In this document: piece by piece, positions 1 to 64,000 of the stretch
Position numbering within the stretch: position 1 is the stretch's first letter
Layout: each line of letters begins with the position of its first letter
Source: Bacteroidota bacterium
Lineage (GTDB): Bacteria > Bacteroidota > Bacteroidia > UKL13-3
Assembly (NCBI GenBank): GCA_027491085.1
Contig: JAIXWW010000021.1
Span: forward strand, 66,732 to 130,731
Length of the DNA: 64,000 nt
Reading direction: 5' to 3'
Position numbers and translations under genes: made by a program
The notes under the pieces: model-generated
The model's database searches: none
What the model was told of the DNA's origin: nothing
Seen by the model: only the letters and a program-made list of their open reading frames with translations

Positions 1-253
1 TTGATTTGAGAATAGATTTTGCAGAAGCACTTCGCATTCCGCTTGCACAACAAGTAATAATAGGATTATCTTTTTTTAGTTTGCTTAAATTATTTTTTAA
101 AGTGTTAACCGGAATATTGATTGAACCTTTTATATGTCCGCCTTGATATTCACCTTTGCTGCGAACATCTAAAATTACAGCTCCTTGTTTAACTAACTCT
201 GCATAGTCTACTTTTGGACCTAATCCAAGTAAATTTTTTATTATGTTGATCAT
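1..253 (-). CDS. Rhodanese-like domain protein; the C-terminus runs off the left window edge
   Basis: My own reverse-strand translation from the ATG at 253 gives MINIIKNLLGLGPKVDYAELVKQGAVILDVRSKGEYQGGHIKGSINIP...ITCCASGMRSASAKS. It has a rhodanese active-site loop C-x-S-G-x-R-S. The ORF track omits it because no stop lies within the window. Confidence 0.75.
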   Translation of the reverse strand, partial: MINIIKNLLGLGPKVDYAELVKQGAVILDVRSKGEYQGGHIKGSINIPVNTLKNNLSKLKKDNPIITCCASGMRSASAKSILKS

Positions 254-257
254 TATT

Positions 258-542
258 TTAAATTGTTTGAGATTGATAATAATTTACATCCAACCAAGAG
301 CCACCATTACAGCATTCAATTCCTTGTTGAGAAAGGAAATGTGTTGCTTGACCGCTTCGGTTTCCGCTTGCACAGCATAATACCAATGGTTGTTTTAGAT
401 TTTTCAGTTCATCCATTCTTAATTGAATTTCTTGCAAAGGAATGTTTATTGAACCTCCTACATTGCCACCCATAAATTCATTGGGTGTTCGCACATCTAT
501 TATGGTGCCTTGTTTTTCTTTGATAATTTGTTCTGCTTTCAT
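258..542 (-). CDS. Rhodanese-like domain protein (single domain)
   Basis: The ORF is 258..581. The likely true start is MKAEQII at 542, which avoids overlap with the upstream gene. Motifs are IIDVRTPNEF..G...GSINIP and the active-site loop CCASGNRSGQA. Confidence 0.8.
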   Translation of the reverse strand: MKAEQIIKEKQGTIIDVRTPNEFMGGNVGGSINIPLQEIQLRMDELKNLKQPLVLCCASGNRSGQATHFLSQQGIECCNGGSWLDVNYYQSQTI

Positions 543-553
543 TTTATATTGAT

Positions 554-826
554 TTAACTTGAAAATTTTCCTGACAGGCAACTGGTAACACTTTTTAGTT
601 GCGTTAATAATCCATTCTTCTCAGTTGCTTCAGGGTAACCGATTGATAAAAGCATGTGCGTTATTTGCTCTCTAATTACAGTTTCATTATAATTTACTGA
701 AACATTATTTGTTTCCAAATCAACTTCTACTTTTTCAACTCCTATAATAGCGGTTAGTTTTTTGGTGACGGTATTTACACAACCACTGCAACTTAAATTC
801 GCTACAGTTATTATTTCTGTTTTCAT
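554..826 (-). CDS. Heavy-metal-associated (HMA, CopZ-like) domain protein
   Basis: The N-terminus is MKTEIITVANLSCSGCVNTVTKKL, with a CxxC metal-binding loop in a ferredoxin-like beta-alpha-beta pattern. Confidence 0.7.
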   Translation of the reverse strand: MKTEIITVANLSCSGCVNTVTKKLTAIIGVEKVEVDLETNNVSVNYNETVIREQITHMLLSIGYPEATEKNGLLTQLKSVTSCLSGKFSS

Positions 827-827
827 T

Positions 828-1031
828 TTATTCTGTTTTAGATTTTTCTTTTTGAAACATATTGAAAAACAAACCGCCCATCATTGCTCCATATAAAGTG
901 CTGTTTAATGGCTTTGATGTAATGGCACAAGTGCCACTTGCACAGCCCACAAAATGATAATACAAATAACCGCCTATTGCTCCAGCAATTATGCCAATTA
1001 GGGTAATAAGTGTAATATTTTTAAGGTCCAT
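828..1031 (-). CDS. Small two-TM membrane protein with a CxxGxC motif (DUF6132-like)
   Basis: 67 aa with two hydrophobic segments and GCASGTCAIT between them. It is tightly packed with its neighbours, only 1 nt apart. Confidence 0.5.
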   Translation of the reverse strand: MDLKNITLITLIGIIAGAIGGYLYYHFVGCASGTCAITSKPLNSTLYGAMMGGLFFNMFQKEKSKTE

Positions 1032-1032
1032 A

Positions 1033-1239
1033 TTATTGTCCTTTTTTTCGGGTAGATATGCCGAATGGCAAATACAGCGGACAGAAACTCATAAAGCTAG
1101 TAAGTATAAAAATACCTGCTAAAACTAATAGTACAATGGCTAAAGTGCCTGAAATGATGTTTGCGAAATACAAACCTGCGATTAAAATAGCTACAAGTAT
1201 TCTAACTACTTTGTCAGCTGTGCCCATATTTTGTTTCAT
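1033..1239 (-). CDS. YgaP-like transmembrane protein (DUF2892 family)
   Basis: 68 aa. MGTADKVVRILVAILIAG...FCPLY is typical of the DUF2892 pattern that accompanies rhodaneses. Confidence 0.6.
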   Translation of the reverse strand: MKQNMGTADKVVRILVAILIAGLYFANIISGTLAIVLLVLAGIFILTSFMSFCPLYLPFGISTRKKGQ

Positions 1240-1307
1240 AGTTTTAATTGTTTAATTAATTACACTACAAAAGTCCGATATTGAAATGAGCTGCACAGCT
1301 ACTAATG

Positions 1308-1928
1308 TTACACAAGCGAAATTTTATTTCTACCAAGTTTTACCAAACCCTCGTCCTCCATCTGTTTCAGCAAACGCGAAACCACCACACGTGCTGTTCC
1401 TAGTTCGGTTGATAATTGTTCATGTGTAACATACAAGGTTTGGCTTTTTGTCATTTCACATTTTCTTTTTATAAAGTTCAAAAGTCTTTCATCTAATTTT
1501 TTAAAAGCAATTGCATTTACCACTTCCAATAATTCTTCAAAGCGTTTGTGATACAAGCGAAAAATATAATCTAACCACTCTGGAAATTCCTTAATGAGCA
1601 AACTTACCTTGTCAATTGGAATAAAAAGTATTTCTGTTTCTTCCTCAGCAATGGCTTTTACTTTGCTTGTATCGTGGTGTAAACCTCCTAAGAATGACAT
1701 GATACAACTTTCACCTGCCTTAATATAGTACAATAAAATTTCTCTACCGTCTTCGTCAGTTCGCATTACCCTGATGCTGCCAGTGGTTACAATGGGTATA
1801 GCTTTTATGTATGCGTTTTCATTAAGTATTGTTTCGCCTTCTGCAAAGGTTTTAGAGAAACCAATCTCAGCAAGTTTTTCTCTTATAAAGGGGGAAGATT
1901 TGAATTCTATTATTTCGCTTAATTCCAT
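1308..1928 (-). CDS. Crp/Fnr family transcriptional regulator
   Basis: 206 aa. It has an N-terminal cNMP-binding beta-barrel (GESCIMSFL) and a C-terminal HTH (THEQLSTELGTARVVVSRLLKQMEDEGLV). Confidence 0.8.
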   Translation of the reverse strand: MELSEIIEFKSSPFIREKLAEIGFSKTFAEGETILNENAYIKAIPIVTTGSIRVMRTDEDGREILLYYIKAGESCIMSFLGGLHHDTSKVKAIAEEETEILFIPIDKVSLLIKEFPEWLDYIFRLYHKRFEELLEVVNAIAFKKLDERLLNFIKRKCEMTKSQTLYVTHEQLSTELGTARVVVSRLLKQMEDEGLVKLGRNKISLV

Positions 1929-2041
1929 TTTACAAAGTTAGGTTTTAATTTAGCTGATGTGAGTCGTATTCTAAATCAGTAGTATTTATGTTTGGCAAAA
2001 TTAAATATGCTGTAATTAGGATAGGTACAAGTGAATACTTT

Positions 2042-2635
2042 TTAGTATTTATCTTTAATTACCTTGGTGTCTGAAAGCTTGTCATGAAAGCCATTTGAAT
2101 CAAACAAAAACGAAAAACCATCAAGCGGAATAATGCGGCAAAATGTTCTTCTAAAAACATCATAAGTTTTGGGTTTACTGCCATCCTTCATAATAACATG
2201 GGTTTTTGTTATAAACTTTCCAATTGTTTTTTGCAATGAGGTTTCCATAAAAACATAGTAACTAAAATAGCTTATGGCTAGCATTAAATAAATATGAACA
2301 GTAGTTAAGCTAATCTCATAAATAATAACAAAGTATGCTATAAAATAACTAAGAAATGAATTAAGTATCAAAACCATAAACAAATCAATAACAAAATTTA
2401 AAAACCTCACCAATGTGGTAGGAGTGGCTTTATCTATAGTTGTTTTAACTTCCTGCTTATCTAGTAAATCAGTTTTTATGGTATCAATTTGTGTTAGGTT
2501 TAAATTTCGTATTTTTATCTCCTCTTCAGCTGCTGCTATAGCCAAAGGTTGGTAACCATCTCTATCCACAAAAACCATTTTAACAAGCTCCTCGTCCGAT
2601 TTTTTTTGTACTAAATTTTTATAGTCTATATTCAT
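2042..2635 (-). CDS. RDD family membrane protein
   Basis: 197 aa with three hydrophobic segments. The pattern GKFITKTHVIMKDGSKPKTYDVFRRTF matches the RDD-family motif G..l.g..v...dG...s......R. Confidence 0.55.
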   Translation of the reverse strand: MNIDYKNLVQKKSDEELVKMVFVDRDGYQPLAIAAAEEEIKIRNLNLTQIDTIKTDLLDKQEVKTTIDKATPTTLVRFLNFVIDLFMVLILNSFLSYFIAYFVIIYEISLTTVHIYLMLAISYFSYYVFMETSLQKTIGKFITKTHVIMKDGSKPKTYDVFRRTFCRIIPLDGFSFLFDSNGFHDKLSDTKVIKDKY

Positions 2636-2885
2636 TTTTTATCCTTTTATTGCTTTAGCCTTTAAAAGTATAAAAATATTTTTAAACCAGTAATTAGTTT
2701 TTATAAAACTCAGAATTGTAGTAACCATTTTATCGGTTTTGGATAGCTTCTATTAAGCAATATAAGTTTGCAATTACCGGTATTTAACTATTGACACTCA
2801 CAGCACCTAAATAAAACTAATTGTCTGAACTATGATTTGTTTGATTAAGTTGATTGACATGATTGAAGCTTAAATATTAGTGAAT

Positions 2886-2913
2886 GTCATTGCGATCGTA
2901 GAGAAGCAATCTC
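2886..2913. repeat. Short dispersed palindromic element of the gtcattgcga...agcaatct family
   Basis: The sequence is gtcattgcgatcgtagagaagcaatctc. Related copies lie at 11581-11607 (reverse), 40903-40928 and 40957-40984 (reverse). Confidence 0.7.
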
Positions 2914-2937
2914 AAGCAAGCAGATTTTTTTTCGCCC

Positions 2938-2969
2938 AGACCTGACAGGTTTCAAAACCTATCAGGTCT
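2938..2969. repeat. Hairpin element of the agacctgacagg...cctatcaggtct family
   Basis: An imperfect palindrome, agacctgacaggtttcaaaacctatcaggtct. A second copy lies at 32691-32729. Confidence 0.65.
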
Positions 2970-3287
2970 TTCGATAAATTAGGAAACATCACATCAATCC
3001 CACCTATACTTCATAGTAAAAAAGTATTCAAAAAACTAAGTACTTTGAGCTAAGTACTAAAAACTAAATCACGCAAAGCGTGAAAAAACTAAGAACTGCA
3101 AACTAATTTCCAAAAGCTCCATAGGAGCGAAACTATTGTAACAAAACAAATAAACCCCACTAACCCAAAGCCCCATAGGGGCGATACTTTTTCTTGTTGG
3201 TGATGCTTTACTAAACACCATATGGGCAAAAATCCAGAGACTTATTGAAATACTCACTCGAAAGATACGAGCGAGTGCCTGTAAAAA

Positions 3288-4199
3288 TCATTCATTACTT
3301 CCTAAAAAATAAATCGGGTGCAAAGGCAATAGATTTTTTTGCTCATCAGACAATTTAGAATAATACTCTTGCCAAAGTGAAATTAATCGGTCAAAATCAA
3401 TTAATTCTATGTGTTCTCTTGACTCTCTAGCTTCTTTTATTGCAGGTTTAGAAAAATTACCCGAGGTTACAAAAATACCTACGTCTGAATTTCGTTTTAA
3501 AGTACCTGCTAATTTTTGTACTTCATCAGAGGATACAGAATCTTTTGGCCTATGTTTTACTTGTACAATTATTCTAGGTTGTCTTGTTCCCAATGGGTCA
3601 GTATATGCAATAATATCTATGCCCCCATCTGGTCCTCGTTTAGCCACTTCGGATATGTGATAACCCATAGCTCGTAACAATTCAGCAACTAAGTCTTGAA
3701 ATTCATAAGGGTTTTTATCAATAATAAAATTTCTAATTTCGTTGAATGCAATATCTTCATATTGACTAATAATAGATTTTTGAACTTGACTACTATTCTC
3801 TTCCGTGAAATTTTCAATATCATCTTCTACGGTTTCCTTTTTTCTTTTTTTATCCCATTCTCTATATAGTTTGGTTGCATTATTAAGTAGTTTTTCACTT
3901 CCAAGTTTTATAGCTTTTTCACCTTCATCTGTAAGTATCCAAGTGCCTTTATTTTTTCTTAAATAACCTGCCTTTATACAATCTATAGTATAAAAATGCA
4001 TAATAGATTCCCATCTAATATAACCAGTTTTACCATATCTATGACTTTCATATTCGTCAAATATTATGGTTTCTCTTATTTTGTCTACAACATCCTTACC
4101 TCGCATTTCTCCTCCAGCTTCTTTAAGGATATTAAACGCAGCAAAAATTGTTTTCTCTGCTATTTGTTGTGATTTCGATTTATTATTTTCTTTTTTCAT
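3288..4199 (-). CDS. Mrr-like restriction endonuclease (Mrr_N winged helix plus Mrr_cat PD-(D/E)xK)
   Basis: 303 aa. The C-terminal catalytic pattern is GPDGGIDIIAY...RIIVQVKHR (D...Q-x-K). The start overlaps the upstream stop as ATGA at 4196-4199. Confidence 0.8.
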   Translation of the reverse strand: MKKENNKSKSQQIAEKTIFAAFNILKEAGGEMRGKDVVDKIRETIIFDEYESHRYGKTGYIRWESIMHFYTIDCIKAGYLRKNKGTWILTDEGEKAIKLGSEKLLNNATKLYREWDKKRKKETVEDDIENFTEENSSQVQKSIISQYEDIAFNEIRNFIIDKNPYEFQDLVAELLRAMGYHISEVAKRGPDGGIDIIAYTDPLGTRQPRIIVQVKHRPKDSVSSDEVQKLAGTLKRNSDVGIFVTSGNFSKPAIKEARESREHIELIDFDRLISLWQEYYSKLSDEQKNLLPLHPIYFLGSNE

Positions 4200-7072
4200 T
4201 TCTTCTTTTTTACTTTATCTTTAGTAAATAAATTGGCAGTATATTTTTCATAAAGTTCAAATAAAAATTCCATTCTACTAGCTTCACTTGTAAATGCTTG
4301 TGGTCTATATGCTAAATCAACTGCTTTGTCAAGTTCGTTATGCGCTTTTGATAATGCTGGTGGCATTGTCAAAGGGTCGTAAAGGTCGGCAAATGAACTT
4401 TCAGGGAATTGCGCTCTAATATCCAAAACTTTTTGTGCCGCTGTTTCAATAACTTTAACTTGTTTTTCGTTTGGATTTTCAGGCCAAGGATAATTATTGT
4501 AAACAATGGTATTTGAATATCTAAACCTACTTTCAAGTCTGCCACAGGTGTACTTTACCCAGGCCATATGCATGATTGATGTTAATACACCAAAATGAAA
4601 AAGTGTTATGTTTTCAATAAAACTAACATCAGTGTTAATAATCGTATTTGAGCTCTCGTAACCAATTGGTATATATTTTCTTCTTTCAGAAGACACGCTT
4701 GGAATAATAAGAAAATTAGTTTTGGGTTGTCTTATTTCAGTAAATAAACTTGGAAATTCAGCAAATTTCCTTGTAGTTGCTCTAGTGCTTTGTAATCGAT
4801 AATTTTTGACTTTACCAATTCTATTTAATACCTCAGGTAGAGATTTAATTTTGATTGGTTCTGCATTCTGTAACCAAAGACAGAAACGTTTTTTATTATT
4901 AATAAAATCATCTGAACCCATGTATTTCATGATATAATTAATAGCATTGGGTTCTTTTTTTATAAACTCATCCTTCTCCTCAATTGATTTAAAAATAAGA
5001 TTCCCTCCATCATTTGCCATATTACCCCTGTTTATTTCAGGAACTCGACATATTGGTTTATTGGTTTTAGTAATAAAAATATCCTTAGCATCAACTAAAT
5101 AAGGATTGATATTTTTTGCTTTTATTTCATGCGCTTCGCCTTTAATATCTTCATATTCAAATATACTTTTATTATTAGTATCAAAGTTAGCAAATCCAAT
5201 TATTACACAATATACAGCGGCATTTCCTTTTGCTTGATTACTCCATTTGAATGTACGGTGTGCAAAGTGTATCTTTATATTGTATTTGTTCAACATTTGC
5301 CCCCACAAAATGCTTGTTTGTTCTCCTTGAACTATCGAATTTGTTGACACAAATGCTACTTTGGTGTTTGTACCTTGAATGTATTTTGCTGCTTTTATGT
5401 ACCAACCTGTTACATAGTCTAAAACACCACTTCCGTCAATTCCTTCAAACTGCTTAACAATTTGGTCGCGCTGAGTTTGTTTCATTATTTTAGAACCAAT
5501 AAAAGGAGGATTGCCAATAATATAATTGTATTTCTCTTCTTCAATTCCTCTCCCTTTACGTTGTTGAATTTTTACATTAGGAGCATGAATTTCTAGTTGA
5601 TATTTTTCTTTAGGCTCATTTAATATATGAGTTATTTCTACTTCATCAGCGTATAGTTTTTTTACACCCGTTGTCTCACTTTCAAAAGTATGCCAGTTTA
5701 TTTCCAATGCATCACCATGCACTATGGTAGCAGCTTTTTTTAGCGGTAGCCTTGCAAAGTATTGTCCAAATTCATTGCTTATTTGCATGTTCATTTGGTG
5801 GTCAATTAACCACATGGCTACTTCGGCTATTCGAGCAGGAAACTCCTCATATTCTATTCCATAAAACTGGTCAATATTCAACCAAATTATGTTTTCAATA
5901 CTTGTTACTTGTTGGTTTTTATATTGGTTTCGCAATATTTCAAGCTCCAATAATCGCAACTCTCTATAAGTTATAACTAAAAAGTTACCACAACCACAAG
6001 CAGGGTCTAAAAATGTTAAATCGCGTAGCTTTTTATGAAATTCAGGAAGTTTATTTCTGTTGTCTTTTATTTTGTTAAAATCATTCCAAAGTTCATCTAA
6101 GAAAAGGGGTTTTATCAATTTTAAAATATTAGTTTCACTGGTATAATGTGCTCCTAAGTTTCTGCGTTCTTTCGGGTTCATTACACTTTGAAACATAGAA
6201 CCAAAAATAGCAGGCGAAATTTTACTCCAATCTAAATAACAACATTCTAATAAGGCAGTTCGCATTTTATTGTCAAAACTTGCCATTGGTAATATTTCTT
6301 CAAATAGTTTTCCATTTACATAGGCAAAATCGGCTAGTTGTTCATCAAGATTTTTAAAACGATTTTCTTTGGGTGTATTCAACACTTGAAACAACTCTTG
6401 CAATTTGGCAGCTAAATCACTTCCATCTTCGTTTGTTCGTTGGTCTATATAATCTTGAAATTGTTGTTTATTAAAAATGGTAGTGTCTTCGGCAAACAAA
6501 CAAAATAGAATACGAACCAAGTAAACCTCTAAAGCATGTCCGGTATAGCCTATTTCTTCTAGCCTATCATGCAGTTTACCCATTAGTTCGGCTGCTTTTA
6601 TATTGGCAGGGTCTTGTTCTTTGTAAACCTTTTTTTGATAGCCTAACAGATAACTAAACTGATCAACATTTTTTACCAATTCATTCAGTTTAAATTCAAC
6701 TATTTTATCTTCTTCAAGGTCGTAAAGTCTAAAGTTTTCAAAGTCACAAATCAATATAAATTTAGGTAACTCGTGTTGCTTTAAACCATGTGTATAATCA
6801 ATAGCTTGTTGATATGCTTTATCAAGGTTTTTACCCTTGCTTTTCATTTCAACTAAAATGGTTCCTTTCCAAAGCAGGTCTATATAACCATCCTTTTCAT
6901 CAAGCTTTTTTACCCTATGTTCAAAGGTTGAAACACGTTTACTACTTATGCCAAACACATTAAAGAACTCCACTAAAAATGGTTTAGCATCAGCTTCTTC
7001 ATTGCTAGTATCAGCCCATTCCTTCGAAAACTTTAATGCCCTATCTTTTATTTCGTTCCAACCTAATGCCAT
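4196..7072 (-). CDS. MmeI-family type IIL restriction-modification enzyme (N-terminal nuclease, gamma-class N6-adenine methyltransferase, TRD)
   Basis: 958 aa. The N-terminal IDLLWKGTILVEMK gives D-X9-E-X-K, the spacing of the MmeI nuclease motif. Methyltransferase motif I is LDPACGCGNFL and motif IV is IIGNPPF. A long C-terminal region follows. Confidence 0.8.
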   Translation of the reverse strand: MALGWNEIKDRALKFSKEWADTSNEEADAKPFLVEFFNVFGISSKRVSTFEHRVKKLDEKDGYIDLLWKGTILVEMKSKGKNLDKAYQQAIDYTHGLKQHELPKFILICDFENFRLYDLEEDKIVEFKLNELVKNVDQFSYLLGYQKKVYKEQDPANIKAAELMGKLHDRLEEIGYTGHALEVYLVRILFCLFAEDTTIFNKQQFQDYIDQRTNEDGSDLAAKLQELFQVLNTPKENRFKNLDEQLADFAYVNGKLFEEILPMASFDNKMRTALLECCYLDWSKISPAIFGSMFQSVMNPKERRNLGAHYTSETNILKLIKPLFLDELWNDFNKIKDNRNKLPEFHKKLRDLTFLDPACGCGNFLVITYRELRLLELEILRNQYKNQQVTSIENIIWLNIDQFYGIEYEEFPARIAEVAMWLIDHQMNMQISNEFGQYFARLPLKKAATIVHGDALEINWHTFESETTGVKKLYADEVEITHILNEPKEKYQLEIHAPNVKIQQRKGRGIEEEKYNYIIGNPPFIGSKIMKQTQRDQIVKQFEGIDGSGVLDYVTGWYIKAAKYIQGTNTKVAFVSTNSIVQGEQTSILWGQMLNKYNIKIHFAHRTFKWSNQAKGNAAVYCVIIGFANFDTNNKSIFEYEDIKGEAHEIKAKNINPYLVDAKDIFITKTNKPICRVPEINRGNMANDGGNLIFKSIEEKDEFIKKEPNAINYIMKYMGSDDFINNKKRFCLWLQNAEPIKIKSLPEVLNRIGKVKNYRLQSTRATTRKFAEFPSLFTEIRQPKTNFLIIPSVSSERRKYIPIGYESSNTIINTDVSFIENITLFHFGVLTSIMHMAWVKYTCGRLESRFRYSNTIVYNNYPWPENPNEKQVKVIETAAQKVLDIRAQFPESSFADLYDPLTMPPALSKAHNELDKAVDLAYRPQAFTSEASRMEFLFELYEKYTANLFTKDKVKKKK

Positions 7073-7175
7073 TTATTAAACTTTGTATGCTATTTTACTT
7101 GTGCCAAATATATTTACTTTGATTATTTAATTTAAAAATAATTTTAGCCATTAATTTACTAAAACCATCCTTTTT

Positions 7176-7220
7176 ATAAACACCACAAGCTACCTTTGGG
7201 GTAGCTTGTGGTGTGTTTAT
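7176..7220 (-). terminator. Strong stem-loop between the 875-aa gene and the RM operon
   Basis: aaacaccacaagctacc-tttg-gggtagcttgtggtgtgttt forms a stem of about 17 bp. The T-tract on the minus strand is weak. Confidence 0.5.
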
Positions 7221-7271
7221 TATATATTAAGAACAGATACTATTTGGGGTTGATAAAAGTATATCTATTTA

Positions 7272-9899
7272 TTAGTCTACATCATTGTTTAACTTTGGTT
7301 TTGGTAAAACAACCCTTTTTAGTTCTGCTGTTGTTGGATGTTTTGAGCCAAATTCGTGTTTAGCAAAACACATTTTTGCTAACAATGAAATTTCTCTTCT
7401 TTCTTCTTCTGTAGTAAAATCATAGTTATACTTTGCTAATAAAGCATTGTGAACATCATACAAGTAAAAGGAATTTTTATTTAGACTTACTATATAATCG
7501 TGAATATGCTTGCGCCATTCCCTTGGTCTGCAAAAAACTAATAGTAAAGCAATTTTATGTTTGCTATTTGTGTCTTTTGTATTTGCAAAATGCTCATATA
7601 GTAGAGGTGCTAATTTTGGAGAGAATATGTCGTCCTTGAAAAAGCCAACAACATTTGTCATATTAACTTGAATTATGAGGTTAAGTCTTGTTTCAAAGGT
7701 ATCACCAAAATCGCCCTGAAGCGTAAAACTATGTCCGTCAAAACCTGCCTGTCCTTTGTCTGCAAGTATTGGAGTTAATGCAAGTAAAACATTTGATAGT
7801 TGTTCCCAACTTCTCAAAATTTCATTAAAAATTACACGTTTGGCTTCTGGATTAACGTAGTCACTATTTCTCAATGCTCTTGAAGAGGCTCTAATGTTTT
7901 GCATCAGATTATGTAAGGAATATTCAGCGAAAAACTTGTGAATACTTTGATTGTATGGGCGTATCTGGTTATAACTCCTATCTGCGTGCTGGTCTTTTAT
8001 ATCTTCTGGTAATCCTGAACTTAAAACATTTTCACTTAATTGATTTTGTGCTGTTTGAATCTGTTCTTCTGTTGGTTGCCAACGTATTTGTGAAAAAATA
8101 TTCATATCACCTGTAAGCCTTACTTTAGAATTAACTATATCACAGGTTTCCTTGATATCTTTTGTCAATATCTCAAGAGCATCAATTTTATTTCTATCAA
8201 TGCCTGTATAAAACTCAATTATTTCAGGGAATGATATGTATTTCTTTGAGGTAAAAATGTAATCTGCAAATTCTTTATCGTTATCCATCCGTTTGGCAGC
8301 AAAGTAGTAAACCCAAAATGAAGACCTAAAGCAATAATCAAATTCTTGTCTTACAATTATGTGATTCAATACCAAAACATCAAAAACAACATCAACATCC
8401 AAATCAATAAGTTTTTCTTTGCAGAATGATTTGAGTTCTTCAATAAATATATCTCTTGAAAAATTATACTTATCTGTTCTAATCATCTTTTCACTATAAC
8501 GACCTAAAACATACTCGCAATCTTTCAAATCGGGTTTTATTTTATACCTTGGAATGCCGTCCATATTAAACAATACAAATAAAACCTTCTCAATCATATC
8601 TGTTCTGTTAATAGGACTTTCGTCAAAGTATTTTTCAGAAACCTTTAACAAGGTCAAACAGTTCATAGGTGTTCTGTGGATATTTAGAACATCTAAGTCT
8701 GAAACAACTTTTGTCAGAACATTATCTTCAATGCCGATTTCTTTAACTCTATTGTATTCTGCAACAACCTTTCTGATTTGGGTTCTCGGAAGTGCCAATA
8801 AAAAAAGTTGTTTAAACTCTCTTTCAATTTTTATATCATTTGGCTCTTTTAAGAATTTTGCATCTTCAATTGTATGCATCAAGATTATTGGAATGTTTCT
8901 GTATGAGTCAGATAAGTTTTTTAATTTTTTGAAACTGTCGAGTTCATAGCTATTCCACGAATCAAGAATAATTGCTTTCACATCTGTAATTTTTAAGCCG
9001 AAAGATTCTGTTTCTCTAACTACAGCATTGTGAATGTTGTGGGATTTAGTATTGTGCGAATCAAGATACAACCAAAAGTTACCCCTTTTCCAAGATTGAA
9101 GCACCATATGGTGAGCCAAGGAGGTTAGCCCAAACTGAGGTGGAGCATTAAAGACTATTGATTCGGGATTGTTTATTATTTCTATTACATCAATTCGTTT
9201 AGTATAGTTTTCGTCTGGATTTTGTGAAATTTCATTCGTATTACTTATAACTGGGTCAACCCAAATAATCGGTTGTGAACTAAATGCTTGTAATGCAATA
9301 TCCAAATTTGATTTGAATTTCGCTCTTAGAACTTCATATTGAACATTTGCTTTTGTTGAACCCGTTTTTTCTTTGCTATAAAATTTTACAAAGTAGTCTG
9401 TTAAATGTGTCCGGAATGTGCTTTCAAAATCACTAACTCCATTGTATGTCCAATAATAACCGCCTAATTCAGCAATCTTTTCTTTGAACTTGTTTACTTT
9501 ATTAAAATCATCAGAGTTTAATTCGCTCTTCTTTACTGGTGCATCATTAAAGTAGAACATTATATCCAAACTTTCTTTGTTCTTTAATCGCTGATAGGCA
9601 TTATTAAACTCTTCTTCCGTCCCTGAACCTGCAACCTTTGTCTCAGTGCCAAATTTATTGTTCATTATACCAACAAACAAGTCATAATCGTTTCCTAGTT
9701 GTTCGCTAATAGTCGCTTGACTGTATTCACTTGAAAAACTTGGCCTGGTATTACGTTCCCACATTCTTTCTTCTATACTGAATCCAAAACTCTCACCAAG
9801 TCCCTTGTTCAATTCATTGAATATTTTCAAACAGATTTGTCTTTCTTCTTTAGTGTCACCTGGTGAAGCAACTAAACATCTATAAATTTTCTTTTCCAT
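7272..9899 (-). CDS. Uncharacterised 875-aa protein with three parts: a TIR/nucleoside 2-deoxyribosyltransferase-like (DUF4062-like) N-terminal domain, a P-loop-like core with degenerate Walker A, and a helical C-terminal region. Candidate STAND-type defence protein.
   Basis: It is a long uninterrupted ORF. N-terminal motifs are CLVASPGDTKEER, DLFVGIM and AGSGTEEEF, which resembles the D/SxGTxxE motif of the NDT/TIR-like Rossmannoid fold. The central IVFNAPPQFGLTSLA fits A-x4-G-[K to L]-T-S, and AIILDSW looks like a Walker B. About 450 aa of alpha-helical-looking tail follow. Confidence 0.85.
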   Translation of the reverse strand: MEKKIYRCLVASPGDTKEERQICLKIFNELNKGLGESFGFSIEERMWERNTRPSFSSEYSQATISEQLGNDYDLFVGIMNNKFGTETKVAGSGTEEEFNNAYQRLKNKESLDIMFYFNDAPVKKSELNSDDFNKVNKFKEKIAELGGYYWTYNGVSDFESTFRTHLTDYFVKFYSKEKTGSTKANVQYEVLRAKFKSNLDIALQAFSSQPIIWVDPVISNTNEISQNPDENYTKRIDVIEIINNPESIVFNAPPQFGLTSLAHHMVLQSWKRGNFWLYLDSHNTKSHNIHNAVVRETESFGLKITDVKAIILDSWNSYELDSFKKLKNLSDSYRNIPIILMHTIEDAKFLKEPNDIKIEREFKQLFLLALPRTQIRKVVAEYNRVKEIGIEDNVLTKVVSDLDVLNIHRTPMNCLTLLKVSEKYFDESPINRTDMIEKVLFVLFNMDGIPRYKIKPDLKDCEYVLGRYSEKMIRTDKYNFSRDIFIEELKSFCKEKLIDLDVDVVFDVLVLNHIIVRQEFDYCFRSSFWVYYFAAKRMDNDKEFADYIFTSKKYISFPEIIEFYTGIDRNKIDALEILTKDIKETCDIVNSKVRLTGDMNIFSQIRWQPTEEQIQTAQNQLSENVLSSGLPEDIKDQHADRSYNQIRPYNQSIHKFFAEYSLHNLMQNIRASSRALRNSDYVNPEAKRVIFNEILRSWEQLSNVLLALTPILADKGQAGFDGHSFTLQGDFGDTFETRLNLIIQVNMTNVVGFFKDDIFSPKLAPLLYEHFANTKDTNSKHKIALLLVFCRPREWRKHIHDYIVSLNKNSFYLYDVHNALLAKYNYDFTTEEERREISLLAKMCFAKHEFGSKHPTTAELKRVVLPKPKLNNDVD

Positions 9900-9940
9900 T
9901 TTATATTAGAGTACTCTTAGTTTCATCATTTGATTTTACC

Positions 9941-9983
9941 AAAAAAAATCCCCTCAAGCTACTCTGCTTGAGAGGATTTTTAT
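9941..9983 (-). terminator. Rho-independent terminator after the 297-aa gene
   Basis: aatcccctcaagc-tactct-gcttgagaggatt is flanked by an A8 run on plus, which reads as a T-run on minus. Confidence 0.75.
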
Positions 9984-9991
9984 TGTGAGTT

Positions 9992-10885
9992 TTACGCTAT
10001 CTTTAAACTAATTTCTAGTTCGGTAATTTTGCCTTGTTCTATGGTGGCAGTTAATTTTTCGGTTTGGTAGCCTTCCGCTTCTATCCTAATAGTATAAGTG
10101 CCAGGGCGCATTTTGTAAAGCTCGCATAAGCCATCTTGGTCTGCATCGTCTTTTTTATCGCTACCTTCTACATAAGCCCAAGCAGTAGTAATAGGTTCGT
10201 TGGTTTCTTTATTGGTAACTGCTATGGTTACACCCGTTTTGCGCACTGCGGCATCGTTTATTACCTTAGTAGCCATAAATGCATTGGCAAAGGTTGGTTC
10301 ATCAGTAGCATTTACAGTTAAATCGCTAATTATTACCAAGCTGGCATCAGCCTCATTAAACAATGTTTTAGTTTCAGCATTTAAGCCTTTGTTATTTTTT
10401 AATGCGCTTTGGGTAGTGCCTAAGCTAGCTTGGTAATCGTTTACCAATTGCCTAGCTTGGTTTATAGTTGTCGGAAGTACATTTAATTCTCCCATGGCTT
10501 TATAATTTGTTTCTATTTGGCCTATTACATTATTAGCCTTGGCATAGCGCTCTGCATCGGTTAAGCGCGTTAAATCTGTTTTGGTAATATCAAATAATGT
10601 AATTAAAGCCAAATTTTTTGTATCCTTAGCCCATACCAAAGCTACCCTTGCTAGTTTTACCAAGGCATCTACCATGCTTTGTTCTAACTGTGCATTTCCA
10701 CTAGTTATGCCATTTGTGCCGCTACTCAAGTTAGTGTGTAGCTCATTAATTCTAGTTACTAATCCATTAAACTTCAAAACTTCGGCATTCAAGCGGCTAA
10801 AGTTTTCATAAACACTTTTATTTAGAGCAAGTGTTTGTTGTACAGCTAAGTACATGTTCATTTTTGCAATTTGTTGTTTGTTCAT
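9992..10885 (-). CDS. Hypothetical protein with a helical N-terminal region and a C-terminal carboxypeptidase-regulatory-like beta-sandwich
   Basis: 297 aa. The C-terminus GTYTIRIEAEGYQTEKLTATIEQGKITELEISL is typical of CarboxypepD_reg-like domains. No signal peptide is evident. Confidence 0.7.
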   Translation of the reverse strand: MNKQQIAKMNMYLAVQQTLALNKSVYENFSRLNAEVLKFNGLVTRINELHTNLSSGTNGITSGNAQLEQSMVDALVKLARVALVWAKDTKNLALITLFDITKTDLTRLTDAERYAKANNVIGQIETNYKAMGELNVLPTTINQARQLVNDYQASLGTTQSALKNNKGLNAETKTLFNEADASLVIISDLTVNATDEPTFANAFMATKVINDAAVRKTGVTIAVTNKETNEPITTAWAYVEGSDKKDDADQDGLCELYKMRPGTYTIRIEAEGYQTEKLTATIEQGKITELEISLKIA

Positions 10886-11037
10886 GTTAAATTTATTTTA
10901 TGAACTTAATCAGTTGTCAATCATTATGCCAACTTGTTTTTTAATTTCAGCAATAAAAAGCAGTTAATTTTTATGGTGGTTTTATTAATTTAAAATGTAG
11001 TATACTAATTTAAATAACAGTTCCTCTTTTTATTATG

Positions 11038-11290
11038 CCAAAAAGTCTATTGTTTAGTTTTAAAATACATTGCTTAACCCTAAAACCTCATTTTTCTATT
11101 TTAAAACCGTATTTTTTAAAACTAATAGCTCATTGCTTTAACTTAACATGTCATTGTTTCACTTTAATATGACATTGTTTCGCCTCAAAACCTCATTGTT
11201 GTATTTTAAAACCCTATTGTTTGAGTTTAAAAGTCCATTTTGCTACCTTAAAACCTCATTGTTTTACCTTGAAACCCTATTTTTAAAAAT
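11038..11290. repeat. Tandem array of 12 degenerate 20-23-bp units, consensus yTTAAAACCTCATTGTTTnn
   Basis: The units were read by eye, for example ctaaaacctcatttttctat, ctcaaaacctcattgttgtat, tttaaaaccctattgtttgag and cttaaaacctcattgtttta. No spacers separate them, and no ORF of 60 aa or more lies in any frame. Confidence 0.8.
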
Positions 11291-11385
11291 TAAGTTCAAG
11301 TTTTTGACTAATGCCTAAACGAAAAATCGTTAATGGAAAAGATTTTTGCTAACCATGGAAGATGCCTCCGGCATGACTGGGCGAG

Positions 11386-11815
11386 AATAAGCAATGGACA
11401 ATAAGCAATAAGCAATGGGCAATTAGTAATTAGCAATGTAATATCAGCAAAAGATCAATGGCCGTTCTCCCGAAAGCTTTCGGGATTAGCCAACGGAAAA
11501 AGTCAATAAGCAATAGGCAAGTGGGAAATGAGAATTAGGAATTGAGCAATAGCGAACAACAAACATTGAATAATTTCAGTGAGATTGCTTCGTGCCTCGC
11601 AATGACGAACAACAAACAAGCAACTCGTAACTCGTAACAATCAACATGGAACATCGAACAACGAACAACGAACAACGAGCAACGAACAACGAACAAACCA
11701 TCCAACAATATAACAATTCAACAATTCAACAATTAACCAGTTAACCAATTAACCCCACAACAACGAATATCGAATATCGAACATCGAACAACGATCAACG
11801 AACACCGAACATCGG
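11386..11815. repeat. Mosaic of period-7/8 simple-sequence blocks
   Basis: Runs include aagcaat/gggcaat/tagcaat, (cgaacaa)n, (caacaatt)3 and cgaatat/cgaacat. Embedded in them are the palindrome cccgaaagctttcggg and the gattgcttcgtgcctcgcaatgac element. The block lies directly upstream of recG. Confidence 0.85.
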
Positions 11816-11842
11816 AAATAAAAAAAATCACTTATCATTGCA

Positions 11843-13957
11843 ATGAACTACATGCAAGGCAATTCGTTTTTACAAACTAAAATAGAATATTTAAAAGGAG
11901 TAGGTGCAGCAAAGGCCGAACTTTTGCAAAAGGAATACAATATTTTTTCCTTTAACGACTTGCTGTACTATTTTCCTTACAGGCATATCGATAGGAGTAA
12001 AACCTATCAAATCAGTCAGCTTGACGATACCATGCAATACATTCAGCTAAAAGGAACTGTAAGTAATTTGCGTACCATTGGTCAAGGTGCTGGAGCTAGG
12101 TTAGTAGCCAACTTTAGCGATGGAACAGGCAGCATTGAACTCATTTGGTTTCAAGGCCAAAAATGGATAAGAGATAGTTTATTGGCAGGTAAAGTATATG
12201 TGGTTTTTGGTAAACTAACCGAGTTTAACCGTACCTTTAGCATGGTTCATCCAAGTATGGAAGACCCTGCTTTGGTTAATGAAAAGCTGTATTTAAAAAT
12301 GATGCCGCTTTATAATGCCAGCGAAAAGGCTAAAAAACGAGGAGTTGATACCAAGTTTTTAATGAAGTTAACCAATACTTTGTTAACCGATGCTCGCTTG
12401 CAAATAGAGGAAAATTTACCTGATTATTTGGTAGCTAAACACAAGCTCATGAGCCGCAAACAAGCCATGATGCAAATACATTTTCCCGAATCGTTTCAAC
12501 TGTTACATGCGGCTGAGCAACGCCTAAAGTTTGAAGAATTATTTTTTAATCAATTGCGCATATTGCGTTATAAATTAAAACGCCATACTGTATTTAACGG
12601 AATAAAAATTGCCAAAATTGGCGATTTGTTCAACGGATTTTATAACCATCAATTACCTTTTGAATTAACCAATGCCCAAAAGCGGGTTTTAAAAGAAATA
12701 AGGGTAGATATGGGCAGCGGTAAACAAATGAACCGTTTGGTGCAAGGCGATGTAGGCAGTGGAAAAACAGTTGTTGCCCTTATGAGTATGCTCATGGCTA
12801 TTGATAATGGTTACCAAGCTACGCTCATGGCTCCAACCGAAATTTTAGCTAACCAACATTTTGAAACCATCAAAACTTTATTGGGCGATTTGCCGGTTAG
12901 GGTGGAGTTACTTACGGGTTCCAAAACCAAAAAGAACCGCAGGCCCATTCACGAAGGTTTAAAAAATGGCGAAATCCATATATTAATTGGTACACATGCA
13001 TTGATTGAAGATGCAGTGGAATTTAGAAATATTGGCATAGCCATTATTGATGAACAACACCGATTTGGTGTAGAACAAAGGGCTAAACTTTGGAAAAAAA
13101 ATGAGCATCCACCACATATTTTGGTAATGACAGCTACACCCATTCCACGTACTTTAGCCATGACCCTTTATGGCGATTTAGATACCAGTATGATAGACGA
13201 ATTGCCTGCAGGACGTAAACCTATAAAAACGATTCATAAATACGATAATAACCGTTTAGAAGTTTATGGTTTTATAAGAAACGAAATTAATAAAGGAAGA
13301 CAAGTGTATATAGTTTATCCTTTGATAGCCGAAAGCGAAAAGTTAGATTTTAAAAACCTAGCCGAAGGATATGAAAGTATTTGTAGGGAATTCCCTTTGC
13401 CAACTTATGCAGTAAGCATGGTTCATGGAAAAATGAAACCAGCCGAAAAAGACTTTGAAATGCAGCGTTTTGTAAAAGGGGAAACTAATATTATGGTGGC
13501 TACTACGGTAATAGAAGTGGGAGTAAATGTGCCCAATGCCAGTGTAATGGTAATAGAAAGTGCGCAACGTTTTGGCTTATCACAATTGCATCAGTTACGC
13601 GGCCGAGTGGGTAGGGGAGCAGAACAAAGTTATTGTTTATTAATGACCGATTTTAAAATTAGTCAAGATGGAAAGCTGCGCATGAAAACAATGGTAGAAA
13701 CCAACGATGGATTTAAAATTAGTGAAGTTGATTTACAACTGCGTGGTCCGGGCGATATGGAAGGAACCATGCAAAGTGGAGTATTAGATTTACGAATTGC
13801 AAGCATTATTGACGATAAAGAAATACTAGAAGCAGCCCGAAAAGAGGCCCAGTTAATACTTGAAAATGATAACACATTACAAAAACCCGAAAATGCTATT
13901 TTAAACCAATACCTCATGCTATATAGAAAAACAAACAAATGGGGAGCGATAAGTTAG
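11843..13957 (+). CDS. recG: ATP-dependent DNA helicase RecG
   Basis: 704 aa. It has a wedge/OB N-terminus, Walker A GDVGSGKT, DEQH box IIDEQHRFGV, and QLHQLRGRVGRG. Confidence 0.95.
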   Translation: MNYMQGNSFLQTKIEYLKGVGAAKAELLQKEYNIFSFNDLLYYFPYRHIDRSKTYQISQLDDTMQYIQLKGTVSNLRTIGQGAGARLVANFSDGTGSIELIWFQGQKWIRDSLLAGKVYVVFGKLTEFNRTFSMVHPSMEDPALVNEKLYLKMMPLYNASEKAKKRGVDTKFLMKLTNTLLTDARLQIEENLPDYLVAKHKLMSRKQAMMQIHFPESFQLLHAAEQRLKFEELFFNQLRILRYKLKRHTVFNGIKIAKIGDLFNGFYNHQLPFELTNAQKRVLKEIRVDMGSGKQMNRLVQGDVGSGKTVVALMSMLMAIDNGYQATLMAPTEILANQHFETIKTLLGDLPVRVELLTGSKTKKNRRPIHEGLKNGEIHILIGTHALIEDAVEFRNIGIAIIDEQHRFGVEQRAKLWKKNEHPPHILVMTATPIPRTLAMTLYGDLDTSMIDELPAGRKPIKTIHKYDNNRLEVYGFIRNEINKGRQVYIVYPLIAESEKLDFKNLAEGYESICREFPLPTYAVSMVHGKMKPAEKDFEMQRFVKGETNIMVATTVIEVGVNVPNASVMVIESAQRFGLSQLHQLRGRVGRGAEQSYCLLMTDFKISQDGKLRMKTMVETNDGFKISEVDLQLRGPGDMEGTMQSGVLDLRIASIIDDKEILEAARKEAQLILENDNTLQKPENAILNQYLMLYRKTNKWGAIS

Positions 13958-13998
13958 AATCTAGCTTTTGGCTGCTGGCAGCTAGCCTCTGGCAACTA

Positions 13999-14090
13999 TC
14001 AACGCACATCGAAAAACGAACATCGAACAACGAACAACGAACAACGAACAAAAAATAATTCAACATCCAACATCCCAAATCCAATATTTC
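13999..14090. repeat. Period-7 simple-sequence block
   Basis: cgaacat(cgaacaa)4 is followed by tcaacat ccaacat cccaaat ccaatat. It lies immediately upstream of the ATG at 14097. Confidence 0.8.
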
Positions 14091-14096
14091 AAAAAC

Positions 14097-14558
14097 ATGA
14101 ATTTTATCCAATTTCCGCACATCGATTTTGAGGCATTACGCAAAGAGTTAAAGCCCGAAACACCTGCACAGTTTGGCAGCATGAACGCCCAACAAATGAT
14201 AGAACACGTAAGTTTAATTTACGATTATGTTTTATCCGACATGGTTACAAAAGTATTAACCCCTGAAGAAAAAATAGAGAAAGTCAAAAAGCTGTTTTTA
14301 TGGTCGCCCGGAGGTTTTAAGCAAGGTGTAACCAATGAGTTTACCCAAAGTTTATCGTTTGAAACCAAATACGCCAATATGGAAGAAGCCATAAACGAGT
14401 TTGAAAAACGCCATCATTTAGTAGCAGATGCTTTGGCCAATAATTTAGTAATTGGTAAAACGCATCCTATTTTTGGTTTATTAAATACCGAAGAATGGAT
14501 ACAGTTTTTTACCAAACACACATGGCATCACTTTAATCAGTTTGGCTTAATCAACTAG
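14097..14558 (+). CDS. DinB-superfamily protein (DUF1569-like)
   Basis: 153 aa. Features are [12 protein letters not shown] and a C-terminal [29 protein letters not shown]. Confidence 0.6.
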
Positions 14559-15577
14559 AATAATTTATTTTTATAACTAGGAGTAAAACCCATGTGTTGA
14601 TAGGCTTTTTCAGTTGCCTCTCGTCCACGTGGAGTGCGCATCAAAAAACCTTCTTGAATCAAGTAAGGTTCGTAAACTTCTTCTATTGTTCCTCCATCTT
14701 CACCTATTGCTGTGGCGAGTGTATTTAAACCTACAGGACCACCTTTAAATTTTTCTATCAGTGTTTTTAAAATACGCGAATCCATTTCGTCAAGGCCTTC
14801 GCTGTCCACATTTAAAGCATTTAAAGCAAATTGCGCAATGTCTAAGGTAATAACGCCATCACTTTTTACTTGGGCAAAATCGCGGGTTCTGCGCAAAAGT
14901 GCATTCCCAATTCTAGGCGTTCCTCTGCTTCTGCGAGCTATTTCCCAAGCAGCCTCTTCATCTATGATTGAGTTCATGATAGTTGAACTTCGTTCAATAA
15001 TGGTTTTCATTAACTTTTTATCGTAATACTCTAGGCGTGCATTTATTCCAAATCGAGCACGAAGTGGAGAGGTTAAAAGTCCAGATCTTGTGGTGGCACC
15101 AATAAGAGTAAATGGTTCTATTTCTAATTGAATACTTCTGGCATTGGGACCACTATCAATCATAATATCAATTTTATAGTCTTCCATAGCTGAGTAGAGA
15201 AACTCTTCTACCACTGGACTTAACCTGTGAATTTCATCAATAAAAAGCACGTCACCTTTTTCTAAATTAGTCAATAAACCAGCTAAGTCACCTGCTTTTT
15301 CAAGTACGGGTCCGCTAGTAGTTTTTATATTAGCACCTAATTCATTAGCTATGATTATACTTAAAGTAGTTTTACCTAATCCGGGAGGGCCATGTAATAA
15401 AACATGATCAAGAGCCTCACCACGCTGTTTAGCTGCTTGAACAAAAATTTTTAGATTTTCAATGGTTTTCTCTTGACCAGTAAAATCGTCAAATAACCTT
15501 GGACGCAACACCCTTTCAAGCTCTTTTTCGGCTGTAGTTAAGTTATTATCTTCTGGATTTAAATTAGGATTTCGCAC
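14555..15577 (-). CDS. ruvB: Holliday junction branch migration DNA helicase RuvB
   Basis: 340 aa. Motifs are [13 protein letters not shown], Walker [10 protein letters not shown], Walker [10 protein letters not shown], and [16 protein letters not shown]. Confidence 0.95.
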
Positions 15578-15652
15578 AAGCGCGAATGTAACAATTTTAC
15601 TTTACAGTTTAGATTTGTTAGTTAATTCAATTTAATTATCTAGTCTAAATTT

Positions 15653-16183
15653 TTATTTTGATTCAGCTACTTGTTTAATATTAGCCAACCCTTTTTCGTA
15701 ATCGCTTCCCACAAAAAAGCCCATTAACACACCAAACCACTTGGCCATTCCTTTATTTTCTCCATCTAGCGTCCAAGTTACTTTGGTGGTATTATCACCT
15801 TCGGGAGTTAAAATAAATCCACCTATGCTTGAACCCATATCATCAATTTCTTGCTTGTATTGGTTTGATTGGTTTTTAATGGCACTTATCATTTCAAGTC
15901 TTCCTTTTCCTAAATTACTTTGTTCGCTTTCCCAACTATACCAGGCACCTACTCCATAAGTTGAATCACTAAAAATCCATTTGGCATTTGGGTCTAAATT
16001 ATACCAAGGGCTCCATTTGCTCCAGTTTTTAAAATCAGTAGTCAAATTATAAATTTTATTTGGGCTAGCGTTTACCGATATTGATCTTTCAACATGCCAT
16101 TTTTCGGGCAAAGCCATGGAACTTAACCATAAAATAATTACTAAGGCTAAAAGACCAACTAATACTTTTATTGCTATTTTCAT
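15653..16183 (-). CDS. SRPBCC (polyketide cyclase/START-like) family protein with an N-terminal membrane anchor
   Basis: 176 aa. It has a signal/anchor segment, then W-rich beta-sheet-helix-grip-like sequence. The family call is by pattern only. Confidence 0.55.
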   Translation of the reverse strand: MKIAIKVLVGLLALVIILWLSSMALPEKWHVERSISVNASPNKIYNLTTDFKNWSKWSPWYNLDPNAKWIFSDSTYGVGAWYSWESEQSNLGKGRLEMISAIKNQSNQYKQEIDDMGSSIGGFILTPEGDNTTKVTWTLDGENKGMAKWFGVLMGFFVGSDYEKGLANIKQVAESK

Positions 16184-16242
16184 ATTGCATCTAGGGGTTT
16201 ATGGTATATCAAAAATATAAAAATATTAAAAAAGGCAAAAAA

Positions 16243-16272
16243 AAGACCTCAAGGTTTTGTCTTGAGGTCTTT
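16243..16272 (-). terminator. Rho-independent terminator
   Basis: aagacctcaag-gttttgt-cttgaggtctt, with a T-run on the minus strand after gene 16280..16720. Confidence 0.75.
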
Positions 16273-16279
16273 TTTATTT

Positions 16280-16720
16280 TTATTTTTTTCGGTAATAATG
16301 CCATTCTAACCTTAAAGTTGATGGAGTTTGTCCTGGTAACTCAGCATATAAAATTATACTTGAATCTTTACATTGGTTAATGATTGAAATGTCATCGCCA
16401 TAATAAAAATAGTTATTTACTATTTTGAAAGTTCTAGCAGGATAACTAAAATTCTTTTTATCTTTTTTTATGGTAGTAGCATCGCTATTAAAAGTAAAAG
16501 TTTGATAAAGCGGATTATTTAAATCTATCAACATATTTCCTTTGCTTGTAATTGCCGATTTATTGGAAGCATTTACAGTTTGGGTGTCTATTTGGTATAG
16601 TTCCAATACACATGAATCTAATTTAGTACTGCATATAAAATTATTTGTTTGTGAAACTTTTTCTTCACAACCTAATGTTATTGCAATTGCAACAATCAAA
16701 AACCACTTACAAAACTTCAT
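16280..16720 (-). CDS. Hypothetical lipoprotein
   Basis: 146 aa. The signal peptide has a lipobox-like ITLGC. Confidence 0.5.
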   Translation of the reverse strand: MKFCKWFLIVAIAITLGCEEKVSQTNNFICSTKLDSCVLELYQIDTQTVNASNKSAITSKGNMLIDLNNPLYQTFTFNSDATTIKKDKKNFSYPARTFKIVNNYFYYGDDISIINQCKDSSIILYAELPGQTPSTLRLEWHYYRKK

Positions 16721-16733
16721 ATTTATAGCTTGT

Positions 16734-18116
16734 TTATTTGCTCATTTCTGCAAAATATTTAAAGAAATAAGGGATAGTTTCAATACCTTTATAGTAATTT
16801 TCTAATCCATAATGTTCGTTTGGCGAGTGCAATGCATCGCTATCTAATCCAAAGCCCATTAATACTGACTTTAAGCCTAATTCACGTTCAAATAATGCTA
16901 CAATAGGAATACTTCCGCCACCACGTGTAGGAATTGGTTTTTTACCAAAAGTAGTTTCCATGGCTTTAGCAGCAGCTAAATAAGCTACCGAATCTGTTGG
17001 AGTAACCACAGGCTCTCCACCATGATGAGGCTTTACCACCACTTTAACTCCTGCAGGAGCAATGCTTTCAAAATGGTTCTTGAATAATTCGGTAATTTTA
17101 TGGCTAGCTTGGTTAGGCACCAAACGCATGCTTATTTTAGCAAATGCTTTGGAAGGTAAAACAGTTTTTGCACCTTCGCCAATATAACCACCCCAAATTC
17201 CGTTACAATCTAAAGTTGGGCGAATTCCAGTTTTTTCCAAAACGGTAAAACCTTTTTCTCCCCAAACATCATCTATATTTAGGTCTTTTTTAAAATCTTC
17301 AATATTAAATGGAGCAAGATTTAACTCAGTACGTTCTTGGTTGGTTAATTCTAAAACTTCATCATAAAAACCTGGAATGGTAATGTGGTTATTTTCATCG
17401 TGAAGGCTAGCAATCATTTTAGCTAAAATATTGATTGGGTTAGCTACTGCACCACCATAAACGCCACTGTGTAAATCTCTGTTAGATCCAGTAACTTCTA
17501 CTTCTACATAACTTAAGCCGCGCAATCCAGTATCAATACTTGGTGTATCTAAAGCAATCATGGAAGTATCAGAAATTAATACTACATCAGCTTTCAGTTT
17601 TTCTTTATTATTAATACAGAAAGGGCCTAAGTTAGTGCTTCCAACTTCTTCTTCACCTTCAATCATAAATTTTACATTACAAGGCAAAGTGTTTGACTTC
17701 ATCATTAATTCAAATGCTTTTACATGCATGTACATTTGGCCTTTATCATCGCAACTACCACGAGCAAATATGGCACCCTTGGGGTGAACTTCTGTAGTTC
17801 TAATAGTTGGCTCAAATGGAGGTGTATCCCATAGCTCTAAAGGAACAGCAGGTTGAACATCATAATGTCCGTATACCAAAACGGTTGGTAATTTTGGGTC
17901 AATAATTTTTTCGCCATAAACAATGGGGTAACCAGCAGTAGCACAAACTTCAACCTTTTCCGCACCAGCCTCCATTAGTTTTTCTTTAACAAAATTGGCT
18001 GTTTTGTTTACTTGTTCTGCATAATCTTTATCTGCGCTAATGCTAGGAATGCGCAATAAATCAAAAAGTTCGTTTAAAAAACGATCTTTATTTTGTTCAA
18101 TATATTCTTTAATCAT
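16734..18116 (-). CDS. M20 family dipeptidase / metallohydrolase
   Basis: 460 aa. Motifs are LVYGHYDVQP, ARGSCDDKG, IEGEEEVGS and a C-terminal HSPNEH. Confidence 0.85.
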   Translation of the reverse strand: MIKEYIEQNKDRFLNELFDLLRIPSISADKDYAEQVNKTANFVKEKLMEAGAEKVEVCATAGYPIVYGEKIIDPKLPTVLVYGHYDVQPAVPLELWDTPPFEPTIRTTEVHPKGAIFARGSCDDKGQMYMHVKAFELMMKSNTLPCNVKFMIEGEEEVGSTNLGPFCINNKEKLKADVVLISDTSMIALDTPSIDTGLRGLSYVEVEVTGSNRDLHSGVYGGAVANPINILAKMIASLHDENNHITIPGFYDEVLELTNQERTELNLAPFNIEDFKKDLNIDDVWGEKGFTVLEKTGIRPTLDCNGIWGGYIGEGAKTVLPSKAFAKISMRLVPNQASHKITELFKNHFESIAPAGVKVVVKPHHGGEPVVTPTDSVAYLAAAKAMETTFGKKPIPTRGGGSIPIVALFERELGLKSVLMGFGLDSDALHSPNEHYGLENYYKGIETIPYFFKYFAEMSK

Positions 18117-18128
18117 TTTATTTTTTTA

Positions 18129-18665
18129 CTAAAATTTGTTCTTCCACATCATACTTTCAACAGGCTTAACAGTACGCTTATTGTATTTGGCGTTTTTCTT
18201 GGTATTGTACATAATATCTATTTCTCCGGCTACTTCAAAATAAATTAATTGGCCAATAGGCATTCCTGCATAAATTCTCACTGGTTGGGTGCATGAAATT
18301 TCTAAAGTCCAAGTATTACAAAAACCAACATCTCCTTTACCTGCGGTAGCATGAATATCAATACCTAATCTTCCAGTTGAACTTTTACCCTCTAAAAATG
18401 GAACTTGTTTGTGAGTTTCGGTATATTCAGCAGTTACACCTAAATACAAAGTATTGGGTTGTAATACAAAACCTTCTACCGGAATTTCAAAAACATCAAT
18501 TTTATTATGCTCTTTTGCGTCTAAAACTCTATCCTTATATGTTCCTAAATATCTACCCAAATGCACATCGTAGCTATTGGTTCCCAAACATTCTTTTTTA
18601 AAAGGTTCAATTAAAATGTTGCCATTTTCTATCTCTTCAAGAATGCGTTTGTCTGAAAGTATCAT
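18129..18665 (-). CDS. dcd: dCTP deaminase
   Basis: 178 aa. It begins MILSDKRILEEIENGNILIEPF and contains GKSSTGRLGI and EISC. Confidence 0.9.
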   Translation of the reverse strand: MILSDKRILEEIENGNILIEPFKKECLGTNSYDVHLGRYLGTYKDRVLDAKEHNKIDVFEIPVEGFVLQPNTLYLGVTAEYTETHKQVPFLEGKSSTGRLGIDIHATAGKGDVGFCNTWTLEISCTQPVRIYAGMPIGQLIYFEVAGEIDIMYNTKKNAKYNKRTVKPVESMMWKNKF

Positions 18666-18821
18666 TATTTTTAATTAAAATTATTTTTGCTTTGCAATAA
18701 AAATAAAATCTTGCTTACTTTCCCAACTATAAATCAACAAAAATAACACCTGCAAAATAAAATTAGAGTAATAATTTATTGAGTAAAACTAAAAAACATT
18801 ATCGGTTAGAGGCAAAAACAT

Positions 18822-19316
18822 ATGAGGCAAATAGGTATTTTTTCAGATACACACAGTTATTTTAATCCCAAATTATTAAATTTTTTCGATAAATGCGATG
18901 AGCTTTGGCATGCTGGAGATTGGGGCGATTTAAAAACTTTTGATGAGGTTGAGAAATTTAAACCCTTAAAAACTGTTTGGGGAAATATTGACGACAAGGA
19001 TTTAAGGTTAAGAATGCCAGAAATTTTAACATTTAATGAGCAAGATTTGAAAATTTGTATGCTCCATATTGGTGGTTATCCAAATAATTATTCACCAAAG
19101 TTTAAACAAATTGTCAAAAATCAATCATTTGATTTGATGATTTGTGGGCATTCCCACATCCTAAAAGTTATGCGCGATCCAATACTCAACATGATGCATA
19201 TTAACCCTGGAGCGGCTGGTAATCATGGTTTTCATAAAGTTTGCACCGCAATAAGATTTAAAATTGAAGGTAAAAAAATGTTTGATTTAGAAGTTTGGGA
19301 GCAGAAAAGAAATTAA
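18822..19316 (+). CDS. YfcE/MJ0936-type metallophosphoesterase
   Basis: 164 aa. Motifs are IGIFSDTHS, HAGDW, GNID and ICGHSH. Confidence 0.8.
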   Translation: MRQIGIFSDTHSYFNPKLLNFFDKCDELWHAGDWGDLKTFDEVEKFKPLKTVWGNIDDKDLRLRMPEILTFNEQDLKICMLHIGGYPNNYSPKFKQIVKNQSFDLMICGHSHILKVMRDPILNMMHINPGAAGNHGFHKVCTAIRFKIEGKKMFDLEVWEQKRN

Positions 19317-19400
19317 CTAATTTAAGCAACCCTTTTTGATTTAGTATTGACATACTTATTAATTTTATTATTTTGCTAACCAAATTACACGTTTTAAAAA

Positions 19401-21668
19401 ATGAAAAAACTGTTATACACGATTTCTATGCTTGCACTAAGTTTGCATAGCTTTGCTCAACAAGGAACTCATGTTTGTGGTACTGACGAGCATTACCAAC
19501 AATTAAAATCAACCAATCCTGATTTAAAGGTTAAAGAGTTGAACTACAACCAAAATTGGAAAAACTTTATCCAAAATTATAATCCCAACGATTATAGAAC
19601 TACCAAGAATATGGGTAAGGCCTCAACACCTAAATACATTATTCCCGTAGTAATTCACATTATTCATAGCGGTGTTAATAGTGTTGAAAATATTTCTGAT
19701 GCGCAAGCAAAAAGCGAGATTGATTTTTTGAATAAAAGTTTCAGAAACTTGAATAGCGATACTGCAAAAAGACGTGAATTGTTTAAGGACATAGCTGCAG
19801 ATATGGAAGTTGAATTCAGATTAGCTCGCAAGGACCCTAAAGGTAATTGTACTAATGGTATTGTAAGACATTATTCTACAAATTCTGATAAAGGCGATGA
19901 TGTATTAAAGCGTGAAAGTGTTTGGGATTCTAAAAGATACCTAAATATGTGGGTTGTAAAGTCCATTAATAAAGGTGGTGGTATTGGAGTTGCAGGTTAT
20001 GCTCAATTCCCATTTGCTGCAGGCGTACTTTCTGCCGGTACCGATGGTGTTATGATTATTTATAATGAATTTGGTAATATTGAAAAATCAACTGCTGGTC
20101 AAACACCTAATGTAACCACTGTAACTCACGAGGTTGGACATTGGTTAGGCTTATACCATCCATTTCAAGATTCAGATACTTGTGATGCAGAAGGTGATGG
20201 CGTTTATGACACCCCTAGAACTTTCTTTAGACCAACTTCTTCATATCCTTTGAGAAATGAATGTGGGAATCCAACTTATAATACATGCGGAGGTAAAGAT
20301 TATCGTTATATTCCCGATGGAGGAAGTGCATTTATAAGTAATGTTGATTTAACAAAATTTGGTGAAGCTTTAGAATTACCAGATATGCAAGAGAATTTCA
20401 TGGATTATTTCATTGGAAATTGTGCTAGTAATATGTTCACCTTACAACAAAAAGCACGTGCTCATTTTTGCTTAAATACTTATCGTCCAGATTTATGGAG
20501 TAATGAAAATTTAATAAAAACAGGTGTTTTAGATCCAGTTACAGTTTGCGATGCAATTCCTAATTTCTATTCAACCAATAAAAACATTTGCTCAGGCAAT
20601 TCAGTTACATTTAATCAAAATGTATATAATGGTACTGCTACTGCTTATAATTGGACTTTTGTAGGTGGAACTCCTGCTACCTCAACAGCTTCAGCACCTG
20701 TTGTTACTTATAGTACTCCAGGCTCTTACGATGTAAAACTTTCAATTACAACCAATGGAACTACAAAAGAAACTACACTAACTAATTACGTAACAGTAGT
20801 TGATAATGCAGCTCCTCAAGCTCAAATTAATTTTGCAAATTGGCAATATACTACCGATTGGTATGAAAAAGGTTGGAGATTTGAATCAGAAAACGGTAAA
20901 GCAACTTGGAAACGAGTTTCTGGTATTTCATACAATGAAATCGCTTCCATGAAATTGGAAGATGATCCATTTAATTCATTACCTTCACACGGCTTTGAAC
21001 AAAGTTTTATATCGCCATCTTTTAATTTAGCGAATGCTACTAATCCAACTTTCAGGTTTGCTTTTGCTACCGCTTTAGTTTCAGGTCCTGGTAGTGCAAC
21101 CTCTAATGATGAATTAAGGGTTTATCAATCTACGAATTGTGGAACTAGTTGGACTCAAATGAGTGGAACTGGCTCTGTTTTCTCAGGTACTGCCATTTCT
21201 ACTACAGGAGCTACTCGTTTAGATTGGGGAACAGGATTTGTGCCAAGCGATAAGAGTAAATGGAAAGAAGTTAGCCTTGATGCACCTAAAGCAGCCAATG
21301 TAAGGTTTAAAATTACTTTAACCCGTAGAGGTGGAGCTAATTTTTATTTAGATGCAGTTAGGGTTAGTTCAAGTGGTGCTTTAAGTTTAGGTAATGAATT
21401 AGAAAGTGCAATTAAGTTTAATGTAGCACCAAATCCTTTTAATAGTTCAACTGAATTATCTTATGAATTAGCAAATTCGTCAGAAGTGACTATTTCTGTA
21501 ATTGATATTTTAGGCAGAAATCTAGGAATAATTTCTAATGGTAAAATGAATTCTGGTAACCATTCTGTTAAATTAGATAGAAATGTTTTAGGCCTAAATA
21601 ATGGAATTTATTTTGTAAAAGTTGAAATGAATAACCAAAATTTCATCAAAAAGGTGATGGTTAATTAA
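19401..21668 (+). CDS. Secreted M43 (pappalysin-like) zinc metalloprotease with a PKD domain and T9SS C-terminal sorting domain
   Basis: 755 aa with a signal peptide. It carries the zinc motif HEVGHWLGLYHPF and a PKD-like segment VTFNQ..YNWTFVGGTP..GSYDVKLSITT. The C-terminus is APNPFNSSTELSYEL...GIYFVKVEMNNQNFIKKVMVN. Confidence 0.8.
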   Translation: MKKLLYTISMLALSLHSFAQQGTHVCGTDEHYQQLKSTNPDLKVKELNYNQNWKNFIQNYNPNDYRTTKNMGKASTPKYIIPVVIHIIHSGVNSVENISDAQAKSEIDFLNKSFRNLNSDTAKRRELFKDIAADMEVEFRLARKDPKGNCTNGIVRHYSTNSDKGDDVLKRESVWDSKRYLNMWVVKSINKGGGIGVAGYAQFPFAAGVLSAGTDGVMIIYNEFGNIEKSTAGQTPNVTTVTHEVGHWLGLYHPFQDSDTCDAEGDGVYDTPRTFFRPTSSYPLRNECGNPTYNTCGGKDYRYIPDGGSAFISNVDLTKFGEALELPDMQENFMDYFIGNCASNMFTLQQKARAHFCLNTYRPDLWSNENLIKTGVLDPVTVCDAIPNFYSTNKNICSGNSVTFNQNVYNGTATAYNWTFVGGTPATSTASAPVVTYSTPGSYDVKLSITTNGTTKETTLTNYVTVVDNAAPQAQINFANWQYTTDWYEKGWRFESENGKATWKRVSGISYNEIASMKLEDDPFNSLPSHGFEQSFISPSFNLANATNPTFRFAFATALVSGPGSATSNDELRVYQSTNCGTSWTQMSGTGSVFSGTAISTTGATRLDWGTGFVPSDKSKWKEVSLDAPKAANVRFKITLTRRGGANFYLDAVRVSSSGALSLGNELESAIKFNVAPNPFNSSTELSYELANSSEVTISVIDILGRNLGIISNGKMNSGNHSVKLDRNVLGLNNGIYFVKVEMNNQNFIKKVMVN

Positions 21669-21780
21669 AATAAAAAACTTAAAAATTGACATTGTTTTAG
21701 TTTTTCTAAAATACTTGTAAAAATAAAAAACCCTGACTATTAACGGTTGGGGTTTTTATTTTAAAAAAAATAAAAAAAAA

Positions 21781-21812
21781 TTTGGGAGATATTCTGAATT
21801 GGCCTACTTTCG
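21781..21812 (+). promoter_or_regulatory. Putative Bacteroidetes sigma-A promoter for tRNA-Ser
   Basis: TTTG at 21781-84, then 20 nt, then TACTTTCG at 21805-12, which nearly matches the -7 box TAnnTTTG. It ends 5 nt before the tRNA 5' end. Confidence 0.5.
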
Positions 21813-21817
21813 CAGAT

Positions 21818-21905
21818 GGAGAGTTGGCAGAGTGGTCGATTGCGGCAGTCTTGAAAACTGTTGTCTGTAACAGGACCTGGGGTTCGAATCCCTAACTCTC
21901 CGCCA
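21818..21905 (+). tRNA. tRNA-Ser (anticodon UGA), class II with long variable arm, encoded CCA
   Basis: The acceptor stem ggagagt pairs with actctcc. The D-loop is agtggtcga and the anticodon loop is cttgaaa. The variable arm is ttgtctgtaacaggacc, the T-arm is ggggttcgaatccct, and the 3' end is gcca. Confidence 0.9.
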
Positions 21906-21930
21906 CTGCGCAAAACGCAATACAAAAATT

Positions 21931-21957
21931 AAAAGCCCCACATTTGGGGCTTTTTTT
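21931..21957 (+). terminator. Rho-independent terminator after tRNA-Ser
   Basis: aaaagcccca-catt-tggggcttttttt. Confidence 0.85.
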
Positions 21958-22087
21958 ATGTTTTAGAGTTAAGGAATTACCTGTTAGCTAAAATTTCCCA
22001 AAGGTTTTTATTAAGTTAAAGCCTTTCTCAGACCCAATTTATTTTACTAAAATAAATACCCTATATTGCATCAATTAAAAAAATTAA

Positions 22088-24310
22088 ATGGCTCAATCAA
22101 CCAAAATTAAACGCATGGTAGAGCAAGTATTTGCTAAAAACCAACGTAGACTTTTAAATTATAAACAAATAGCTGCTAAACTTGATTTAGTGAGTTCAGA
22201 AGAAAAAAATGCAGTCATTCTTGCCATAAAACAATTAGTAAAAACAGGGGTGTTAGAGGAAATACAGCCGGGTAAATTTGGTGCTGTGTTTATAGCTAAT
22301 TTTGTAGAAGGAATAGTAGATGTAACACAACGCGGTGCTGCCTATGTAAAGCCAACCGATATGGAACGTGGCGATGATAGCAAAGATATTTTTGTTCAAA
22401 AGGAAAATTTAAACACTGCTTTGCATGGCGATTTGGTTAAAGTGCAATTGCTTTCAGCTAAAAACAACGATAGACCAACCGGTGAGATTGTTGAAATTAT
22501 AAATAGAGCTAGAACACAATTTGTTGGCACTATTCAGGTAAGCAGCAATTACGGTTTTTTAGTGGCCGATGATAAGCGCATGTATGCCGATATTTTTATT
22601 CAAAAAAATGATTTAGGCAAAGCTAAAGATGGCGATAAAGTAATTGTTGAACTCACCCATTGGATGCCTCACGATGACAGCCCAAGTGGTAAAGTAATTG
22701 AAATATTAGGAAGGCCGGGCGATCATAATACAGAAATGAATGCCATTGTAGCTGAGTTTGGTTTTTTAAGTAAATTTCCTGAAGTAGTAGAAAAAGAAGC
22801 TGCAAAGTTTAGCGATAAAATAAGTGCTGACGAAATAAAAAAACGCAAGGATTTTCGAAAAACATTAACTTTTACCATTGATCCATTGGATGCCAAAGAT
22901 TTTGATGATGCTATTTCATATAAAGAACTTGGTAATGGCATTTACGAAATTGGTGTTCATATTGCTGATGTATCACATTACGTAACGCCAAAATCGGCAT
23001 TAGATAACGAAGCGTTAACACGCGGAACATCTGTTTATTTGGTTGATAGAACCATTCCGATGTTGCCCGAAAAATTATCTAATGGTCTGTGTTCATTGCG
23101 TCCGCATGAAGAAAAACTCACTTTTTCGGCAGTATTTAAAATAAATGATAAGGCTGAAATATTAGACGAATGGTTTGGAAAAACTGTAATTTACAGCGAT
23201 AGGCGTTTTACTTACGAAGAAGCCCAAGAACGCATTGAAACGGGTGAAGGCGATTATGCCAATGAAATAATTAAGCTAAACAATTTAGCTAAAATTATGC
23301 GCGATGAAAGGTTTAGCAAAGGAGCCATCAGTTTTGAAACCGAAGAGGTAAAGTTTAAGTTAGACGAAAACTTTAAGCCAATTGATATTTATGTAAAGGT
23401 GAGAAAAGATGCGCATAAGTTGGTAGAAGAATTTATGCTTTTAGCCAATAAAAAAGTGGCTGAATATGTATCGAAAATGGGTAAAGGCACCAATAAATTT
23501 ACTTATGTTTATCGTGTACACGAAAGTCCAAATGAAGATAAGCTGAAGCTATTTAGCACCTTTGCTGCTAGGTTTGGTTATAAAGTATTGCTCGATAATC
23601 CTAACAAAGTTTCTAAATCGTTGAATAATTTATTGGTAGAAGTAGAAGGTAAGCCTGAGCAAAACCTACTTCAAAGTCAAGCCATAAGAACCATGAGTAA
23701 AGCAATATACAGCACCAAAAAATCGGGGCATTATGGTTTGGCATTTGAATATTATTCGCATTTCACTTCACCTATTCGTAGGTATCCTGATTTAATGGCG
23801 CACCGTTTATTGTTCGATTATTTAAATGGTGGCAAAAGTGCCAATCAAGAAGAATATGAAATGATGTGTAAGCAATCATCGAGCATGGAACAAAAAGCTG
23901 CCGATGCTGAGCGTGCAAGTATTAAGTACAAACAGGTTGAATACATTAAAGATTTTGTTGGTCAAACTTTTGATGGCATTATTAGTGGAGTAACAGATTG
24001 GGGGATGTATGTAGAAATTACCCAATATAAATGCGAAGGCTTGATTAAATTGGCCAATATCCACGATGATTACTACGAATTTGACGAAAGAAATTTATGT
24101 ATCGTTGGTCGTTCTACTCGAAAAAAATATCAATTGGGCGACATTATAAGAGTAACAGTGGCGGGGGCTGATATGGTTAAACGTCAAATTGATTTAGAAA
24201 TGGAAAGTACCGCCATGTTCAAGTCAATTAGGAAAAACCAGGACAGGTTCAGAAAAGAGAAAGAAAAAGGAAATAAAAAGAACAGTGGTTCTCGCAAAAG
24301 AAGACGATAA
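22088..24310 (+). CDS. rnr: Ribonuclease R
   Basis: 740 aa. It has cold-shock/OB N-terminal domains and an RNB domain (TIDPLDAKDFDDAI, VHIADVSHYV). An S1 domain and a lysine/arginine-rich tail follow. Confidence 0.9.
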   Translation: MAQSTKIKRMVEQVFAKNQRRLLNYKQIAAKLDLVSSEEKNAVILAIKQLVKTGVLEEIQPGKFGAVFIANFVEGIVDVTQRGAAYVKPTDMERGDDSKDIFVQKENLNTALHGDLVKVQLLSAKNNDRPTGEIVEIINRARTQFVGTIQVSSNYGFLVADDKRMYADIFIQKNDLGKAKDGDKVIVELTHWMPHDDSPSGKVIEILGRPGDHNTEMNAIVAEFGFLSKFPEVVEKEAAKFSDKISADEIKKRKDFRKTLTFTIDPLDAKDFDDAISYKELGNGIYEIGVHIADVSHYVTPKSALDNEALTRGTSVYLVDRTIPMLPEKLSNGLCSLRPHEEKLTFSAVFKINDKAEILDEWFGKTVIYSDRRFTYEEAQERIETGEGDYANEIIKLNNLAKIMRDERFSKGAISFETEEVKFKLDENFKPIDIYVKVRKDAHKLVEEFMLLANKKVAEYVSKMGKGTNKFTYVYRVHESPNEDKLKLFSTFAARFGYKVLLDNPNKVSKSLNNLLVEVEGKPEQNLLQSQAIRTMSKAIYSTKKSGHYGLAFEYYSHFTSPIRRYPDLMAHRLLFDYLNGGKSANQEEYEMMCKQSSSMEQKAADAERASIKYKQVEYIKDFVGQTFDGIISGVTDWGMYVEITQYKCEGLIKLANIHDDYYEFDERNLCIVGRSTRKKYQLGDIIRVTVAGADMVKRQIDLEMESTAMFKSIRKNQDRFRKEKEKGNKKNSGSRKRRR

Positions 24311-24320
24311 TTTTTTGAAT

Positions 24321-24515
24321 ATGAAAATCAGTAATAATTTGAAAATAATAATTGGAATTTTAGCAATTATGCTAAATGGTGTTATTATGACTGGCTGTAA
24401 AAGCAAAAAAAAATGTCCAGATTTTACTCAAGTTGATGGAAGAGTAAAATTGGACAAAAATGGTCTTGTTAAGAAAAAGAAGATTAAGGCTCCTCGTTCA
24501 ATACAAAATTTCTAG
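24321..24515 (+). CDS. Small lipoprotein (hypothetical)
   Basis: The internal start MKISNNLKIIIGILAIMLNGVIMTGC has a lipobox. The upstream part of the tracked ORF overlaps the rnr tail. Confidence 0.4.
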   Translation: MKISNNLKIIIGILAIMLNGVIMTGCKSKKKCPDFTQVDGRVKLDKNGLVKKKKIKAPRSIQNF

Positions 24516-24694
24516 TTATAACTCAGTTGGGAGTTATTTTGAGAAGTTATTTCTTTTGATTTTAGTTTTCTTAAAATAGCAGGAAAGAAAATATAAGCTA
24601 ACATTCCTATTTCAATAATCATTGCGATAGCTATTAACGCAACATAAAAGGTAAATACCATAAAGGCTGTGATTGATACAATTGTAGTTTTCAT
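24512..24694 (-). CDS. Small two-TM membrane protein (hypothetical)
   Basis: 60 aa with two hydrophobic helices. No recognisable motif was seen. Confidence 0.3.
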   Translation of the reverse strand: MKTTIVSITAFMVFTFYVALIAIAMIIEIGMLAYIFFPAILRKLKSKEITSQNNSQLSYN

Positions 24695-24967
24695 GATTTT
24701 TTAGTTTAAAATTTTGTTCAGTAAATTTTAAAAGTGTATTGCCAATTGCATGCCCTTAAATTACATAATTGATAATCAGTGTGTTAATATTTTTTGTGCT
24801 TAAGTTCTTGTGTCAAATTGAAACATAAAATTGGCCTAATTAGCTATTTTGGGAAGAAAATATTTAAACAAATGTTAATAAGGTTTTGAGTGTATGCTTG
24901 TATTTTAAAATAAAAAATCAATTTTGCACCCGATTTGTTATATATTATATAATATCATTAAATAAAA

Positions 24968-27358
24968 ATGAGTAAAAACTTAGTAATTGTAGAATCACCA
25001 GCTAAAGCCAAAACCATAGAAAAGTTTTTAGGTGAAAATTATACTGTAAAAAGCTGTTATGGCCATATAAGAGATTTAGCAAAGGGGGATGATGCTATAG
25101 ATATTAAAAATAATTTTTTGCCTCATTACGAAGTAAGTGATGATAAAAAAGCTGTTGTAGCTGAATTGAAAAAATTATCTAAAGCTGCCGAAACAGTATG
25201 GTTAGCATCCGATGAGGACCGCGAGGGAGAAGCTATTAGTTGGCATTTAAGCGAAGTATTAGGTTTAGATATAAACAAGACCAAACGTATTGTATTTCAT
25301 GAAATTACTAAACCAGCCATTTTAAAGGCTGTTCAAAATCCACGATTAATTGATAAAAATTTAGTAGATGCTCAACAAGCCCGTAGGGTTTTAGATAGAT
25401 TGGTAGGCTTTGAGTTGAGTCCAGTACTTTGGAAAAAAGTGCGTCCAAGTTTATCAGCAGGAAGGGTTCAGTCGGTAGCTGTTAAATTAATTGTAGAAAG
25501 AGAAAGAGAAATCAATAACTTTAATTCTAATTCTGCTTTTAAAATTACTGCTAAATTTAATGTTGGTGGCAAACAAATGGATGCTGAACTGCCAAAACGA
25601 TTTGATACAGAAGCTGAAGCAATGGCATTTCTAGAAAAATGTAAAAATGCCATTTTTAGTATTAAAAATTTAGAAGTTAAACCAGCAGAAAAAAGTCCTG
25701 CTGCTCCTTTTACCACTTCCACTTTGCAACAAGAAGCAAGTAGAAAACTAGGTTATGGAGTTACCATGACCATGAGTGTAGCACAAAAGCTATATGAACA
25801 TGGTTTCATTACATACATGCGTACCGATTCGGTAAATTTAAGTGAAACAGCTATTCAAAATGCCAAAGAAAGTATTTTAAATAGTTATGGTGCAAAATAC
25901 TCAAATCCAAGAAATTACACTACAAAAAGCGATAGTGCACAAGAGGCTCACGAAGCCATTCGCCCTACCTATTTTGAGAAAACAGAAATTGATGGTACTG
26001 CACAAGAAAAACGTTTGTATGATTTAATTTGGAAACGAGCAATTGCTTCGCAAATGAGTAAAGCACAAATTGAAAGAACCATTGCAACTGTTTCTATATC
26101 AACCATGAACGAAACCTTTACTGCAACAGGCGAAGTGTTAAAGTTTGATGGATTTTTAAAAGTATATTTAGAAAGTACTGACGATGAGAGCGATGATGAA
26201 AACAGCAAAATGCTTCCTCCATTAAAAGTAGGTGAGGAGTTACGCTTAATCAATATAGATGCAACGGAACGTTTTTCACGCCCAGCACCGCGTTATACCG
26301 AGGCAAGTTTGGTTAAAAAATTAGAAGAATTAGGAATTGGAAGACCAAGTACTTATGCCCCAACAATTGGAACTGTTCAAAAACGTGGTTATGTAGTAAA
26401 AGAAGACAGAGAAGGTAAAGAAAGAAACTTTACTGTATTGTTTTTAGAAAATAATAATATTACCAGAAGTGTAAAATCGGAAAAATATGGTAGTGAAAAA
26501 TCAAAACTATTTCCTAGTGATATTGGAATGGTAGTAACTGATTTTTTAGCGAAACATTTTGAAAATATTATGGATTATGGTTTCACAGCCAGTGTAGAGG
26601 AGGAGTTTGATAAAATAGCACGCGGACAATTGGTGTGGAATAATATGATTCAGAAGTTTTATACTCCTTTTCATCAAGAAGTTACCGAAACAAGTGCAAA
26701 TGCAGAAAGACAAAATGCTGTCAGAGTAATAGGAGTGGATACTGAAAGTGGAAAGCCTGTAAGTGTTAAGGTCGGTAAATATGGTCCTTATGCTCAAATA
26801 GGTGAAAATAGTGATGACGAAAATGCTGAAAAGCCTCGTTATGCTAGTTTGCGAAGTGGACAATTGATAGAAACAATTACACTAGAAGAAGCTTTGGATT
26901 TATTTAAATTGCCTCGTGTAATTGGTCAGTTTGAAGATAAAGACATGAAAGCTGCAATTGGTAGGTTTGGACCATATATAGTTCACAACAGTGTTTTTAC
27001 AACCATTCCAAAAACTGATGATGTATTTTCAATAACTGCCGAAAGAGCAATTGAATTAATTGAAGAAAAGCGTGTAAAGGATGCAAATAAATTAATAAAA
27101 GTATTTGCACAAGACGAAAATTTAAAATTACTAAATGGACGTTGGGGGCCATACTTGGCTTATGGTAAAGATAACTATAAGTTACCCAAAGGCAGTGATG
27201 CAAATACTTTGACTTTTGAAGAATGCATTAAACTAGTTAAAATACCTGTAGTTAGCAGTAAAGCTGCGGCTAACAAAAAAGTGGTTAAAAAAGTAGCAGT
27301 AAAAAAAGTAGCAAAAAAAGCTGCCAAGAAGGTTGTGAAAAAAACTACAAAAAAATAA
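24968..27358 (+). CDS. topA: DNA topoisomerase I
   Basis: 796 aa. It has a TOPRIM N-terminus (LVIVESPAKAKTIEKFLG, DEDREGEAISWH), the active-site region YITYMRTDS, and a lysine-rich C-terminal tail. Confidence 0.95.
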   Translation: MSKNLVIVESPAKAKTIEKFLGENYTVKSCYGHIRDLAKGDDAIDIKNNFLPHYEVSDDKKAVVAELKKLSKAAETVWLASDEDREGEAISWHLSEVLGLDINKTKRIVFHEITKPAILKAVQNPRLIDKNLVDAQQARRVLDRLVGFELSPVLWKKVRPSLSAGRVQSVAVKLIVEREREINNFNSNSAFKITAKFNVGGKQMDAELPKRFDTEAEAMAFLEKCKNAIFSIKNLEVKPAEKSPAAPFTTSTLQQEASRKLGYGVTMTMSVAQKLYEHGFITYMRTDSVNLSETAIQNAKESILNSYGAKYSNPRNYTTKSDSAQEAHEAIRPTYFEKTEIDGTAQEKRLYDLIWKRAIASQMSKAQIERTIATVSISTMNETFTATGEVLKFDGFLKVYLESTDDESDDENSKMLPPLKVGEELRLINIDATERFSRPAPRYTEASLVKKLEELGIGRPSTYAPTIGTVQKRGYVVKEDREGKERNFTVLFLENNNITRSVKSEKYGSEKSKLFPSDIGMVVTDFLAKHFENIMDYGFTASVEEEFDKIARGQLVWNNMIQKFYTPFHQEVTETSANAERQNAVRVIGVDTESGKPVSVKVGKYGPYAQIGENSDDENAEKPRYASLRSGQLIETITLEEALDLFKLPRVIGQFEDKDMKAAIGRFGPYIVHNSVFTTIPKTDDVFSITAERAIELIEEKRVKDANKLIKVFAQDENLKLLNGRWGPYLAYGKDNYKLPKGSDANTLTFEECIKLVKIPVVSSKAAANKKVVKKVAVKKVAKKAAKKVVKKTTKK

Positions 27359-27364
27359 CTTTAT

Positions 27365-27397
27365 AAAAGTGAGGCTTAAACTACCTCACTTTTTTTA
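27365..27397 (+). terminator. Rho-independent terminator after topA
   Basis: aaaagtgagg-cttaaacta-cctcacttttttt. Confidence 0.75.
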
Positions 27398-27991
27398 ATT
27401 AAATTCATTCCAACTGTCCCAACTCCTAATAGCAAAACCTATAAATACTGATTGAGGCAAATGATCATAAGCAACATTCAACATTAATCGGCCAGTTATT
27501 GGAATAAATGTCCCAACAGTAAAAGTAGGTAATATTTCATCTTCTCGCTTGTCCTCAATCCAAAATTTATCACCAGTTCCTTGTTCCGAATATTCCCTGT
27601 AAATACGTTTTCTGGTTATTCCTACACCACCGTAAATCGGCCATTTAGGGCGAATTGCTATTGCAATTGATGGTACAATGAAGAAAGAATAGGTTTTACT
27701 ATACTTTTCTGTAAATAAGTTATTGTCTTTAACATATTGGTAATCTTCTTGTTTTCCAGGGGTACCATCTTGTTTTGGAGATAAGAAATCTTTTATGCCA
27801 AAACGATAACTTAAGGCAAATCCTAAATTTTTATGAAATATGTGATTTCCTCCAACCATTAATTGGTCGTAGGGTAATGCTTGCATACCAAAAGCATTGT
27901 AGTTAATTGTATTTTTCAACTTAACTCGTTGAGCAAAAATCAACGTAGAATTAATTAAAAGAAATAATAATAGTGTATTTTTTTTCATCAA
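27395..27991 (-). CDS. Hypothetical secreted/outer-membrane protein
   Basis: 198 aa. It has a signal peptide (LLINSTLIFAQ) and alternating beta-strand-like sequence. Confidence 0.5.
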   Translation of the reverse strand: MMKKNTLLLFLLINSTLIFAQRVKLKNTINYNAFGMQALPYDQLMVGGNHIFHKNLGFALSYRFGIKDFLSPKQDGTPGKQEDYQYVKDNNLFTEKYSKTYSFFIVPSIAIAIRPKWPIYGGVGITRKRIYREYSEQGTGDKFWIEDKREDEILPTFTVGTFIPITGRLMLNVAYDHLPQSVFIGFAIRSWDSWNEFN

Positions 27992-28041
27992 TGCGATAAT
28001 AAATTTTTTTTGCGAAAAATAACATCTTTAATTTGCAGCCA

Positions 28042-28719
28042 ATGCGCGTTGATATAATTACTTTACACCCAGCACTAATTGAAGAATCATTTAAACACTC
28101 AATGATGAAAAGAGCTCAACAAAGAAATTTGGTTGAAATCCACTTACATAATTTGCGAGATTTTGGTTTTGGAAAACATAAACAAGCTGATGATTATGCA
28201 TTTGGAGGAGGAGCAGGCATGGTAATGATGATAGAGCCAATTGATAATTGTATTGAAAAACTTAAAAAGGAAAGAATTTATGATGAGATAATTTACATGA
28301 GTCCAGATGGGGATGAATTCTGCCAACCCATGGCTAATAAATTATCTAGTTTGAAAAATATAATAATTCTTTGTGGGCATTATAAAGGGATTGATGAACG
28401 TGTAAGAGAATATTTGGTTACTAAAGAAATTTCTATTGGTAATTATGTATTAACCGGAGGTGAACTAGCTGCTGCAGTTGTTATTGACGCAATTGTAAGG
28501 TTAATTCCAGGTGTTTTGAATGATGCACAATCAGCCTTAAGTGATTCTTTTCAAGATAACTTAATAAGTCCTCCTGTTTACACTAAGCCATTTGAATACA
28601 AAGGATGGACAGTACCTGAAATATTATTAAGTGGTCACCAAGCAAAAATTGAAGCATGGAAAATGGAGCAATCCATTGAAAGAACCAAGCATCGTAGACC
28701 TAATTTACTAAAAGACTGA
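28042..28719 (+). CDS. trmD: tRNA (guanine37-N1)-methyltransferase
   Basis: [34 protein letters not shown], and [10 protein letters not shown]. The ATG at 28042 is preferred over the TTG at 28033. Confidence 0.9.
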
Positions 28720-28764
28720 TAGTTGAGAAAGCAAGAAAAAAAATATTAAATCTTTTAAAAAATA

Positions 28765-28795
28765 TTTGGAATTATATAAAATAGTCGTACTTTCG
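28765..28795 (+). promoter_or_regulatory. Putative promoter for rplS
   Basis: TTTG at 28765-68, then 19 nt, then TACTTTCG at 28788-95. The TACTTTCGCAG string is the same as upstream of tRNA-Ser. Confidence 0.45.
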
Positions 28796-28822
28796 CAGTC
28801 CAATTTTTTGACCATTATAGTT

Positions 28823-29179
28823 ATGAATTTTACAGAAGCAATAAAATTAGTTGAATCAGAATTTACAACAGGAAAAACATTTCCTACATTCAAAGCTGGT
28901 GACACTATTAATGTATATTACAAAATTAGAGAAGGCGCTAAAGAGCGTATTCAGCAATATCAAGGCGTTTGTTTACAACGCAGAAATGCTAGCATAGCAG
29001 AAACTTTTACAGTTCGTAAAATTTCTAATGGCGTTGGTGTTGAACGTATTTTCCCTTTATACAGCTTAAATATTGACAAAATAGAGGTGGTCAGCCGCGG
29101 AAAAGTTCGCAGGGCTCGTTTGTTCTACTTACGCGCTTTAACTGGTAAAGCTGCCAAAATTAAAGAAAAAAGAGGTTAG
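28823..29179 (+). CDS. rplS: 50S ribosomal protein L19
   Basis: From the internal ATG it reads [14 protein letters not shown]...[33 protein letters not shown]...TFTVRK...[10 protein letters not shown]. Confidence 0.9.
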
Positions 29180-29198
29180 TTTTTTCATAGTTAAATTG

Positions 29199-29234
29199 AA
29201 AGCCCTGATTCAGCAATGGATTGGGGTTTTTTTT
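29199..29234 (+). terminator. Probable rho-independent terminator after rplS
   Basis: agccctgatt...gattgggg forms a stem with G-U pairs and is followed by T8. Confidence 0.5.
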
Positions 29235-29287
29235 AATTACGAAATCCAATTAAAAAACTCAAATCATATAATTATAGAGAAAAAATT

Positions 29288-29882
29288 GAACCACATAGAA
29301 ACATAGACCACATAGTTTTTTGCAGTTTTTTATCCTATGTATTTATCTATTACAAATGATTTACGAAAAATATTCTAAAAAGTATCTTGATGATTTAACC
29401 TATGAAATTATAGGAGCAGCCATTGAAGTACATAAAGTTTTAGGGCCCGGATTATTAGAAAGTGTTTATCATCAGTGTTTAATTCATGAGTTAACTTTAA
29501 GAAAAATTCCCTTTAAAACAGAGGCAATTATTCCAATTGAATATAAAGATTTTGAACTTGAAACAAGTTTACGTTGTGATTTATATATTGATGATATTTT
29601 TGTGATTGAATTAAAAGCTATTGAATCCGTCTTACCAATACATGAAGCACAATTATTAACATACATGAAATTGCTTAAAGCACCCAAAGGTTTGATTTTA
29701 AACTTTAATGTGTTGAACATATTTAAAGAAGGTCAGAAAACTTTTGTAAATGAAATTTACAGAAACCTACCTGAATTGTAAAAATAATAATGCTAAGTAA
29801 TCAATGTTTCTATTAGGCTAAAAAATTCAATGAGTAATATAAAACAGATGAAATCTATGTTTTCTATGTTTCTATGTGGTTC
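29288..29882. mobile_element. Inverted-repeat-bounded cassette carrying only a GxxExxY gene (candidate small mobile or selfish element)
   Basis: gaaccacatagaaacatag at 29288-29306 is the perfect reverse complement of 29864-29882. The match extends to about 28 bp with 2 mismatches. Each arm consists of three (a/c)(a/c)acatag units. AAAAAATT occurs just outside both ends, at 29280-87 and within 29883-92. Confidence 0.45.
29356..29781 (+). CDS. GxxExxY protein (PD-(D/E)xK nuclease-like, PDDEXK_3 type)
   Basis: TYEIIGAAIEVHKVLGPGLLESVYHQCL contains G-L-L-E-S-V-Y. The downstream DLYIDDIFVIELKA matches D...E-x-K. The start at MIYEKYSK is preferred. Confidence 0.8.
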   Translation: MIYEKYSKKYLDDLTYEIIGAAIEVHKVLGPGLLESVYHQCLIHELTLRKIPFKTEAIIPIEYKDFELETSLRCDLYIDDIFVIELKAIESVLPIHEAQLLTYMKLLKAPKGLILNFNVLNIFKEGQKTFVNEIYRNLPEL

Positions 29883-30005
29883 AAAAAAAATTAACAAGTA
29901 GTAAAAAGATTCTTAGTATATAGTTCTGAGTGGTTCAGAAAAAATTGTGCATTTCAGTAATTAATTACATTATTTTATTCTACAATATTTAACTTCCCAA
30001 AGTTT

Positions 30006-32687
30006 ATGACAAAAGAAATTTCAAAAACATATTCACCACAATCTATTGAAGATAAGTGGTATAGCTACTGGTTAAGCAACAAATATTTTCATGCAAAACC
30101 TGATGAACGTGAACCATATAGCATTGTAATTCCTCCCCCAAATGTTACGGGCGTATTACACATGGGGCATATGTTAAATAATACTATTCAAGATGTATTG
30201 ACCCGTAGGGCAAGAATGCAAGGTAAAAACGCCTGCTGGGTACCTGGAACCGACCATGCGAGTATTGCCACGGAAGCCAAAGTAGTTCAAATGTTGCGTG
30301 AGCGTGGTATCAAAAAATCGGATTTAAGTAGAGAAGATTTCTTGAAATATGCTTGGGAATGGAAAGAAAAATATGGTGGAATTATTTTAGAACAATTAAA
30401 AAAATTAGGTGCGAGTTGTGATTGGGATAGAACCCGATTTACGATGGAACCTAGTTTAAGTGAAGCCGTTATTGATGTTTTTATTGACCTATACAACAAG
30501 GGCCTAATATACCGTGAACTTAGGATGGTAAATTGGGATCCTTTAGGAAAAACAGCCTTGAGCGATGAAGAAGTTATTTTTAAAGATGTAAATAGTAAAC
30601 TTTATTATATAAAATACCATTTAACTGAAAATTCGAAAATTGAAATTCAAAATTCGAATTTAGATATTAGTATTTCGGATTTTGTAGTTATAGCAACTAC
30701 TCGTCCTGAAACTATTTTGGCCGATGCGGCAATTTGTGTAAATCCGAACGATGAACGTTTTAAACATTTAATTGGCAAAAAAGCCTTAGTTCCTTTTATT
30801 AATCGTGAAATTGAAATTATTGCTGATGAATATGTGGCCATGGATTTTGGTACAGGTTGCTTAAAAGTTACACCTGCTCACGATAAAAACGACTATGATT
30901 TAGGAAAAAAACATGGTTTAGAAGTAATTGATATTTTAACAGAAGAAGGTTTTTTAAATGAAAAAGCGCAAGATGAACGCTATATAGGTAAAGACAGATT
31001 TGCGGTTAGAAAGCAAATTGCCATTGATTTAGAAGAAGCTGGATTTATTGAAAAAATAGAAGAATATAAGAACCAAGTTGGTACTAGCGAGAGAACAGGC
31101 GCAGTTATTGAACCACGTTTAACACTTCAGTGGTGGGTTGATATGAAAAAGTTTTTGGCTAAAAACCCTCAAGTGTTAGATGCGGTAATGAACGATGAAA
31201 TTAAGTTTCATCCTGTCAACATGAAGAACACTTACAAGCATTGGATTGACAATATTAAGGATTGGTGTATCAGTCGCCAACTTTGGTGGGGACAACAAAT
31301 TCCTGCATGGTACAGCGAGGATGGAAATTTTGTAGTTGCTAAAACTGAAGTTGAAGCTATCGAGAAATTTAAAATTCAACATCCAACATCCAACATTCAA
31401 CATCTAAAACAAGACGAAGATGTATTGGATACTTGGTTTAGTTCATGGCTTTGGCCAATCAGTGTTTTCGATGGTTTTAAAGAAGAAGGCAAAGAAGATA
31501 TTAAATATTTTTATCCTACAAACGATTTAGTTACTGCTCCGGAAATTATGTTCTTTTGGGTTGCTAGAATGATCATGGCTGGTTATGAATGGATGGGTCA
31601 AAAACCTTTTAGTAATGTTTATTATACCGGAATTGTACGTGATAAGCAACGCAGAAAGATGAGTAAATCTTTAGGTAATTCACCTGATCCTTTAGATTTA
31701 ATTACTCAATATGGTGCTGATGGTGTTCGTATGGGAATGCTTATTTGTAGCCCTGCGGGCAATGATATTTTATTTGACGAAAGCCAAGTAGAACAAGGTA
31801 GAAATTTTGCGAATAAAATTTGGAATGCATTCCGTTTGGTTAAAGGTTTAACCATTAAACCTGACGCTGAATTTGCGGCCGATTTATTGGCAAGTAATAA
31901 AATTTCGGAAAAATGGTTTGATGCTAGGTTCAATATTGCTTTAGCAGAAATAGAAGAAAAATGTAAAGATTATAAATTAAGTGAAGCCTTAATGATGATT
32001 TACAAACTGATTTGGGACGATTACTGTGCATGGTATTTAGAAATGATAAAACCAGTTTATGGTGAAGCATTGAACCAAAGCACTTATGACCAAACCGTAA
32101 TTTTCTTCGAAAAATTGATGTTGGTTCTACATCCGTTTATGCCGTTTATTACCGAGGAAATTTGGCAAGAAATAACTGAAAGAAAAGAAGGAGAGAGTAT
32201 TTGTGTTGCATCATATCCTGCTGTAGAGACGTATAATTATACTTCATTACAAAACACATTTGAAACCATTTCTAAAATACGCGAGCTTCGCAATAATAAA
32301 GGCATTAGTCCAAAGGAAGCATTTGAAATTGTTATCAAAACATCGCAAATTGAATTATACGAACCGTATCAGTTTTTAATTAAAAAATTGGCCAATGTTT
32401 CGAGCATATTATTCAATGAAGAAGCTCCTAATTATGTTTCCTTATCAGTTTCTACCGATCAAGTTTTTGTTAAATTAAATATTGAAATAGATGCTGTAGC
32501 TGAAGCTGAAAAAATTAATAAAGAAATTGAATACTTAATTGGCTTTATGGCAAGTGTAGATGTAAAATTAAGTAACGAAAAGTTTGTAGCCAATGCCAAA
32601 CCTGAATTAGTGGAAAAAGAACGCCAAAAGAAAGATGATGCTTTAGCAAAAATAGAAGTGTTAAAGCAAAGTTTAGCAGGATTGTAA
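30006..32687 (+). CDS. valS: Valine--tRNA ligase
   Basis: 893 aa. Motifs are the HIGH motif PPPNVTGVLHMGH, TTRPETILAD, QDEDVLDTWFSSW, and the KMSKS motif. A C-terminal coiled coil follows. Confidence 0.95.
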   Translation: MTKEISKTYSPQSIEDKWYSYWLSNKYFHAKPDEREPYSIVIPPPNVTGVLHMGHMLNNTIQDVLTRRARMQGKNACWVPGTDHASIATEAKVVQMLRERGIKKSDLSREDFLKYAWEWKEKYGGIILEQLKKLGASCDWDRTRFTMEPSLSEAVIDVFIDLYNKGLIYRELRMVNWDPLGKTALSDEEVIFKDVNSKLYYIKYHLTENSKIEIQNSNLDISISDFVVIATTRPETILADAAICVNPNDERFKHLIGKKALVPFINREIEIIADEYVAMDFGTGCLKVTPAHDKNDYDLGKKHGLEVIDILTEEGFLNEKAQDERYIGKDRFAVRKQIAIDLEEAGFIEKIEEYKNQVGTSERTGAVIEPRLTLQWWVDMKKFLAKNPQVLDAVMNDEIKFHPVNMKNTYKHWIDNIKDWCISRQLWWGQQIPAWYSEDGNFVVAKTEVEAIEKFKIQHPTSNIQHLKQDEDVLDTWFSSWLWPISVFDGFKEEGKEDIKYFYPTNDLVTAPEIMFFWVARMIMAGYEWMGQKPFSNVYYTGIVRDKQRRKMSKSLGNSPDPLDLITQYGADGVRMGMLICSPAGNDILFDESQVEQGRNFANKIWNAFRLVKGLTIKPDAEFAADLLASNKISEKWFDARFNIALAEIEEKCKDYKLSEALMMIYKLIWDDYCAWYLEMIKPVYGEALNQSTYDQTVIFFEKLMLVLHPFMPFITEEIWQEITERKEGESICVASYPAVETYNYTSLQNTFETISKIRELRNNKGISPKEAFEIVIKTSQIELYEPYQFLIKKLANVSSILFNEEAPNYVSLSVSTDQVFVKLNIEIDAVAEAEKINKEIEYLIGFMASVDVKLSNEKFVANAKPELVEKERQKKDDALAKIEVLKQSLAGL

Positions 32688-32690
32688 TTA

Positions 32691-32729
32691 CATAGACTTT
32701 ATAGGCTTTTAAAACTTATCAGGTCTATA
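32691..32729. repeat. Second copy of the agac...caggtct hairpin element
   Basis: catagactttataggcttttaaaacttatcaggtctatag; compare 2938-2969. Confidence 0.6.
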
Positions 32730-32741
32730 GTGTGAGAACAA

Positions 32742-32779
32742 AATCAATTTCCGTTGCTTTTAAGCAACGGAAATTGATT
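32742..32779 (+). terminator. Long perfect hairpin downstream of valS (possible terminator, no T-tract)
   Basis: aatcaatttccgttgctt / aagcaacggaaattgatt forms a stem of about 17 bp. Confidence 0.45.
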
Positions 32780-32976
32780 AAAACAATATTTAGCTAGTTA
32801 GTAAATTGAATTGTTTTACCTTTTTCATTAAAGTTAATTACAGGACATTACATTTTTGATACAAATAATAAGGCTAATTGATAATAAAATATTTAAGCGC
32901 ATTATAAAATTAGAAATAAAAAATTATTTTTGATTATTTGATAGATTAATCATTTAAAATTATAATTAAGCAAAAT

Positions 32977-33345
32977 ATGAAAAAAGAGAAAATTATTTTT
33001 TGGTCAACAACAGGCTTCCTGTTTTTATTTGAAGGGGTTATGCCCGCACTAACTGGTCATACAGAAATGGCAAAAGAAGGCATCAGGCATTTAGGTTATC
33101 CAGAATATTTTGGACCAATTTTGAATATTTTTAAGGTGATAGGCTCACTTTTGTTAATTATTCCTAAAGTTCCAAGTAGATTAAAGGAATGGTCTTATGC
33201 GGGTTTTGGATTTGATTTTATTTTTGTAGCCGCTAGTATTATTGCTGTAGATGGATTAGTAGGAATTGCCTTTCTTCCATTTATTGCAATGGCATTCTTA
33301 GTGGCATCATATATTACATACCATAAATTACAAAATATTAAATAG
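32977..33345 (+). CDS. DoxX-like family membrane protein
   Basis: 122 aa with four hydrophobic helices. The family assignment is by overall pattern only. Confidence 0.5.
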   Translation: MKKEKIIFWSTTGFLFLFEGVMPALTGHTEMAKEGIRHLGYPEYFGPILNIFKVIGSLLLIIPKVPSRLKEWSYAGFGFDFIFVAASIIAVDGLVGIAFLPFIAMAFLVASYITYHKLQNIK

Positions 33346-33346
33346 T

Positions 33347-33874
33347 ATGTTACAGATTATTCTTTATATTTTTATAGGAATTATTGCTTTAATTCTGATA
33401 GCTGCGGCATTCATGAAAAAGGAATATTCTATCTCAGCTTCTATTGTAATTAATAAGCCACAAATTGAGGTATTTAATTATATTAAATTTTTAAAAAATC
33501 AAGAAAAGTATAGCAAATGGGTTATGGCAGATCCTAATGTTATGATGACTTACACAGGAAAAGATGGAGAGGTTGGCTTTAAGGCTGCATGGGTAAGTAA
33601 AGATAAAAACGTGGGAGTGGGGGAGCAGGAAATTATTGAAATTATTGAAGGTAAAGGTTATAAGGTAGAAATTAGATTCGAAAAACCTTTTAAGGGAATA
33701 AGTTATGCAAATAATCTTACTGAAAGTATAGGAAATAACCAAACAAAAATAACTACTGTTTTTGATACTAAAACACCGTTTCCCATGAATTTAATGGTAC
33801 CCATAATTACTAAAATGCTTACAAAAGACATGAATGAGAATCTTACTAATTTGAAAAAAAATTTAGAGGTTTAA
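33347..33874 (+). CDS. SRPBCC family protein with an N-terminal membrane anchor
   Basis: 175 aa. It starts 1 nt after the upstream stop, and its architecture parallels the gene at 15653..16183. Confidence 0.5.
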   Translation: MLQIILYIFIGIIALILIAAAFMKKEYSISASIVINKPQIEVFNYIKFLKNQEKYSKWVMADPNVMMTYTGKDGEVGFKAAWVSKDKNVGVGEQEIIEIIEGKGYKVEIRFEKPFKGISYANNLTESIGNNQTKITTVFDTKTPFPMNLMVPIITKMLTKDMNENLTNLKKNLEV

Positions 33875-33903
33875 CTTTTCTTATATTTTAAAGAATTAAT
33901 TTG

Positions 33904-33940
33904 AAAAAGCGCTGTTCATAAAATTGAATAGCGCTTTTTT
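33904..33940 (+). terminator. Rho-independent terminator
   Basis: aaaagcgc-tgttcataaaattgaata-gcgctttttt. Confidence 0.7.
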
Positions 33941-34250
33941 ATTTATATCAATGTTTTTATAAGGTATCATTTTTTGTTCGAGTAAATATTTTCAATCCTT
34001 ATATTTTACCAAGTGTAATATTTCGTTTGATACTTTTCTGCCTTGAGTAAATTGAAATTAGGGGTTTCATTTTTACAAGTAATAGTTTCAATTGTTGTAA
34101 TTCAGTTTTTAATTTTAAAAATAACAACCTTAATTTTTACCATTTAAGATTAATTTTTTACCCCTAATGTATCATTTTATTTTTTAAGTAACTTATTGAA
34201 AATCAACTGCGTAAAAGGTTCATAATTTTTAAAATATCAAACATAATATT

Positions 34251-34865
34251 ATGAAAAACTTATTATTCATTGCAGTACTTTTTATTTCAGGTTTAGTTAG
34301 AGCCTCAGAAATAAATCACCAATTTACACCTAACAAAAAAATTATTACCAAAGTAAATGTAGCCGTGTATTTTGTTACTCAAAACCCTGAAAATTACGAT
34401 TGGGTAAAATGGGATTTTGGTGATGGACAGATAGAATATTCAATTAATCCTGCACATAAATATGCTAAATCAGGAATTTATGATGTAAAAATGATTGTAT
34501 CCAAAGGTGCTCAGGTAGATACTATTTGTAAAATAGGCATGATAACAGTAATACCTAATACCAATACTTTAGAACAGGGAGATTATGCTTACGATTTAGA
34601 CTTAAGCCAAGAAACTTTATTAAATAAACAAGCTGCCGATATTAGTAACGACCTTGATAATAACTTACTAAGAATAGCTAATTATAACAATGATAATGGA
34701 CACGTAGAAATTCGAAATATCAATGGCGATTTAGTTTATCATACCATTTTGGAAAGTAACGAAGAAATTAAAAACATTGAAACTAACATTTTAAATAGTG
34801 GTACGTACATAGTTTATTTAACATTAAAAAACAAAACTATAGTAGCTAAATATTGTAAACCATAA
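34251..34865 (+). CDS. PKD domain protein with a probable T9SS C-terminal domain
   Basis: 204 aa with a signal peptide. It has a PKD signature (WDFGDGQIEYSINPAHKYAKSGIYDVKMIV) and the C-terminus GTYIVYLTLKNKTIVAKYCKP. Confidence 0.6.
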   Translation: MKNLLFIAVLFISGLVRASEINHQFTPNKKIITKVNVAVYFVTQNPENYDWVKWDFGDGQIEYSINPAHKYAKSGIYDVKMIVSKGAQVDTICKIGMITVIPNTNTLEQGDYAYDLDLSQETLLNKQAADISNDLDNNLLRIANYNNDNGHVEIRNINGDLVYHTILESNEEIKNIETNILNSGTYIVYLTLKNKTIVAKYCKP

Positions 34866-34880
34866 AAGAAATGTTACTAT

Positions 34881-34917
34881 AAAAAGCCCAATTGAATCGC
34901 TTCAATTGGGCTTTTTT
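34881..34917. terminator. Bidirectional rho-independent terminator between convergent genes
   Basis: aaaaagcccaattgaa-tcgc-ttcaattgggctttttt. Confidence 0.85.
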
Positions 34918-34935
34918 ATGGTTTTAGCATCTAAA

Positions 34936-35997
34936 TTACAATTTAGTAATCCAACCAAATTTATCTTCAACTTTTGATGTTTGAATTTCGCCCAAGGTGT
35001 CATATAGCCAATTTGATACTTTTCTTCCTTCTGCAGGAGGTAGCTCAAATCGTTCGTTTTTATAGGCAATAGTTTCAATTTTAGCAATTAATGCAGCGGT
35101 ACCAGTTCCAAATGCATCTAGCAATTTACCTGCTCTTGCAGCAGTAGCTATTTCTTCAATATTTATATGTCGTTCTTCAACATTGTAATTTGCATCACGT
35201 AATAATTTTATACAACTATCGCGTGTTACACCTTTTAGAATATTTCCATCTAATGCAGGAGTTAAAACGGTATAATCATCCATTACAAAAAACAAATTCG
35301 TTGTGCCTGATTCTTCTACATATTTATGTTCGCGTCCATCGGTCCAAATGATTTGATCAAAACCTTCTTTTTTTGCCTCCATTGTTGGACGCATACTAAT
35401 TCCATAATTTCCTGCGGCTTTAGCAGCTCCAGCCATGCCATCAAATGCACGTGTATATTTTTCTTCTACTTTTACTTTTATTGGTTTTGGATAATAGCTA
35501 TTTACTGGGCAACAAAATATAATAAAGGTGTAATTATTACTTGGTCTCACACCTACAAAATCATCAGTAGCAAACATAAAAGGACGCAAGTACAATGCAC
35601 TGCCAACTTTGGTTGGAATCCAAACTTGATCCATTTTTACCAATTCTGATAAACCGGTCATAAATAATGCTTCAGGAATAGTAGGCATTCCCATTCTCTC
35701 TGCCGAAAGGTTAAAACGCTCAAAATTGGCTAATGGACGAAAAAGTTGAGGTCTTCCATTTTCATCTTTAAAAGCTTTCATGCCTTCAAAAATTGCCTGA
35801 CCATAATGTAAACTAGATAAAGCAGGAGAAAAATTAATATTTCCGTAAGGTAAAATTTCGCCAGTTTTCCATGCACCGTCCTCATAATCAACTCTAAACA
35901 TGTGGTCGGAGAAAATTTTTCCAAATTCAATGTTATTAAAATCACAAAGATTGATTCTTGATTGAGTGTTTTTGTTAATTTTGATGCTTATTGTCAT
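34936..35997 (-). CDS. ilvE: Branched-chain amino acid aminotransferase
   Basis: 353 aa. Motifs are LHYGQAIFEGMKAF, YLRPF, AAKAAGNY and EESGTTNLFFV. Confidence 0.9.
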   Translation of the reverse strand: MTISIKINKNTQSRINLCDFNNIEFGKIFSDHMFRVDYEDGAWKTGEILPYGNINFSPALSSLHYGQAIFEGMKAFKDENGRPQLFRPLANFERFNLSAERMGMPTIPEALFMTGLSELVKMDQVWIPTKVGSALYLRPFMFATDDFVGVRPSNNYTFIIFCCPVNSYYPKPIKVKVEEKYTRAFDGMAGAAKAAGNYGISMRPTMEAKKEGFDQIIWTDGREHKYVEESGTTNLFFVMDDYTVLTPALDGNILKGVTRDSCIKLLRDANYNVEERHINIEEIATAARAGKLLDAFGTGTAALIAKIETIAYKNERFELPPAEGRKVSNWLYDTLGEIQTSKVEDKFGWITKL

Positions 35998-36016
35998 CTG
36001 TAATTTAATTTAAAAA

Positions 36017-36487
36017 ATGAGTGAATTTTTAAAAGTTGAAAATCCATTTATCGAAACTCTGTTCGATGAATTTTTCGCGGTCAAAGAAAAACAAAATTCT
36101 ATACAATACAAGTTTACCGGAACTAACGAGCAACGCTTTGTTTTATTGATAGATAAAGTGCTAAATGATAATGAAATGAATTTACTGAATAATATCATTC
36201 AGGCTGGTTTGAAACTTAATTTGGAAGAAATGGCACTCTTAAACATGAATCAACAAGAAGAAGGTGCCAGTATTAGCAACTTAATTATTGGGTTAAAACC
36301 CTTAAAAATAATTGTTTGGGGCTGTAATGATTGGATAAAAAAAGAAGGTTGGGATATTCCTTTACATCAAATAGCAAATGTGCGTAGTACAAAAATTTTA
36401 AAAGCAGATGAGTTAATCAGTTATGAAAATAATAAAGATTTAAAACTGCAACTTTGGAACTTGGGAATTAAAAAAATGATAGGATAA
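36017..36487 (+). CDS. Hypothetical protein
   Basis: 156 aa. It shares 1 nt with the rdgB start (TAATG). No motif was recognised. Confidence 0.5.
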   Translation: MSEFLKVENPFIETLFDEFFAVKEKQNSIQYKFTGTNEQRFVLLIDKVLNDNEMNLLNNIIQAGLKLNLEEMALLNMNQQEEGASISNLIIGLKPLKIIVWGCNDWIKKEGWDIPLHQIANVRSTKILKADELISYENNKDLKLQLWNLGIKKMIG

Positions 36488-37065
36488 TGGAGTTAATATT
36501 TGCTAGCCATAACGAAAATAAAGTAACAGAAATTGCAGCTTTAATAGGAAGCGGTTACTCTGTTAAATCATTATCTGCAATTGGTTTTAATAATGAAATA
36601 GTTGAAAATGGAAGTACTTTAACTGAAAATGCATTGATAAAAGCTAGGACTATATACCAAGCAACCAATAAAAATTGTTTTGCAGACGATACAGGTTTGT
36701 TGGTAGAAGCACTTAATAACGAACCTGGAGTATTTAGTGCACGTTATGCTGGAAACCAAAAAAATGATCATGATAACATGAATTTGTTACTTGAGAATTT
36801 GAAAAATAAATCAAATAGAAATGCCAATTTCACAACGGTTATTGCATTAATTATGGATGGCAAGGAATATTTATTTGAAGGGAAATTATTTGGAGAAATT
36901 ATTACTGAAAAAATTGGTTCCAATGGTTTTGGCTATGATCCAATTTTCAAACCTAAAGACTTTAATATTTCTTTGGCTCAAATGGATTTAAATAAAAAAA
37001 ATACCATAAGTCATAGGGCTTTGGCATTTAAAAAAATGATTGACTTTCTGCATAAAATTAAATAA
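36487..37065 (+). CDS. rdgB: Non-canonical purine NTP pyrophosphatase (RdgB/HAM1 family)
   Basis: 192 aa. Motifs are FASHNENKVTEI, FADDTGL, PGVFSARYAG, GFGYDPIF and ISHRA. Confidence 0.85.
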   Translation: MELIFASHNENKVTEIAALIGSGYSVKSLSAIGFNNEIVENGSTLTENALIKARTIYQATNKNCFADDTGLLVEALNNEPGVFSARYAGNQKNDHDNMNLLLENLKNKSNRNANFTTVIALIMDGKEYLFEGKLFGEIITEKIGSNGFGYDPIFKPKDFNISLAQMDLNKKNTISHRALAFKKMIDFLHKIK

Positions 37066-37205
37066 TTAATGTTTTTTGCATATTTGTAAATATTGTGTAT
37101 ATATTTGTTTTACAAAATTTAAAGCTGTTTAAAACTATTGTTATTAGGGGTAGGTCAGAAAGATTAATTAATTAATTTAGTTGAGTTGTTTAATGTCAAT
37201 ATGTT

Positions 37206-39242
37206 ATGTTAAAAATAATAAGTTCAAAAGCCGTAATTATATTCTGTTTATTTTGTTTGTTTCATGTAACTGCTTGTAAACGACAAGTTGACGAAGAAAT
37301 AGTTACTATTAATGGTCCTGTTAACAATTTAGAAGATTTAAAAATTCCTAATGGATTTAACTACCAAACTACCCGAACCAATAATTTAAAAATTACTTTA
37401 CTAGATGCAGAAGGAAATGTATACAATAATGCAATTGTGTATATAATGGATAATAGTTTTGAATTAGGTGGACGAATTTTGGCCAAAGGCATAACTAACG
37501 AGAATGGAGTTTGGGAAACTAAAGTTGAGGTTCCTTTATCATTAAATTATTTGGTAATTAATACTTCAGCTGTTAATATCCCTCAAGATGTAATGTTAAA
37601 CAATTATCCAATGGTGGTAGCATCATTAGGTGGATTGAATTTTAATCCAAAAACTGTAGAAAATCCTATCTTAAGAAAAACAAGTTTTGGAAAATTGCCA
37701 GGTAAAATTTCTACAAAGCTTGGTACTTGGAATACCACCACCGGAAAGCCTAATTACCTAGAACCGGTAAATGATGTAGTTTCAACTACATTTTTAAATA
37801 ATATAAATACTTTTTTACCTCCAAAAATAAATTTGCCCAACAGGTATCCTGCCATGTTGGATGATAATTTTTATAGAAGAAATATTCTCACTACTAATCT
37901 TTGCGATGTATATATAACTTTTATTAAAGAAACTGCTGGACAACGAAATGTGTTGTTTTATTATACCTACAACGTTAATAATCCTCCGGCTACAGCTGCT
38001 GCAATTGATTCTCTTTATGTAATTTATCCCAATACTTCATTCACAGGATCTGGTGGTGATTTGTCCACAGGAAATAAAGTTAAAATTGGTAGATTTGGAA
38101 AAGATACCGTGATAGCTTTTGGTATTTTAGCTGATGGGTACGATAATACAACTGGAAATATTTTACCAATTGGTTCAAGGTATATTTTTTATGGCAACAA
38201 AGATTTTAATCCTGAAACAAATGCTTTGTACCGCCAACATTTGGTTTTTGTTTATGAGCCATCAAGCCAAAGGTTTGTTTTAGGTTTTGAAGATGTAAAT
38301 AGAAACCCTGCTGGAAGTAGTGATAATGACTTTGATGATGTGGTTTATTATGCCACTGTCAATAATATTGCAAATGTAAGTTTAGATAAAATTTGTAACC
38401 TGCCCGGTACTTCTGATACTGATGGAGATGGTGTAGATGATGTGAACGATGATTATCCAACAGATCCTTTAAAGGCTTTTAACAATTATTTTCCAGCCTC
38501 TAATAAAACTGCTACTGTTGCTTACGAAGATTTATGGTATTTTAGAGGTGATTATGACATGAATGATGTGGTAATGGACATGCTTACCAATGCTATTACC
38601 AATTCAAGTAATAAGCTAGTTCGTTTTGAAGCCAAATATTGTTTAAGAGCTTCAGGTGGAAGCTTAACTACTGCTTTTGCTATTCAATACCCAATAGCGC
38701 GTACAAAAATTGCAAATCTTTTAGGCGGCACTATAGAGGGAGATAAAACAAATGCCACCATTAGACTATTTGATAATGTGAGGGACCATCAACAAACATG
38801 GAACACAGTTCAAAATGTGGGATATAACGATTCTGTAAACTTTAATTTATCTTTCGACATAAGCGCATTGGTTGATATTTCAGAATTTGGTGTTGGTTTA
38901 CACGATCCTTTTGTTTGGATTAACGAGGCTTCAAAAGGCCGTAATTATGAAATTCATTTGCCGGGTAAAAACCCAACATCAAATGCAACTTACCCACTTT
39001 TAGGATTGGGTGACGATGATACACAATTACTCGGCACTAAAAAATATTTAAGCAAAAATAATTTACCGTGGGCTATAATTATTCCTGAAAGGTTTGATTA
39101 TCCATATGAGTCACAAAATATTACCCAAGCCTATTTAAATTTTGCTAGTTGGGCTCAATCAGGAGGAGGCACCTATAAAGATTGGTACAGTAACTCATCT
39201 GGTTACAGGAATAATTCCAAAATATATGTAAAACCTGAATAA
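37206..39242 (+). CDS. LruC domain-containing lipoprotein (DUF4842 plus thrombospondin type-3 repeat)
   Basis: 678 aa. It has the lipobox HVTAC, GFEDVNRNPAGSSDNDFDDVVYY, DTDGDGVDDVNDDYPTDP, and YEDLWYFRGDYDMNDVV. Confidence 0.7.
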   Translation: MLKIISSKAVIIFCLFCLFHVTACKRQVDEEIVTINGPVNNLEDLKIPNGFNYQTTRTNNLKITLLDAEGNVYNNAIVYIMDNSFELGGRILAKGITNENGVWETKVEVPLSLNYLVINTSAVNIPQDVMLNNYPMVVASLGGLNFNPKTVENPILRKTSFGKLPGKISTKLGTWNTTTGKPNYLEPVNDVVSTTFLNNINTFLPPKINLPNRYPAMLDDNFYRRNILTTNLCDVYITFIKETAGQRNVLFYYTYNVNNPPATAAAIDSLYVIYPNTSFTGSGGDLSTGNKVKIGRFGKDTVIAFGILADGYDNTTGNILPIGSRYIFYGNKDFNPETNALYRQHLVFVYEPSSQRFVLGFEDVNRNPAGSSDNDFDDVVYYATVNNIANVSLDKICNLPGTSDTDGDGVDDVNDDYPTDPLKAFNNYFPASNKTATVAYEDLWYFRGDYDMNDVVMDMLTNAITNSSNKLVRFEAKYCLRASGGSLTTAFAIQYPIARTKIANLLGGTIEGDKTNATIRLFDNVRDHQQTWNTVQNVGYNDSVNFNLSFDISALVDISEFGVGLHDPFVWINEASKGRNYEIHLPGKNPTSNATYPLLGLGDDDTQLLGTKKYLSKNNLPWAIIIPERFDYPYESQNITQAYLNFASWAQSGGGTYKDWYSNSSGYRNNSKIYVKPE

Positions 39243-39244
39243 AT

Positions 39245-39284
39245 AAAAACGCCATTTGCTTTGCAGTAAATGGCGTTTTTATTT
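39245..39284. terminator. Bidirectional rho-independent terminator
   Basis: aaaaacgccattt-gctttgcagt-aaatggcgttttt. Confidence 0.8.
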
Positions 39285-39297
39285 AACAACCTAGAAA

Positions 39298-39648
39298 TTA
39301 TTTTTTTTCTAATCTCATTTGGGTTAAATTATTTAAAACATCAGCATAAACACTGTCTAAATCTGCTGGTTCCTGAAGGTAAAAATCGTAATTTTCTGTA
39401 AACTGTTTTTCATTAATACCATTTTTTTTAAATACAAAATCATAATGCCAAAGCATTGATTTGTTTAAACTATCTGTAACTAAACCAATTTGGTTTACTC
39501 CAGCTTCCGCTATTTGTATATCGGTTAGAATAGCACTCATTTTTTTACGATCAAAAAATGGGTTTGGTTTTAAATTATTATTTTGATTACAAGCAAATGT
39601 TGTAATAACTAATGCAATTAATGCATATTTGTAAACTGATTTTATCAT
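39298..39648 (-). CDS. DUF4296-like lipoprotein
   Basis: The internal start MIKSVYKYALIALVITTFAC carries a lipobox, followed by MSAILTDIQIAEA. The longer tracked ORF would overlap the yggS-like gene. Confidence 0.5.
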   Translation of the reverse strand: MIKSVYKYALIALVITTFACNQNNNLKPNPFFDRKKMSAILTDIQIAEAGVNQIGLVTDSLNKSMLWHYDFVFKKNGINEKQFTENYDFYLQEPADLDSVYADVLNNLTQMRLEKK

Positions 39649-39649
39649 A

Positions 39650-40312
39650 ATGAGTATAGCTGCAAATATTGGGAAAATAAAACAAGAACTAAGCCAAAAT
39701 GTAAAATTAATTGCAGTAAGTAAAACCAAACCGGTGCAAACCCTTATGGAAGCTTACGATGCAGGGCAAAAAATTTTTGGCGAAAATAAAGTACAAGAGT
39801 TGTTAACTAAGTACGAGCAAATGCCAAAAGATATAGAATGGCATATGATTGGACATTTGCAAAGCAACAAAGTAAAATATATTATTCCTTTTATTCATCT
39901 CATTCATTCAGTTGATAGTGAAAACTTACTGGCTGAAATTAATAAACAAGCTGCTAAATTGAATAAAGTACAAAAAGTACTTTTGCAAATTAGTATAGCA
40001 GATGAAGAAACTAAATTTGGTTTTGAGCAAGGACATCTTTTAAAGGTAATTGACAAATATTTAAACGATGAGTTTGAAAATGTGGAGATCATTGGACTCA
40101 TGGGAATGGCTACTTTTACTGATAACCTTGACCAAATAGCTGGTGAATTTGCAGGTTTGAAAAAATTGTTTGATGAAATAAAATCAGATTATTTGAGTAA
40201 CCAAGATTCGTTTAAGCAAATATCTATGGGAATGAGTAGCGATTACAAATTAGCCATAGCTAATGGAAGTACCATGATTAGGGTTGGGAGTAACATATTT
40301 GGTGGTAGGTAA
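39650..40312 (+). CDS. yggS: YggS family pyridoxal-phosphate homeostasis protein
   Basis: 220 aa. Motifs are LIAVSKTKP, FGENKVQE, WHMIGHLQSNK, LSMGMSSDY and MIRVGSNIFG. Confidence 0.9.
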   Translation: MSIAANIGKIKQELSQNVKLIAVSKTKPVQTLMEAYDAGQKIFGENKVQELLTKYEQMPKDIEWHMIGHLQSNKVKYIIPFIHLIHSVDSENLLAEINKQAAKLNKVQKVLLQISIADEETKFGFEQGHLLKVIDKYLNDEFENVEIIGLMGMATFTDNLDQIAGEFAGLKKLFDEIKSDYLSNQDSFKQISMGMSSDYKLAIANGSTMIRVGSNIFGGR

Positions 40313-40356
40313 AAGTTCAATTTTTTTTGTTGAATAATTTAAAGTGTATAAATGTT

Positions 40357-40773
40357 ATGGCTCAAAATAAAACAGTAGAAACAATAGAAAGTGTAGCCAA
40401 TTTTTTAGCTACCGTTACCGATGAAACCAAAAAACAAGATTGCTTAAACATGGTAACCATTATGGAAAAAGTTACTGGATTTAAAGCCAAAATGTGGGGT
40501 CCAAGTATTGTAGGTTTTGGCTCATACCATTACAAATACGAGAGTGGGCGAGAAGGTGATGCTCCTTTGGTTGGCTTTTCGCCTCGAAAAAACGAAATAT
40601 CTCTTTACCTATCATCGAGCTTTGAAAACAGAGATACTTTACTTGAAAAGTTTGGCAAATATAAAAGTGCCAAGGCTTGTATTTACATAAAAAAGTTAGC
40701 TGATATAGACCAAGAAATTTTAAAAGAAATGATAGCCTTATCGGTTAAACATGTTAAAAGTATGTATCCTTAA
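40357..40773 (+). CDS. DUF1801 (YdhG-like) domain protein
   Basis: It starts MAQNKTVETIESVANFL. Family-typical patterns are MWGPSIVGFGSYHYKY and ACIYIKKLADID. Confidence 0.6.
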   Translation: MAQNKTVETIESVANFLATVTDETKKQDCLNMVTIMEKVTGFKAKMWGPSIVGFGSYHYKYESGREGDAPLVGFSPRKNEISLYLSSSFENRDTLLEKFGKYKSAKACIYIKKLADIDQEILKEMIALSVKHVKSMYP

Positions 40774-40816
40774 TTGAAATGTTGAATGTTGGATTTTGAA
40801 TTCTGAATGTTGGATG
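40774..40816. repeat. Period-7/8 simple-sequence block
   Basis: ttgaaatgttgaatgttggattttgaattctgaatgttggatg is the reverse complement of the ccaacat/tcaacat family. Confidence 0.7.
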
Positions 40817-40902
40817 CAGTTCCGGTAGATTCATAATGAAATTAATTCGTCATGCTAATTCCGAAAAAGCGAAAAAACATTTTTATTAGGTGCGGGAATA
40901 TT

Positions 40903-40984
40903 CGTCATTGCGAGGAACGAAGCAATCTAAAGCTATGATTGGCATTTGCTCGCTTGAGATTGCTTCTCTATGTTCGCAATGACG
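40903..40984. repeat. Inverted pair of the gtcattgcga...agcaatct element
   Basis: The left arm is cgtcattgcgaggaacgaagcaatct and the right arm is agattgcttctctatgttcgcaatgacg. A 28-bp spacer separates them. Confidence 0.7.
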
Positions 40985-41010
40985 TTTGATTTGGAAGAAC
41001 CTTCAAACAA

Positions 41011-41049
41011 AAAAAATCAGCAACCAAAGAATTGATTGCTGATTTTTTT
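41011..41049. terminator. Bidirectional rho-independent terminator (DUF1801 gene / acnA)
   Basis: aaaaaaaatcagcaa-ccaaagaattga-ttgctgattttttt. Confidence 0.75.
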
Positions 41050-41054
41050 ATTAT

Positions 41055-41149
41055 GTAGAGACGTTGCATGTAACGTCTCTTTTATTTTAAGACGTTCAAT
41101 TGAACGTCTCTACTATGTTTTTATTAGACGTTGCATACAACGTCTCTAC
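41055..41149. repeat. Three tandem REP-like hairpins of the (gt)agagacgtt-N6-aacgtctct(ac) type
   Basis: gtagagacgttgcatgtaacgtctct, aagacgttcaattgaacgtctctac and tagacgttgcatacaacgtctctac. Confidence 0.8.
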
Positions 41150-41183
41150 TATGGTCTATCAACTGACAACCATCAACTAACAA

Positions 41184-43451
41184 CTATTTCCCTACACTTG
41201 CTCTGATGATATTTAAAGCACCACCTGCTTTAAACCATTCAATTTGTTGCTCGTTGTAAGTATGGTTAACAGCTATTGTTTCGCTTGAACCATCTTTGTG
41301 GTTTAACACTAATTCTAATTGTTTACCAGGAGCAAAACTTCCTAAACCAATAATATCTATTACATCATCTTCTAAAATTTTGTTGTAATCTTCTTTATTA
41401 GCAAAAGTTAAGCCCAACATACCTTGTTTTTTCAAGTTGGTTTCGTGGATACGAGCAAATGATTTTACCAATACCGCACGAACACCTAAATGACGAGGTT
41501 CCATAGCTGCATGCTCGCGGCTACTTCCTTCACCATAGTTTTCATCGCCTACTACCAAGCTACCAATTCCTTGTGCTTTGTATTCGCGTTGAACTTTAGG
41601 TACTGAAGCATATTCGCCAGTTAATTGATTTTTTACATTGTCAGTTTTTTCGTTAAAGAAATTAACTGCACCAATTAACATATTGTTCGAAATATTATCT
41701 AAGTGACCACGGTATTTTAACCAAGGACCAGCCATTGAAATATGGTCAGTTGTACATTTGCCTTTAGCTTTTATTAACAATTTCAATCCTTTTAAATCGC
41801 TGCCTTCCCAAGCTGCAAATGGATCTAATAATTGTAATCTATCAGAAGTTGGAGAAACTGCAATTGTAACTTGGCTACCATCAGCAGCTGGAGCTACAAA
41901 GCCTGCATCTTCTACTGCAAATCCATTTACTGGTAATTCATCACCATAAGGACCATCTAATTTTACTTGCTCGCCTTTGTTATTGGTTAAAGTATCAGTT
42001 AATGGATTAAAGGTTAAATCACCTGCAATTGCCATAGCGGTTACAATTTCTGGCGAAGCCACAAAAGCATACGTATTTGGGTTACCATCGGCACGTTTAG
42101 CAAAGTTTCTGTTAAATGAGTGAATAATGGTGTTTTTTTCTTGTTTTTCAGCACCCATTCTATCCCACATACCAATACAAGGTCCGCAAGCATTGGTAAA
42201 CACTTTAGCGCCAATTTCATTAAATACATCTAAGAAACCATCACGTTTAATAGTGTAACGAATTTGCTCTGAACCTGGATTGATTAAGTATTCAGCTTTG
42301 GCTGTTAAACCTTTTGATGAAACTTGTTTAGCCAAACTTACAGCTCTAGAAATATCTTCGTAGCTTGAGTTGGTACAAGAACCAATTAAACCTACTGAAA
42401 TTTTAGTAGGCCATCCGTTAGCCAAAGCAGCTTCTTTTAATTTTGATATAGGTGTTGCCAAATCAGGAGTGAAAGGACCATTTACATGTGGTTCTAACTC
42501 CGATAAGTTAATTTCAATTACTTGGTCAAAGTATGCAGCAGGATTTGCATATACTTCAGGGTCGGCAGTTAAATGATGTTTTACTGAATCAGCTAAATCA
42601 GCTACTTCAGCGCGACCTGTTGCTTTTAGGTAACGAGCCATTGAATCATCGTAACCAAATGTAGATGTAGTTGCACCAATTTCAGCACCCATATTACAGA
42701 TAGTTCCTTTTCCTGTACAGCTCATGCTAGTAGCACCTTCGCCAAAATATTCAACTACAGCATCAGTACCACCTTTTACAGTTAAAATACCAGCTACTTT
42801 TAAAATTACGTCTTTTGGAGCAGTCCAGCCGTTTAATTTACCAGTTAATTTTACACCAATTAATTTCGGCATTTTTAGTTCCCAAGGTAAGCCAGCCATC
42901 ACATCGCAAGCATCAGCTCCACCTACACCAATGGCAATCATACCTAAACCACCAGCATTCACTGTGTGGCTATCAGTTCCTATCATCATTCCACCTGGAA
43001 ATGCATAATTTTCTAAAACTACTTGGTGAATAATACCTGCACCTGGTTTCCAAAATCCAATTCCGTATTTATTCGATACTGAACCTAAAAAGTCGTAAAC
43101 TTCTTTACTTTCTTTATTGGCAAATTCTAAATCTTCGGCAGCACCGTTTTTTGCAGTAATTAAGTGATCGCAATGAACAGTAGAAGGAACAGCTACTTTT
43201 GGACGACCTGATTGCATGAATTGCAATAAAGCCATTTGCGCAGTTGCATCTTGCATTGCTACTCTATCTGGACCAAAATCAACATAACTTTTACCTCTTT
43301 CGTAACTATTAGTTGCATTGCCTTCTGTTAAATGGCTGTACAAAATCTTTTCAGTTAATGTTAAAGGTTTGTTTACCACCTTACGGGCAGCTGCAATACG
43401 TTCATCCATTTTGGCGTACACAGCTTTAATCATTTCAATATCAAATGCCAT
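41184..43451 (-). CDS. acnA: Aconitate hydratase (755-aa mitochondrial-type)
   Basis: [17 protein letters not shown] and IGTDSHT. Cluster ligands are GSCTNSS and [21 protein letters not shown] is also present. Confidence 0.95.
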
Positions 43452-43589
43452 AGTATTTAGTTTATTATTTTATTAAAATTCAGTGCTTAAATGCTCAAGC
43501 GGGCGCAATTTACATTTATATAAATTTTTGCAAAAGCAAATAGCCATAAAAAATTTATGATAACGCTTAGTAATTTGATATAGATAATA

Positions 43590-44726
43590 TTATTTAAAAC
43601 TATAAACCAATCCAAGCGAAAATGATGCTCTGCTAACAGCAATAGCTTGATTACCTTTTAAGTTATAATTACTAACGTTGCCATTTTCAGTTAAAGTTAC
43701 ATTGTTTATACTACCTCCAGTTAAGCCTAAATTAGCTGCAAACGATAGTTGATTACTTAATTTGTAATTATACTGAAACTGTGCCGATTGAGAAAAACCA
43801 TTTCCAGTGAAATTTCCTGTATAGTTACCAATTGTTAATTTTTCGTTGTAAATAACCCAATTTAACCCGAGCTGAATAGCACAACTGTGTAACTTTCTAT
43901 TTTTACCGAGCTTTATAAGCAAATTAGGCCCAATTGTGGTAAAATACAAGTTAGTGTTTAATTCACCCAAATAAATAGTTCCATTACTGGCTGTTAAGGT
44001 GGAGTTAGTTGCTGTTCCTCCGGTTAACAATTGATTTAACTGAATTCCCATGAGAAGGTTTTTACGCTTATTGATTGACCTGTGAAATTCTATTCCAATT
44101 CCATATAAAAAACGTTGTTGGTCGTAATAATTTTTAGGGAGTTTCACAATATTACTACTGCTACGCGGATTGCCTGGTTTTAAACCCAATATGGCATTGA
44201 AAGAAATACTGTATTTTTTATTTTCGAAAGTATTTTTAATTATGGCTGAATTGTTTGGTTTAATACTTTGAAGGCTAGCTAATTTACTGTTATCATTTTG
44301 ATCATTCTTGTTACATTTTACCACTTTTTTTACCAGTGAATAGGCAATGCTTTGCTTGGTTTTATTCAATAATTCATAATGAATATACCAATCTGTTTTG
44401 TCCTTTAAAATATGTCCAACTATTACCTCATTTTGTTTTGTATAAATGGTATCAACGCATTGCTCAAATTCTTTATTTTCTTTACTGAAAAAAGCCTTCT
44501 TAATATCTATAATGTTAGAATAGTCAATACTTAATAGTTCAATATTATTGGTGTTTTTATTAAAAAAGGCAATTTCGATATTCTTATGAATAATTTCGTT
44601 TAGTACTTTACAGTTTAAGCTATCATTGGTTTTTAGTATTACCAAATCTTGTGCTAACCCATTATTAATAGTTAAAGCAGCAACAATTATAAAACACCAT
44701 AATTTATAAAAGATTGGTTTATGCAT
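43590..44726 (-). CDS. Hypothetical outer-membrane beta-barrel-like protein
   Basis: 378 aa with a signal peptide. The C-terminal half has alternating beta-strand patterns and ends FSLGLVYSFK. Confidence 0.5.
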   Translation of the reverse strand: MHKPIFYKLWCFIIVAALTINNGLAQDLVILKTNDSLNCKVLNEIIHKNIEIAFFNKNTNNIELLSIDYSNIIDIKKAFFSKENKEFEQCVDTIYTKQNEVIVGHILKDKTDWYIHYELLNKTKQSIAYSLVKKVVKCNKNDQNDNSKLASLQSIKPNNSAIIKNTFENKKYSISFNAILGLKPGNPRSSSNIVKLPKNYYDQQRFLYGIGIEFHRSINKRKNLLMGIQLNQLLTGGTATNSTLTASNGTIYLGELNTNLYFTTIGPNLLIKLGKNRKLHSCAIQLGLNWVIYNEKLTIGNYTGNFTGNGFSQSAQFQYNYKLSNQLSFAANLGLTGGSINNVTLTENGNVSNYNLKGNQAIAVSRASFSLGLVYSFK

Positions 44727-44784
44727 TCTACAAACATATAAAAAACGATGGAGTTAAATAAAAATAAAAAACTGCTAGTCAATA

Positions 44785-44822
44785 AAATGCCCTCAAAAAG
44801 TGTTTAACTATTGAGGGCATTT
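44785..44822 (-). terminator. Rho-independent terminator after the response-regulator gene
   Basis: aaatgccctcaa-N14-ttgagggcattt, with a T-rich tail on the minus strand. Confidence 0.6.
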
Positions 44823-44850
44823 CATAAAAACATTAAAGTATTTTGTCTAA

Positions 44851-45303
44851 TTAATAATATGTAGGAGTAAGTTTACTATTTACTATTTTAGCTTCAATTT
44901 GTTCTACATCTTGTTTAACCAATGGTTTCGATATAAAATCAGTAATCAAGGTGCAATTTTTAGCTTTTACAATATTTCCTTTATCAAAAGTATTTGAAAG
45001 CATAAATATGTTGATATCGTGTTTTATTTTGGATTTTATTTGTTTGAAATCTTCAATAAACTGCCAACCATTACCGTTGGGCATGTCTAAATCCAACAAA
45101 ATTAAATCTGGGAAATTGCTATTTTTTTCAATACAATATTTTAAGTAATCAATGGCTTGATTACCACTATTAGCCGACTCGAAATTTTTGCAATTAATTG
45201 TTCTTTCTAACGTTGTTTTAGTAAGATAAATAGATAAGTTATCGTCATCAATAATTAGAGTATTTTTAATCATAGCTTTAAAATTGTTTTTAATAGTATT
45301 CAA
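44851..45303 (-). CDS. Stand-alone response regulator (receiver domain only)
   Basis: 150 aa. Motifs are LIIDDD, DLILLDLDMPNGNGW and a conserved K in DFISKP. No output domain is present. Confidence 0.8.
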   Translation of the reverse strand: MNTIKNNFKAMIKNTLIIDDDNLSIYLTKTTLERTINCKNFESANSGNQAIDYLKYCIEKNSNFPDLILLDLDMPNGNGWQFIEDFKQIKSKIKHDINIFMLSNTFDKGNIVKAKNCTLITDFISKPLVKQDVEQIEAKIVNSKLTPTYY

Positions 45304-45472
45304 AAATATATTTTAATGCATAGGTTGTTACATTTCATTTGCATAGTTAGTACCAAGTGTTGTTAATATGTCTAAAAGAATTTACAATTATTAGGAATAA
45401 CCAACATCTACAGTAGTTTACCTACTCAAAAATTAGTTGAAAACAATTATTACATAAGCCATAAAACTACCT

Positions 45473-45480
45473 TATTTTTG
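45473..45480 (+). promoter_or_regulatory. Candidate -7 box (TATTTTTG) upstream of parE
   Basis: An exact TAnnTTTG match 31 nt before the ATG. No well-spaced -33 TTG was seen. Confidence 0.3.
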
Positions 45481-45510
45481 CATTATACTTTTAAAAATAT
45501 TTAGAATAAA

Positions 45511-47391
45511 ATGGCTGAACAAGTAACATACAATGACGACAGTATTAAATCGCTGGATTGGAGAGATCATATACGTTTACGTCCGGGAATGTATATTGGT
45601 AAACTAGGCGATGGAAGTTCGTTAGATGATGGAATTTATGTTTTAATTAAAGAGGTGATTGACAACTCTATAGATGAGTTTGTGATGGGCAACGGCCGCC
45701 ATATTGATGTAAAAATTGAAGATAATAAAGTTACCGTTCGCGATTTTGGACGTGGAATTCCATTAGGAAAAGTAAATGATTGTGTAAGCAAAATTAATAC
45801 AGGTGGAAAATACGATTCAAACGCTTTTAAAAAATCGGTGGGATTAAATGGTGTGGGAACCAAGGCTGTTAATGCTTTAAGTTCTTACTTTAAAGTGCAA
45901 GCTTATCGAGATGGAAAAACCAAATGTTCGGAATTTGAAAAAGGTCAGTTAATTAACGACCATAAAATTACCGATACCATGGAACCCGATGGCACCTTAA
46001 TTCAGTTTATAGCCGATAATACTATTTTTAAAAACTACCGATACATTACTGAATTTATAGTTAACCAAATTTGGAATTATACTTACCTAAACGCAGGTTT
46101 AACCATTAATTTTAATGGCGATAAGTATGTTTCGAAAAATGGTTTGATGGATTTATTGAAACGTAAAACCAGCGAAGAGGAATTACGTTACCCCATTATT
46201 CATTTAAAAAGCGATGATATAGAAATAGCTTTTAGCCACGAAAATCAGTATGGCGAAGAATATTATTCGTTTGTGAATGGGCAGCATACCACCATGGGTG
46301 GAACACATTTAAACTACTTTAAAGAAGCTTATGCCAAAACTTTAAGAGAGTTTTACGGTAAAGAATTTGATTTGGCCGATATGCGTCAAAGTATTGTTGC
46401 TGCAGTGAGTGTGCGTATTCAAGAGCCCGTTTTCGAAAGTCAAACTAAAACCAAATTAGGAAGTACTGCCATTTACCCCGATGGACCAAGTTTAAAGCAA
46501 TTTATAGTTGATTATGTAAAAAAGGAACTTGATAATTATTTACATAAAAACAAGGAAACGGCAGAGGCATTATTAAAACGTATTTTACAAAGTGAACGCG
46601 AGCGCAAAGAAATAGCTGGAGTGCGTAAAATAGCCAATGAACGTGCTAAAAAAGCCAATTTACACAATAAAAAATTACGCGATTGCCGCATACATTATAA
46701 CGATAACAATACCGATAAAAAGTATAATACCACCCTTTTTATTACCGAGGGAGATAGTGCAAGTGGAAGTATTACCAAAAGCCGTAATGTGGAGTTACAA
46801 GCAGTATTTAGTTTACGTGGAAAACCTTTAAACTGCTATGGTTTAACCAAAAAAGTGGTTTACGAAAACGAAGAATTTAATTTACTACAACATGCTTTAA
46901 ATATTGAAGAAGGCATTGACGATTTGCGTTATAATCAAATAGTAATTGCTACCGATGCCGATGTGGATGGTATGCATATTCGTTTGTTAATCATGACTTT
47001 TTTCTTACAGTTTTTTCCTGATTTGGTGAAAAATGGGCATTTGTATATTTTAGAAACACCTTTATTTAGGGTTAGAAATAAACAAAAAACCATTTATTGC
47101 TATAGCGAAACCGAAAAACAAAATGCCATTGGTGAACTAAAAGGCAAACCCGAAATTACCCGATTTAAAGGATTGGGAGAAATTAGTCCTGAAGAGTTTG
47201 GATTATTTATTGGTGCCGACATGCGCTTAAAACCTGTGTTATTAAACCAAGATATAACTATTCAAAAATTATTAGAATATTATATGGGTAAAAACACCAT
47301 GGATAGACAAGCTTTTATTATCAATAACTTGCGCATAGAAAAAGACATTATTGTGCCGCAACTTGACGAAGAACTTGGCGAATTGGTTTAG
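45511..47391 (+). CDS. parE: DNA topoisomerase IV subunit B
   Basis: 626 aa. It has a GHKL ATPase ([19 protein letters not shown]), a TOPRIM domain ([23 protein letters not shown]), and N-terminal [17 protein letters not shown]. Size and N-terminus fit ParE better than GyrB. Confidence 0.8.
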
Positions 47392-47749
47392 ATGATTTTT
47401 CGAAATTTATGCTAAACTAATTGATGATAACAGATTCGTCTTTGAATAAAAGTAGATGAAACTGTTTAAAAATTAATTATGGTAAACAATACTTTTATCA
47501 AAACAATACTAGCCAATAAGCTTAAAACACCAATTGTGGCATTTTTTGCAAATGATATTATTTTTTGATAATTAGGTTTCAAAATATTTAGTTTTATTGG
47601 TTGATTAACTAAAATAGTTGGTTTGGTTAAATACATAATTATTGCTTGTTATAGATGCGTTTTAAAGCTAATGGTTTAATAAGTTGCAATAAAAACCTTA
47701 CTTATTTTTATAAAATTACCATAACAATAAGAATTTGTTAAGTACCCAA

Positions 47750-48928
47750 TTATTGTTTGAAAATAATATATGTATTACCTTCCACTTTAATAAAATAAAT
47801 ACCTTTGGTTAAATAGGTAAAGTCTTGATTTATGATGTCGTTACCCTGATAAATGATTTGGCCGATATTATTAAACAAAGTCATCTCGGTATTGGGTTTT
47901 ATATTTAAAATATTAATTTTATTGGTAAATGGATTTGGATAAATTGGGATAGCTTTATTATCAAAATTTTGGTTGTAAACAGATGTGTTGTTTTCCATTT
48001 TACTACTTACACAAATAACATAATTACTATTGGTTTTTAAGTCGTAAGTGGTAATTCCAAATTGGGTATCCCAATACCATGCTTTGGTGGTTTGATTAGG
48101 TAATGAGGTTGACGACCAAAACTTTTTAGTACCAGAAATGGTAAAGAAGTTTGTATTAACAGATGGGTTGTTTAAACCAACTTCACTAATAGATTGCAAC
48201 TCTTTGATATTTGGTAATCGCCAATTGGAATTATTGCCAAGTTCAAGTCCTTCGGCATAAACCAAAGCATCTTCCCAAGTTAAAGTATTGGTATTAGGCA
48301 CTTTTTGCCAAACTAGGTTAGTTACGTTATCGGTTATGGTACCATTGCCATTATCGGTAAAATGATTTTGAATTACAGTTGGTTCAACTACATCTCTTAC
48401 TGCTCTTACATGAAATTTTTTGGTTCCACCTGCGCTAATGGTTTCTGTTTTAGGATGATTGCCTATACCGCCACCTGCATTGGTACACCAAATTTTATTG
48501 GCATCGTTGTTTTGTTTTTCGCTTGTCCACCAATATTCGGCAGCAGTTTTGGTAAAAAAGTTAATATCAATTGCGGGGTTATTGTTTTGATGATTTAAAA
48601 TGCTAAATGATTCCTTAGCAGTTGGTAATCGCCAATTGGTAAAACCACCAAGTGTTAAGGTATCACAATAAATGGCAGCATTTTCTATGGTCATTTCACC
48701 TCCATCAGTTTGTTGCCAAATTAAACCAGTGATGGTATCTGTTACCGTTCCATTTCCATTATTTATATAAAATGGTGTGTTGATGTTGTAATCATTATCC
48801 TCGCCAAAGGTATTGGTATAACTGTTTTTTTGCCCTGTATCAGGCAGGCGTAACATGGTTTTGCTAACAGTTTGTGCTGTAATATTTAGTATAAAAATGC
48901 TAGTTATGATTGTTGTAAAAATCTTCAT
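47750..48928 (-). CDS. DUF1566 (Lcl C-terminal-like) repeat protein with T9SS C-terminal domain
   Basis: 392 aa. It has two repeats of G..W......TWE.A..YC..L...G...WRLP...EL, and the C-terminus YPNPFTNKINI...GIYFIKVEGNTYIIFKQ. Confidence 0.7.
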   Translation of the reverse strand: MKIFTTIITSIFILNITAQTVSKTMLRLPDTGQKNSYTNTFGEDNDYNINTPFYINNGNGTVTDTITGLIWQQTDGGEMTIENAAIYCDTLTLGGFTNWRLPTAKESFSILNHQNNNPAIDINFFTKTAAEYWWTSEKQNNDANKIWCTNAGGGIGNHPKTETISAGGTKKFHVRAVRDVVEPTVIQNHFTDNGNGTITDNVTNLVWQKVPNTNTLTWEDALVYAEGLELGNNSNWRLPNIKELQSISEVGLNNPSVNTNFFTISGTKKFWSSTSLPNQTTKAWYWDTQFGITTYDLKTNSNYVICVSSKMENNTSVYNQNFDNKAIPIYPNPFTNKINILNIKPNTEMTLFNNIGQIIYQGNDIINQDFTYLTKGIYFIKVEGNTYIIFKQ

Positions 48929-48936
48929 GTTTTGGC

Positions 48937-50529
48937 TTAATCAATTACAAACTTTTGGGTTACTTCAGTTTGATTGGTTTTTATCTTTATAAAATAAATG
49001 CCAGCTTCAAAACCCTTTATATCAATGGTGTTTTCATATTGCGAAGTATTATAAACTTGTTTGCCACTTAGGGTAAAAATACCAATATTGGTAATTTGCT
49101 TTGAGTCAATATCAGTTAAGCCAATGTATAAATTTTCATTAGCAGGATTAGGGTAAACGACCATTTTATCGGAAAAATTTACTGGTTTAATACCAACTGT
49201 ATTGGGCACTGTGCAGATAGTTCCTTTGTAAGTATTGGTAGTTTTTACTCCTGAAGCATAAAAGTGAAAAGTATAATTTCCAGCACTTGTCCAACTGTAT
49301 TCTACCGAATCAGTTTTGCCATTTAAGGTATAGGTTAAAGTATAACCATTATTCGTTGTATTGGCTTTACATCCTGTTATCACTGCTCCTTTTAAAGGTG
49401 TTCCTGCTGGTCTAATTGGTTTGGCTGAGGCTTGTGGTATTATTTGTAAAGTAGTGTCTTCCGTTACTTGTCCTACCATATTTCCAATCATGTAAGGTGC
49501 AGTTGCTGTTCCATGGTAATGGTAAAGTCCGTTTGTTCCTTCGTGTCCATGATTGGCATCTAAAGTTTTCATGGCTGAACCATCAGGCTCTAACGAACCA
49601 TAAACGGCATATCCATCTAGTGCAAATGCAATAGGTAAAATATCGCTTGTTTTGGTATCTAAAAATAAAGGCGCAGTATGGTAATGGTAATCATCTGCTC
49701 TGCCGCAATGTCCTCCAAATTCATCTAATTGTCCATCTAAAAAAGCATCAACTCCTGTGTTGGTATAAGGATTAAATATAGCAATTCCATTGGCTGCTAC
49801 TGCAATGGCTCCACGTAAAAAATGCTGCTGATTTACCGGTACTGGCGAGGCTGCTTTAATAGGATTTAATGGAATGCTCCAAGCATTGGAACCTATATAA
49901 CATTGTGGAATAGGAAATTGTTGTTGCCAACCTGTTATGCCTTTCATCATTTCATGTTCAGGAATACCAATTGATTCCACATAAAAATAATTGGCATCCC
50001 AACGCGTATTTACATTTGGTCTAAATGGATCGAATGCCGATTTTAGGTAAGTAATATCGGTAGATTTTTTCAGTGTTTTACTGGTAAAACTATAAGACAT
50101 TACCAATCCACCCACTAAAACTGTTGGCATTACATAAAGCCATTTCTTTCTTTCAGCATTAAAAAATTGCCATGCAATAAAAATTAACAGGGCAACCATT
50201 AAATATAGTTTTATGGTAAATTGATTGTTGATTGAATTACTAATAACAGGTTTTGCTTTAGCATGCAAAGCATTGATACTTGCTTGTCTTTTTTGAACAA
50301 ATTGTTGGTCATTTAAAGACAAATCATTAAAAGAAAAAGATTTGATATTTCCATCATTATTTTCAATAAAAACAGTATTGTTTTTAAACAAATAAAATGT
50401 TCCATTAATGGTTTGATGAGTGCTTTCAATATTCCATTTTCTTGGAAAAGCCATTTGTTGGTGTGCATCGTGAGCCCTAGTAATTTGGGTTAATATGCAA
50501 ATCAATAATACCATAAAAATCTTTTTCAT
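48937..50529 (-). CDS. YHYH domain protein with T9SS C-terminal domain and two internal hydrophobic segments
   Basis: 530 aa. Motifs are GHCGRADDYHYHTAP and GLYHYHGTA, and the C-terminus is VYPNPANENLYI...GIYFIKIKTNQTEVTQKFVID. The hydrophobic stretches are LYLMVALLIFIAWQFF and WLYVMPTVLVGGLVMSYSF. Confidence 0.7.
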   Translation of the reverse strand: MKKIFMVLLICILTQITRAHDAHQQMAFPRKWNIESTHQTINGTFYLFKNNTVFIENNDGNIKSFSFNDLSLNDQQFVQKRQASINALHAKAKPVISNSINNQFTIKLYLMVALLIFIAWQFFNAERKKWLYVMPTVLVGGLVMSYSFTSKTLKKSTDITYLKSAFDPFRPNVNTRWDANYFYVESIGIPEHEMMKGITGWQQQFPIPQCYIGSNAWSIPLNPIKAASPVPVNQQHFLRGAIAVAANGIAIFNPYTNTGVDAFLDGQLDEFGGHCGRADDYHYHTAPLFLDTKTSDILPIAFALDGYAVYGSLEPDGSAMKTLDANHGHEGTNGLYHYHGTATAPYMIGNMVGQVTEDTTLQIIPQASAKPIRPAGTPLKGAVITGCKANTTNNGYTLTYTLNGKTDSVEYSWTSAGNYTFHFYASGVKTTNTYKGTICTVPNTVGIKPVNFSDKMVVYPNPANENLYIGLTDIDSKQITNIGIFTLSGKQVYNTSQYENTIDIKGFEAGIYFIKIKTNQTEVTQKFVID

Positions 50530-50541
50530 ATTGTTATTTAA

Positions 50542-52254
50542 TTAGCGGTTTATCATTATTTTATTACTGCTTTTTAAGCCATTTTCTCCAATTAATTCAG
50601 TGTAGTATGTTCCATTGGGTAAAAGCATATTGTTATAATCTTTTCCATCCCAAATAATTTGAAACGAACCTTTTAAAACTGCATGGTTATTAATTAAAGT
50701 TTTTACCAACTGACCTTGGTTATTGTAAATGGCTAAATTTACTTTTTGTGTATTAGGTAAAGTAAATTCAATTCTTACTTCATTATTAAATGGATTAGGA
50801 TAAATGAGTTCATCCACATAATTGCTATTCCATAAAACTGGCGAACTTGTACTTAACGAATCGTAGCAATTAATAGCACCAATATAGTAAGTGGCTGAAA
50901 TGTCTTTGTTCTTGCGTGTTCCTGTTTCGTTTTTAGGTAAGTAAGCTCTTATATAATCTATTTTTGCTCCATTGCCATCCACAGTAACTTTTATATGACC
51001 TGAACCGGGTAAAATAATTCCTTCTTTGTATCCATAACTTTTGGCTTGGCCTGTTGAGGTAAAATTAGGATGACTTGGTTGAGGCACTTCTTGATAGAAC
51101 AAACAATTTTTTTCTTGCTTACCAAAAAAATGATCGTGGCCATGAAAGAAAATATTAACCCTATGTTCGGTTAATAAATCTTTGATAGGTTTATACCAAC
51201 CAACTCTGTTGCTTTCAAAACCCCTTGTTCCATCTAAATTATTTCCTCCCCATTCATATAAATTGGCAAACTCTACGCCACCACGCCCGTCTGGGTCGCC
51301 ACCAATTAGTTGATGTGCAAATACAAACTTAAACTTGGAGTTGTTTTTTTCTAAAGTACTTTTTAACCAATCATATTGCACCTTTCCTAAAGTCCATCTC
51401 CAACCATTCAATGAATCGGGCTTTGGACTGGTGTACCAATATGGATCTAAAACAATGAATAAAGCATCGCCCCAAGTCCATGCATAATAATTTTCTCGTT
51501 GACCTACATAAGGATGATTGATGGTATCGCCTGAATAAAATTGATTTGGAGCTGGATTATTAAAATACTTTTTTCTATCCAAAGTTCCCCAAACTGGTAA
51601 ACAATTGGCTGTTTTATTGTTTAACCAACCTGCTTCGCCTTCATGGTTGCCAAGGGCAATGTATAAAGGAACTGAGTGGACAATTTTTTCGTAGTAAGTT
51701 CTTAATAAATTACAACGATACGTTACTGTATCTCGTGGTATAACTTTGCTTGCATTTGCTAATTTATCCGACATCAAAAAATCGCCCAAATCAATCATAA
51801 AATCTGGCTTATCATCCAATTGGTTTTTTAAACATAAGTTGTACAATGCAGTATCCGTTTGTTCATCTAAATGTGGGTCGGCTTGCACGATAAATGAAAA
51901 GCTATTGTTTTTACTTCTTTGTGTTTGAAAAGTAAATTCAGGTCGGTATATAATGTTGGAACTGCCCGGCTTTCTGTAACAAATTCTATAATAATATTGG
52001 GTGTTTGCTTGCAAATTGGTCAATACAATTTCGGAAGGTTCGTTTGCTGCAAAAGTTTGCCAATTGCTTTGCTTATCAAAGGTATTGCTGCTAAGGCTGT
52101 ATTGCACACTTACCTCTACCAAAGAATCAAAAAATAATTGTATGGTAATTTCTTTATCGGTTGGTCGGCCTAATAATTCGGCATGAACCAAGTTTTGCGA
52201 TTGACTGCTAAAACCAATGCTAACAAATAAAAGTAGGTATAAAATGTATTTCAT
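50542..52254 (-). CDS. Secreted metallophosphoesterase (purple-acid-phosphatase-like N-terminal beta-sandwich) with T9SS C-terminal domain
   Basis: 570 aa. Motifs are QADPH, DLGD, GNHE and FFHGHDHFF, and the C-terminus is YPNPFNNEVRIEF...GTYYTELIGENG. Confidence 0.75.
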   Translation of the reverse strand: MKYILYLLLFVSIGFSSQSQNLVHAELLGRPTDKEITIQLFFDSLVEVSVQYSLSSNTFDKQSNWQTFAANEPSEIVLTNLQANTQYYYRICYRKPGSSNIIYRPEFTFQTQRSKNNSFSFIVQADPHLDEQTDTALYNLCLKNQLDDKPDFMIDLGDFLMSDKLANASKVIPRDTVTYRCNLLRTYYEKIVHSVPLYIALGNHEGEAGWLNNKTANCLPVWGTLDRKKYFNNPAPNQFYSGDTINHPYVGQRENYYAWTWGDALFIVLDPYWYTSPKPDSLNGWRWTLGKVQYDWLKSTLEKNNSKFKFVFAHQLIGGDPDGRGGVEFANLYEWGGNNLDGTRGFESNRVGWYKPIKDLLTEHRVNIFFHGHDHFFGKQEKNCLFYQEVPQPSHPNFTSTGQAKSYGYKEGIILPGSGHIKVTVDGNGAKIDYIRAYLPKNETGTRKNKDISATYYIGAINCYDSLSTSSPVLWNSNYVDELIYPNPFNNEVRIEFTLPNTQKVNLAIYNNQGQLVKTLINNHAVLKGSFQIIWDGKDYNNMLLPNGTYYTELIGENGLKSSNKIMINR

Positions 52255-52257
52255 GGC

Positions 52258-53919
52258 TTAATGATTTACAATTATTTTTTTGTTAAACTCTATGGAAGCT
52301 GATTTTACCAAAACCATATACATACCATTTGGCAAGCTGCTTATATCAATAGTTTTATTTGTAGTTTGCAATACTTGTTGCCCAATTAAATTATAGATGC
52401 TTATTTCATATGCTTCACTTAAATTATTTGAAAGTAAATACAATTCATTGTTGGCAGGATTAGGAAATAGTTTTACTATAGGTTTTTCAATCGTTTCTTT
52501 TATGTCAGTATTGTCACTTTTTTTACCAATGGTATAAGTAAAACCAATCTCTCCATTTTTATGAATACCCAATGTATCGGCAGGCAAATATGCCTTTACA
52601 TAATCTACTTTTATGTTTTCGGGCGATACAGTTACACGGATATGTCCTGTGCCATCAACCGTATCTGATACATAAGAATCTGCATTGGCCAACATGCCTA
52701 TTTCATAAGTAGAATCTGCTGCCATTGGAACTGCTTGATAGGTTACGCTATCTAATGTTTCGTGTGCAAACACATGGTCGTGACCTTGAAAAAATATGTT
52801 TACTTTATTATCAATAAATAAGTTGTGAATTGGTTTTGCCCATCCCGGACGATTGTTTGCAAATGTGTTTGGTCCATTTAATTTATTGCGGCCTCCCCAT
52901 TCGTATAATTGGGCATTGGTAATACCTCCTCGGCCTTGCCCACGAACATGGTGTGCAAACACAAATTTGTATTTGGCTGTACTGGTTTCTAAGGTAGTTT
53001 TTAACCAATTGTATTGGGGTAAACCAAGGCTCCAATTCCAACCTTGTGGTTTATCGGAAGTATCGCATTGGTCTCTGTAAACATCTAACACCACAAAAAG
53101 CGCATCGCCCCAAGTCCAAGCATAATAGTTTTCAGGGTTACCTATTCCGTATTGTTCAACATCGGTATTGCCACTGTAAAATGAATTTGGAAAAGGATTT
53201 GGATAATAATATTTACGCCATTGTGTTGCCCAAACTGTAAGGTTATTAGGTGGGGTTTTGGTTAAATAAAAATCGTTTTCACCTTCATGATTTCCCAAGC
53301 AAACATAAAAAGGAACAGAATGGCAAATGCTGCCTAAAAAAGGTCTGTAATCAGCATGGAGTGCATCTAATTCCGGAGAAGTAATGGTATAAGGATTGTG
53401 GTCATCGCCAAAAATATCTCCAAGCGAAAGCATAAAATCGGGTTTGTCCTTAGCTTGGTTATTTAAAGTTACTTGGTACATGCTGCGAACACCTTTTTTA
53501 TCGTATAAATGTTCATCGGCCTCTATGGTAAAAGTAAAAGTGCTGCCTTTAGCGCGTTGGGTATAAAATGAATATTCAGTACTATTAATAAAAGTACTTG
53601 CCGATGTGGCTTTGTATTTTACCCTATAAAAATACTGCGTATTTTCTGTTAGGTTTGTTAAATCAATTTCATCGGGCTTATTGGCGGTTGCAGTGTAATT
53701 GGAGCTAGTTTGGGTATAAACTCCTTTTTGTGTTCCGTATTCAAAAAAGTAATCAGTATTTTGGTTAAACATGATGCTAGCCGTAACAGTCTTATCAGTT
53801 GGTCTGCCCAAAATAATATTGAATGTTTGGGCATGTAACCAAGTAATGTTGGTTAAACATAAAACAAGCAAGCCTAATTTAATTGAGGCTGGTGAATAAG
53901 TAAATTTTTTTAAACGCAT
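52258..53919 (-). CDS. Secreted metallophosphoesterase, tandem paralog of 50542..52254, with T9SS C-terminal domain
   Basis: 553 aa. Motifs are EADEH, SLGD, GNHE, KYKFVFAHH and FFQGHDHVF, and the C-terminus is FPNPANNELYLL...GMYMVLVKSASIEFNKKIIVNH. Confidence 0.75.
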   Translation of the reverse strand: MRLKKFTYSPASIKLGLLVLCLTNITWLHAQTFNIILGRPTDKTVTASIMFNQNTDYFFEYGTQKGVYTQTSSNYTATANKPDEIDLTNLTENTQYFYRVKYKATSASTFINSTEYSFYTQRAKGSTFTFTIEADEHLYDKKGVRSMYQVTLNNQAKDKPDFMLSLGDIFGDDHNPYTITSPELDALHADYRPFLGSICHSVPFYVCLGNHEGENDFYLTKTPPNNLTVWATQWRKYYYPNPFPNSFYSGNTDVEQYGIGNPENYYAWTWGDALFVVLDVYRDQCDTSDKPQGWNWSLGLPQYNWLKTTLETSTAKYKFVFAHHVRGQGRGGITNAQLYEWGGRNKLNGPNTFANNRPGWAKPIHNLFIDNKVNIFFQGHDHVFAHETLDSVTYQAVPMAADSTYEIGMLANADSYVSDTVDGTGHIRVTVSPENIKVDYVKAYLPADTLGIHKNGEIGFTYTIGKKSDNTDIKETIEKPIVKLFPNPANNELYLLSNNLSEAYEISIYNLIGQQVLQTTNKTIDISSLPNGMYMVLVKSASIEFNKKIIVNH

Positions 53920-54167
53920 TTTAGATAGAATATAAGTTTGCTAGATTCATAGAAAATAAAAAGGTTTAAAGCTAATAGGTTAAAAGGTGGTTAAACTTTT
54001 ACCGAACCTAAATTATAAATTTTTATACTTAAATAACTACCTCAAAAATGAGCAAATGGAACCTTAAACATGTTATAGTTTTAGTGTTAAATGTTGTAAT
54101 TTTTAGATTAGTTGTATTCGTTATTAAAGAATTAACGGAATATTGATTTTAAAGAAATAGCTCAAAT

Positions 54168-54215
54168 TATTCCTATAATTTTCCTTTATTTGAAATAAGA
54201 AAGAGTGGGTGGTGG
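54168..54215 (+). repeat. Array repeat copy 1 (3' part only)
   Basis: tattcctataattttcctttatttgaaataagaaagagtgggtggtgg, ending 30 nt before the ATG at 54245. Confidence 0.85.
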
Positions 54216-54244
54216 GGAAGTAAACACAGATAAAAATATTAAAC

Positions 54245-54598
54245 ATGAATTATTCAATATTAAATCAGTATGGAATAACTTTCCAAAAACAAGCTAATGG
54301 CAATATTAAAATTATTGCTAACTCTAAGATATTAGATAATTTTATGTTTATGTTTTGTCGTGACAAACAAAAATTAGAGAAATTTATTCTGATACTCAGC
54401 CAAGTTTTAAACAATGGATTTAACTCAATATCTGAACAAGATAAATATTGGGATATAGAAATTGGTCTTCAAGTTTATACTGGCATAATTCATAATAACA
54501 CAGAATTTGACTTGTATTTTGAAAATGAAGAAAATGAAACTTATCCTCTTAGTGATATAAGAGAAATATTTTCCTCATTATTTGAATTTATCAATTAA
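54245..54598 (+). CDS. Small hypothetical protein (cassette 1; immunity-like by context)
   Basis: 117 aa, acidic, with no signal peptide. It follows array repeat copy 1. Confidence 0.55.
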   Translation: MNYSILNQYGITFQKQANGNIKIIANSKILDNFMFMFCRDKQKLEKFILILSQVLNNGFNSISEQDKYWDIEIGLQVYTGIIHNNTEFDLYFENEENETYPLSDIREIFSSLFEFIN

Positions 54599-54646
54599 TT
54601 TAAAATTTTAAAACGATTTCTTTACCCAAAGAGTAATTTACCCTTA

Positions 54647-54723
54647 CCAACCGAATTTGTATCATTCAAACATTTTATTCCTATAATTTTCCTTTATTTG
54701 AAATAGGAAAGAATGGGTGGTGG
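54647..54723 (+). repeat. Array repeat copy 2 (full length, about 77 bp)
   Basis: ccaaccgaatttgtatcattcaaacattttattcctataattttcctttatttgaaataggaaagaatgggtggtgg. Confidence 0.9.
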
Positions 54724-54757
54724 CAGCAATAAAAAAGCCATTTGATTATAAAGTAAA

Positions 54758-55252
54758 ATGACAAGAACGAAATATTTTGAATTAGCAGAAGCAAACGAAT
54801 TAGTATTAGAAATAGAGTTTGGCACCTATGTATTAATGATGTATTATATCGCCCAAATTGATTATCAAAAAGCCTTAAAACTTTTTCATGCAACTATTTC
54901 AGAATGGAAATATCGTGTAGAATACGAATTGGATGAAGGTATGTATGATAGTGAAAACTATACCTGCCATTTTGTACCATCTGAAATTCAGGAATCAATT
55001 GCATTTATAGATAATCAAGTGATACCAGCTTTACAAAATGAAACTTATGAAGATGTATTAGTAAAATATGGAGGCAAAGCCAATTTTGAAAATATTTATA
55101 ATGATAACAATACATTTTTAATTTTTTTAGGAGCTTATGATGAGGTTTATGAAGATAGTAAATATGGCATGTGGGGTAGATTTGAAAAATTAAGAAATGT
55201 CTTTCAAGAATCATTAAACAGAAATATACCATTTAAAACTTGGGTATGGTAA
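54758..55252 (+). CDS. Small hypothetical protein (cassette 2; immunity-like by context)
   Basis: 164 aa, acidic and aromatic-rich, with no signal peptide. It follows array repeat copy 2. Confidence 0.55.
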   Translation: MTRTKYFELAEANELVLEIEFGTYVLMMYYIAQIDYQKALKLFHATISEWKYRVEYELDEGMYDSENYTCHFVPSEIQESIAFIDNQVIPALQNETYEDVLVKYGGKANFENIYNDNNTFLIFLGAYDEVYEDSKYGMWGRFEKLRNVFQESLNRNIPFKTWVW

Positions 55253-55273
55253 ATTCCCCTCGCTTCCTATTCT

Positions 55274-55334
55274 CACCAACCGAATTTGTATCATTCAAAC
55301 ATTTTATTCCTATAATTTTCCTTTATTTGAAATA
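55274..55334 (+). repeat. Array repeat copy 3 (5' part; ends at gaaata)
   Basis: caccaaccgaatttgtatcattcaaacattttattcctataattttcctttatttgaaata, 6 nt before the ATG at 55341. Confidence 0.9.
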
Positions 55335-55340
55335 AAAAAA

Positions 55341-55807
55341 ATGGAAATAGAATATTTAAAAACTTTGAGAGATAATCCTGTAGATTTTGGTGTGACCATG
55401 AATTATACTAATAGAGGTATTCCCATAACAGAAATAGAACAATTAGAACAAACTTGGAACAATGGCAATCCATTTCCAAAGGCATTACGAGAACTGCTTT
55501 TTTAGCAGGAGAATATTGCTATGTGTTTAATTATGGAGTTTATGATACGCAGCAAGAATTACAAGAATTTATGAGAGAAGACATGGCTGATAATGGAAAA
55601 AGCATTACACGGCCATTTTATGTTATGGATACATGGAATGCAGATCAATTTAGCTTTATATATTTAGATGAAGGTGATAACCCCTATATTTATGATGCTA
55701 ATTCATATAAGAATGGTTCAAATTGGTTTTATAAGACAAATTATACCATAAAGAGTCTAGCAGAAAGCAGAATAGAAAGTGTTAAAAGAGGAGAAAATCC
55801 TTATTAA
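55341..55807 (+). pseudogene. SMI1/KNR4 (SUKH-1) family immunity-type protein, interrupted by a frameshift in a T6 run
   Basis: Frame A (55341..55505) reads MEIEYLKTLRDNPVDFGVTMNYTNRGIPITEIEQLEQTWNNGNPFPKALRELLF-stop. Frame B (tracked ORF 55454..55807) continues LAGEYCYVFNYG... One extra T in the run at 55498-55503, or a -1 slip, joins them as ...ALRELLFLAGEYCYVF. That gives the SMI1/KNR4 pattern (I..lE...g..lP..l...l...g). Confidence 0.6.
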
Positions 55808-55825
55808 AAGCAGCAGATATTTGCC

Positions 55826-55952
55826 CTCGGTTGGTATCCTCACCAATCGAATAAGGTGCGGTGAGGACACCGACCTTGGACAAATTTGTATCATTCAAAC
55901 ATTTTATTCCTATAATTTTCCTTTATTTGAAATAAGAAAGAGTGGATTGGTG
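55826..55952 (+). repeat. Array repeat copy 4, with a roughly 33-bp hairpin-forming insertion and no following ORF
   Basis: cctcaccaatcgaa, then taaggtgcggtgaggacaccgaccttggacaaa, then tttgtatcattcaaacattttattcctataattttcctttatttgaaataagaaagagtggattggtg. Confidence 0.8.
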
Positions 55953-56088
55953 AACGAACCTGAAAATTATTTTTATAGCAGTTCAAATATTTTTAGCCCT
56001 TTAAAAGTAATACCGTTTTGAAATAGGAGTTAATCAGCTGGAGGCTTTTTAATACGCTCACTCGCAAGATGCGAGCGAGCGCTGGGGC

Positions 56089-57285
56089 TTATTTTTTGAG
56101 TAATTTGTAATTATAATAACCTTTGTTTGTCTTAATTACTATAAAGTACAAGCCAGAATTAAGTTCGGTTGTAATTGGTAAATTTAATGTTTCGTTCGTA
56201 TTGATATTTATATTATTCCATTGATGAATTTCTTTTCCGGTAATATCAGTTAAAGCAATAGCAGCCTTATCCAAATTTTGATTGGCTGTAATTAGTATTT
56301 CGTTTTCAAAAGGGTTGTTTATTTTAAACAGATTACTTTCATTCAACTCATTAATATTAGTAATTGTGCCAACCGTTTTGCGCACCAAAACCAAATTATC
56401 TAAAATCAAATTACTGCTCCATATAAAGTTTGCTTTGCTCCAAGCAGTGCTAGCAAAATTAGTATAGGCAGCCTGATTGGTAACTTGTGCAGCAGTATAT
56501 AAATATGCATTTGGCCAAGCAGCATCGTTAAAATTTTTACTATACCAATCAGAAGGCATATCGTAATGGATGCCATAACAATTGGCATTACAGGTAGGAG
56601 TGGTGGTAGCAGTTGAGGTGGAATGTGTTCCATCTGTAAGTTCTTTTACCGTATTTAAATCTTGAATAGGGGCAATGTAAAAAGTTTGTGCTTTCCATGT
56701 TGCATCTGTTATGGTGCCATCGCTAAATTGGGCAATAAAACCTCCATCACCAGGATGATACAAACTACTGGCACTTTGAATTTCAGAACCTAATCCTATA
56801 TTTTCTTCCCAATCAACCAATTTAACAGCTATGGTATATGGTTTTGACACTTTAAACTTTACTACCGATGAATTAAAAGGTGTAAAAGGAACTGCATCTA
56901 CTCCAACCAAAACGCCATTGATGTATAACTCAAAATAATTATCTGCAAAAATATAACCTGTAATTAATTCGCCTTGCTCGTCAATTACCGTGGTTGGAAC
57001 ATTGCTTAAATCGGCATTATTCAATGAGGTTGGTGTAATATTATTGCATGAATTATGCAAGTCGGAAAGTTTGGTAGCTGTTAAAAAATTATTTTCAGCA
57101 GGTACAATCCATGTCTTGTTATCTGTTGATTTGATTGTACCAATTGGTGTAACATGGTTGCTTGAACATGCAGGCATTAAATTGGCTGTGGTTGTTGTGC
57201 CAAGGCCTTGTGTTACCGAACCTGATGTTTGGCTAAAGCTTAATTGGCAAATAAACATGCCTACGATGAAGTAAATTATTTTCAT
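56089..57285 (-). CDS. Hypothetical secreted protein with T9SS C-terminal domain
   Basis: 398 aa with a signal peptide (CQLSFSQ). The C-terminus is INNPFENEILI...GLYFIVIKTNKGYYNYKLLKK. Confidence 0.7.
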   Translation of the reverse strand: MKIIYFIVGMFICQLSFSQTSGSVTQGLGTTTTANLMPACSSNHVTPIGTIKSTDNKTWIVPAENNFLTATKLSDLHNSCNNITPTSLNNADLSNVPTTVIDEQGELITGYIFADNYFELYINGVLVGVDAVPFTPFNSSVVKFKVSKPYTIAVKLVDWEENIGLGSEIQSASSLYHPGDGGFIAQFSDGTITDATWKAQTFYIAPIQDLNTVKELTDGTHSTSTATTTPTCNANCYGIHYDMPSDWYSKNFNDAAWPNAYLYTAAQVTNQAAYTNFASTAWSKANFIWSSNLILDNLVLVRKTVGTITNINELNESNLFKINNPFENEILITANQNLDKAAIALTDITGKEIHQWNNININTNETLNLPITTELNSGLYFIVIKTNKGYYNYKLLKK

Positions 57286-57297
57286 GGTTTGTAAAGT

Positions 57298-57897
57298 TTA
57301 TTTTTTTCTAAAGGCTATTTGACAGCCAATTGATTTGGTTTCTTTGGTTAATATTGGCTTTCCATTTAATAGTGCATTTACTGCATCTGCTACGTAAGTT
57401 TCTGTTACTTTATTTGACTCCATGCCATTATCGTCAATTGCTCCACTATACTTAACTACCCAACTATTGTTTTCCTTCCAAATTACAAAAGCGTGAGGTG
57501 TTTTTTGCGCTTTAAAATTTTTAGCAACAGTTTGCATTTCATCAAATAAATAAGGGAAATTGAATTGTTCCTCTTTTGCTTTTGTAACCATATTTGGGTA
57601 AGTATCTTCTTCGTACATCATGGTATCGGTAGAACTGATGGCAATTAATGGAACCCCCAAAGGTTTGAATTTGTTGTTTAATTCATTTAATCGAGGAGGG
57701 TATAATTTTGCAAATGGACAATGGTTACAAGTAAACACAATAATAAAACCTTTGGCATCTTTATAATTGGCTAATGAAACTTTATTGCCATCAACATTCA
57801 TTAATGAAAAGTCGTTAACTAGCTGTTTTTGGGGTGCAAATGCTGTATTAATAAAAACAAATGCGAAAATCAATAATATAAATTTTAAGCTTTTCAT
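57298..57897 (-). CDS. Thioredoxin-fold (redoxin/AhpC-TSA-like) protein
   Basis: 199 aa with a signal peptide and the CxxC motif FTCNHCPF. The start overlaps the upstream stop as ATGA at 57894-57897. Confidence 0.75.
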   Translation of the reverse strand: MKSLKFILLIFAFVFINTAFAPQKQLVNDFSLMNVDGNKVSLANYKDAKGFIIVFTCNHCPFAKLYPPRLNELNNKFKPLGVPLIAISSTDTMMYEEDTYPNMVTKAKEEQFNFPYLFDEMQTVAKNFKAQKTPHAFVIWKENNSWVVKYSGAIDDNGMESNKVTETYVADAVNALLNGKPILTKETKSIGCQIAFRKK

Positions 57898-58382
57898 CTA
57901 ATTAGTTTAATTAGTCTAATTAGTTTAATTAGTTTAATTAGTTTAGGGTATGTTAAACTGGTTACAATAAATTTTCTTTTCTTATTTTTCTTTACTATTA
58001 AAGTAGCTGGAATAGCGCCACTCCAATTATTATCTATTTCATTTATCCAAACATTTCCGTTGGGTTCGTCTAATAAGTAAATAGGAGGTAATTGGTATTT
58101 ATTTATGATAGGTTCAAGATTTTTTTTTGCATCGGTTTTAAAATCTACACTTACCAAAAGTATTTTCGTTTTACTGTTTTGTGAGCTATCTATCAATTGC
58201 AAAAAAGCAGGAATCTCCTTTAAACATGGTGCACACCACGAAGCAAAAAAGTTTACCACATAAGTAGTATCCGATTGATTAAAAACGCGCTGCTTCAGTT
58301 CATTGAATTTGATAACTTGGATATGTTGGGCACTGCAATTAATTGAAATAACTAATAATATACAGAAAATGTTGAATCGCAT
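57894..58382 (-). CDS. TlpA-like thiol:disulfide oxidoreductase with a repeat-encoded C-terminal tail
   Basis: 162 aa with a signal peptide and FFASWCAPCLKEIP. The last 17 aa or so (KLIKLIKLIRLIKLIR) are encoded by the 9-bp tandem repeat. Confidence 0.75.
   Translation of the reverse strand: MRFNIFCILLVISINCSAQHIQVIKFNELKQRVFNQSDTTYVVNFFASWCAPCLKEIPAFLQLIDSSQNSKTKILLVSVDFKTDAKKNLEPIINKYQLPPIYLLDEPNGNVWINEIDNNWSGAIPATLIVKKNKKRKFIVTSLTYPKLIKLIKLIRLIKLIR
57898..57945. repeat. 9-bp tandem repeat (attagttta), 5 units plus a partial one
   Basis: cta attagttta attagtcta attagttta attagttta attagttta. It is in-frame in the 3' end of the TlpA-like gene and abuts the next gene's ATG. Confidence 0.9.
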
Positions 58383-58396
58383 TGTTTTTATTAAAT

Positions 58397-58432
58397 AAAA
58401 ACCTCCATTATTCTTTTTAATGGAGGTTTTTT
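58397..58432. terminator. Rho-independent terminator (bidirectional form) after the YHYH gene
   Basis: aaaacctccatta-ttcttt-ttaatggaggtttttt. Confidence 0.8.
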
Positions 58433-58437
58433 AATAT

Positions 58438-59793
58438 CTATTTAGCTACTACAATTTTTTTGGTGACAACATTGCCATTGTCTATAATTTTTACCAAATA
58501 AGTGCCTTCATATAAAGTTCTGGTATCAAAATAGGTAATGGTGCTTCCTTGCAATATTTGTGATGTTTGCAATAATTTTCCTGTTAAATCGTACAACTCC
58601 AAAGTAATATTATTGGCAGTTAAATGGTTTAATTGAATAGCTACTACATCGCTGGTAGGGTTTGGATATACATTAATTTTATCTGCGTTAATCACACTTT
58701 TTATACTTGTGGTGCTTGGAGTGTAAGTTGTTACAGTTTCGGTAATGCTAGTTACTTTAGCCGCTGTTTTTACACCATAAAAAGTGGGTCCTACTACGTA
58801 TGGATAAGCTGAATTCCAATTTTCATCTACAGTAGCAAAGTAACAATAAATACCATTTGGATATTCTGGTGTTTTACAAAAGCGACCATTGTGTTCATCT
58901 AAATAATCTTGAGACGAAGCAGTAGGAACATTGTATTGATAATCCTCTCTAAAATAACCTAAAGGATAAGTAGTATTTACCGCAGGGCCAGCAGTTACTG
59001 TTGCTCCACCTGCATAAGTGGTTCTAGTAGTTATATCACGTAAGGTGTAACTTGATTTCATGCGAACAATATCTCCAGTTCCATCTGCATTTTTATAAGC
59101 ATAAGCACCATAAATTGGAAAACCATCGTAAGCAAACCCAATTAATGGCGAATGTTTGGTACTATCGATGGCGTATAATCCATCAGAGGCATATAATGTA
59201 CAAACTGTTGAAATTACTTTTAAGTCTAAACTAAAAGCACTTGGGTTTTGGTGGTGATGGTAATTACCCATGGCAGGATGTGCTTTAGCGCAATCAAAAC
59301 CTACACGCTCGGCCACAACTGCATCGCGATTCCATACATTATCGCCCACACCGCCCGAAGGCAAACCTTTAAGTGCTTGGCTTGCATTGCTCCATGATAC
59401 GCCATCTCTATAATCAAAAAGTGCAACTCCATTAATAAATAAACCAATATTTCCCCCAGTGGTAGCCGTTGGGGTACCTGTATTTTGAGTTGGATTTAAA
59501 GGAAATTTAAAAATGCCATTTTGCGCAGTAGCCAAGGATGGATTTCCATCTTGAAAAGGGCCAGTAATGTAAGTAGGAATACTATTGGTAGCCACATAAA
59601 CCGAGGTGGCAGAGTATTTTACACTCTGGCAGTTTGCCAATGCAGCATCAACTATTGGAGTTGAGTTTCCTTTTACATAATGCCTGCCAGTAACAGTATT
59701 GTTTTGAAGCCAATTTAAAATAATTGGATTGGTTTGTGCATTCAGCATCATACCCGCTAGCATGAAGCTAAATAAAGTGATGTGTTTTTTCAT
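58438..59793 (-). CDS. YHYH domain protein with T9SS C-terminal domain
   Basis: 451 aa with a signal peptide. Motifs are GNYHHHQNP and EHNGRFCKTPEYPNGIYCYF, and the C-terminus is VYPNPTSDVVAIQL...GTYLVKIIDNGNVVTKKIVVAK. Confidence 0.7.
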   Translation of the reverse strand: MKKHITLFSFMLAGMMLNAQTNPIILNWLQNNTVTGRHYVKGNSTPIVDAALANCQSVKYSATSVYVATNSIPTYITGPFQDGNPSLATAQNGIFKFPLNPTQNTGTPTATTGGNIGLFINGVALFDYRDGVSWSNASQALKGLPSGGVGDNVWNRDAVVAERVGFDCAKAHPAMGNYHHHQNPSAFSLDLKVISTVCTLYASDGLYAIDSTKHSPLIGFAYDGFPIYGAYAYKNADGTGDIVRMKSSYTLRDITTRTTYAGGATVTAGPAVNTTYPLGYFREDYQYNVPTASSQDYLDEHNGRFCKTPEYPNGIYCYFATVDENWNSAYPYVVGPTFYGVKTAAKVTSITETVTTYTPSTTSIKSVINADKINVYPNPTSDVVAIQLNHLTANNITLELYDLTGKLLQTSQILQGSTITYFDTRTLYEGTYLVKIIDNGNVVTKKIVVAK

Positions 59794-59810
59794 ATTTTTT
59801 AGTTGATAAT

Positions 59811-59893
59811 AGTGAGAAGTGAAATGTTAAATGTGAGATGTTAAATTGAAAATTGCAATTCAACAATCCAACAATTTGACAATCCAACAATTC
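59811..59893. repeat. Period-7/8 simple-sequence block
   Basis: gtgagaagtgaaatgttaaatgtgagatgttaaat...ttcaacaatccaacaatttgacaatccaacaattc, directly upstream of the YHYH gene start on the minus strand. Confidence 0.75.
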
Positions 59894-59895
59894 AT

Positions 59896-61611
59896 TTACT
59901 CCTTTATAAATTTTTTTACAGTAACTGCTTTGGTTTTATCATCGGTTAGCTGCACAAAATAGGTTCCTGCACTTAAACTCGAAATATCAATTCCATTGCC
60001 TAATTCTGGTCTAGGTAACATCAATACAGCTTTACCTACCAAGTTTAAAATGGAAATATAATAAACTTTGGTTTCATGGTTGTTAAATGAAATATAAAGT
60101 TTTTCGTTTGCAGGATTTGGATACAATGAAAAATCAGATTTATTAGTTGATTTAATGCCACTTGTTTTATCTGTAACAATAAATTGACCCATCATGCCTT
60201 CATCTTCGTGCAAAGCAATGTGACAATGGTACATAAAAGGGTGCAACGGATCGGCATAATTATCAAACTTGGCTATGAATTTAACCGTTGATTTGCTTGG
60301 CACAAAAACCACATCTTTAAAACCCGCTTGCGCAGCAACTGGGGCAACTCCATCAACCGATAAAATATTAAACTCCACATTATGGATATGGAATGGATGT
60401 CCAAAATTGGAGGTACTGGTAATTTGCCAAATTTCAGTATTGTTCAATGGTACATCATAGTTATTATAATTATAATCAAATAATTTATGGTTAATAACAA
60501 ATGCTGCACCTGTTACACCAACAATATTGGTATCGCTTATGGTTAAAGCTCGGGTAATGCTTGCATTTGCAGCCGGTATTGTTGAAACAGTTCTTAAAAA
60601 TGTAGGTATATTTAAAATAGGATTGCTTGTTTTAGCACCAACATTAATATGCAAAACATTAAAATCTTTACGTGCTAAATAGTTTACAAAAGGACCATTA
60701 GGAAAAAAATCTCCACCTGCTACATTCTGTGCTAATGTTGAATTGTATGCTTTCAAATCAATTGATTTACCCAAATCGTTTGAACAATCTACTAAAATTT
60801 CAATGCGTTCTCCCAAATGTAAAAGGTATTTTGTAACAGTAACTGGTGCCGTTAACAGTCCACCATCAGAAGCAATTACTTGAAACGACCTACCATCGCT
60901 AAATCCAAGATTGTAAGAACGCTCCAATCCACCATTTAAAATTCTAAATCTTACCACTTGTGCAGGTACTGTGTATTGTGCTCGCAAAGTCATGTTGGTC
61001 ATCATGCTATCGCCATAAGGTACTACCACAAATTGGTTAGAGGTGCTTATATCTCTATCAGAAAGCACCAACGGAATATCATCCACACCATAAGTTCTTG
61101 GCAAAGCTAGTTTAGATTCTACTTCGTCTCTAACAATCATAAAACCACCTAAACCTTTGGTCATTTGTTCTTCCGCCATTTCATGTAAATGCGGATGATA
61201 CCAATAAGTTCCTGCATCGTTTTTTACCTCCCAATAAGGTTGCCATAAAGTGCCGGGAGGAATAATTTGATGCGGACCTCCATCCATTACAGCTGGTAAA
61301 TGCATGCCATGCCAATGAACGGTAGTTGAATCGTTTAAATTATTTTTTACATTCATGTGAACCACATCACCTTTGTTAATAAACATGGTTGGTCCCCAAA
61401 ATTTTCCGTTGATACCTCCAGTAATGGTTTGATTTCCGGTATTTACTATTTGAGCAAATGTATCTTTTATATTTAAGTTAAAAGTAGTTCCTGAAAGGGT
61501 ATCAGGTATCCATAGGTTATTGTATGTTTGGCTATATAAATTGCTTGTTAAAAGCATTAAAAATGCAACAACACCTTTTTTAAATAGATTATTTGTGAAC
61601 ATGTTTCTCAT
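59896..61611 (-). CDS. Multicopper oxidase with T9SS C-terminal domain
   Basis: Copper-site motifs are TVHWHGMHLP, YWYHPHLH, HPFHIHNVEF and YHCHIALHEDEGMMGQF. The C-terminus is LYPNPANEKLYI...GTYFVQLTDDKTKAVTVKKFIKE. The start is uncertain: 61647, 61611 or 61602. Confidence 0.85.
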   Translation of the reverse strand: MRNMFTNNLFKKGVVAFLMLLTSNLYSQTYNNLWIPDTLSGTTFNLNIKDTFAQIVNTGNQTITGGINGKFWGPTMFINKGDVVHMNVKNNLNDSTTVHWHGMHLPAVMDGGPHQIIPPGTLWQPYWEVKNDAGTYWYHPHLHEMAEEQMTKGLGGFMIVRDEVESKLALPRTYGVDDIPLVLSDRDISTSNQFVVVPYGDSMMTNMTLRAQYTVPAQVVRFRILNGGLERSYNLGFSDGRSFQVIASDGGLLTAPVTVTKYLLHLGERIEILVDCSNDLGKSIDLKAYNSTLAQNVAGGDFFPNGPFVNYLARKDFNVLHINVGAKTSNPILNIPTFLRTVSTIPAANASITRALTISDTNIVGVTGAAFVINHKLFDYNYNNYDVPLNNTEIWQITSTSNFGHPFHIHNVEFNILSVDGVAPVAAQAGFKDVVFVPSKSTVKFIAKFDNYADPLHPFMYHCHIALHEDEGMMGQFIVTDKTSGIKSTNKSDFSLYPNPANEKLYISFNNHETKVYYISILNLVGKAVLMLPRPELGNGIDISSLSAGTYFVQLTDDKTKAVTVKKFIKE

Positions 61612-61848
61612 AAATTTATTTTTTTGTATAATACAAAATAGGTTCAATTAAAATAGAAAACTGTTACGGTATTTTTTAAATATTTTATAAAATTAATTAC
61701 AAATGTTATAAAATTATTTTTTGGCATTTAATTATTATTTGAAAAGTAACAATTAAATAAAACTATCAATAGCAATTGTATTTTTTATGTTTTAACCATT
61801 TTCCAATTTCTAAATAAAGTGAATTAGCTTGTTCAAATCTGATTTGAT

Positions 61849-62070
61849 TTAAAATGCAATTGAAATTTCTGCAATTTGTTTTTCTGTTGAGTCATTTAAA
61901 TAACTCGTCCCACCATACTTGTCGATAATAATAAACATAGTTTTTGTCTTTTGCATACCAACGCCTAGGTTTTGGCTAAAGCGTTTTAGTGTTTTTTTTA
62001 GCCACAGGCTTTTTAACTGACTCACTAGTTTGAAGCAAGAAATTGTTGCGCGTGTGGATAAAAATGACAT
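61849..62070 (-). CDS. Hypothetical small ORF (doubtful)
   Basis: 73 aa with no motif and an isolated position. It may be shorter, starting at MQKTKTMFIIIDKYGG. Confidence 0.2.
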   Translation of the reverse strand: MSFLSTRATISCFKLVSQLKSLWLKKTLKRFSQNLGVGMQKTKTMFIIIDKYGGTSYLNDSTEKQIAEISIAF

Positions 62071-62131
62071 TGTAATTTGTATAAGCTTTGATGTTTTTAT
62101 GGAATATAAAACCGTATAAAAAGTAAACTTT

Positions 62132-62647
62132 TTATTTTTTTTCTACAAGGTCGCTATAAGATTGATCCACCAATTGTAATTTATTTAAACCAAAATAATG
62201 GAAGTATTTGTCACATTGTTCTTTCAGTTGTTCTATTGTAAATTGTTCGTTACTGTCTATAGCTTCTACTTCTATAAAAGTTCCTAAACCATCCACTAAA
62301 TCGAAATGAAACTTTACGTTATCAATAAAATATATTTTACGTTTTTTATCTACAGTAATTTTCACACCAAGTTGTTTTGTTAAAATGTTTTTTAATGCAA
62401 TATTTGGTTCGTGTTGGTATAAAATGATATCAGATTGTTTCGAATCGTTTATGTTTTCTCTATCATAGTTAATGAGTGAGTTTTCAATATTGCCTTCTCT
62501 TAATTTTAGTCTGCCTTTAGTAACATTAAAGTAGGTATCTTTTTGGTGGTCTGTTCCTTTAAAAACGGGATTTAATTTTAAAAGTTTGTATTCGTAATCT
62601 TCTATATTATCAACTTTAGCTTTGAATTCGAAGTTTTTGATATTCAT
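62132..62647 (-). CDS. CYTH domain protein (class IV adenylate cyclase / triphosphate tunnel metalloenzyme-like)
   Basis: 171 aa. FEFKAKV at the N-terminus is the E-x-E-x-K-like motif. Also present are GRLKLRE, DKKRKIY and GTFIEVEA. Confidence 0.7.
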   Translation of the reverse strand: MNIKNFEFKAKVDNIEDYEYKLLKLNPVFKGTDHQKDTYFNVTKGRLKLREGNIENSLINYDRENINDSKQSDIILYQHEPNIALKNILTKQLGVKITVDKKRKIYFIDNVKFHFDLVDGLGTFIEVEAIDSNEQFTIEQLKEQCDKYFHYFGLNKLQLVDQSYSDLVEKK

Positions 62648-62934
62648 TTTTTCAGAATTAGGATTATTTGATTTTGACGATGTTTTATGCTACGATTCTT
62701 TTTAACATTAGCCTGAGAAAAAACTATTCACAAACTAGATGTAAAACAAGCGAATAAAAGCATAAAAAACAAAGCAAAATTGAACTTCTTAAAAGTTGAA
62801 AGGTAAGCGCAAATATAATATTGTCAGATTTGTCAAAGGTCGGTTGTCAAAAACTAATGGAATTTATAGAATCTCATAAAAACAAATTGTCCGAACTTTG
62901 ATTAGTTTTATTGTTTTGATTTACACGATGCTAA

Positions 62935-63163
62935 AAGCAATAGGTAATTAGCAATAGGCAATAAGCAATAAGCAATGGGCAATAAGCAAGTAACCAATTA
63001 AACAATCAACCATCTAGTAATTTAGCCATCCAACAATTCAACTATCCATCAATCCAACAATTAATCGGTTAACCAATTAAACAATCAACAATCCAACCAT
63101 TAATCAATTAAACAGTTAACCAATCTCCAAATCAATCAAACAACCAATCTCCAATTATCCAAT
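62935..63163. repeat. Long period-7/8 simple-sequence mosaic in a divergent intergenic region
   Basis: aagcaat aggtaat tagcaat aggcaat aagcaat aagcaat gggcaat aagcaag..., then ccaacaatt/caatcaac/taaccaat variants. Confidence 0.85.
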
Positions 63164-63192
63164 ATTGTAAATACTATTTTAACCCATTATAA

Positions 63193-64000
63193 TTGCACTG
63201 CTATCAATTCAAAAATCTGAAATACTATTTTACATATTTGCTTGTTTTGTTTTTAGGTATAACTAATGCCCAAAACCTCATTCCAAACCCCGGTTACGAG
63301 GAGCGGCAAAAAGATGGTACTCCAAAATATTGGACTCAACCCAAAGGCGATTTTTACCATTACGAACACCAAACGGTTGATACCAATGGAGTGGAAATTT
63401 CGAACTACCTACATGGACTTTGTACCATCATGCCATTGCCAAGCGAATACCTTTGTGTTAAACTTAAAAAGCCTGTGGTGGCTGGAAAAACTTATCATTT
63501 TAAAGTGAAAACTTATGTTAAAGATGAAAGTTGGAATAGAATAGAAAAGTTAGGTCATTTTGAATTGGCAGTATTGCCTTATTACGAAAAGGTAACGCCA
63601 GTGCGAATTAGAATAAAAGCTACACCTTTAGCCCAATTTGCCATTGATTCAAACCCAGAACGTGAGCGTCCGTTTTGGCAATACCATCATTTAACTTTTA
63701 CTGCAAATAGCAGTGGTGATTATTTGTATTTGGGAAGATTTCATACTGATTCTACCTACAGTTTATACGATAGTTTAGTAAGTATCAAGGAGCGAATGAT
63801 TAAGGAACGCGATGCACAAATTTTGCACCTACGCGATAGTTTTAGCAAATTAAAAGTTGATATTCCCGATTTAGGCGATAGTAAAAAAGCCATCAAAAAA
63901 CAAAAACAACTCATGTTTAACTTTGTGAATTCGGCTAAAAAAGAATTAAATTTAATGATATTGGAAGTTCAAAATAATACCAATAACCTGCTTGATTCTG
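63193..64000 (+). CDS. Hypothetical secreted protein; the 3' end runs off the right window edge. It is not in the ORF track.
   Basis: I read the frame by hand, and it is open from 63193 to 64000. It has a putative TTG start, a signal-like LKYYFTYLLVLFLGITNA, then QNLIPNPGYEERQKDGTPKYW... The tracked ORF 63266..63508 is in a different frame. Confidence 0.6.
   Translation, partial: MHCYQFKNLKYYFTYLLVLFLGITNAQNLIPNPGYEERQKDGTPKYWTQPKGDFYHYEHQTVDTNGVEISNYLHGLCTIMPLPSEYLCVKLKKPVVAGKTYHFKVKTYVKDESWNRIEKLGHFELAVLPYYEKVTPVRIRIKATPLAQFAIDSNPERERPFWQYHHLTFTANSSGDYLYLGRFHTDSTYSLYDSLVSIKERMIKERDAQILHLRDSFSKLKVDIPDLGDSKKAIKKQKQLMFNFVNSAKKELNLMILEVQNNTNNLLDS

Follow-up and report, generated by a model that had tools for sequence, protein, structure and literature searches.

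A putative single-gene STAND-like defence protein with a DUF4062 head and a lysine-less Walker A loop in a Bacteroidota genome

The window analysed here, a 64,000-nucleotide stretch of DNA from a Bacteroidota bacterium, contains an open reading frame next to restriction genes. The locus raises the question of whether this gene encodes a self-contained STAND-type defence protein and what kind of core such a protein would have when leucine takes the place of the Walker A lysine. The first-pass annotation had reported an 875-aa ORF at 7272-9899. The frame is present with an ATG start, and it lies on the minus strand, which had been left unsaid. Every motif quoted at that stage was located in the translation: CLVASPGDTKEER (aa 8-20), DLFVGIM (aa 73-79), AGSGTEEEF (aa 90-98), IVFNAPPQFGLTSLA (aa 248-262), and AIILDSW (aa 309-315), the last of these 51 aa past the Leu found in place of the Walker A Lys. 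By alignment, these motifs are conserved and not chance strings. The gene and its surroundings comprise the following features.

7272-9899, minus strand: the ORF, 875 aa, ATG at 9899, stop codon at 7272-7274, with full-length homologs
7180-7214, minus strand: hairpin, a terminator-like element of the gene's own, with a perfect 15-16 bp stem just 3' of the stop codon
9941-9975, minus strand: intrinsic terminator of the upstream gene 9992-10885, with a 10-bp stem (9950-9975) and a T8 run on the coding strand
4196-7072, minus strand: MmeI-family type IIG restriction-modification (RM) gene, context outside the proposed system
3288-4199, minus strand: gene with Mrr_N and Mrr_cat domains, overlapping the MmeI-type gene by 4 nt, context outside the proposed system

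The MmeI-type and Mrr genes account for the restriction operon that had been described beside the ORF. The product of 4196-7072 contains all five MmeI domains, and with the type IIG model of PADLOC it scored 1198 bits. This gene is separated from the ORF by the hairpin at 7180-7214, which is unique in the window; two matches to its arms were reached in 0 of 100 shuffles. A repeated REP-like element was rejected as an identity for this hairpin because it occurs only once within the window. The gene had been credited with its own hairpins on both sides. This holds for the downstream element, but the upstream stem at 9950-9975 is the terminator of gene 9992-10885 and thus insulates the ORF from read-through without belonging to it. 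A search of 1900-11900 for island-bounding direct repeats gave none that was convincing, and an Rfam scan of 1-22000 returned a tRNA-Ser as the sole match.

An AF2 model of the whole protein had a mean pLDDT of 84.4. The protein was divided as follows, with the basis of each assignment in brackets.

9375-9899, minus strand: DUF4062 (TIR-like NADase) domain, aa 1-175 (Pfam PF13271, PADLOC PDC-S60, DSSP of the model)
9606-9626, minus strand: acidic motif SGTEEEF, aa 92-98 (invariance in the alignment, published motif descriptions)
9255-9374, minus strand: stalk joining the head to the core, made of two long helices plus a linker, aa 176-215 (model, PDC-S60 match reaching aa 199)
8790-9254, minus strand: NACHT/STAND-like nucleotide-binding domain (NBD) fold with five strands, aa 216-370 (Foldseek, hhalign, per-domain conservation)
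9123-9146, minus strand: Walker-A-like loop APPQFGLT with Leu258 for Lys, aa 252-259 (profile alignment, family conservation)
8955-8975, minus strand: Walker-B-like strand AIILDSW, aa 309-315 (Asp313 kept, no second acidic residue after it)
8535-8789, minus strand: helical domain 1 (HD1), aa 371-455, holding the near-invariant LNIHRTPxNCLTLL (conservation, model)
8280-8534, minus strand: winged-helix-like small alpha/beta domain (WHD), aa 456-540 (Pfam nSTAND_NTPase4, model)
7275-8279, minus strand: compact all-alpha C-terminal domain with one beta-hairpin, aa 541-875 (model, conservation)

The N-terminus had been read as TIR/NDT-like of the DUF4062 type, and profile matches to the protein and across its family give DUF4062. 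Pfam PF13271 matched the ORF product at aa 14-101 with 20.0 bits, below the gathering cut-off of 24.7; of 20 family members, 17 matched it at E<=0.01, with 3.4e-6 as the best value. The PADLOC model PDC-S60 matched aa 3-199 at E 3.5e-49. Annotated DUF4062 proteins were retrieved by tblastn with aa 5-182 at E 1e-9 to 1e-13, and a plasmid homolog carries the NCBI annotation DUF4062. In the model, DSSP assigned five alternating strand-helix units across aa 4-152 (pLDDT 82-92), a topology that agrees with the flavodoxin-like five-stranded parallel fold described for KpSwz; the stalk helices follow at 155-177 and 182-203. DUF4062 is a TIR-like NADase domain, kin to TIR and NDT domains, that is used in phage defence (Osinski et al.; 2026). 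In Swarozyc and Evangelion the catalytic Glu of this NADase is required for phage defence, and the residue has been described as E97 in KpSwz and within E87-Y88 in Eva01. In the present family S92, G93, T94, E96, E97 and F98 are invariant across 70 sequences, and E96-E97-F98 sits at the C-terminal end of the PF13271 match. Matched by these motif descriptions, E97-F98 is likely the counterpart of the catalytic Glu-aromatic pair, and the ORF product is predicted to have NADase activity.

The core, aa ~216-540, is predicted from its modelled structure to fold like a NACHT/STAND NTPase. Foldseek of the model against the PDB placed NAIP/NLRC4, NLRP3 and NLRP9 on top (E 2e-6 to 3e-5), with AAA+ clamp loaders (RFC) and ORC next in rank; against viral models only NLR-like and AAA+ matches were obtained. 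The P-loop-like core that had been proposed is borne out by this fold and by an hhalign probability of 98% to a relative that bears a Walker A motif. When the 70-sequence alignment was run as a profile against PDB sequences, no hit fell below E 0.5. For the WHD, PF24406 (nSTAND_NTPase4) matched aa 478-534 with 26.3 bits (gathering cut-off 27), and 19 of 20 family members matched it at E<=0.01 (best 1.5e-8); most homologs carry a precomputed PF24406 annotation. Those papers of the Aravind group that were searched do not discuss nSTAND4 in their main text. The LNIHRTPxNCLTLL motif of HD1 is common to a relative resembling DS-8 (DefensePredictor system 8). Compared with relatives carrying other effectors, identity was 32% in the NBD, 49% in HD1 and 44% in the WHD, so that the NBD is the least conserved domain of the core. 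Columns at >=95% identity numbered 3 of 155 in the NBD and 35 of 320 in the C-terminal domain.

The two Walker motifs occupy the expected places in the model. The P-loop-like motif lies between strand 248-252 and helix 258-271, where a P-loop NTPase has its Walker A, and ILDSW terminates strand 307-315, the place of Walker B. In the hhalign alignment to the DS-8-like protein (probability 98%), APPQFGLT runs column for column with GVKEAGKT. L258 is thereby aligned to K421 of the relative, which indicates replacement of Lys by Leu, as had been noticed from the sequence. D313 aligns with the relative's Walker B Asp, in keeping with the Walker-B-like reading of AIILDSW; the residue after this Asp is Ser (DSW) in the lysine-less family and Asn in the DS-8-like relative. 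Q255, F256, G257, T259, D313, S314 and W315 do not vary among 20 homologs down to 54% identity. Of the related full-length genes in species-representative genomes, 69 of 70 lack the Walker A Lys, as do 110 of the 111 scorable 50%-identity cluster representatives; a hydrophobic Leu takes its position in 97 of the 111. A lysine-less P-loop joined to this effector had been called an unfamiliar combination. The Lys is indeed missing, but the trait is family-wide and occurs with many effectors: within a very large family, the lysine-less core is ancestral.

In P-loop proteins the lysine is the main phosphate contact. Since the family lacks this lysine, has no second acidic residue in Walker B and shows its lowest core conservation in the NBD, we infer that the core would be a ligand-driven oligomerisation scaffold without NTP hydrolysis, and it may not bind NTP at all. 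The sequence argues against NTP hydrolysis by the core. Conservation of T259, G257 and D313 means that the core could still bind a nucleotide without hydrolysing it. Only tentatively do we suggest that the clade abandoned nucleotide binding, either as a pseudo-NTPase oligomerising on ligand alone or with its QFGLT loop retasked to a non-ATP ligand.

The remainder of the protein had been described as a helical tail without a recognised motif. It is all-alpha in the model (pLDDT 91.8, pTM 0.90) and no solved structure matches it: Foldseek of this domain alone against the PDB gave a best hit at E 5.7e-3 with a TM score of 0.15. The armadillo/HEAT-like resemblance is only vague, and the hit was rejected as a match. 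The domain comprises ~335 aa, has no repeat array and is strongly conserved; ALRNSDY (aa 675-681) is invariant. It is presumed to be the sensor. A short, conserved C-terminal domain fits recognition of a conserved target, but it also fits a sensor for a non-immune ligand.

The family defined by the region from aa ~175 to 875 crosses phyla and comprises 1,582 clusters of 50% identity at E<1e-30. On this shared core the N-terminal effectors are DUF4062, metallophosphatase, Trypsin_2, SEFIR/TIR_2, PNP_UDP_1, protein kinase and DUF676 (alpha/beta-)hydrolase. The effector-NTPase-sensor layout suggested earlier is thus found in one polypeptide whose effectors are swapped among relatives, a behaviour typical of immune STANDs. 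The homolog search gave >800 clusters at 90% identity, and the best 120 of these are nearly all full length. Outside Bacteroidota, copies of the DUF4062 type are present in Pseudomonas, Janthinobacterium and Alcanivoracaceae. A tblastn search of 50,697 phage records produced no match, so prophage carriage is unsupported.

The surroundings of the related genes vary widely. When the 338 neighbours at 58 loci were compared all against all by BLAST, no family turned up in more than three loci, and hence no conserved partner gene. No flank synteny was seen with ~90 related loci, and orthologs at 88-89% identity have flanks that differ wholly from the window. The single-gene status proposed in the first-pass annotation agrees with the lack of a recurring neighbour family (at most 3 of 58 loci) and with the terminators on both sides. 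By raw tally of ten inspected contexts, defence genes were adjacent in four and IS or toxin-antitoxin genes in two more; about half of the ten had no recognisable defence gene next door. Raw PADLOC matches among 107 immediate neighbours of 27 loci included RM, AbiE, Hhe, GajB-like and NERD-UvrD. A copy on a Chryseobacterium plasmid lies inside the operon of a type I RM system, with a nucleotidyltransferase and an S-4TM effector as neighbours, one homolog adjoins a PvuRts1I/SRA enzyme, another is in an island with integrase, HEPN, GmrSD and resolvase genes, and some copies are flanked by IS elements or toxin-antitoxin genes. At the locus itself, the PADLOC run that had been recommended identified the type IIG RM neighbour and matched the ORF to PDC-S60 over aa 3-199 only.

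Taken as a whole, the ORF product is probably a stand-alone Avs/NLR-like anti-phage sensor with a pseudo-NTPase core; by destroying NAD+, it would kill the infected cell or arrest it. Its defence activity, oligomerisation and trigger are ascribed by analogy with Avs proteins, Swarozyc and NLRs. The C-terminal domain and core would keep the resting protein monomeric or autoinhibited. The trigger would be conserved and come from the phage, most likely as a protein; by binding the C-terminal domain it would release the core, which would then oligomerise and bring the DUF4062 heads together. The expected output would be NAD+ depletion and abortive infection.

A related reading retains the architecture and the defence role but keeps the core nucleotide-dependent, with the QFG-L-T loop binding ATP, dATP or another nucleotide as a switch without hydrolysis. 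Across phyla, Q255, F256, G257, T259 and D313 vary little or not at all, which argues for a constrained loop and not free decay, and the NBD of SeAvs7 works by nucleotide-induced conformational change instead of hydrolysis. However, the residue lost is the main phosphate contact, DS-8 loses defence in the K375A variant, and the NBD combines the lowest conservation in the core with a predominance of Leu at the Lys position (97 of 111 scorable representatives). We regard nucleotide dependence as rather unlikely.

Should the protein instead serve housekeeping or stress functions outside immunity, as a regulated NAD(P)+/nucleotide hydrolase or a signalling switch, its position near restriction genes would be an accident. 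Several homologs do have ordinary metabolic genes around them and no defence gene alongside, the phage collection gave no match, and the C-terminal domain is highly conserved and not diversified. Set against this are the patchy cross-phylum distribution, the missing synteny of orthologs 88-89% identical, the effectors on the same core that are typical of conflict systems, the location of some copies inside RM/defence islands and plasmids, and the fact that the validated relatives DS-8, Swarozyc and Evangelion are all defence proteins; a non-immune role appears improbable. Still less credible is a three-gene system formed with the MmeI/Mrr restriction locus. The genes share a strand and are immediately adjacent, but a strong hairpin and about 200 bp lie between the ORF and the MmeI-type gene, and an MmeI or Mrr neighbour is conserved in 0 of 58 related loci. 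Hardly any weight is given to a decaying, functionless STAND gene with an inactivated NTPase: the loss of the Walker A Lys and the interrupted reading frames in two related loci (L017, L024) would agree with it, but the 875-aa frame is intact, the best 120 of >800 homolog clusters are nearly all full length, the lysine-less motif is conserved across phyla, and HD1, WHD and C-terminal domain are strongly conserved. The conservation data already contradict this reading.

Activation models for STAND/NLR proteins of animals, plants and bacteria centre on nucleotide exchange. If the preferred reading, an NAD+-destroying sensor with a pseudo-NTPase core, is true, the DUF4062/NIR NADase joins the STAND/Avs repertoire as a newly recognised effector in Bacteroidota, an experimentally under-sampled phylum, and >1,000 sequence clusters have an NLR-like core that works without the canonical ATP-binding lysine. 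A clade with at least seven interchangeable effectors would then be a convenient test of what the nucleotide contributes to STAND/NLR activation and whether it is dispensable, and the PDB-orphan C-terminal domain could reveal a new trigger-recognition module, a sensor for a highly conserved trigger. If the reading is untrue, the gene is still a clean case of effector swapping on a conserved scaffold.

Among known systems, the core is homologous to the NBD-HD1-WHD core of DS-8 (NF053861), an experimentally validated single-protein defence system in which Walker A K375 is essential and K375A abolishes defence. NF053861 matches aa 212-540 at E 1e-12, and a DS-8-like Klebsiella pNY3A protein (hhalign probability 98%) has the LNI(H/P)RTP and (F/Y)YTG motifs in common with the ORF product. 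Both are single-protein systems, and metallophosphatase-headed lysine-less members resemble DS-8 in overall architecture. In DS-8 itself the head is a metallophosphatase and the Walker A motif is canonical, in contrast to the DUF4062 head and absent Lys found here; the C-terminal regions are unmatched, and the HMM match ends near position 686 of 994. Membership of DS-8 was rejected, with 46.6 bits against an equivalog cut-off of 790 and a match confined to aa 212-540.

Swarozyc, Evangelion and the 'NIR' proteins share the DUF4062 head, a conserved acidic motif that is probably catalytic here too and the helices that follow it, together with an expected NAD+ depletion and abortive infection elicited by a phage component acting via the C-terminal region; Swarozyc is activated by assembly on the phage portal. 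As described in two preprints, Swarozyc and Evangelion consist of DUF4062 and a short auxiliary region without an NTPase module, whereas the head here continues into a STAND-like core and C-terminal domain that together span ~700 aa. The ORF product is not a member of either, given its NTPase-like module. The NIR preprint mentions STAND and Avs, and some overlap with the present family is possible. The first ~200 positions of the PDC-S60 HMM match aa 3-199, which indicates the same head-plus-stalk module; the other ~700 of its 906 positions are unmatched, so the body differs. With only model positions 2-200 matching, PDC-S60 membership was rejected, and no literature on PDC-S60 was found.

Eukaryotic TEP1, NWD1, NWD2 and NPHP3 and bacterial TEP1-like proteins also carry DUF4062 directly N-terminal to a NACHT-type STAND module. 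In these proteins the NACHT is described as an ATPase and the sensors are WD40 (or TPR), with TROVE and vWA in addition in TEP1, whereas the core here is of nSTAND4-type lineage, lysine-less, and joined to a different sensor. KpAvs8 offers a precedent for the pseudo-NTPase reading: it is a functional Avs in which both Walker motifs, A and B, are degenerate and which has been interpreted as having no ATPase activity. Within Avs8, such degeneracy is reported only of certain homologs, with EcAvs8 set apart from KpAvs8, unlike the present case of a whole cross-phylum family. A 2026 Nature survey gives 589 STAND clades, and this family may be among them. With Avs and bNACHT proteins the family shares the order of effector, NACHT-like NBD-HD1-WHD core and C-terminal sensor, the single-gene organisation and the swapping of effectors; several of its loci also lie beside defence genes or mobile elements. 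It differs in lacking the Walker A Lys and the second acidic residue of Walker B, in having the NBD as its least conserved domain, and in a compact all-alpha sensor of ~335 aa where theirs are long TPR-like, WD40 or FGE-sulfatase-type arrays. The ORF product is a candidate within an already known class of anti-phage proteins and not a separate kind of system.

The open reading frame at 7272..9899 was recovered on the minus strand with an ATG start and 875 codons, and the peptides quoted from it in the first-pass annotation were all located: CLVASPGDTKEER at aa 8-20, DLFVGIM at aa 73-79, AGSGTEEEF at aa 90-98, IVFNAPPQFGLTSLA at aa 248-262 and AIILDSW at aa 309-315. The N-terminus, which had been described as TIR/NDT-like, was identified as DUF4062, a TIR-like NADase domain, by matches to Pfam, the PADLOC candidate model PDC-S60 and family members. 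The Pfam match (aa 14-101) reached 20 bits, slightly below the cut-off of 24.7; DUF4062 was matched by 17 of 20 family members, and the copy in the genome locus L063 scored 63 bits, over the cut-off. PDC-S60 matched aa 3-199 with an E-value of 3.5e-49, confined to the first 200 of its 906 model positions, and tblastn with the N-terminal segment retrieved annotated DUF4062 proteins on plasmids. In the AF2 model of the whole protein (mean pLDDT 84.4, pTM 0.67), aa 4-152 form five strand-helix units followed by two long helices. S92, G93, T94, E96, E97 and F98 are invariant in the family, and E97-F98 is the putative catalytic Glu-aromatic pair of the head. Two 2026 preprints establish that DUF4062 is a TIR-like NADase, that Swarozyc and Evangelion need its conserved Glu to defend by abortive infection, and that it is followed by a NACHT domain in human TEP1, NWD1, NWD2 and NPHP3.

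The P-loop-like centre proposed earlier has an NLR-like fold. When the full-length model was compared with the PDB by Foldseek, the best matches were NAIP/NLRC4, NLRP3 and NLRP9 (E 2e-6 to 3e-5), with RFC, ORC and p97 next. Pfam nSTAND_NTPase4 matched the winged-helix-like domain (aa 478-534), and NCBIfam DS8_antiphage matched aa 212-540 with an E-value of 1e-12 at a score far under the equivalog cut-off. A DS-8-like metallophosphoesterase from the Klebsiella plasmid pNY3A, which has the canonical Walker A motif GVKEAGKT, was aligned with the family profile to profile (probability 98%, E 2.4e-13). The alignment paired A252 with G415, G257 with G420, L258 with K421, T259 with T422 and D313 with the Walker B Asp. 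Because L258 falls on K421, the initial reading of a leucine where lysine should be is exact. In DS-8, the mutation K375A abolishes defence. The lysine-less loop, with the consensus PPQ[FY]G[L/Q/S/A/M]T, occurs in 69 of the 70 full-length loci from genomes and in 110 of 111 scorable protein cluster representatives, 97 of which have Leu at that position. The exceptions with a Walker A Lys are L069, from an Alcanivoracaceae MAG (aa ~255), and the representative P0170; their motifs read SPPQFGKT and LPEFGKT, respectively, both keep the DSW Walker B, and the Lys may be a reversion in each.

Conservation was measured for each domain as identity to relatives with other effectors and as the number of columns at least 95% identical.

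Conservation of the domains in the 875-aa protein
NBD: identity 32%; conserved columns 3 of 155
HD1 (helical domain 1): identity 49%; conserved columns 9 of 85
WHD (winged-helix-like domain): identity 44%; conserved columns 13 of 85
C-terminal domain: identity 40%; conserved columns 35 of 320

A working NTPase usually shows the opposite pattern. It is mainly because of this inverted conservation, with the NBD lowest, that the core is called a pseudo-NTPase. That the core instead binds nucleotide without hydrolysing it appears unlikely to us.

The helical tail, in which no motif had been recognized, is indeed all-alpha in the model. When aa 541-875 were modelled alone with 85 diverse sequences (pLDDT 91.8, pTM 0.90), the result was a compact, all-alpha fold containing one hairpin, and the structure search gave no significant PDB neighbour for it (best E 5.7e-3, TM 0.15). 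Within the domain, aa 641-655 (about nt 7935-7979) form a low-confidence loop with pLDDT <50. Invariant polar residues (K635, D636, D640, Y643, Q645, Y649 and Q651) flank this loop, and an invariant ALRNSDY helix end (aa 675-681) lies near it. The region resembles a conserved site for binding or regulation more than it does a variable surface.

The family is large, and its core is constant while the N-terminal head is exchanged. At 90% identity at least 805 homolog clusters were found, and the best 120 of them are nearly all full length and mostly from Bacteroidota. Searching 1.84 billion cluster representatives with the profile gave 1,582 matches at E<1e-30, the best 150 of which all cover profile positions ~180-873. 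On contigs from one genome per species, relatives are encoded in 286 stretches, many aligning solely from aa ~175 on. The common core carries DUF4062, Metallophos, Trypsin_2, SEFIR/TIR_2, PNP_UDP_1, protein kinase, DUF676 alpha/beta-hydrolase or FAD/NAD Rossmann heads. Carriers of the DUF4062 type include Pseudomonas, Janthinobacterium, a gammaproteobacterial MAG and Alcanivoracaceae. Two heads are less common among STAND defence proteins, namely the N-terminal FAD/NAD(P)-binding Rossmann module of P0128 (1182 aa) and the protein kinase domain of P0125 (925 aa). Two further copies (L017:9992-12599 and L024:10001-12607) align near full length with the query by tblastn at 86% and 71% identity, and their ORFs from the start codon comprise merely 149 and 175 aa. 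Each is broken by a frameshift or another interruption, being either a pseudogene or the product of an assembly error.

The restriction operon noted beside the ORF was found downstream of it as an MmeI-type and an Mrr-type gene.

Features around the ORF
3288..4199, minus strand: gene of 303 aa with Mrr_N and Mrr_cat domains (Pfam), also matching PADLOC PDC-S02
4196..7072, minus strand: complete MmeI-family type IIG restriction-modification gene of 958 aa, with five MmeI Pfam domains and a PADLOC type IIG match of 1198 bits
7180-7214: downstream hairpin, perfect 15-16 bp stem ~60 nt beyond the stop codon of the ORF
9950-9975: upstream hairpin with a T8 run, a textbook intrinsic terminator of the upstream gene 9992..10885
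11130-11281: 21-nt repeat units
11386-11437: 7-nt repeat units, AATAAGC
11643-11696 and 11759-11814: 7-nt repeat units, AACATCG / GAACAAC

The two restriction genes overlap by 4 nt, and at 3288-7072 (minus strand), unusually, an enzyme that generates modification is paired with a nuclease of the Mrr type. GC content is slightly reduced over 2-9.5 kb (0.30-0.33, versus 0.37-0.385 in the recG region); other parts of the window are low in GC too, which makes this reduction weak evidence. The dense short tandem repeats lie in a ~960-bp intergenic region (10886-11842) between a CarboxypepD_reg-like and a recG-like gene, for which Rfam gave no match. The first-pass annotation had assigned the ORF its own hairpins on both sides. 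Both exist, and the downstream one has no further copy in the 64-kb window; the upstream one is the terminator of 9992..10885. With these elements on either flank the ORF is insulated, and it looks monocistronic.

The gene also stands as a single unit across genomes. The 338 neighbours taken from 58 loci include no conserved partner gene; the largest cluster shared between loci covers 3 of them and belongs to the trypsin-headed subtype. There, a conserved ~100-aa ORF (L048:9130-9432, L059:9160-9462, L061:9085-9387) lies directly upstream and overlaps the start codon, and this subtype may be a two-gene system. The gene is mobile; no flanking sequence was common to the window and the orthologs of 88-89% identity in other genomes.

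Genomic contexts inspected (n = 10)
Context 1, this window: MmeI and Mrr genes
Context 2, L090, Chryseobacterium sp. SNU WT5 plasmid NZ_CP041688.1, 34028-45552: homolog within a type I RM operon
Context 3: PvuRts1I/SRA enzyme adjoining the homolog
Context 4: Pedobacter island with integrase, HEPN, SMEK, GmrSD and resolvase
Context 5: four IS copies
Context 6: IS110 with ParE and PIN genes
Contexts 7-10: four loci without obvious defence genes

In L090, the type I operon (HsdM, HsdS ... HsdR) is split by a cassette encoding the DUF4062-STAND homolog, a nucleotidyltransferase, an S-4TM pore-forming effector and a DUF4145 protein, which is a compact defence island within an RM locus. PADLOC on 107 immediate neighbours gave assorted RM, AbiE, Hhe, NERD-UvrD and GajB-like matches, a purely descriptive result. 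Dependence on the MmeI and Mrr genes is considered very improbable, and a non-immune role improbable. Decay of the gene, whose ORF is full length here and whose relatives share the altered loop, is given practically no credence.

In the favoured reading, the C-terminal domain would sense some conserved sign of infection, the NACHT-like core would oligomerize, and the clustered DUF4062 heads would hydrolyse NAD+, so that infection is aborted. Three analogies underlie this reading: conserved proteins of phages are bound by Avs proteins, which also oligomerize; Swarozyc is activated by assembly with the phage portal; and KpAvs8 is a functional Avs despite degenerate Walker motifs.

Membership in known systems was rejected for DS-8 (46.6 vs 790 bits, another head, Lys absent), for PDC-S60 (match confined to the head) and for Swarozyc and Evangelion, which are without an NTPase module. 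In the literature, no description was found of a huge clade with a uniformly lysine-less NACHT-like core, many effectors and a structurally orphan all-alpha end. A DUF4062 domain next to NACHT is already known from eukaryotes and from bacterial proteins termed 'TEP1-like', and both STAND and Avs come up in a 'NIR'-domain preprint of September 2026; the novelty is thus unlikely to lie in the pairing of a DUF4062 head with a STAND core. By analogy, the 875-aa protein would work like an Avs or a bacterial NLR.

Follow-up and report, generated by a model that had tools for sequence, protein, structure and literature searches.

The window analysed here, the whole 64,000-nucleotide stretch of DNA from a member of the Bacteroidota, contains a small gene of the GxxExxY family in the spacer between the host genes rplS and valS. 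The gene is enclosed by two inverted arms, each an array of short repeated units, and the gene with its arms is referred to below as the cassette. The features of this interval, in window coordinates, are as follows.

28823..29179, + strand: rplS (ribosomal protein L19; PF01245, E = 5.7e-46), the upstream host gene
29198..29231, + strand: intrinsic terminator of rplS, a 15-pair stem and then a T-run, kept in all congeners
29250..29981, no strand: segment without a counterpart in the closely related but cassette-less congener G004 (732 nt here versus 101 nt in G004)
29280..29285, + strand: A-tract before the left arm; at unrelated loci, too, (T)TGAACC comes after this A/T run
29286..29315, + strand: left arm, TTGAACC and then three ACATAG cores, with weaker complementarity continuing to 29333
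29316..29355, + strand: inner left flank, with TTTTTTGCAG kept in five of six orthologous cassettes and an A/T-rich leader after it
29356..29781, + strand: GxxExxY / PDDEXK_3 gene (141 aa), with a Cas4-like PD-(D/E)XK nuclease fold
29855..29884, + strand: right arm, three CTATGT cores and then GGTTCAA, with weaker complementarity from 29837
29885..29897, + strand: A-rich right tail (AAAAAATTAACAA), resembling the AAAAAT(C/T)A tail of a gene-less hairpin
29919..29946, + strand: another right arm, degenerate, with an A-tail of its own and 82% identity to the first right arm
30006..32687, + strand: valS, the downstream 893-aa ORF, with its N-terminus kept at the same position in congeners

The cassette is downstream of the rplS terminator, and the coordinates bear out an earlier, sequence-only reading of this DNA, which had placed the arms between that terminator and valS. 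The same reading had described a perfect 19-bp reverse complement, and the 19-mer GAACCACATAGAAACATAG indeed occurs at 29288-29306 (+) and 29864-29882 (-) with 0 mismatches. Approximately 0.02 matches would be expected by chance for such an inverted pair in the window, and two of them arose in 0 of 100 shuffles, so a chance origin of the repeat was ruled out. Arms of about 28 bp with two mismatches had been proposed; the 30-nt arm cores (29286-29315 and 29855-29884) do carry two mismatches, and with mismatches allowed the weaker pairing extends the inverted repeat to 48 nt at 83% complementarity (29286-29333 and 29837-29884). Each arm has three units, again as described: ACATAG at 29293-98, 29301-06 and 29310-15 in the left arm, mirrored by CTATGT at 29855-60, 29864-69 and 29872-77 in the right, with core spacings within the arm of 8 and 9 nt. 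Immediately outside, AAAAAATT is found at 29280-29287 and 29885-29892; on the right side it is parted from the 19-bp core by two A's, which pair with the TT on the left. The inner left flank (29316..29355) may be the gene's own promoter region, and in the sixth orthologous cassette (G009) it has TTTGTTGCAG in place of TTTTTTGCAG in a by-eye alignment of the six spacers. The second right arm at 29919-29946 was absent from the earlier description. Tandem arms also occur in relatives, with three right arms in G010 and two left arms in G018.

The sole Pfam match of the 141-aa protein is PF13366 (E = 4.7e-38, 130.6 bits against a cut-off of 22), and the ORF also matches the TIGR04256 GxxExxY model (E = 8.8e-39, 132.5 bits against a cut-off of 35). 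Both matches are above the curated cut-offs, confirming the original assignment to the GxxExxY (PD-(D/E)xK) family. To our knowledge, PF13366/GxxExxY has no assigned function. An AlphaFold2 model of the protein (pLDDT 89, pTM 0.84) had Cas4 SSO0001 (4ic1) as its best PDB match (E = 8e-4, query TM-score 0.50), followed by other nucleases of the Cas4/RecB/lambda-exonuclease type, and the predicted fold resembles Cas4. Cas4 profile matches were weak, and a search of PDB sequences with the protein returned no match. Four residues, D75, E85, K87 and Y103, never vary, while at least 90% of sequences have E35 and Q99; D75, E85 and K87, together with the Q99/Y103 motif, make up a PD-(D/E)XK core on a restriction-endonuclease-like fold, and the nuclease core is intact. 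The cassette has no recognised transposase family, only the 141-aa PD-(D/E)XK domain, and a PHROG search of its protein gave no match. An Rfam search found nothing above threshold, with one sub-threshold match attributable to chance. The family was present in 8 of 72,556 plasmid records, none of them mobilizable, and in 0 of 50,697 phage records (both collections being biased towards other phyla), and is essentially chromosomal. The gene is functional and resident, under strong purifying selection (dN/dS 0.03-0.10 across orthologues, with dS up to 0.94).

The rplS-valS arrangement is kept across the genus, and the gene with its arms occupies the spacer in 6 of 17 congeners in which the spacer was readable, a count that leaves out G002, G005 and G011, whose spacers were not. 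The carriers are G000 (the genome of the window), G008, G014, G010, G018 and G009; the cassette is absent from the spacer of ten congeners (G001, G003, G004, G006, G007, G012, G013, G015, G016 and G017) and of two genomes from other genera (G019 and G020). Cassette-less G004 is the sister of cassette-bearing G014 (support 99/100), and in the other main clade only G009 carries the cassette. Homology with G004 breaks at 29249 and 29982 (blastn breakpoints 1927 and 2660 of L004, window positions being L004 positions plus 27322), so the difference from G004 is wider than the arms. The empty spacers of G004, G001, G006 and G015 contain a different hairpin, with TTCGAA units, and other empty spacers have fillers of different kinds. 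A gene-less A-type hairpin at rplS-valS was seen in no relative.

DNA identity of the gene to the copy in the window was 99.8, 97.7, 92.7, 91.5 and 85.9%, in an order that follows the flanking genes. Each of the six species has a single A-type gene, found at rplS-valS and at no other site. Its single copy, the divergence that tracks its flanks and the low dN/dS thus mark the cassette copy as an old, vertically inherited and constrained resident, lost or replaced in several lineages, and not as a recently jumping element. The idea of a selfish or mobile cassette was right in one part, that gene plus arms are present or absent among relatives as one piece, and too strong in the other, given a single-copy gene at one locus in six species under strong purifying selection.

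The arms are members of a hairpin repeat family, AACCACATAG-NN-ACATAG-NNN-ACATAG, with the family consensus (A/T-run)-[G/A]AACCACATAG-NN-ACATAG-NNN-ACATAG. A check for further arm copies in the same genome found three complete gene-less hairpins of about 65 nt (C4:37427-37492, C9:81767-81830 and C9:238890-238955) and solo arms at C10:52941, C17:101227 and C2:92462. Across 19 genomes of the genus, arm copies with at most one mismatch ranged from 0 to 62 per genome, and a reversed-pattern control gave 0. All three GxxExxY paralogues in the genome of the window are framed by inverted unit arrays of the same arm design, which answers the question of whether other GxxExxY genes are flanked in this way, and each has its own unit (ACATAG, CACAGATT and TGATTT). 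Further units, CACAGAG and CGCAGAT, are used in other lineages of the genus.

We compared 26 distinct gene-less hairpins, in which the ACATAG cores are conserved and the inter-arm complementarity of the spacers is no higher than chance. At spacer positions 20-22, arm-to-arm identity was 0.23-0.27 versus 0.43-0.47 expected, and the two hairpin arms differ systematically (GAACC...AAA versus AAACC...[A/G]TT). Since the cores are conserved and the spacers unpaired, selection acts on a sequence motif and not merely on a stem, and the arm pattern fits the reading of that motif by a lineage-specific factor better than selection on an RNA or DNA stem alone. The lack of preserved complementarity in the spacers also weakens the other possibility raised by the earlier reading, a large structured transcript that controls the gene. 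Many gene-less copies finish in a T-run and resemble terminators. Their spacers differ from copy to copy, and the hairpins appear to have undergone no recent burst of copying.

The short flanking repeat AAAAAATT had been put forward as a possible 8-bp target duplication, and this did not survive comparison with other copies. Unrelated gene-less copies have an A-run ahead of (T)TGAACC as well, and so the A-tract belongs to the repeat. A clean gene-less hairpin indel, an A-type hairpin of about 72 nt at C5:166865 of the genome of the window, is filled in three genus genomes (G008, G009 and G001) and empty in ten; on either side of the insert is the 7-bp direct repeat ATAAAAT, of which the ten empty sites have a single copy. 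The A-rich tail after GGTTC at this indel (AAAAATCA) is inside the inserted DNA, and the cassette shares this type of tail, which excludes AAAAAATT as a target duplication. No empty rplS-valS site with a single AAAAAATT was found among relatives, where the hairpin of TTCGAA units is seen instead. As a separate candidate for a target duplication of the cassette, AGTAATT(T) was dropped. It matches exactly on the two sides of the G009 cassette and imperfectly in the remaining carriers, and empty sites have a single copy of it, within the loop of the hairpin made of TTCGAA units. By our estimate, two 40-nt flanks this rich in A/T should have about 0.5 such 7-mers in common at random, so the candidate does not exceed chance; global alignments were scattered over the spacer.

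Turnover of the gene-less hairpins was assessed at 17 hairpin sites of G009 against five congeners (four close sisters and G002); flanks at the compared sites were mostly 80-98% identical. The length of the hairpin-bearing interval differs at most of the 17 sites, usually through another palindromic element in the place of the hairpin. No further clean direct repeats emerged from the comparisons of G010 with the genome of the window and of G009 with four sister genomes, the latter made with concatenated flanks as the query. Clean hairpin insertions between sister species are rare and replacement of one element by another is commoner. Other hairpin sites are shared by G010 and the genome of the window at about 80-87% DNA identity, and are thus old. 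Overall, the gene-less hairpins appear to be gained, lost and replaced in intergenic spacers.

The same arms also enclose genes of another kind. All five PF05635 genes in the genome of the window (four-helix-bundle, '23S rRNA IVS protein') lie between inverted unit arrays; some are inside operons, for example the phenylacetate-degradation (paa) operon, and one has TTCGAA units, the family also seen in relatives whose rplS-valS spacer is empty. A perfect 21-nt inverted repeat of the CACAGATT type surrounds an unrelated 119-aa ORF. The presence of PF05635 genes in these arms means that the architecture is independent of nuclease chemistry, which in turn lowers the odds that the cassette's own nuclease acts as its transposase.

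We analysed how closely gene and repeat occur together in 119 genomes of the order, scoring an A-like gene at 50% identity or more and calling a genome repeat-rich when it had at least four copies of CACATAGNNACATAG. Among the 14 genomes with an A-like gene, 6 were repeat-rich and 8 were not; among the 105 without it, 10 were repeat-rich and 95 were not (6/14 versus 10/105, Fisher P = 0.0036, uncorrected for shared ancestry). Ten of the 16 repeat-rich genomes therefore lack the A-type gene, including the near-complete assemblies of G048, G097, G003 and G041 (99%) and G016 (94%), and G014 has the gene, yet only three arm copies. The link between gene and repeat is loose. REPINs are said to decay slowly after loss of the RAYT gene, and by analogy slow decay after gene loss could explain the orphan hairpins.

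Beyond the genus, a search that scored 8,000 candidates gave at least 7,990 homologues at E <= 1e-10. Homologues of 55-72% identity, whose genomic contexts are unrelated, are found in many Bacteroidota orders and in Acidobacteriota, Ignavibacteriota, Chlorobiota and Calditrichota. We examined 80 loci with homologues of 55-69% identity: ACATAG/CTATGT was present on both sides within 330 nt at 52, Acidobacteriota and Ignavibacteriota among them, and 38 had two or more forward copies upstream plus two or more mirrored copies downstream. The remaining loci mostly have variant units (TATAAG, TAAAAG, CAAAAG and CATAAG), TATAAG being the unit at the Calditrichota and Chlorobiota loci, and nearly all variant-unit loci fall in one well-supported clade of the protein tree. 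Mapped on that tree, the unit label required 16 changes versus 27.1 with shuffled labels, and 0 of 200 shuffles were as low, a clustering that is inflated by near-copies and vertical inheritance, so that the cross-phylum cases are the informative ones. The protein tree is at odds with the taxonomy of the hosts. Protein lineage and core motif thus covary, and gene and arms seem to have been transferred between phyla as one block over long times. Such covariation could reflect shared descent, with a linked block inherited or transferred without functional contact between its parts. Different cassette lineages in one genome use different cores, which makes the encoded protein the simplest candidate for the reader.

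Our preferred reading, to which we give about an even chance, is analogous to REPIN-RAYT or Ssn-NTS: a nuclease that is resident would have as its partner a cognate family of hairpin repeats that are partly mobile. The locus would be the gene-bearing copy of a two-part system made up of a single-copy Cas4-like GxxExxY nuclease and its cognate hairpins, whose arms would be arrays of three ACATAG cores. The protein would most likely recognise these cores sequence-specifically, on folded single-stranded or on duplex DNA, and may cut at them. The gene would lie between two arms of its own repeat, as a RAYT does among REPs and ssnA among NTS repeats, and would stay at rplS-valS with vertical inheritance within the genus while the gene-less hairpins turn over in intergenic spacers. 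Recognition may serve propagation of the repeats, self-regulation or DNA processing, for example the control of incoming single-stranded DNA.

REPIN-RAYT systems consist of REP doublets and a single-copy REP-associated tyrosine transposase (PMC3116915; bioRxiv 10.1101/2021.07.10.451892), and share with the cassette a single-copy gene that lies between inverted copies of its own repeat, hairpin doublets 60-100 nt long that are scattered through extragenic DNA, a repeat type of its own for each gene lineage, and a gene essentially absent from plasmids and phages. Unlike RAYTs, which are IS200-like HUH/Y1 transposases and rarely change hosts, the cassette enzyme is a Cas4-like PD-(D/E)XK protein with inter-phylum transfer in its tree; its arms have three 6-bp cores instead of the GTAG/CGTC-tagged palindrome of REPs, and hairpin populations are found here in many genomes without the gene. 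The Ssn enzymes with their NTS/SRM repeats are GIY-YIG site-specific single-stranded DNA nucleases (PMC11893778). They too are small single-domain nucleases whose gene is flanked on both sides by genome-dispersed hairpin repeats, whose specificity varies by protein lineage (for the cassette, the unit type), and whose gene and repeats are associated, though not strictly. In contrast to Ssn (GIY-YIG, cd10448), the cassette protein has the PD-(D/E)XK fold (PF13366) and its repeats are multi-unit arrays; the association is weaker, with the gene in 6 of 16 repeat-rich genomes versus the 81% reported for Ssn (PMC11893778), and cleavage and a role in transformation, which have been demonstrated for Ssn (PMC11893778), are hypothetical for the cassette. 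As the enzyme differs, the cassette belongs to neither the REPIN-RAYT nor the Ssn family.

We weighed three other explanations against this paired nuclease and repeat. An autonomous selfish transposable cassette, whose own nuclease cuts the arms to move or copy the unit and whose gene-less hairpins are MITE-like deletion derivatives, seems unlikely to us. Like MITEs and insertion sequences with multi-site terminal inverted repeats, the cassette ends in inverted arrays of repeated sites, has short gene-less derivatives dispersed in intergenic DNA, and is accompanied by a 7-bp direct repeat at one gene-less hairpin indel. The presence or absence of gene and arms as one block among congeners, the same package in several phyla in different genomic contexts, and the hairpin loop sequence that G018 and G009 keep in the inner right flank, as internal deletion predicts, also favour this explanation. 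Unlike such elements, however, the cassette has no known transposase family, and strand transfer by its 141-aa nuclease is not evident; at the scale of the genus there is one gene-bearing copy and it does not move, the gene never being found at a second site there, with divergence that tracks its flanks and dN/dS below 0.1. A target duplication is not demonstrable for the cassette, AAAAAATT being part of the repeat and AGTAATT(T) at chance level, the gene is very rare in plasmid records and missing from phage records, and the identical architecture surrounds non-nuclease four-helix-bundle genes. That architecture with unrelated cargo, including the 119-aa ORF in its CACAGATT-type repeat, is expected if gene and arms have no functional link, an explanation we regard as quite unlikely. 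The hairpins would then be palindromes of intergenic DNA (REP-like terminators or insulators), either parasitic or of use to the host, and would be mobilised by other means; their loops would simply be places where small genes, GxxExxY and four-helix-bundle genes among them, tend to land or survive. The persistence of hairpins in many gene-less genomes, the terminator-like T-run at the end of many gene-less copies and the genus spacers as hot spots of palindromic elements replacing each other are consistent with this, but random landing predicts neither that the unit motif tracks protein lineage across phyla nor that it differs between paralogues. The lack of a gene-less A-type hairpin at rplS-valS in any relative also argues against the gene having landed there in an A-type hairpin that was already present.

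An RNA-level cassette comparable to a 23S rRNA intervening sequence is, in our view, very doubtful. The arms would matter as RNA structure: they would pair in read-through transcripts and RNase III would cut the stem, releasing or insulating the embedded mRNA and making the insertion harmless to its neighbours. Consistent with this, the 631-nt unit folds with the arms as its closing stem (MFE -127.6 kcal/mol, z = -4.55), and in G010 both arms share a changed third unit (AAT), which gives a perfect 32-bp repeat. ORF-bearing 23S rRNA intervening sequences, known from Coxiella and Leptospira with an S23p four-helix-bundle ORF (PMC4990558), have the same layout of a small ORF within an inverted-repeat stem and are likewise sporadic among relatives, and the four-helix-bundle genes of the intervening-sequence type in the genome of the window are in arms of the same design, inside operons such as paa. 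Unlike these sequences, the cassette lies in the rplS-valS spacer and not in an rRNA gene, it carries a nuclease, and its arms keep sequence cores and not complementarity: the spacers are no more complementary than chance, and 6-nt cores are kept across phyla although a stem does not need them. The unit also follows the rplS terminator, and a promoter of its own is probably located inside the left arm, so that the gene's own mRNA would be without the left arm, and Rfam gave no match above threshold.

A literature search found no paper linking PF13366/GxxExxY to repeats. This is a very large family, and the locus ties its gene to a defined motif, providing a testable hypothesis for its function. 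If the pairing of nuclease and cognate repeat is true, it would add a third enzyme fold to such systems, after the HUH fold of RAYT and the GIY-YIG fold of Ssn, and would make available a set of small nucleases that are sequence-specific and whose specificities nature has already diversified. A wider proposal, which we consider rather unlikely, is that GxxExxY nucleases and four-helix-bundle 'IVS proteins' are sequence-specific readers of a large, undescribed and prokaryote-wide class of hairpins of unit arrays, with a minimal Cas4-like nuclease, as the sole enzyme encoded by the element, driving the propagation of its cognate hairpins and occasionally its own, through a mechanism that no known transposase uses. 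If the paired system is real, it would account for a good part of the repeats that lie between genes in Bacteroidota and other phyla.

At contig position C5:166865, which is empty in the window's own genome (G000; locus L123), three related genomes carry a gene-less hairpin of the ACATAG family immediately upstream of a start codon (L133, L135 and L134). Where the hairpin fills this site, the ATAAAAT repeat beside it restores the AATAAAATG context. In the related genome G008, the DNA on either side of the filled allele was 90-94% identical to our genome and resembled another clade, whereas identity at the rplS-valS locus (L007) was ~98%. This lower identity, together with the likeness to another clade, suggests that the hairpin-filled allele was dispersed by recombination.

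In G009, the repeated unit extends beyond the hairpin: a conserved ~45-nt extension, GTTTTGTTTTTAAACAAGGACACATAGCATTGC, lies 3' of GGTTCAA at many unrelated sites (L237, L243-L246). In Echinicola strongylocentroti CP030041 (L144) and in G021 (L233), the gene sits within a tandem array of entire hairpin modules rather than between a single arm pair, with modules of ~100-130 nt each and at least two repeats on either side of the gene.

The 65%-identical homologue in G017 (L070, G017:C8:28289-28696) has an in-frame TGA. In the search alignment, a single in-frame TAG also appears in each of four 44%-identical paralogues (G016, G009, G001 and G015), although this may be due solely to the alignment extending beyond a natural stop.

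Within our genome, arms of these kinds also enclose genes other than GxxExxY:

G000:C2:28402-28981, perfect 21-nt inverted repeat AGCCACAGATTACACAGATTT enclosing a 119-aa ORF
L228:1370-1916 (G000:C8:504116-504662), PF05635 four-helix-bundle gene between inverted GATTACAAAG-type unit arrays
L230 (G000:C9:57804-58031), PF05635 gene framed by TTCGAA-unit arrays

The ORF inside the AGCCACAGATTACACAGATTT repeat is no PF13366 gene; it lies on the opposite strand and its start resembles a signal peptide. The GxxExxY paralogue on contig C2 has arms of this repeat type. The GATTACAAAG-flanked PF05635 gene lies within the phenylacetate-degradation (paa) operon, whose next two intercistronic gaps hold gene-less GATTACAAAG-type arrays (C8:505077-505106 and 505998-506044).

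The spacer between rplS and valS is a hot spot that harbours at least four unrelated fillers across the genus and family (L013, L018, L010, L011 and L023). One filler is a ~200-nt element carrying GGTCATTCC motifs, and the spacer of another genus holds a gene-less CCATAGAC-unit hairpin. In congeners lacking the cassette, the spacer contains gene-less TTCGAA-unit hairpins (L005, L014 and L017). As TTCGAA units both frame a PF05635 gene in our genome and fill these cassette-less spacers, the two cassette families, ACATAG/GxxExxY and TTCGAA/PF05635, compete for, or nest in, shared intergenic sites.

Follow-up and report, generated by a model that had tools for sequence, protein, structure and literature searches.

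Predicted orphan immunity genes in a Bacteroidota chromosomal array, preceded by a repeat module that appears to derive from the two ends of a RAYT unit

Among gut Bacteroidales, orphan immunity arrays are known to shape competition. Polyimmunity loci of polymorphic toxin systems, reportedly described by Zhang, de Souza, Anantharaman, Iyer and Aravind in 2012, are said to be frequent in Bacteroidetes, and we know of neither a common upstream module nor a link to RAYT genes or REP sequences in that description. The cassettes of integrons are mostly promoterless, and REP/BIME elements often lie between the genes of operons. REP/REPIN-RAYT systems and BIMEs were reportedly treated by Nunvar in 2010, by Bertels and Rainey in 2011 and by Ton-Hoang in 2012. 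PATEs and the MITE-like derivatives of IS200/IS605 are non-autonomous elements that have lost the gene of a Y1-transposase unit and retain its two ends. The rAID arrays are defined and were found by their XerD-family tyrosine recombinase (bioRxiv 10.1101/471110; PMC12247911), and the orphan immunity arrays of the Vibrio cholerae T6SS grow in place behind the active effector, with displacement via effector homology (PMC5361080).

The window, that is, the whole 64-kb stretch of Bacteroidota DNA that was analysed, contains at 54167-55952 on the + strand four copies of one element in the same orientation. The array and the features beside it are as follows (loci used for comparison carry L numbers and homologous proteins carry P numbers below).

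54167..54244, + strand, module copy 1: left-truncated; invariant core, G-rich decayed REP tail and A-rich leader running to the ATG of ORF1
54245..54598, + strand, ORF1: 117 aa, predicted orphan immunity protein
54641..54757, + strand, module copy 2: complete, with the AT-rich core between two decayed REPs (left and right), then the leader
54758..55252, + strand, ORF2: 164 aa, predicted orphan immunity protein
55256..55340, + strand, module copy 3: right-truncated, with the core fused straight to the ATG of ORF3; 50-mer exact
55341..55807, + strand, ORF3: probable SUKH-1 (SMI1/KNR4) family immunity-type gene, split in two frames
55824..55880, + strand, inverted REP-type palindrome pair (REPIN-like doublet), left of copy 4
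55881..55952, + strand, module copy 4: terminal and gene-less; 50-mer exact at 55885
56056..56082, + strand, GC-rich hairpin CGCTCACTCGCA-aga-TGCGAGCGAGCG in the right flank of the array

We consider it likely that this locus is a chromosomal polyimmunity array, in which the modules would act both as expression signals and as recombination substrates. Like the polyimmunity loci, it holds tandem genes from several immunity families, SUKH among them, lies on the chromosome and has no toxin gene beside it; it differs from them by the module and its RAYT/REP link, and by the fact that two of its three families are uncatalogued. The V. cholerae arrays (PMC5361080) also carry immunity genes in a row together with 3'-end remnants of displaced effectors, which may be compared with the toxin-tail remnants directly before the immunity gene in L021 and L014. 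However, the window array has no toxin locus in its vicinity, and a dedicated module stands between one cassette and the next. No toxin, T6SS or recombinase gene was found in the 64-kb window by a Pfam scan of its ORFs, and the flanking genes are T9SS cargo, in agreement with what had been read from the sequence alone on both points.

Several features are shared with rAID-1 (2019, bioRxiv 10.1101/471110; PMC12247911). The array contains at least two short co-oriented genes (~100-300 codons), orphan homologues of toxin-linked immunity genes including SUKH, repetitive conserved intergenic sequences and no adjacent toxin, and its G+C content (24-30%) is lower than that of the flanks (32-39%). Nevertheless, it would take a tyrosine recombinase elsewhere in the genome, with the repeat as its recombination site, to make this a true rAID-1- or integron-type array, which we regard as very improbable. 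A Phage_integrase/XerD-type match in Pfam was absent from the 20 window ORFs of suitable size (150-460 aa), no XerD-family recombinase stands at the head of the array, and no tyrosine recombinase was called in the related loci listed. Among the genes linked to homologous arrays, just one kind is recombinase-like, and it encodes a Y1 HUH enzyme, a RAYT. In addition, the rAID-1 hosts are gut Bacteroidales and the corresponding toxins are those of T6SS GA1-3, whereas the arrays described here come from environmental, unclassified Bacteroidetes MAGs and the matching toxins come from an uncharacterised locus. This locus suggests that the strategy of orphan immunity arrays also exists in environmental Bacteroidota, on a different scaffold.

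With integrons, the array shares compact single-gene cassettes in one orientation, a repeated separator and a content that varies at a fixed chromosomal site. It differs in that neither intI nor attI is present, no tyrosine recombinase being found in the window, and in that the repeat lies upstream of the gene, like an expression module, instead of forming a 3' attC hairpin. The module has no attC-like hairpin potential (z = -0.6 for copy 2, a partial test in which no dedicated attC model was used), and an attC-like hairpin formed by the module ends was dropped as a candidate because there was no folding signal. Since neither a tyrosine recombinase nor attC was found, we do not assign the array to rAID-1 or to the integrons. 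The sequence-only reading had proposed an acquired immunity array of the Bacteroidales type with integron-like regularity; the orphan immunity genes, the low G+C and the compact cassettes bear this out, but the XerD-family recombinase and the attC-like folding do not appear.

The 31-mer TTATTCCTATAATTTTCCTTTATTTGAAATA occurs exactly at 54167, 54675, 55304 and 55904, in all cases on the + strand, and none of 100 shuffles contained a match by chance. A 50-mer beginning TTTGTATC is identical in copies 2, 3 and 4. The four copies occupy four consecutive intergenic spaces and occur nowhere else in the window. Thus, the four repeat copies of 60-77 bp that had been claimed are real and non-random, but the unit is longer, with a true size of ~110-150 nt (~100-150 nt with the shorter copies), extending from ...CCCTCG(G/C)TT... 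just past the previous stop codon to the next ATG. Copy 2 served as the reference for the repeat family; copy 1 lacks the left half and copy 3 the right G-rich tail. The truncated copy 1 is also found with an identical left flank in the relatives L002 and L003, and the short junction of the copy-3 type precedes an ORF3-family gene in the metagenome contig L020. The fourth copy had been thought to start at 55826, where a separate inverted REP-type palindrome pair lies instead (55826-55880), although the conserved core itself is present from ~55881. The description of this copy as an empty slot was right, as no ORF of at least 40 aa starts in the 200 nt downstream of it, and a gene-less terminal module also closes the arrays in L002, L003 and L005.

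A repeat confined to this locus would, by the criterion of the sequence-only reading, have counted against the array; the module, however, also occurs in the relatives L001-L005 and L027 and in contig L020. We aligned 24 copies, from the window, four MAG species and one metagenome contig, and conservation was at least 95% across 34 consecutive columns, whereas the flanking genes were just 84-96% identical to those of the relatives, below the conservation of the module core. The near-invariant 34-nt core, TTCCTATAATTTTCCTTTATTTGAAATAAGAAAG, lies ~50-60 nt 5' of most start codons, and the spacing from the core end to the ATG was 51-59 nt in 9 of 12 cassettes. The coding sequence is joined to the common module 0-12 nt from its ATG, the left module boundary is constant within a few nucleotides across different cassettes, and the cassettes hold almost nothing beyond coding sequence. 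Among the metagenome contigs searched, the exact 24-mer core was present in one JGI contig only, and it was absent from the viral contigs.

The module would most likely supply the promoter and the 5' leader of each cassette. The core word TTTATTTG differs at one position from the -7 box of Bacteroidetes, TAnnTTTG; at the usual spacing, the core showed no clear -33 element, and a scan for sigma-70 promoters and terminators gave background-level results that were uninformative. Here, we need to consider that the repeat could act at the RNA level, as a structured cis-regulatory leader or as a small RNA common to the genes, since in many cassettes the conserved sequence takes in the 5' leader as far as the ATG. 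This is the most improbable of the explanations that we weighed: no Rfam family was matched in the array (E up to 1) or in five related loci (E up to 0.1), the module folded no better than shuffled sequence (z = -0.6 for copy 2, and -0.3), and its stretch of highest conservation is AT-rich and lacks structure. With neither structure nor a known family, the riboswitch and small-RNA readings were dropped. When Rfam was run over the whole window, it returned one tRNA only, far from the array, and there was no tRNA near the array. The partly complementary ends that had been pointed out in the element proved to be decayed inverted REP palindromes, but copy 2 shows no significant folding.

The three genes announced behind copies 1-3 (117, 164 and, when repaired, about 155 aa) were located at 54245-54598, 54758-55252 and 55341-55807. 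They are mutually unrelated, and paralogy among them was rejected because no similarity was found between them. ORF1, ORF2 and ORF3 are most likely orphan immunity genes against toxins of other bacteria; for ORF1 and ORF2, this assignment is made because of the gene context, as neither has a catalogued immunity family by sequence or fold. The orphan immunity array that had been proposed was upheld by the SUKH-1 matches in the ORF3 family and by homologues in the immunity slot of toxin loci for all three proteins (72%, 55% and 79% identity for ORF1, ORF2 and ORF3, respectively).

ORF1 had no match in Pfam or NCBIfam, and its homologues numbered 10 in a search of 5.8 billion proteins and 37 representatives in a search of 1.84 billion proteins. 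The closest, P0132 (72% identity), lies 3 nt behind a 1082-aa protein whose C-terminal match to EndoU_bacteria is weak and below the Pfam threshold (E 0.0028), and another homologue, P0137, adjoins a full EndoU_bacteria protein of 294 aa. The target of ORF1 is probably an EndoU-type nuclease toxin. Its AlphaFold2 model had a pLDDT of 93.6, and Foldseek against the PDB found no fold match (best E 0.17). ORF2 likewise had no match in Pfam or NCBIfam and just nine homologues in 5.8 billion proteins. The closest, P0125 (55% identity), lies 1 nt behind a 1230-aa protein in the same type of locus and occurs in four Chryseobacterium assemblies, and P0127 sits behind a remnant of the tail of this protein. 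The ORF2 model (pLDDT 81.4) gave no Foldseek match in the PDB better than E 0.17. We suggest ORF1 and ORF2 as two small candidate new immunity families, the former linked to EndoU-type nucleases and having a confident but unmatched fold.

ORF3 probably belongs to the SUKH-1 family, as judged by profile matches of its homologues. The family PF09346 (SMI1_KNR4) was matched by 18 of 36 sampled homologues (best E 7.7e-9), a sample that is 47-80% identical to ORF3 and enriched for proteins with a precomputed match. The SUKH-1 pattern noticed earlier is seen in these homologues, and repaired ORF3 itself had no match to PF09346 at E up to 10; a profile of the ORF3 family found nothing among PDB sequences. 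One nucleotide is missing from the T6 run at 55498-55503, which breaks the frame, and when a seventh T is restored a single ORF3 of 155 aa results, 100% of whose length aligned with more than 100 homologues of 150-160 aa each. In total 220 homologues were found, mostly full length over the repaired junction. The break is either a pseudogene mutation or an assembly error, and because ORF3 is frameshifted at least one cassette may be dead. The closest homologue (79% identity) lies 1-4 nt downstream of a variable large protein. P0001 and P0003 are encoded 4-5 nt behind a ~1090-aa protein with a CxxC tail, whose Toxin-deaminase match is weak and below the Pfam threshold (E 0.025).

Homologues of all three genes were found 1-4 nt behind a variable protein in the loci L006/L007, L010-L013, L017-L019 and L024. 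These loci share one order, namely a ~730-aa protein, a variable protein of ~1,100-1,230 aa, the immunity gene and two giant proteins of more than 2,000 aa. When the loci were compared, the ~730-aa proteins were 37% identical and the giant proteins 31-45%. The variable proteins have a conserved centre (27-33% identical) and a C-terminal end, the last ~190-330 residues, that could not be aligned, and the homologues of each ORF pair with a different toxin C-terminus. One giant protein contains DUF6603. Apart from this name, the toxin locus had no entry in Pfam, NCBIfam or the literature searched, and the literature searched on DUF6603 yielded nothing; the PDB likewise gave no phmmer match to the 731-aa protein or to the two toxin C-termini used as queries. 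Six cassette proteins of L001 and L003 (five against Pfam) had no meaningful match in Pfam/NCBIfam. Related arrays also carry RNase_T and endonuclease V genes. The three cassettes are a lead to an uncharacterised polymorphic-toxin locus of Bacteroidota.

It is improbable that the genes are not immunity genes at all and form an ordinary operon of unrelated small genes invaded by a selfish REP/BIME- or MITE-like element. The general frequency of REP/BIME elements between operon genes would fit such an operon, as would the absence of recognised domains in ORF1 and ORF2 and the RNase_T and endonuclease V genes of related arrays. On the other hand, an invading element should hardly fill four consecutive intergenic spaces in a single orientation and at a regular distance to the ATG without any copy elsewhere in 64 kb, one type of toxin locus has homologues of all three genes in its immunity slot, and the cassettes move with their modules into different neighbourhoods.

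Folding of the REPIN-like doublet (55824-55880) gave two hairpins (dG -14.4 kcal/mol, z = -3.45), and the doublet is the single site of GGTTGGTATCCTCACCAATC in the window. Its palindrome also flanks RAYT genes in L008 and L021, with a 3-mismatch version in L027, and the palindrome family is confined to, or lies beside, arrays and RAYT genes in the DNA examined. Intact short palindromes remain in copy 4 only; those of copies 1-3 are decayed and without significant folding. The 168-aa protein of L008 has a Pfam Y1_Tnp match above threshold and is a RAYT rather than an IS200 transposase (NCBIfam REP_Tyr_transpos, E 4e-20 versus 8e-4). In three lineages (L008/L009, L021/L022 and L027), the first cassette is directly preceded by a RAYT gene in the same orientation, and L027 combines this gene with three modules of the window type (nhmmer E 3.5e-26 to 7.6e-23). 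The sequence-only reading had advised looking elsewhere for a linked recombinase; in these homologous arrays the recombinase-like gene is that of a Y1 HUH RAYT, and no tyrosine recombinase was called in the related loci.

The 24-copy profile matched eight RAYT stop-codon/REP regions (E 7e-6 to 2e-3). By local alignment, the left end of the module resembles the palindrome-bearing sequence upstream of the RAYT gene, and the right end resembles the RAYT stop-codon region with the inverted palindrome downstream, with scores reached by 0 of 1,000 shuffles at either end. These alignments show the module to be a gene-less miniature of the RAYT unit, derived from its two ends. By eye, the central part of the module also seemed plausibly homologous to the 3' coding end of RAYT or to its 5' UTR; nhmmer and local alignment gave this no support, and it was dropped. 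As in REP/REPIN-RAYT systems (PMC5581495; PMC3733652), there are imperfect palindromes of 20-25 nt, singly and as inverted doublets; inverted palindromes flank a single RAYT gene (in L008, L021 and L027, the window having none), and gene-less derivatives are repeated nearby. The differences are that here the palindromes are array-confined in the DNA examined and not dispersed extragenically, the sole intact palindrome of the window lying inside the array, and that they belong to a longer module with an invariant AT-rich core that alternates with immunity genes. The module also resembles PATEs and MITE-like elements in consisting of the two ends of a Y1-transposase unit without its gene, although the parent enzyme is a RAYT and not IS200, and the copies are ordered with a gene behind each. 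In the literature searched, there was no paper joining RAYT or REPIN elements with immunity arrays. The repeat offers a link between two open problems, cassette acquisition by immunity arrays and the purpose of RAYTs.

These results raise the tentative and rather unlikely alternative that the RAYT (HUH/Y1) is a dedicated array recombinase, doing with single-stranded DNA what the integrase does in integrons. Cleavage would take place at the REP palindromes of the modules, and the enzyme would either transfer module-gene-module units or attach new DNA beside a module; the window array would be non-autonomous, served in trans, or have lost the enzyme. The position of the gene, co-oriented and directly 5' of the first cassette in three lineages, fits this proposal, as do the construction of the module from both ends of the RAYT unit, the restriction of the palindromes to arrays and RAYT genes, the left boundary constant to a few nucleotides, the nearly pure coding content of the cassettes, and the RAYT fragments and RAYT-end copies that recur inside the L008 array. 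However, a RAYT gene is absent from the window and from the fetched parts of L001-L005, the palindromes of copies 1-3 are decayed, and the varied fragment lengths in L008 resemble unequal or illegitimate recombination more than precise cleavage. The chimeric module of L002 is as expected from simple homologous recombination, and movement of genes by RAYTs is not known (PMC5581495). We hold it equally doubtful that RAYT and REP palindromes were recruited as recombination machinery for immunity cassettes, an integron-like capture through ssDNA for interbacterial defence, in which module-gene-module units would move as composite cassettes flanked by REPINs and insert beside existing modules. If true, this would give a concrete role to RAYTs, whose function is debated, and would point to an undescribed polymorphic toxin delivery system in Bacteroidota as the target of the cassettes.

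For the polyimmunity array that we favour, comparison of the relatives is informative. In the same neighbourhood they carry from 0 to at least 8 cassettes: cassettes are missing from L002, whose flank is 96% identical and which has one chimeric module; a single cassette is present in L003, at least six are in L001, and there are more in L004/L005. The single module of L002 looks like a recombination product. Common cassettes adjoin different neighbours across relatives; the orthologous ORF2 cassettes of L001, L004 and L027, for example, have neighbours that differ among these loci and from those in the window. We propose that each gene came from a polymorphic-toxin locus carried by other Bacteroidota, where it occupied the immunity slot, and that the genes would protect the cell against neighbours delivering those toxins. 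The near-identical modules would then serve as substrates for cassette loss, duplication and reshuffling by homologous recombination, as the relatives support. Such recombination accounts for the loss and shuffling of cassettes, not for the birth of new compact ones. Because of the toxin-tail remnants in other genomes, it is suggested that larger fragments were captured and then trimmed.

Finally, the GC-rich hairpin at 56056..56082 may be what is left of a lost cassette, or it may be a terminator, and its membership of the array is uncertain. The window sequence 56029-56082 matches L001 3326-3379 at 89%, and this part of L001 lies within the array, between a module and a 168-aa paralogue of ORF2.

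The repeat element (module) that the sequence-only reading had reported in four copies was confirmed at 54168-55952, with all copies on one strand, and the ORFs claimed behind the first three copies (117, 164 and, when repaired, about 155 aa) were present. Each module together with its coding sequence is called a cassette here. The array is set within minus-strand genes with T9SS C-terminal sorting domains, in agreement with the T9SS cargo region proposed earlier. The features of the window are as follows.

54167, 54675, 55304 and 55904, same strand: exact matches to the 31-nt core TTATTCCTATAATTTTCCTTTATTTGAAATA (copies 1-4)
54245-54598: ORF1, 117 aa, behind copy 1
54758-55252: ORF2, 164 aa, behind copy 2
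55341-55807: ORF3, behind copy 3, in two frames split at a T6 run (55498-55503)
55824-55880: two inverted short palindromes, an extra 57 nt ahead of copy 4
47750-61647, minus strand: T9SS-tailed genes (two paralogous metallophosphoesterases, Lcl_C, YHYH and a 398-aa protein)

Exact match search of the window revealed a 50-mer identical in copies 2-4, and neither the 31-nt core nor the 50-mer occurred again in the 64-kb window or in any of 100 shuffles. Copy 1 is without the left half and copy 3 without the G-rich right tail. No ORF of at least 40 codons starts within 200 nt downstream of copy 4, which bears out the gene-less fourth repeat. The complementary ends described for the element are the two palindromes, which are decayed in copies 1-3, and copy 2 folded no better than shuffled sequences; the intact doublet beside copy 4 gave z = -3.45. 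ORFs reading through this doublet of REPs, the short palindromes of a REP-associated tyrosine transposase (RAYT, a Y1 HUH enzyme), at 55779-56021 (+) and at 2569-2820 of locus L025, contain the peptide ...SVG(I/V)LTNRIRCGE...; some assemblies annotate them, probably wrongly, as genes.

The three array genes are mutually unrelated, and none of them directly matched Pfam or NCBIfam. With one T added, ORF3 encodes 155 aa, and over 100 homologues of 150-160 aa align along its full length, indicating that the T7 repair is right; the frame break at T6 is either a true 1-nt deletion (a pseudogene) or an assembly error. Several of its 220 homologues are named SMI1/KNR4 by NCBI, and Pfam SMI1_KNR4 (SUKH-1) was matched by 18 of the 36 aligned homologues (best E 7.7e-9), a sample enriched for precomputed matches. 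These homologues point to ORF3 as a divergent member of the SUKH-1 superfamily, and the earlier SUKH guess holds through them. The ORF1 and ORF2 families are very small, with 10 and 9 homologues, respectively, among 5.8 billion clustered proteins, and 37 ORF1 representatives among 1.84 billion proteins. Structure prediction, as proposed earlier, gave confident AlphaFold2 models (pLDDT 93.6 for ORF1 and 81.4 for ORF2), but neither model matched a solved structure.

Gene context provides the strongest evidence for an immunity role. P0132, the closest ORF1 homologue outside this lineage (72% identity), is encoded 3 nt past a 1082-aa protein (L006, L007); the ORF2 homologue P0125 (55%) lies 1 nt past a 1230-aa protein in four Chryseobacterium assemblies (L010-L013); and the ORF3 homologues P0001 (79%) and P0003 (71%) lie 4-5 nt past a protein of about 1090 aa (L017-L019, L024). 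Judged by gene order and similarity, these are loci of one type.

L006, 4558-20354: toxin-type locus
L010-L013, 4115-20492: toxin-type locus
L017-L019 and L024: toxin-type locus

The gene order is a protein of about 730 aa, a protein of about 1,080-1,230 aa with a variable C-terminus, the immunity gene, a giant protein of 2,141-2,614 aa and a second giant of more than 2,000 aa. Between loci, the upstream proteins of about 730 aa share 37% identity and the 2141-2614-aa giants 31-45%, with DUF6603 in one. For the middle proteins, identity is 27-33% across the central 300-550 residues, while the final 190-330 residues or so are unalignable. Polymorphic toxins and their immunity proteins are recognized by a protein whose body is conserved and whose C-terminus varies, closely coupled to a small gene that varies along with the C-terminus, and by sequence the middle protein and the small gene carry this signature. 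Weak matches were obtained to EndoU_bacteria (E 0.0028, residues 999-1080 of the L006 protein) and to Toxin-deaminase (E 0.025, residues 1014-1059 of the L017 protein, with a CxxC motif in the same region). Independently of L006, a clear EndoU_bacteria domain is present in a 294-aa protein whose gene adjoins that of P0137, a further ORF1 homologue. The conserved parts of the locus had no match in Pfam, NCBIfam or PDB, and no paper mentioning DUF6603 was found in the literature searched; the array leads to a conserved and apparently undescribed polymorphic toxin locus of Bacteroidota, including Chryseobacterium. The last 40-60 toxin codons persist ahead of an orphan immunity gene in L021 (ORF3 family) and L014 (ORF2 family), indicating that transfer ran from toxin locus to orphan. 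The window contains no toxin locus of this type and no gene above 960 aa. At the level of homology, all three array genes are shown to be relatives of immunity-slot genes of one locus type, and the orphan immunity array proposed earlier is essentially right.

When a 24-nt core was scanned against one genome per species, the element was found in four MAGs labelled Bacteroidetes, one of these labelled Bifidobacterium. Exact cores numbered seven in 6.4 kb of L001, two in L003, one in L002 and four in L004/L005 (a single contig), and looser matching gained extra copies. The JGI metagenomes held one contig only with the element, and viral contigs had none; the search suggested earlier thus placed the repeat beyond the window. 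L001 (CAZGVO010000011.1) is titled 'uncultured Bifidobacterium sp.', yet it is clearly from Bacteroidota because its T9SS-tailed YHYH protein is 84% identical (DNA) to window 58291-59810, and its bin is probably mislabelled. When 24 copies were aligned, conservation was 95% or higher across a block of 34 adjacent columns (TTCCTATAATTTTCCTTTATTTGAAATAAGAAAG), whereas flanking protein genes among these genomes are only 84-96% identical, suggesting that this stretch is either under constraint or being homogenised. Every truncated copy retains it. The distance from core to ATG is 51-59 nt in 9 of 12 cassettes, and in many cassettes similarity continues past the core through the G-rich stretch and ...CACGGACAAA... 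into an A-rich leader.

Comparison with related arrays revealed the origin of the module. First, L008, an array with ORF1- and ORF3-family genes, is headed by a 168-aa gene with an HUH motif (MPNHIHLL), whose product scored above threshold for Pfam Y1_Tnp and matched the NCBIfam REP-associated tyrosine transposase model with E 4e-20 (IS200, 8e-4). The palindrome GGTTGGTGTCCTCACCAAYC precedes this RAYT gene and the inverse palindrome follows it, and the order of RAYT, inverted palindrome and first cassette recurs in L021/L022 and L027. Second, in L027 a RAYT gene 80% identical to that of L008 is followed by genes for a 122-aa protein and an ORF2 homologue (88% identity), together with three complete modules of the window type (nhmmer E 3.5e-26 to 7.6e-23), and L027 is the link between RAYT-headed arrays and window-type modules. 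Third, the 24-copy profile gave eight significant matches in L008, L009, L021 and L022 (E 7e-6 to 2e-3); seven are the RAYT stop codon, of a full gene or a fragment, with the downstream palindrome, and the eighth adjoins a RAYT C-terminal fragment in L008. Finally, local alignment tested against 1,000 shuffles matched the module's left end (TGCCCTCGGTTGGTATCCTCACCAAYCGAAT) to sequence upstream of the RAYT gene and the right end (TTTATTTGAAATAAGAAAGAGTGGNTTGGTG...ACCACGGAYAAA) to the RAYT stop region and following sequence, each with a score reached by 0 of 1,000 shuffles. Since both ends match RAYT flanks, the alignments identify the module as a RAYT-unit miniature with the gene removed, a claim that covers the two ends, on either side of a middle stretch of about 40 nt. 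Other transposable elements give rise to non-autonomous derivatives by the same route.

Upstream of both L008 RAYT copies there are 113-nt tandem repeats of the REP palindrome and the first 25 or so RAYT codons (7685-8364 and 11143-11482); the second copy (11302-11806) is frameshifted, and other L008 cassettes are preceded by RAYT C-terminal fragments. A second gene-less copy of the RAYT 3' end and palindrome (L021, 1895-2020) sits just ahead of a housekeeping gene of the Mrp/ParA type and is not part of any array.

Array content varies among relatives within the same neighbourhood, formed by a 553-aa T9SS phosphoesterase gene and/or the YHYH T9SS gene, or by a small membrane-protein gene. L002, whose flank is 96% identical to the window, has one module and zero cassettes, and this module joins a copy 1-type left side to a terminal-copy-type right side, the outcome predicted if the first module of an array recombined with the last. 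In L003, an empty first module is followed by a single cassette and then by a terminal module; at least six cassettes are present in L001, where the array continues past the contig end; and L004/L005 has more cassettes, including a five-gene block without modules. The ORF2 cassette has different neighbours each time in the window, L001, L004 and L027, and L020 carries a cassette of the ORF3 type whose junction is shortened as in the window. A gene-less terminal module closes the arrays in the window, L002, L003 and L005. On its right side the array is bordered by different sequence in the window, in L001 and in L002/L003/L005, indicating that the array coincides with a rearrangement breakpoint. 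Based on these comparisons, which give good support, we suggest that homologous recombination between modules causes cassette loss and reshuffling.

Each module would also carry the promoter and leader of its cassette, a suggestion of moderate confidence. The position ahead of genes suits this role, and the core contains a one-mismatch Bacteroidetes -7 box (TAnnTTTG); a box of this type occurs at -34 to -80 in roughly 8 of the 49 genes of the window. At the usual spacing, no clear -33 box was found. Cassettes are very compact, with toxin-locus similarity beginning 4-12 nt ahead of the ATG and 3-45 nt between stop codon and next module. New cassettes might begin as larger captured fragments, of the kind kept in L021 and L014, that are then trimmed as selection favours expression. 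Alternatively, RAYT might cut and join DNA at the palindromes, given that arrays of three lineages begin with this enzyme's gene and that, in the DNA examined, its palindromes were seen only at arrays; we consider this rather improbable, as the window has no RAYT gene and mostly decayed palindromes, and the internal RAYT fragments of L008 resemble sloppy recombination products.

In function, the locus is a polyimmunity or orphan immunity array, the counterpart of the gut Bacteroidales rAID-1 arrays, whose defining features are a tyrosine recombinase of the XerD type, short orphan immunity genes in one orientation, conserved motifs between the genes and low G+C (bioRxiv 10.1101/471110; PMC12247911). 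The window array shares the co-oriented short orphan immunity genes, conserved intergenic repeats and low G+C (24-30% vs 32-39% in the surroundings), but it is without the XerD-type enzyme. Because a tyrosine recombinase was searched for among 20 window ORFs of 150-460 aa and not found, we rejected rAID-1 membership and do not file the array there; the lack of a nearby recombinase and toxin had been noted correctly. The likeness to immunity arrays stood. The array is not an integron either, with no intI in the window and, by folding of copy 2, no attC-like structure. The nearest description is a hybrid between two known things, orphan immunity arrays and the REP/RAYT element family; no paper linking the two was found in the literature searched. 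The novelty lies in what the repeat is and in its tie to an HUH transposase; the finding of the sequence-only reading is real and its interpretation essentially right.

Several minor features accompany these arrays. Element X, absent from the window, is a non-coding insert of about 200 nt that occupies the place of a gene, with a full module on one side and a truncated one on the other; four short GC hairpins with GTA/TAC loops lie in it, Rfam gave no match, and about the first 120 nt are also found ahead of a lipoprotein gene. Related arrays include, among their cassettes, short genes for endonuclease V (Endonuclease_5) and RNase_T-type exonucleases. Endonuclease V acts on deaminated DNA, and such cassettes would, speculatively, fit defence against deaminase toxins.

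L001 6040-6300, L004 6500-6765 and L004 930-1200, minus strand: element X
L004 2563-3687 and 4526-5023, L008 12663-13211, L023 5623-6129: endonuclease V or RNase_T-type genes

L023, from another lineage, is a nine-gene co-oriented small-gene array with an ORF2 homologue, and its intergenic palindrome CCCCTGTTCACGC.GTCCGATAGCTATCGGACC.CGTGAACGG (2207-2250, 2798-2841, 3382-3425) directly follows stop codons and is unlike that of the window; the L003 REP doublet contains a related insert, GCCGATAGCTATCGGC. In the window, a 9-nt tandem repeat (TAATTAGTT, about 5 copies, 57899-57945) lies where two minus-strand genes overlap and encodes the KLIKLIRLIKLIR tail of a 162-aa thioredoxin-like protein.
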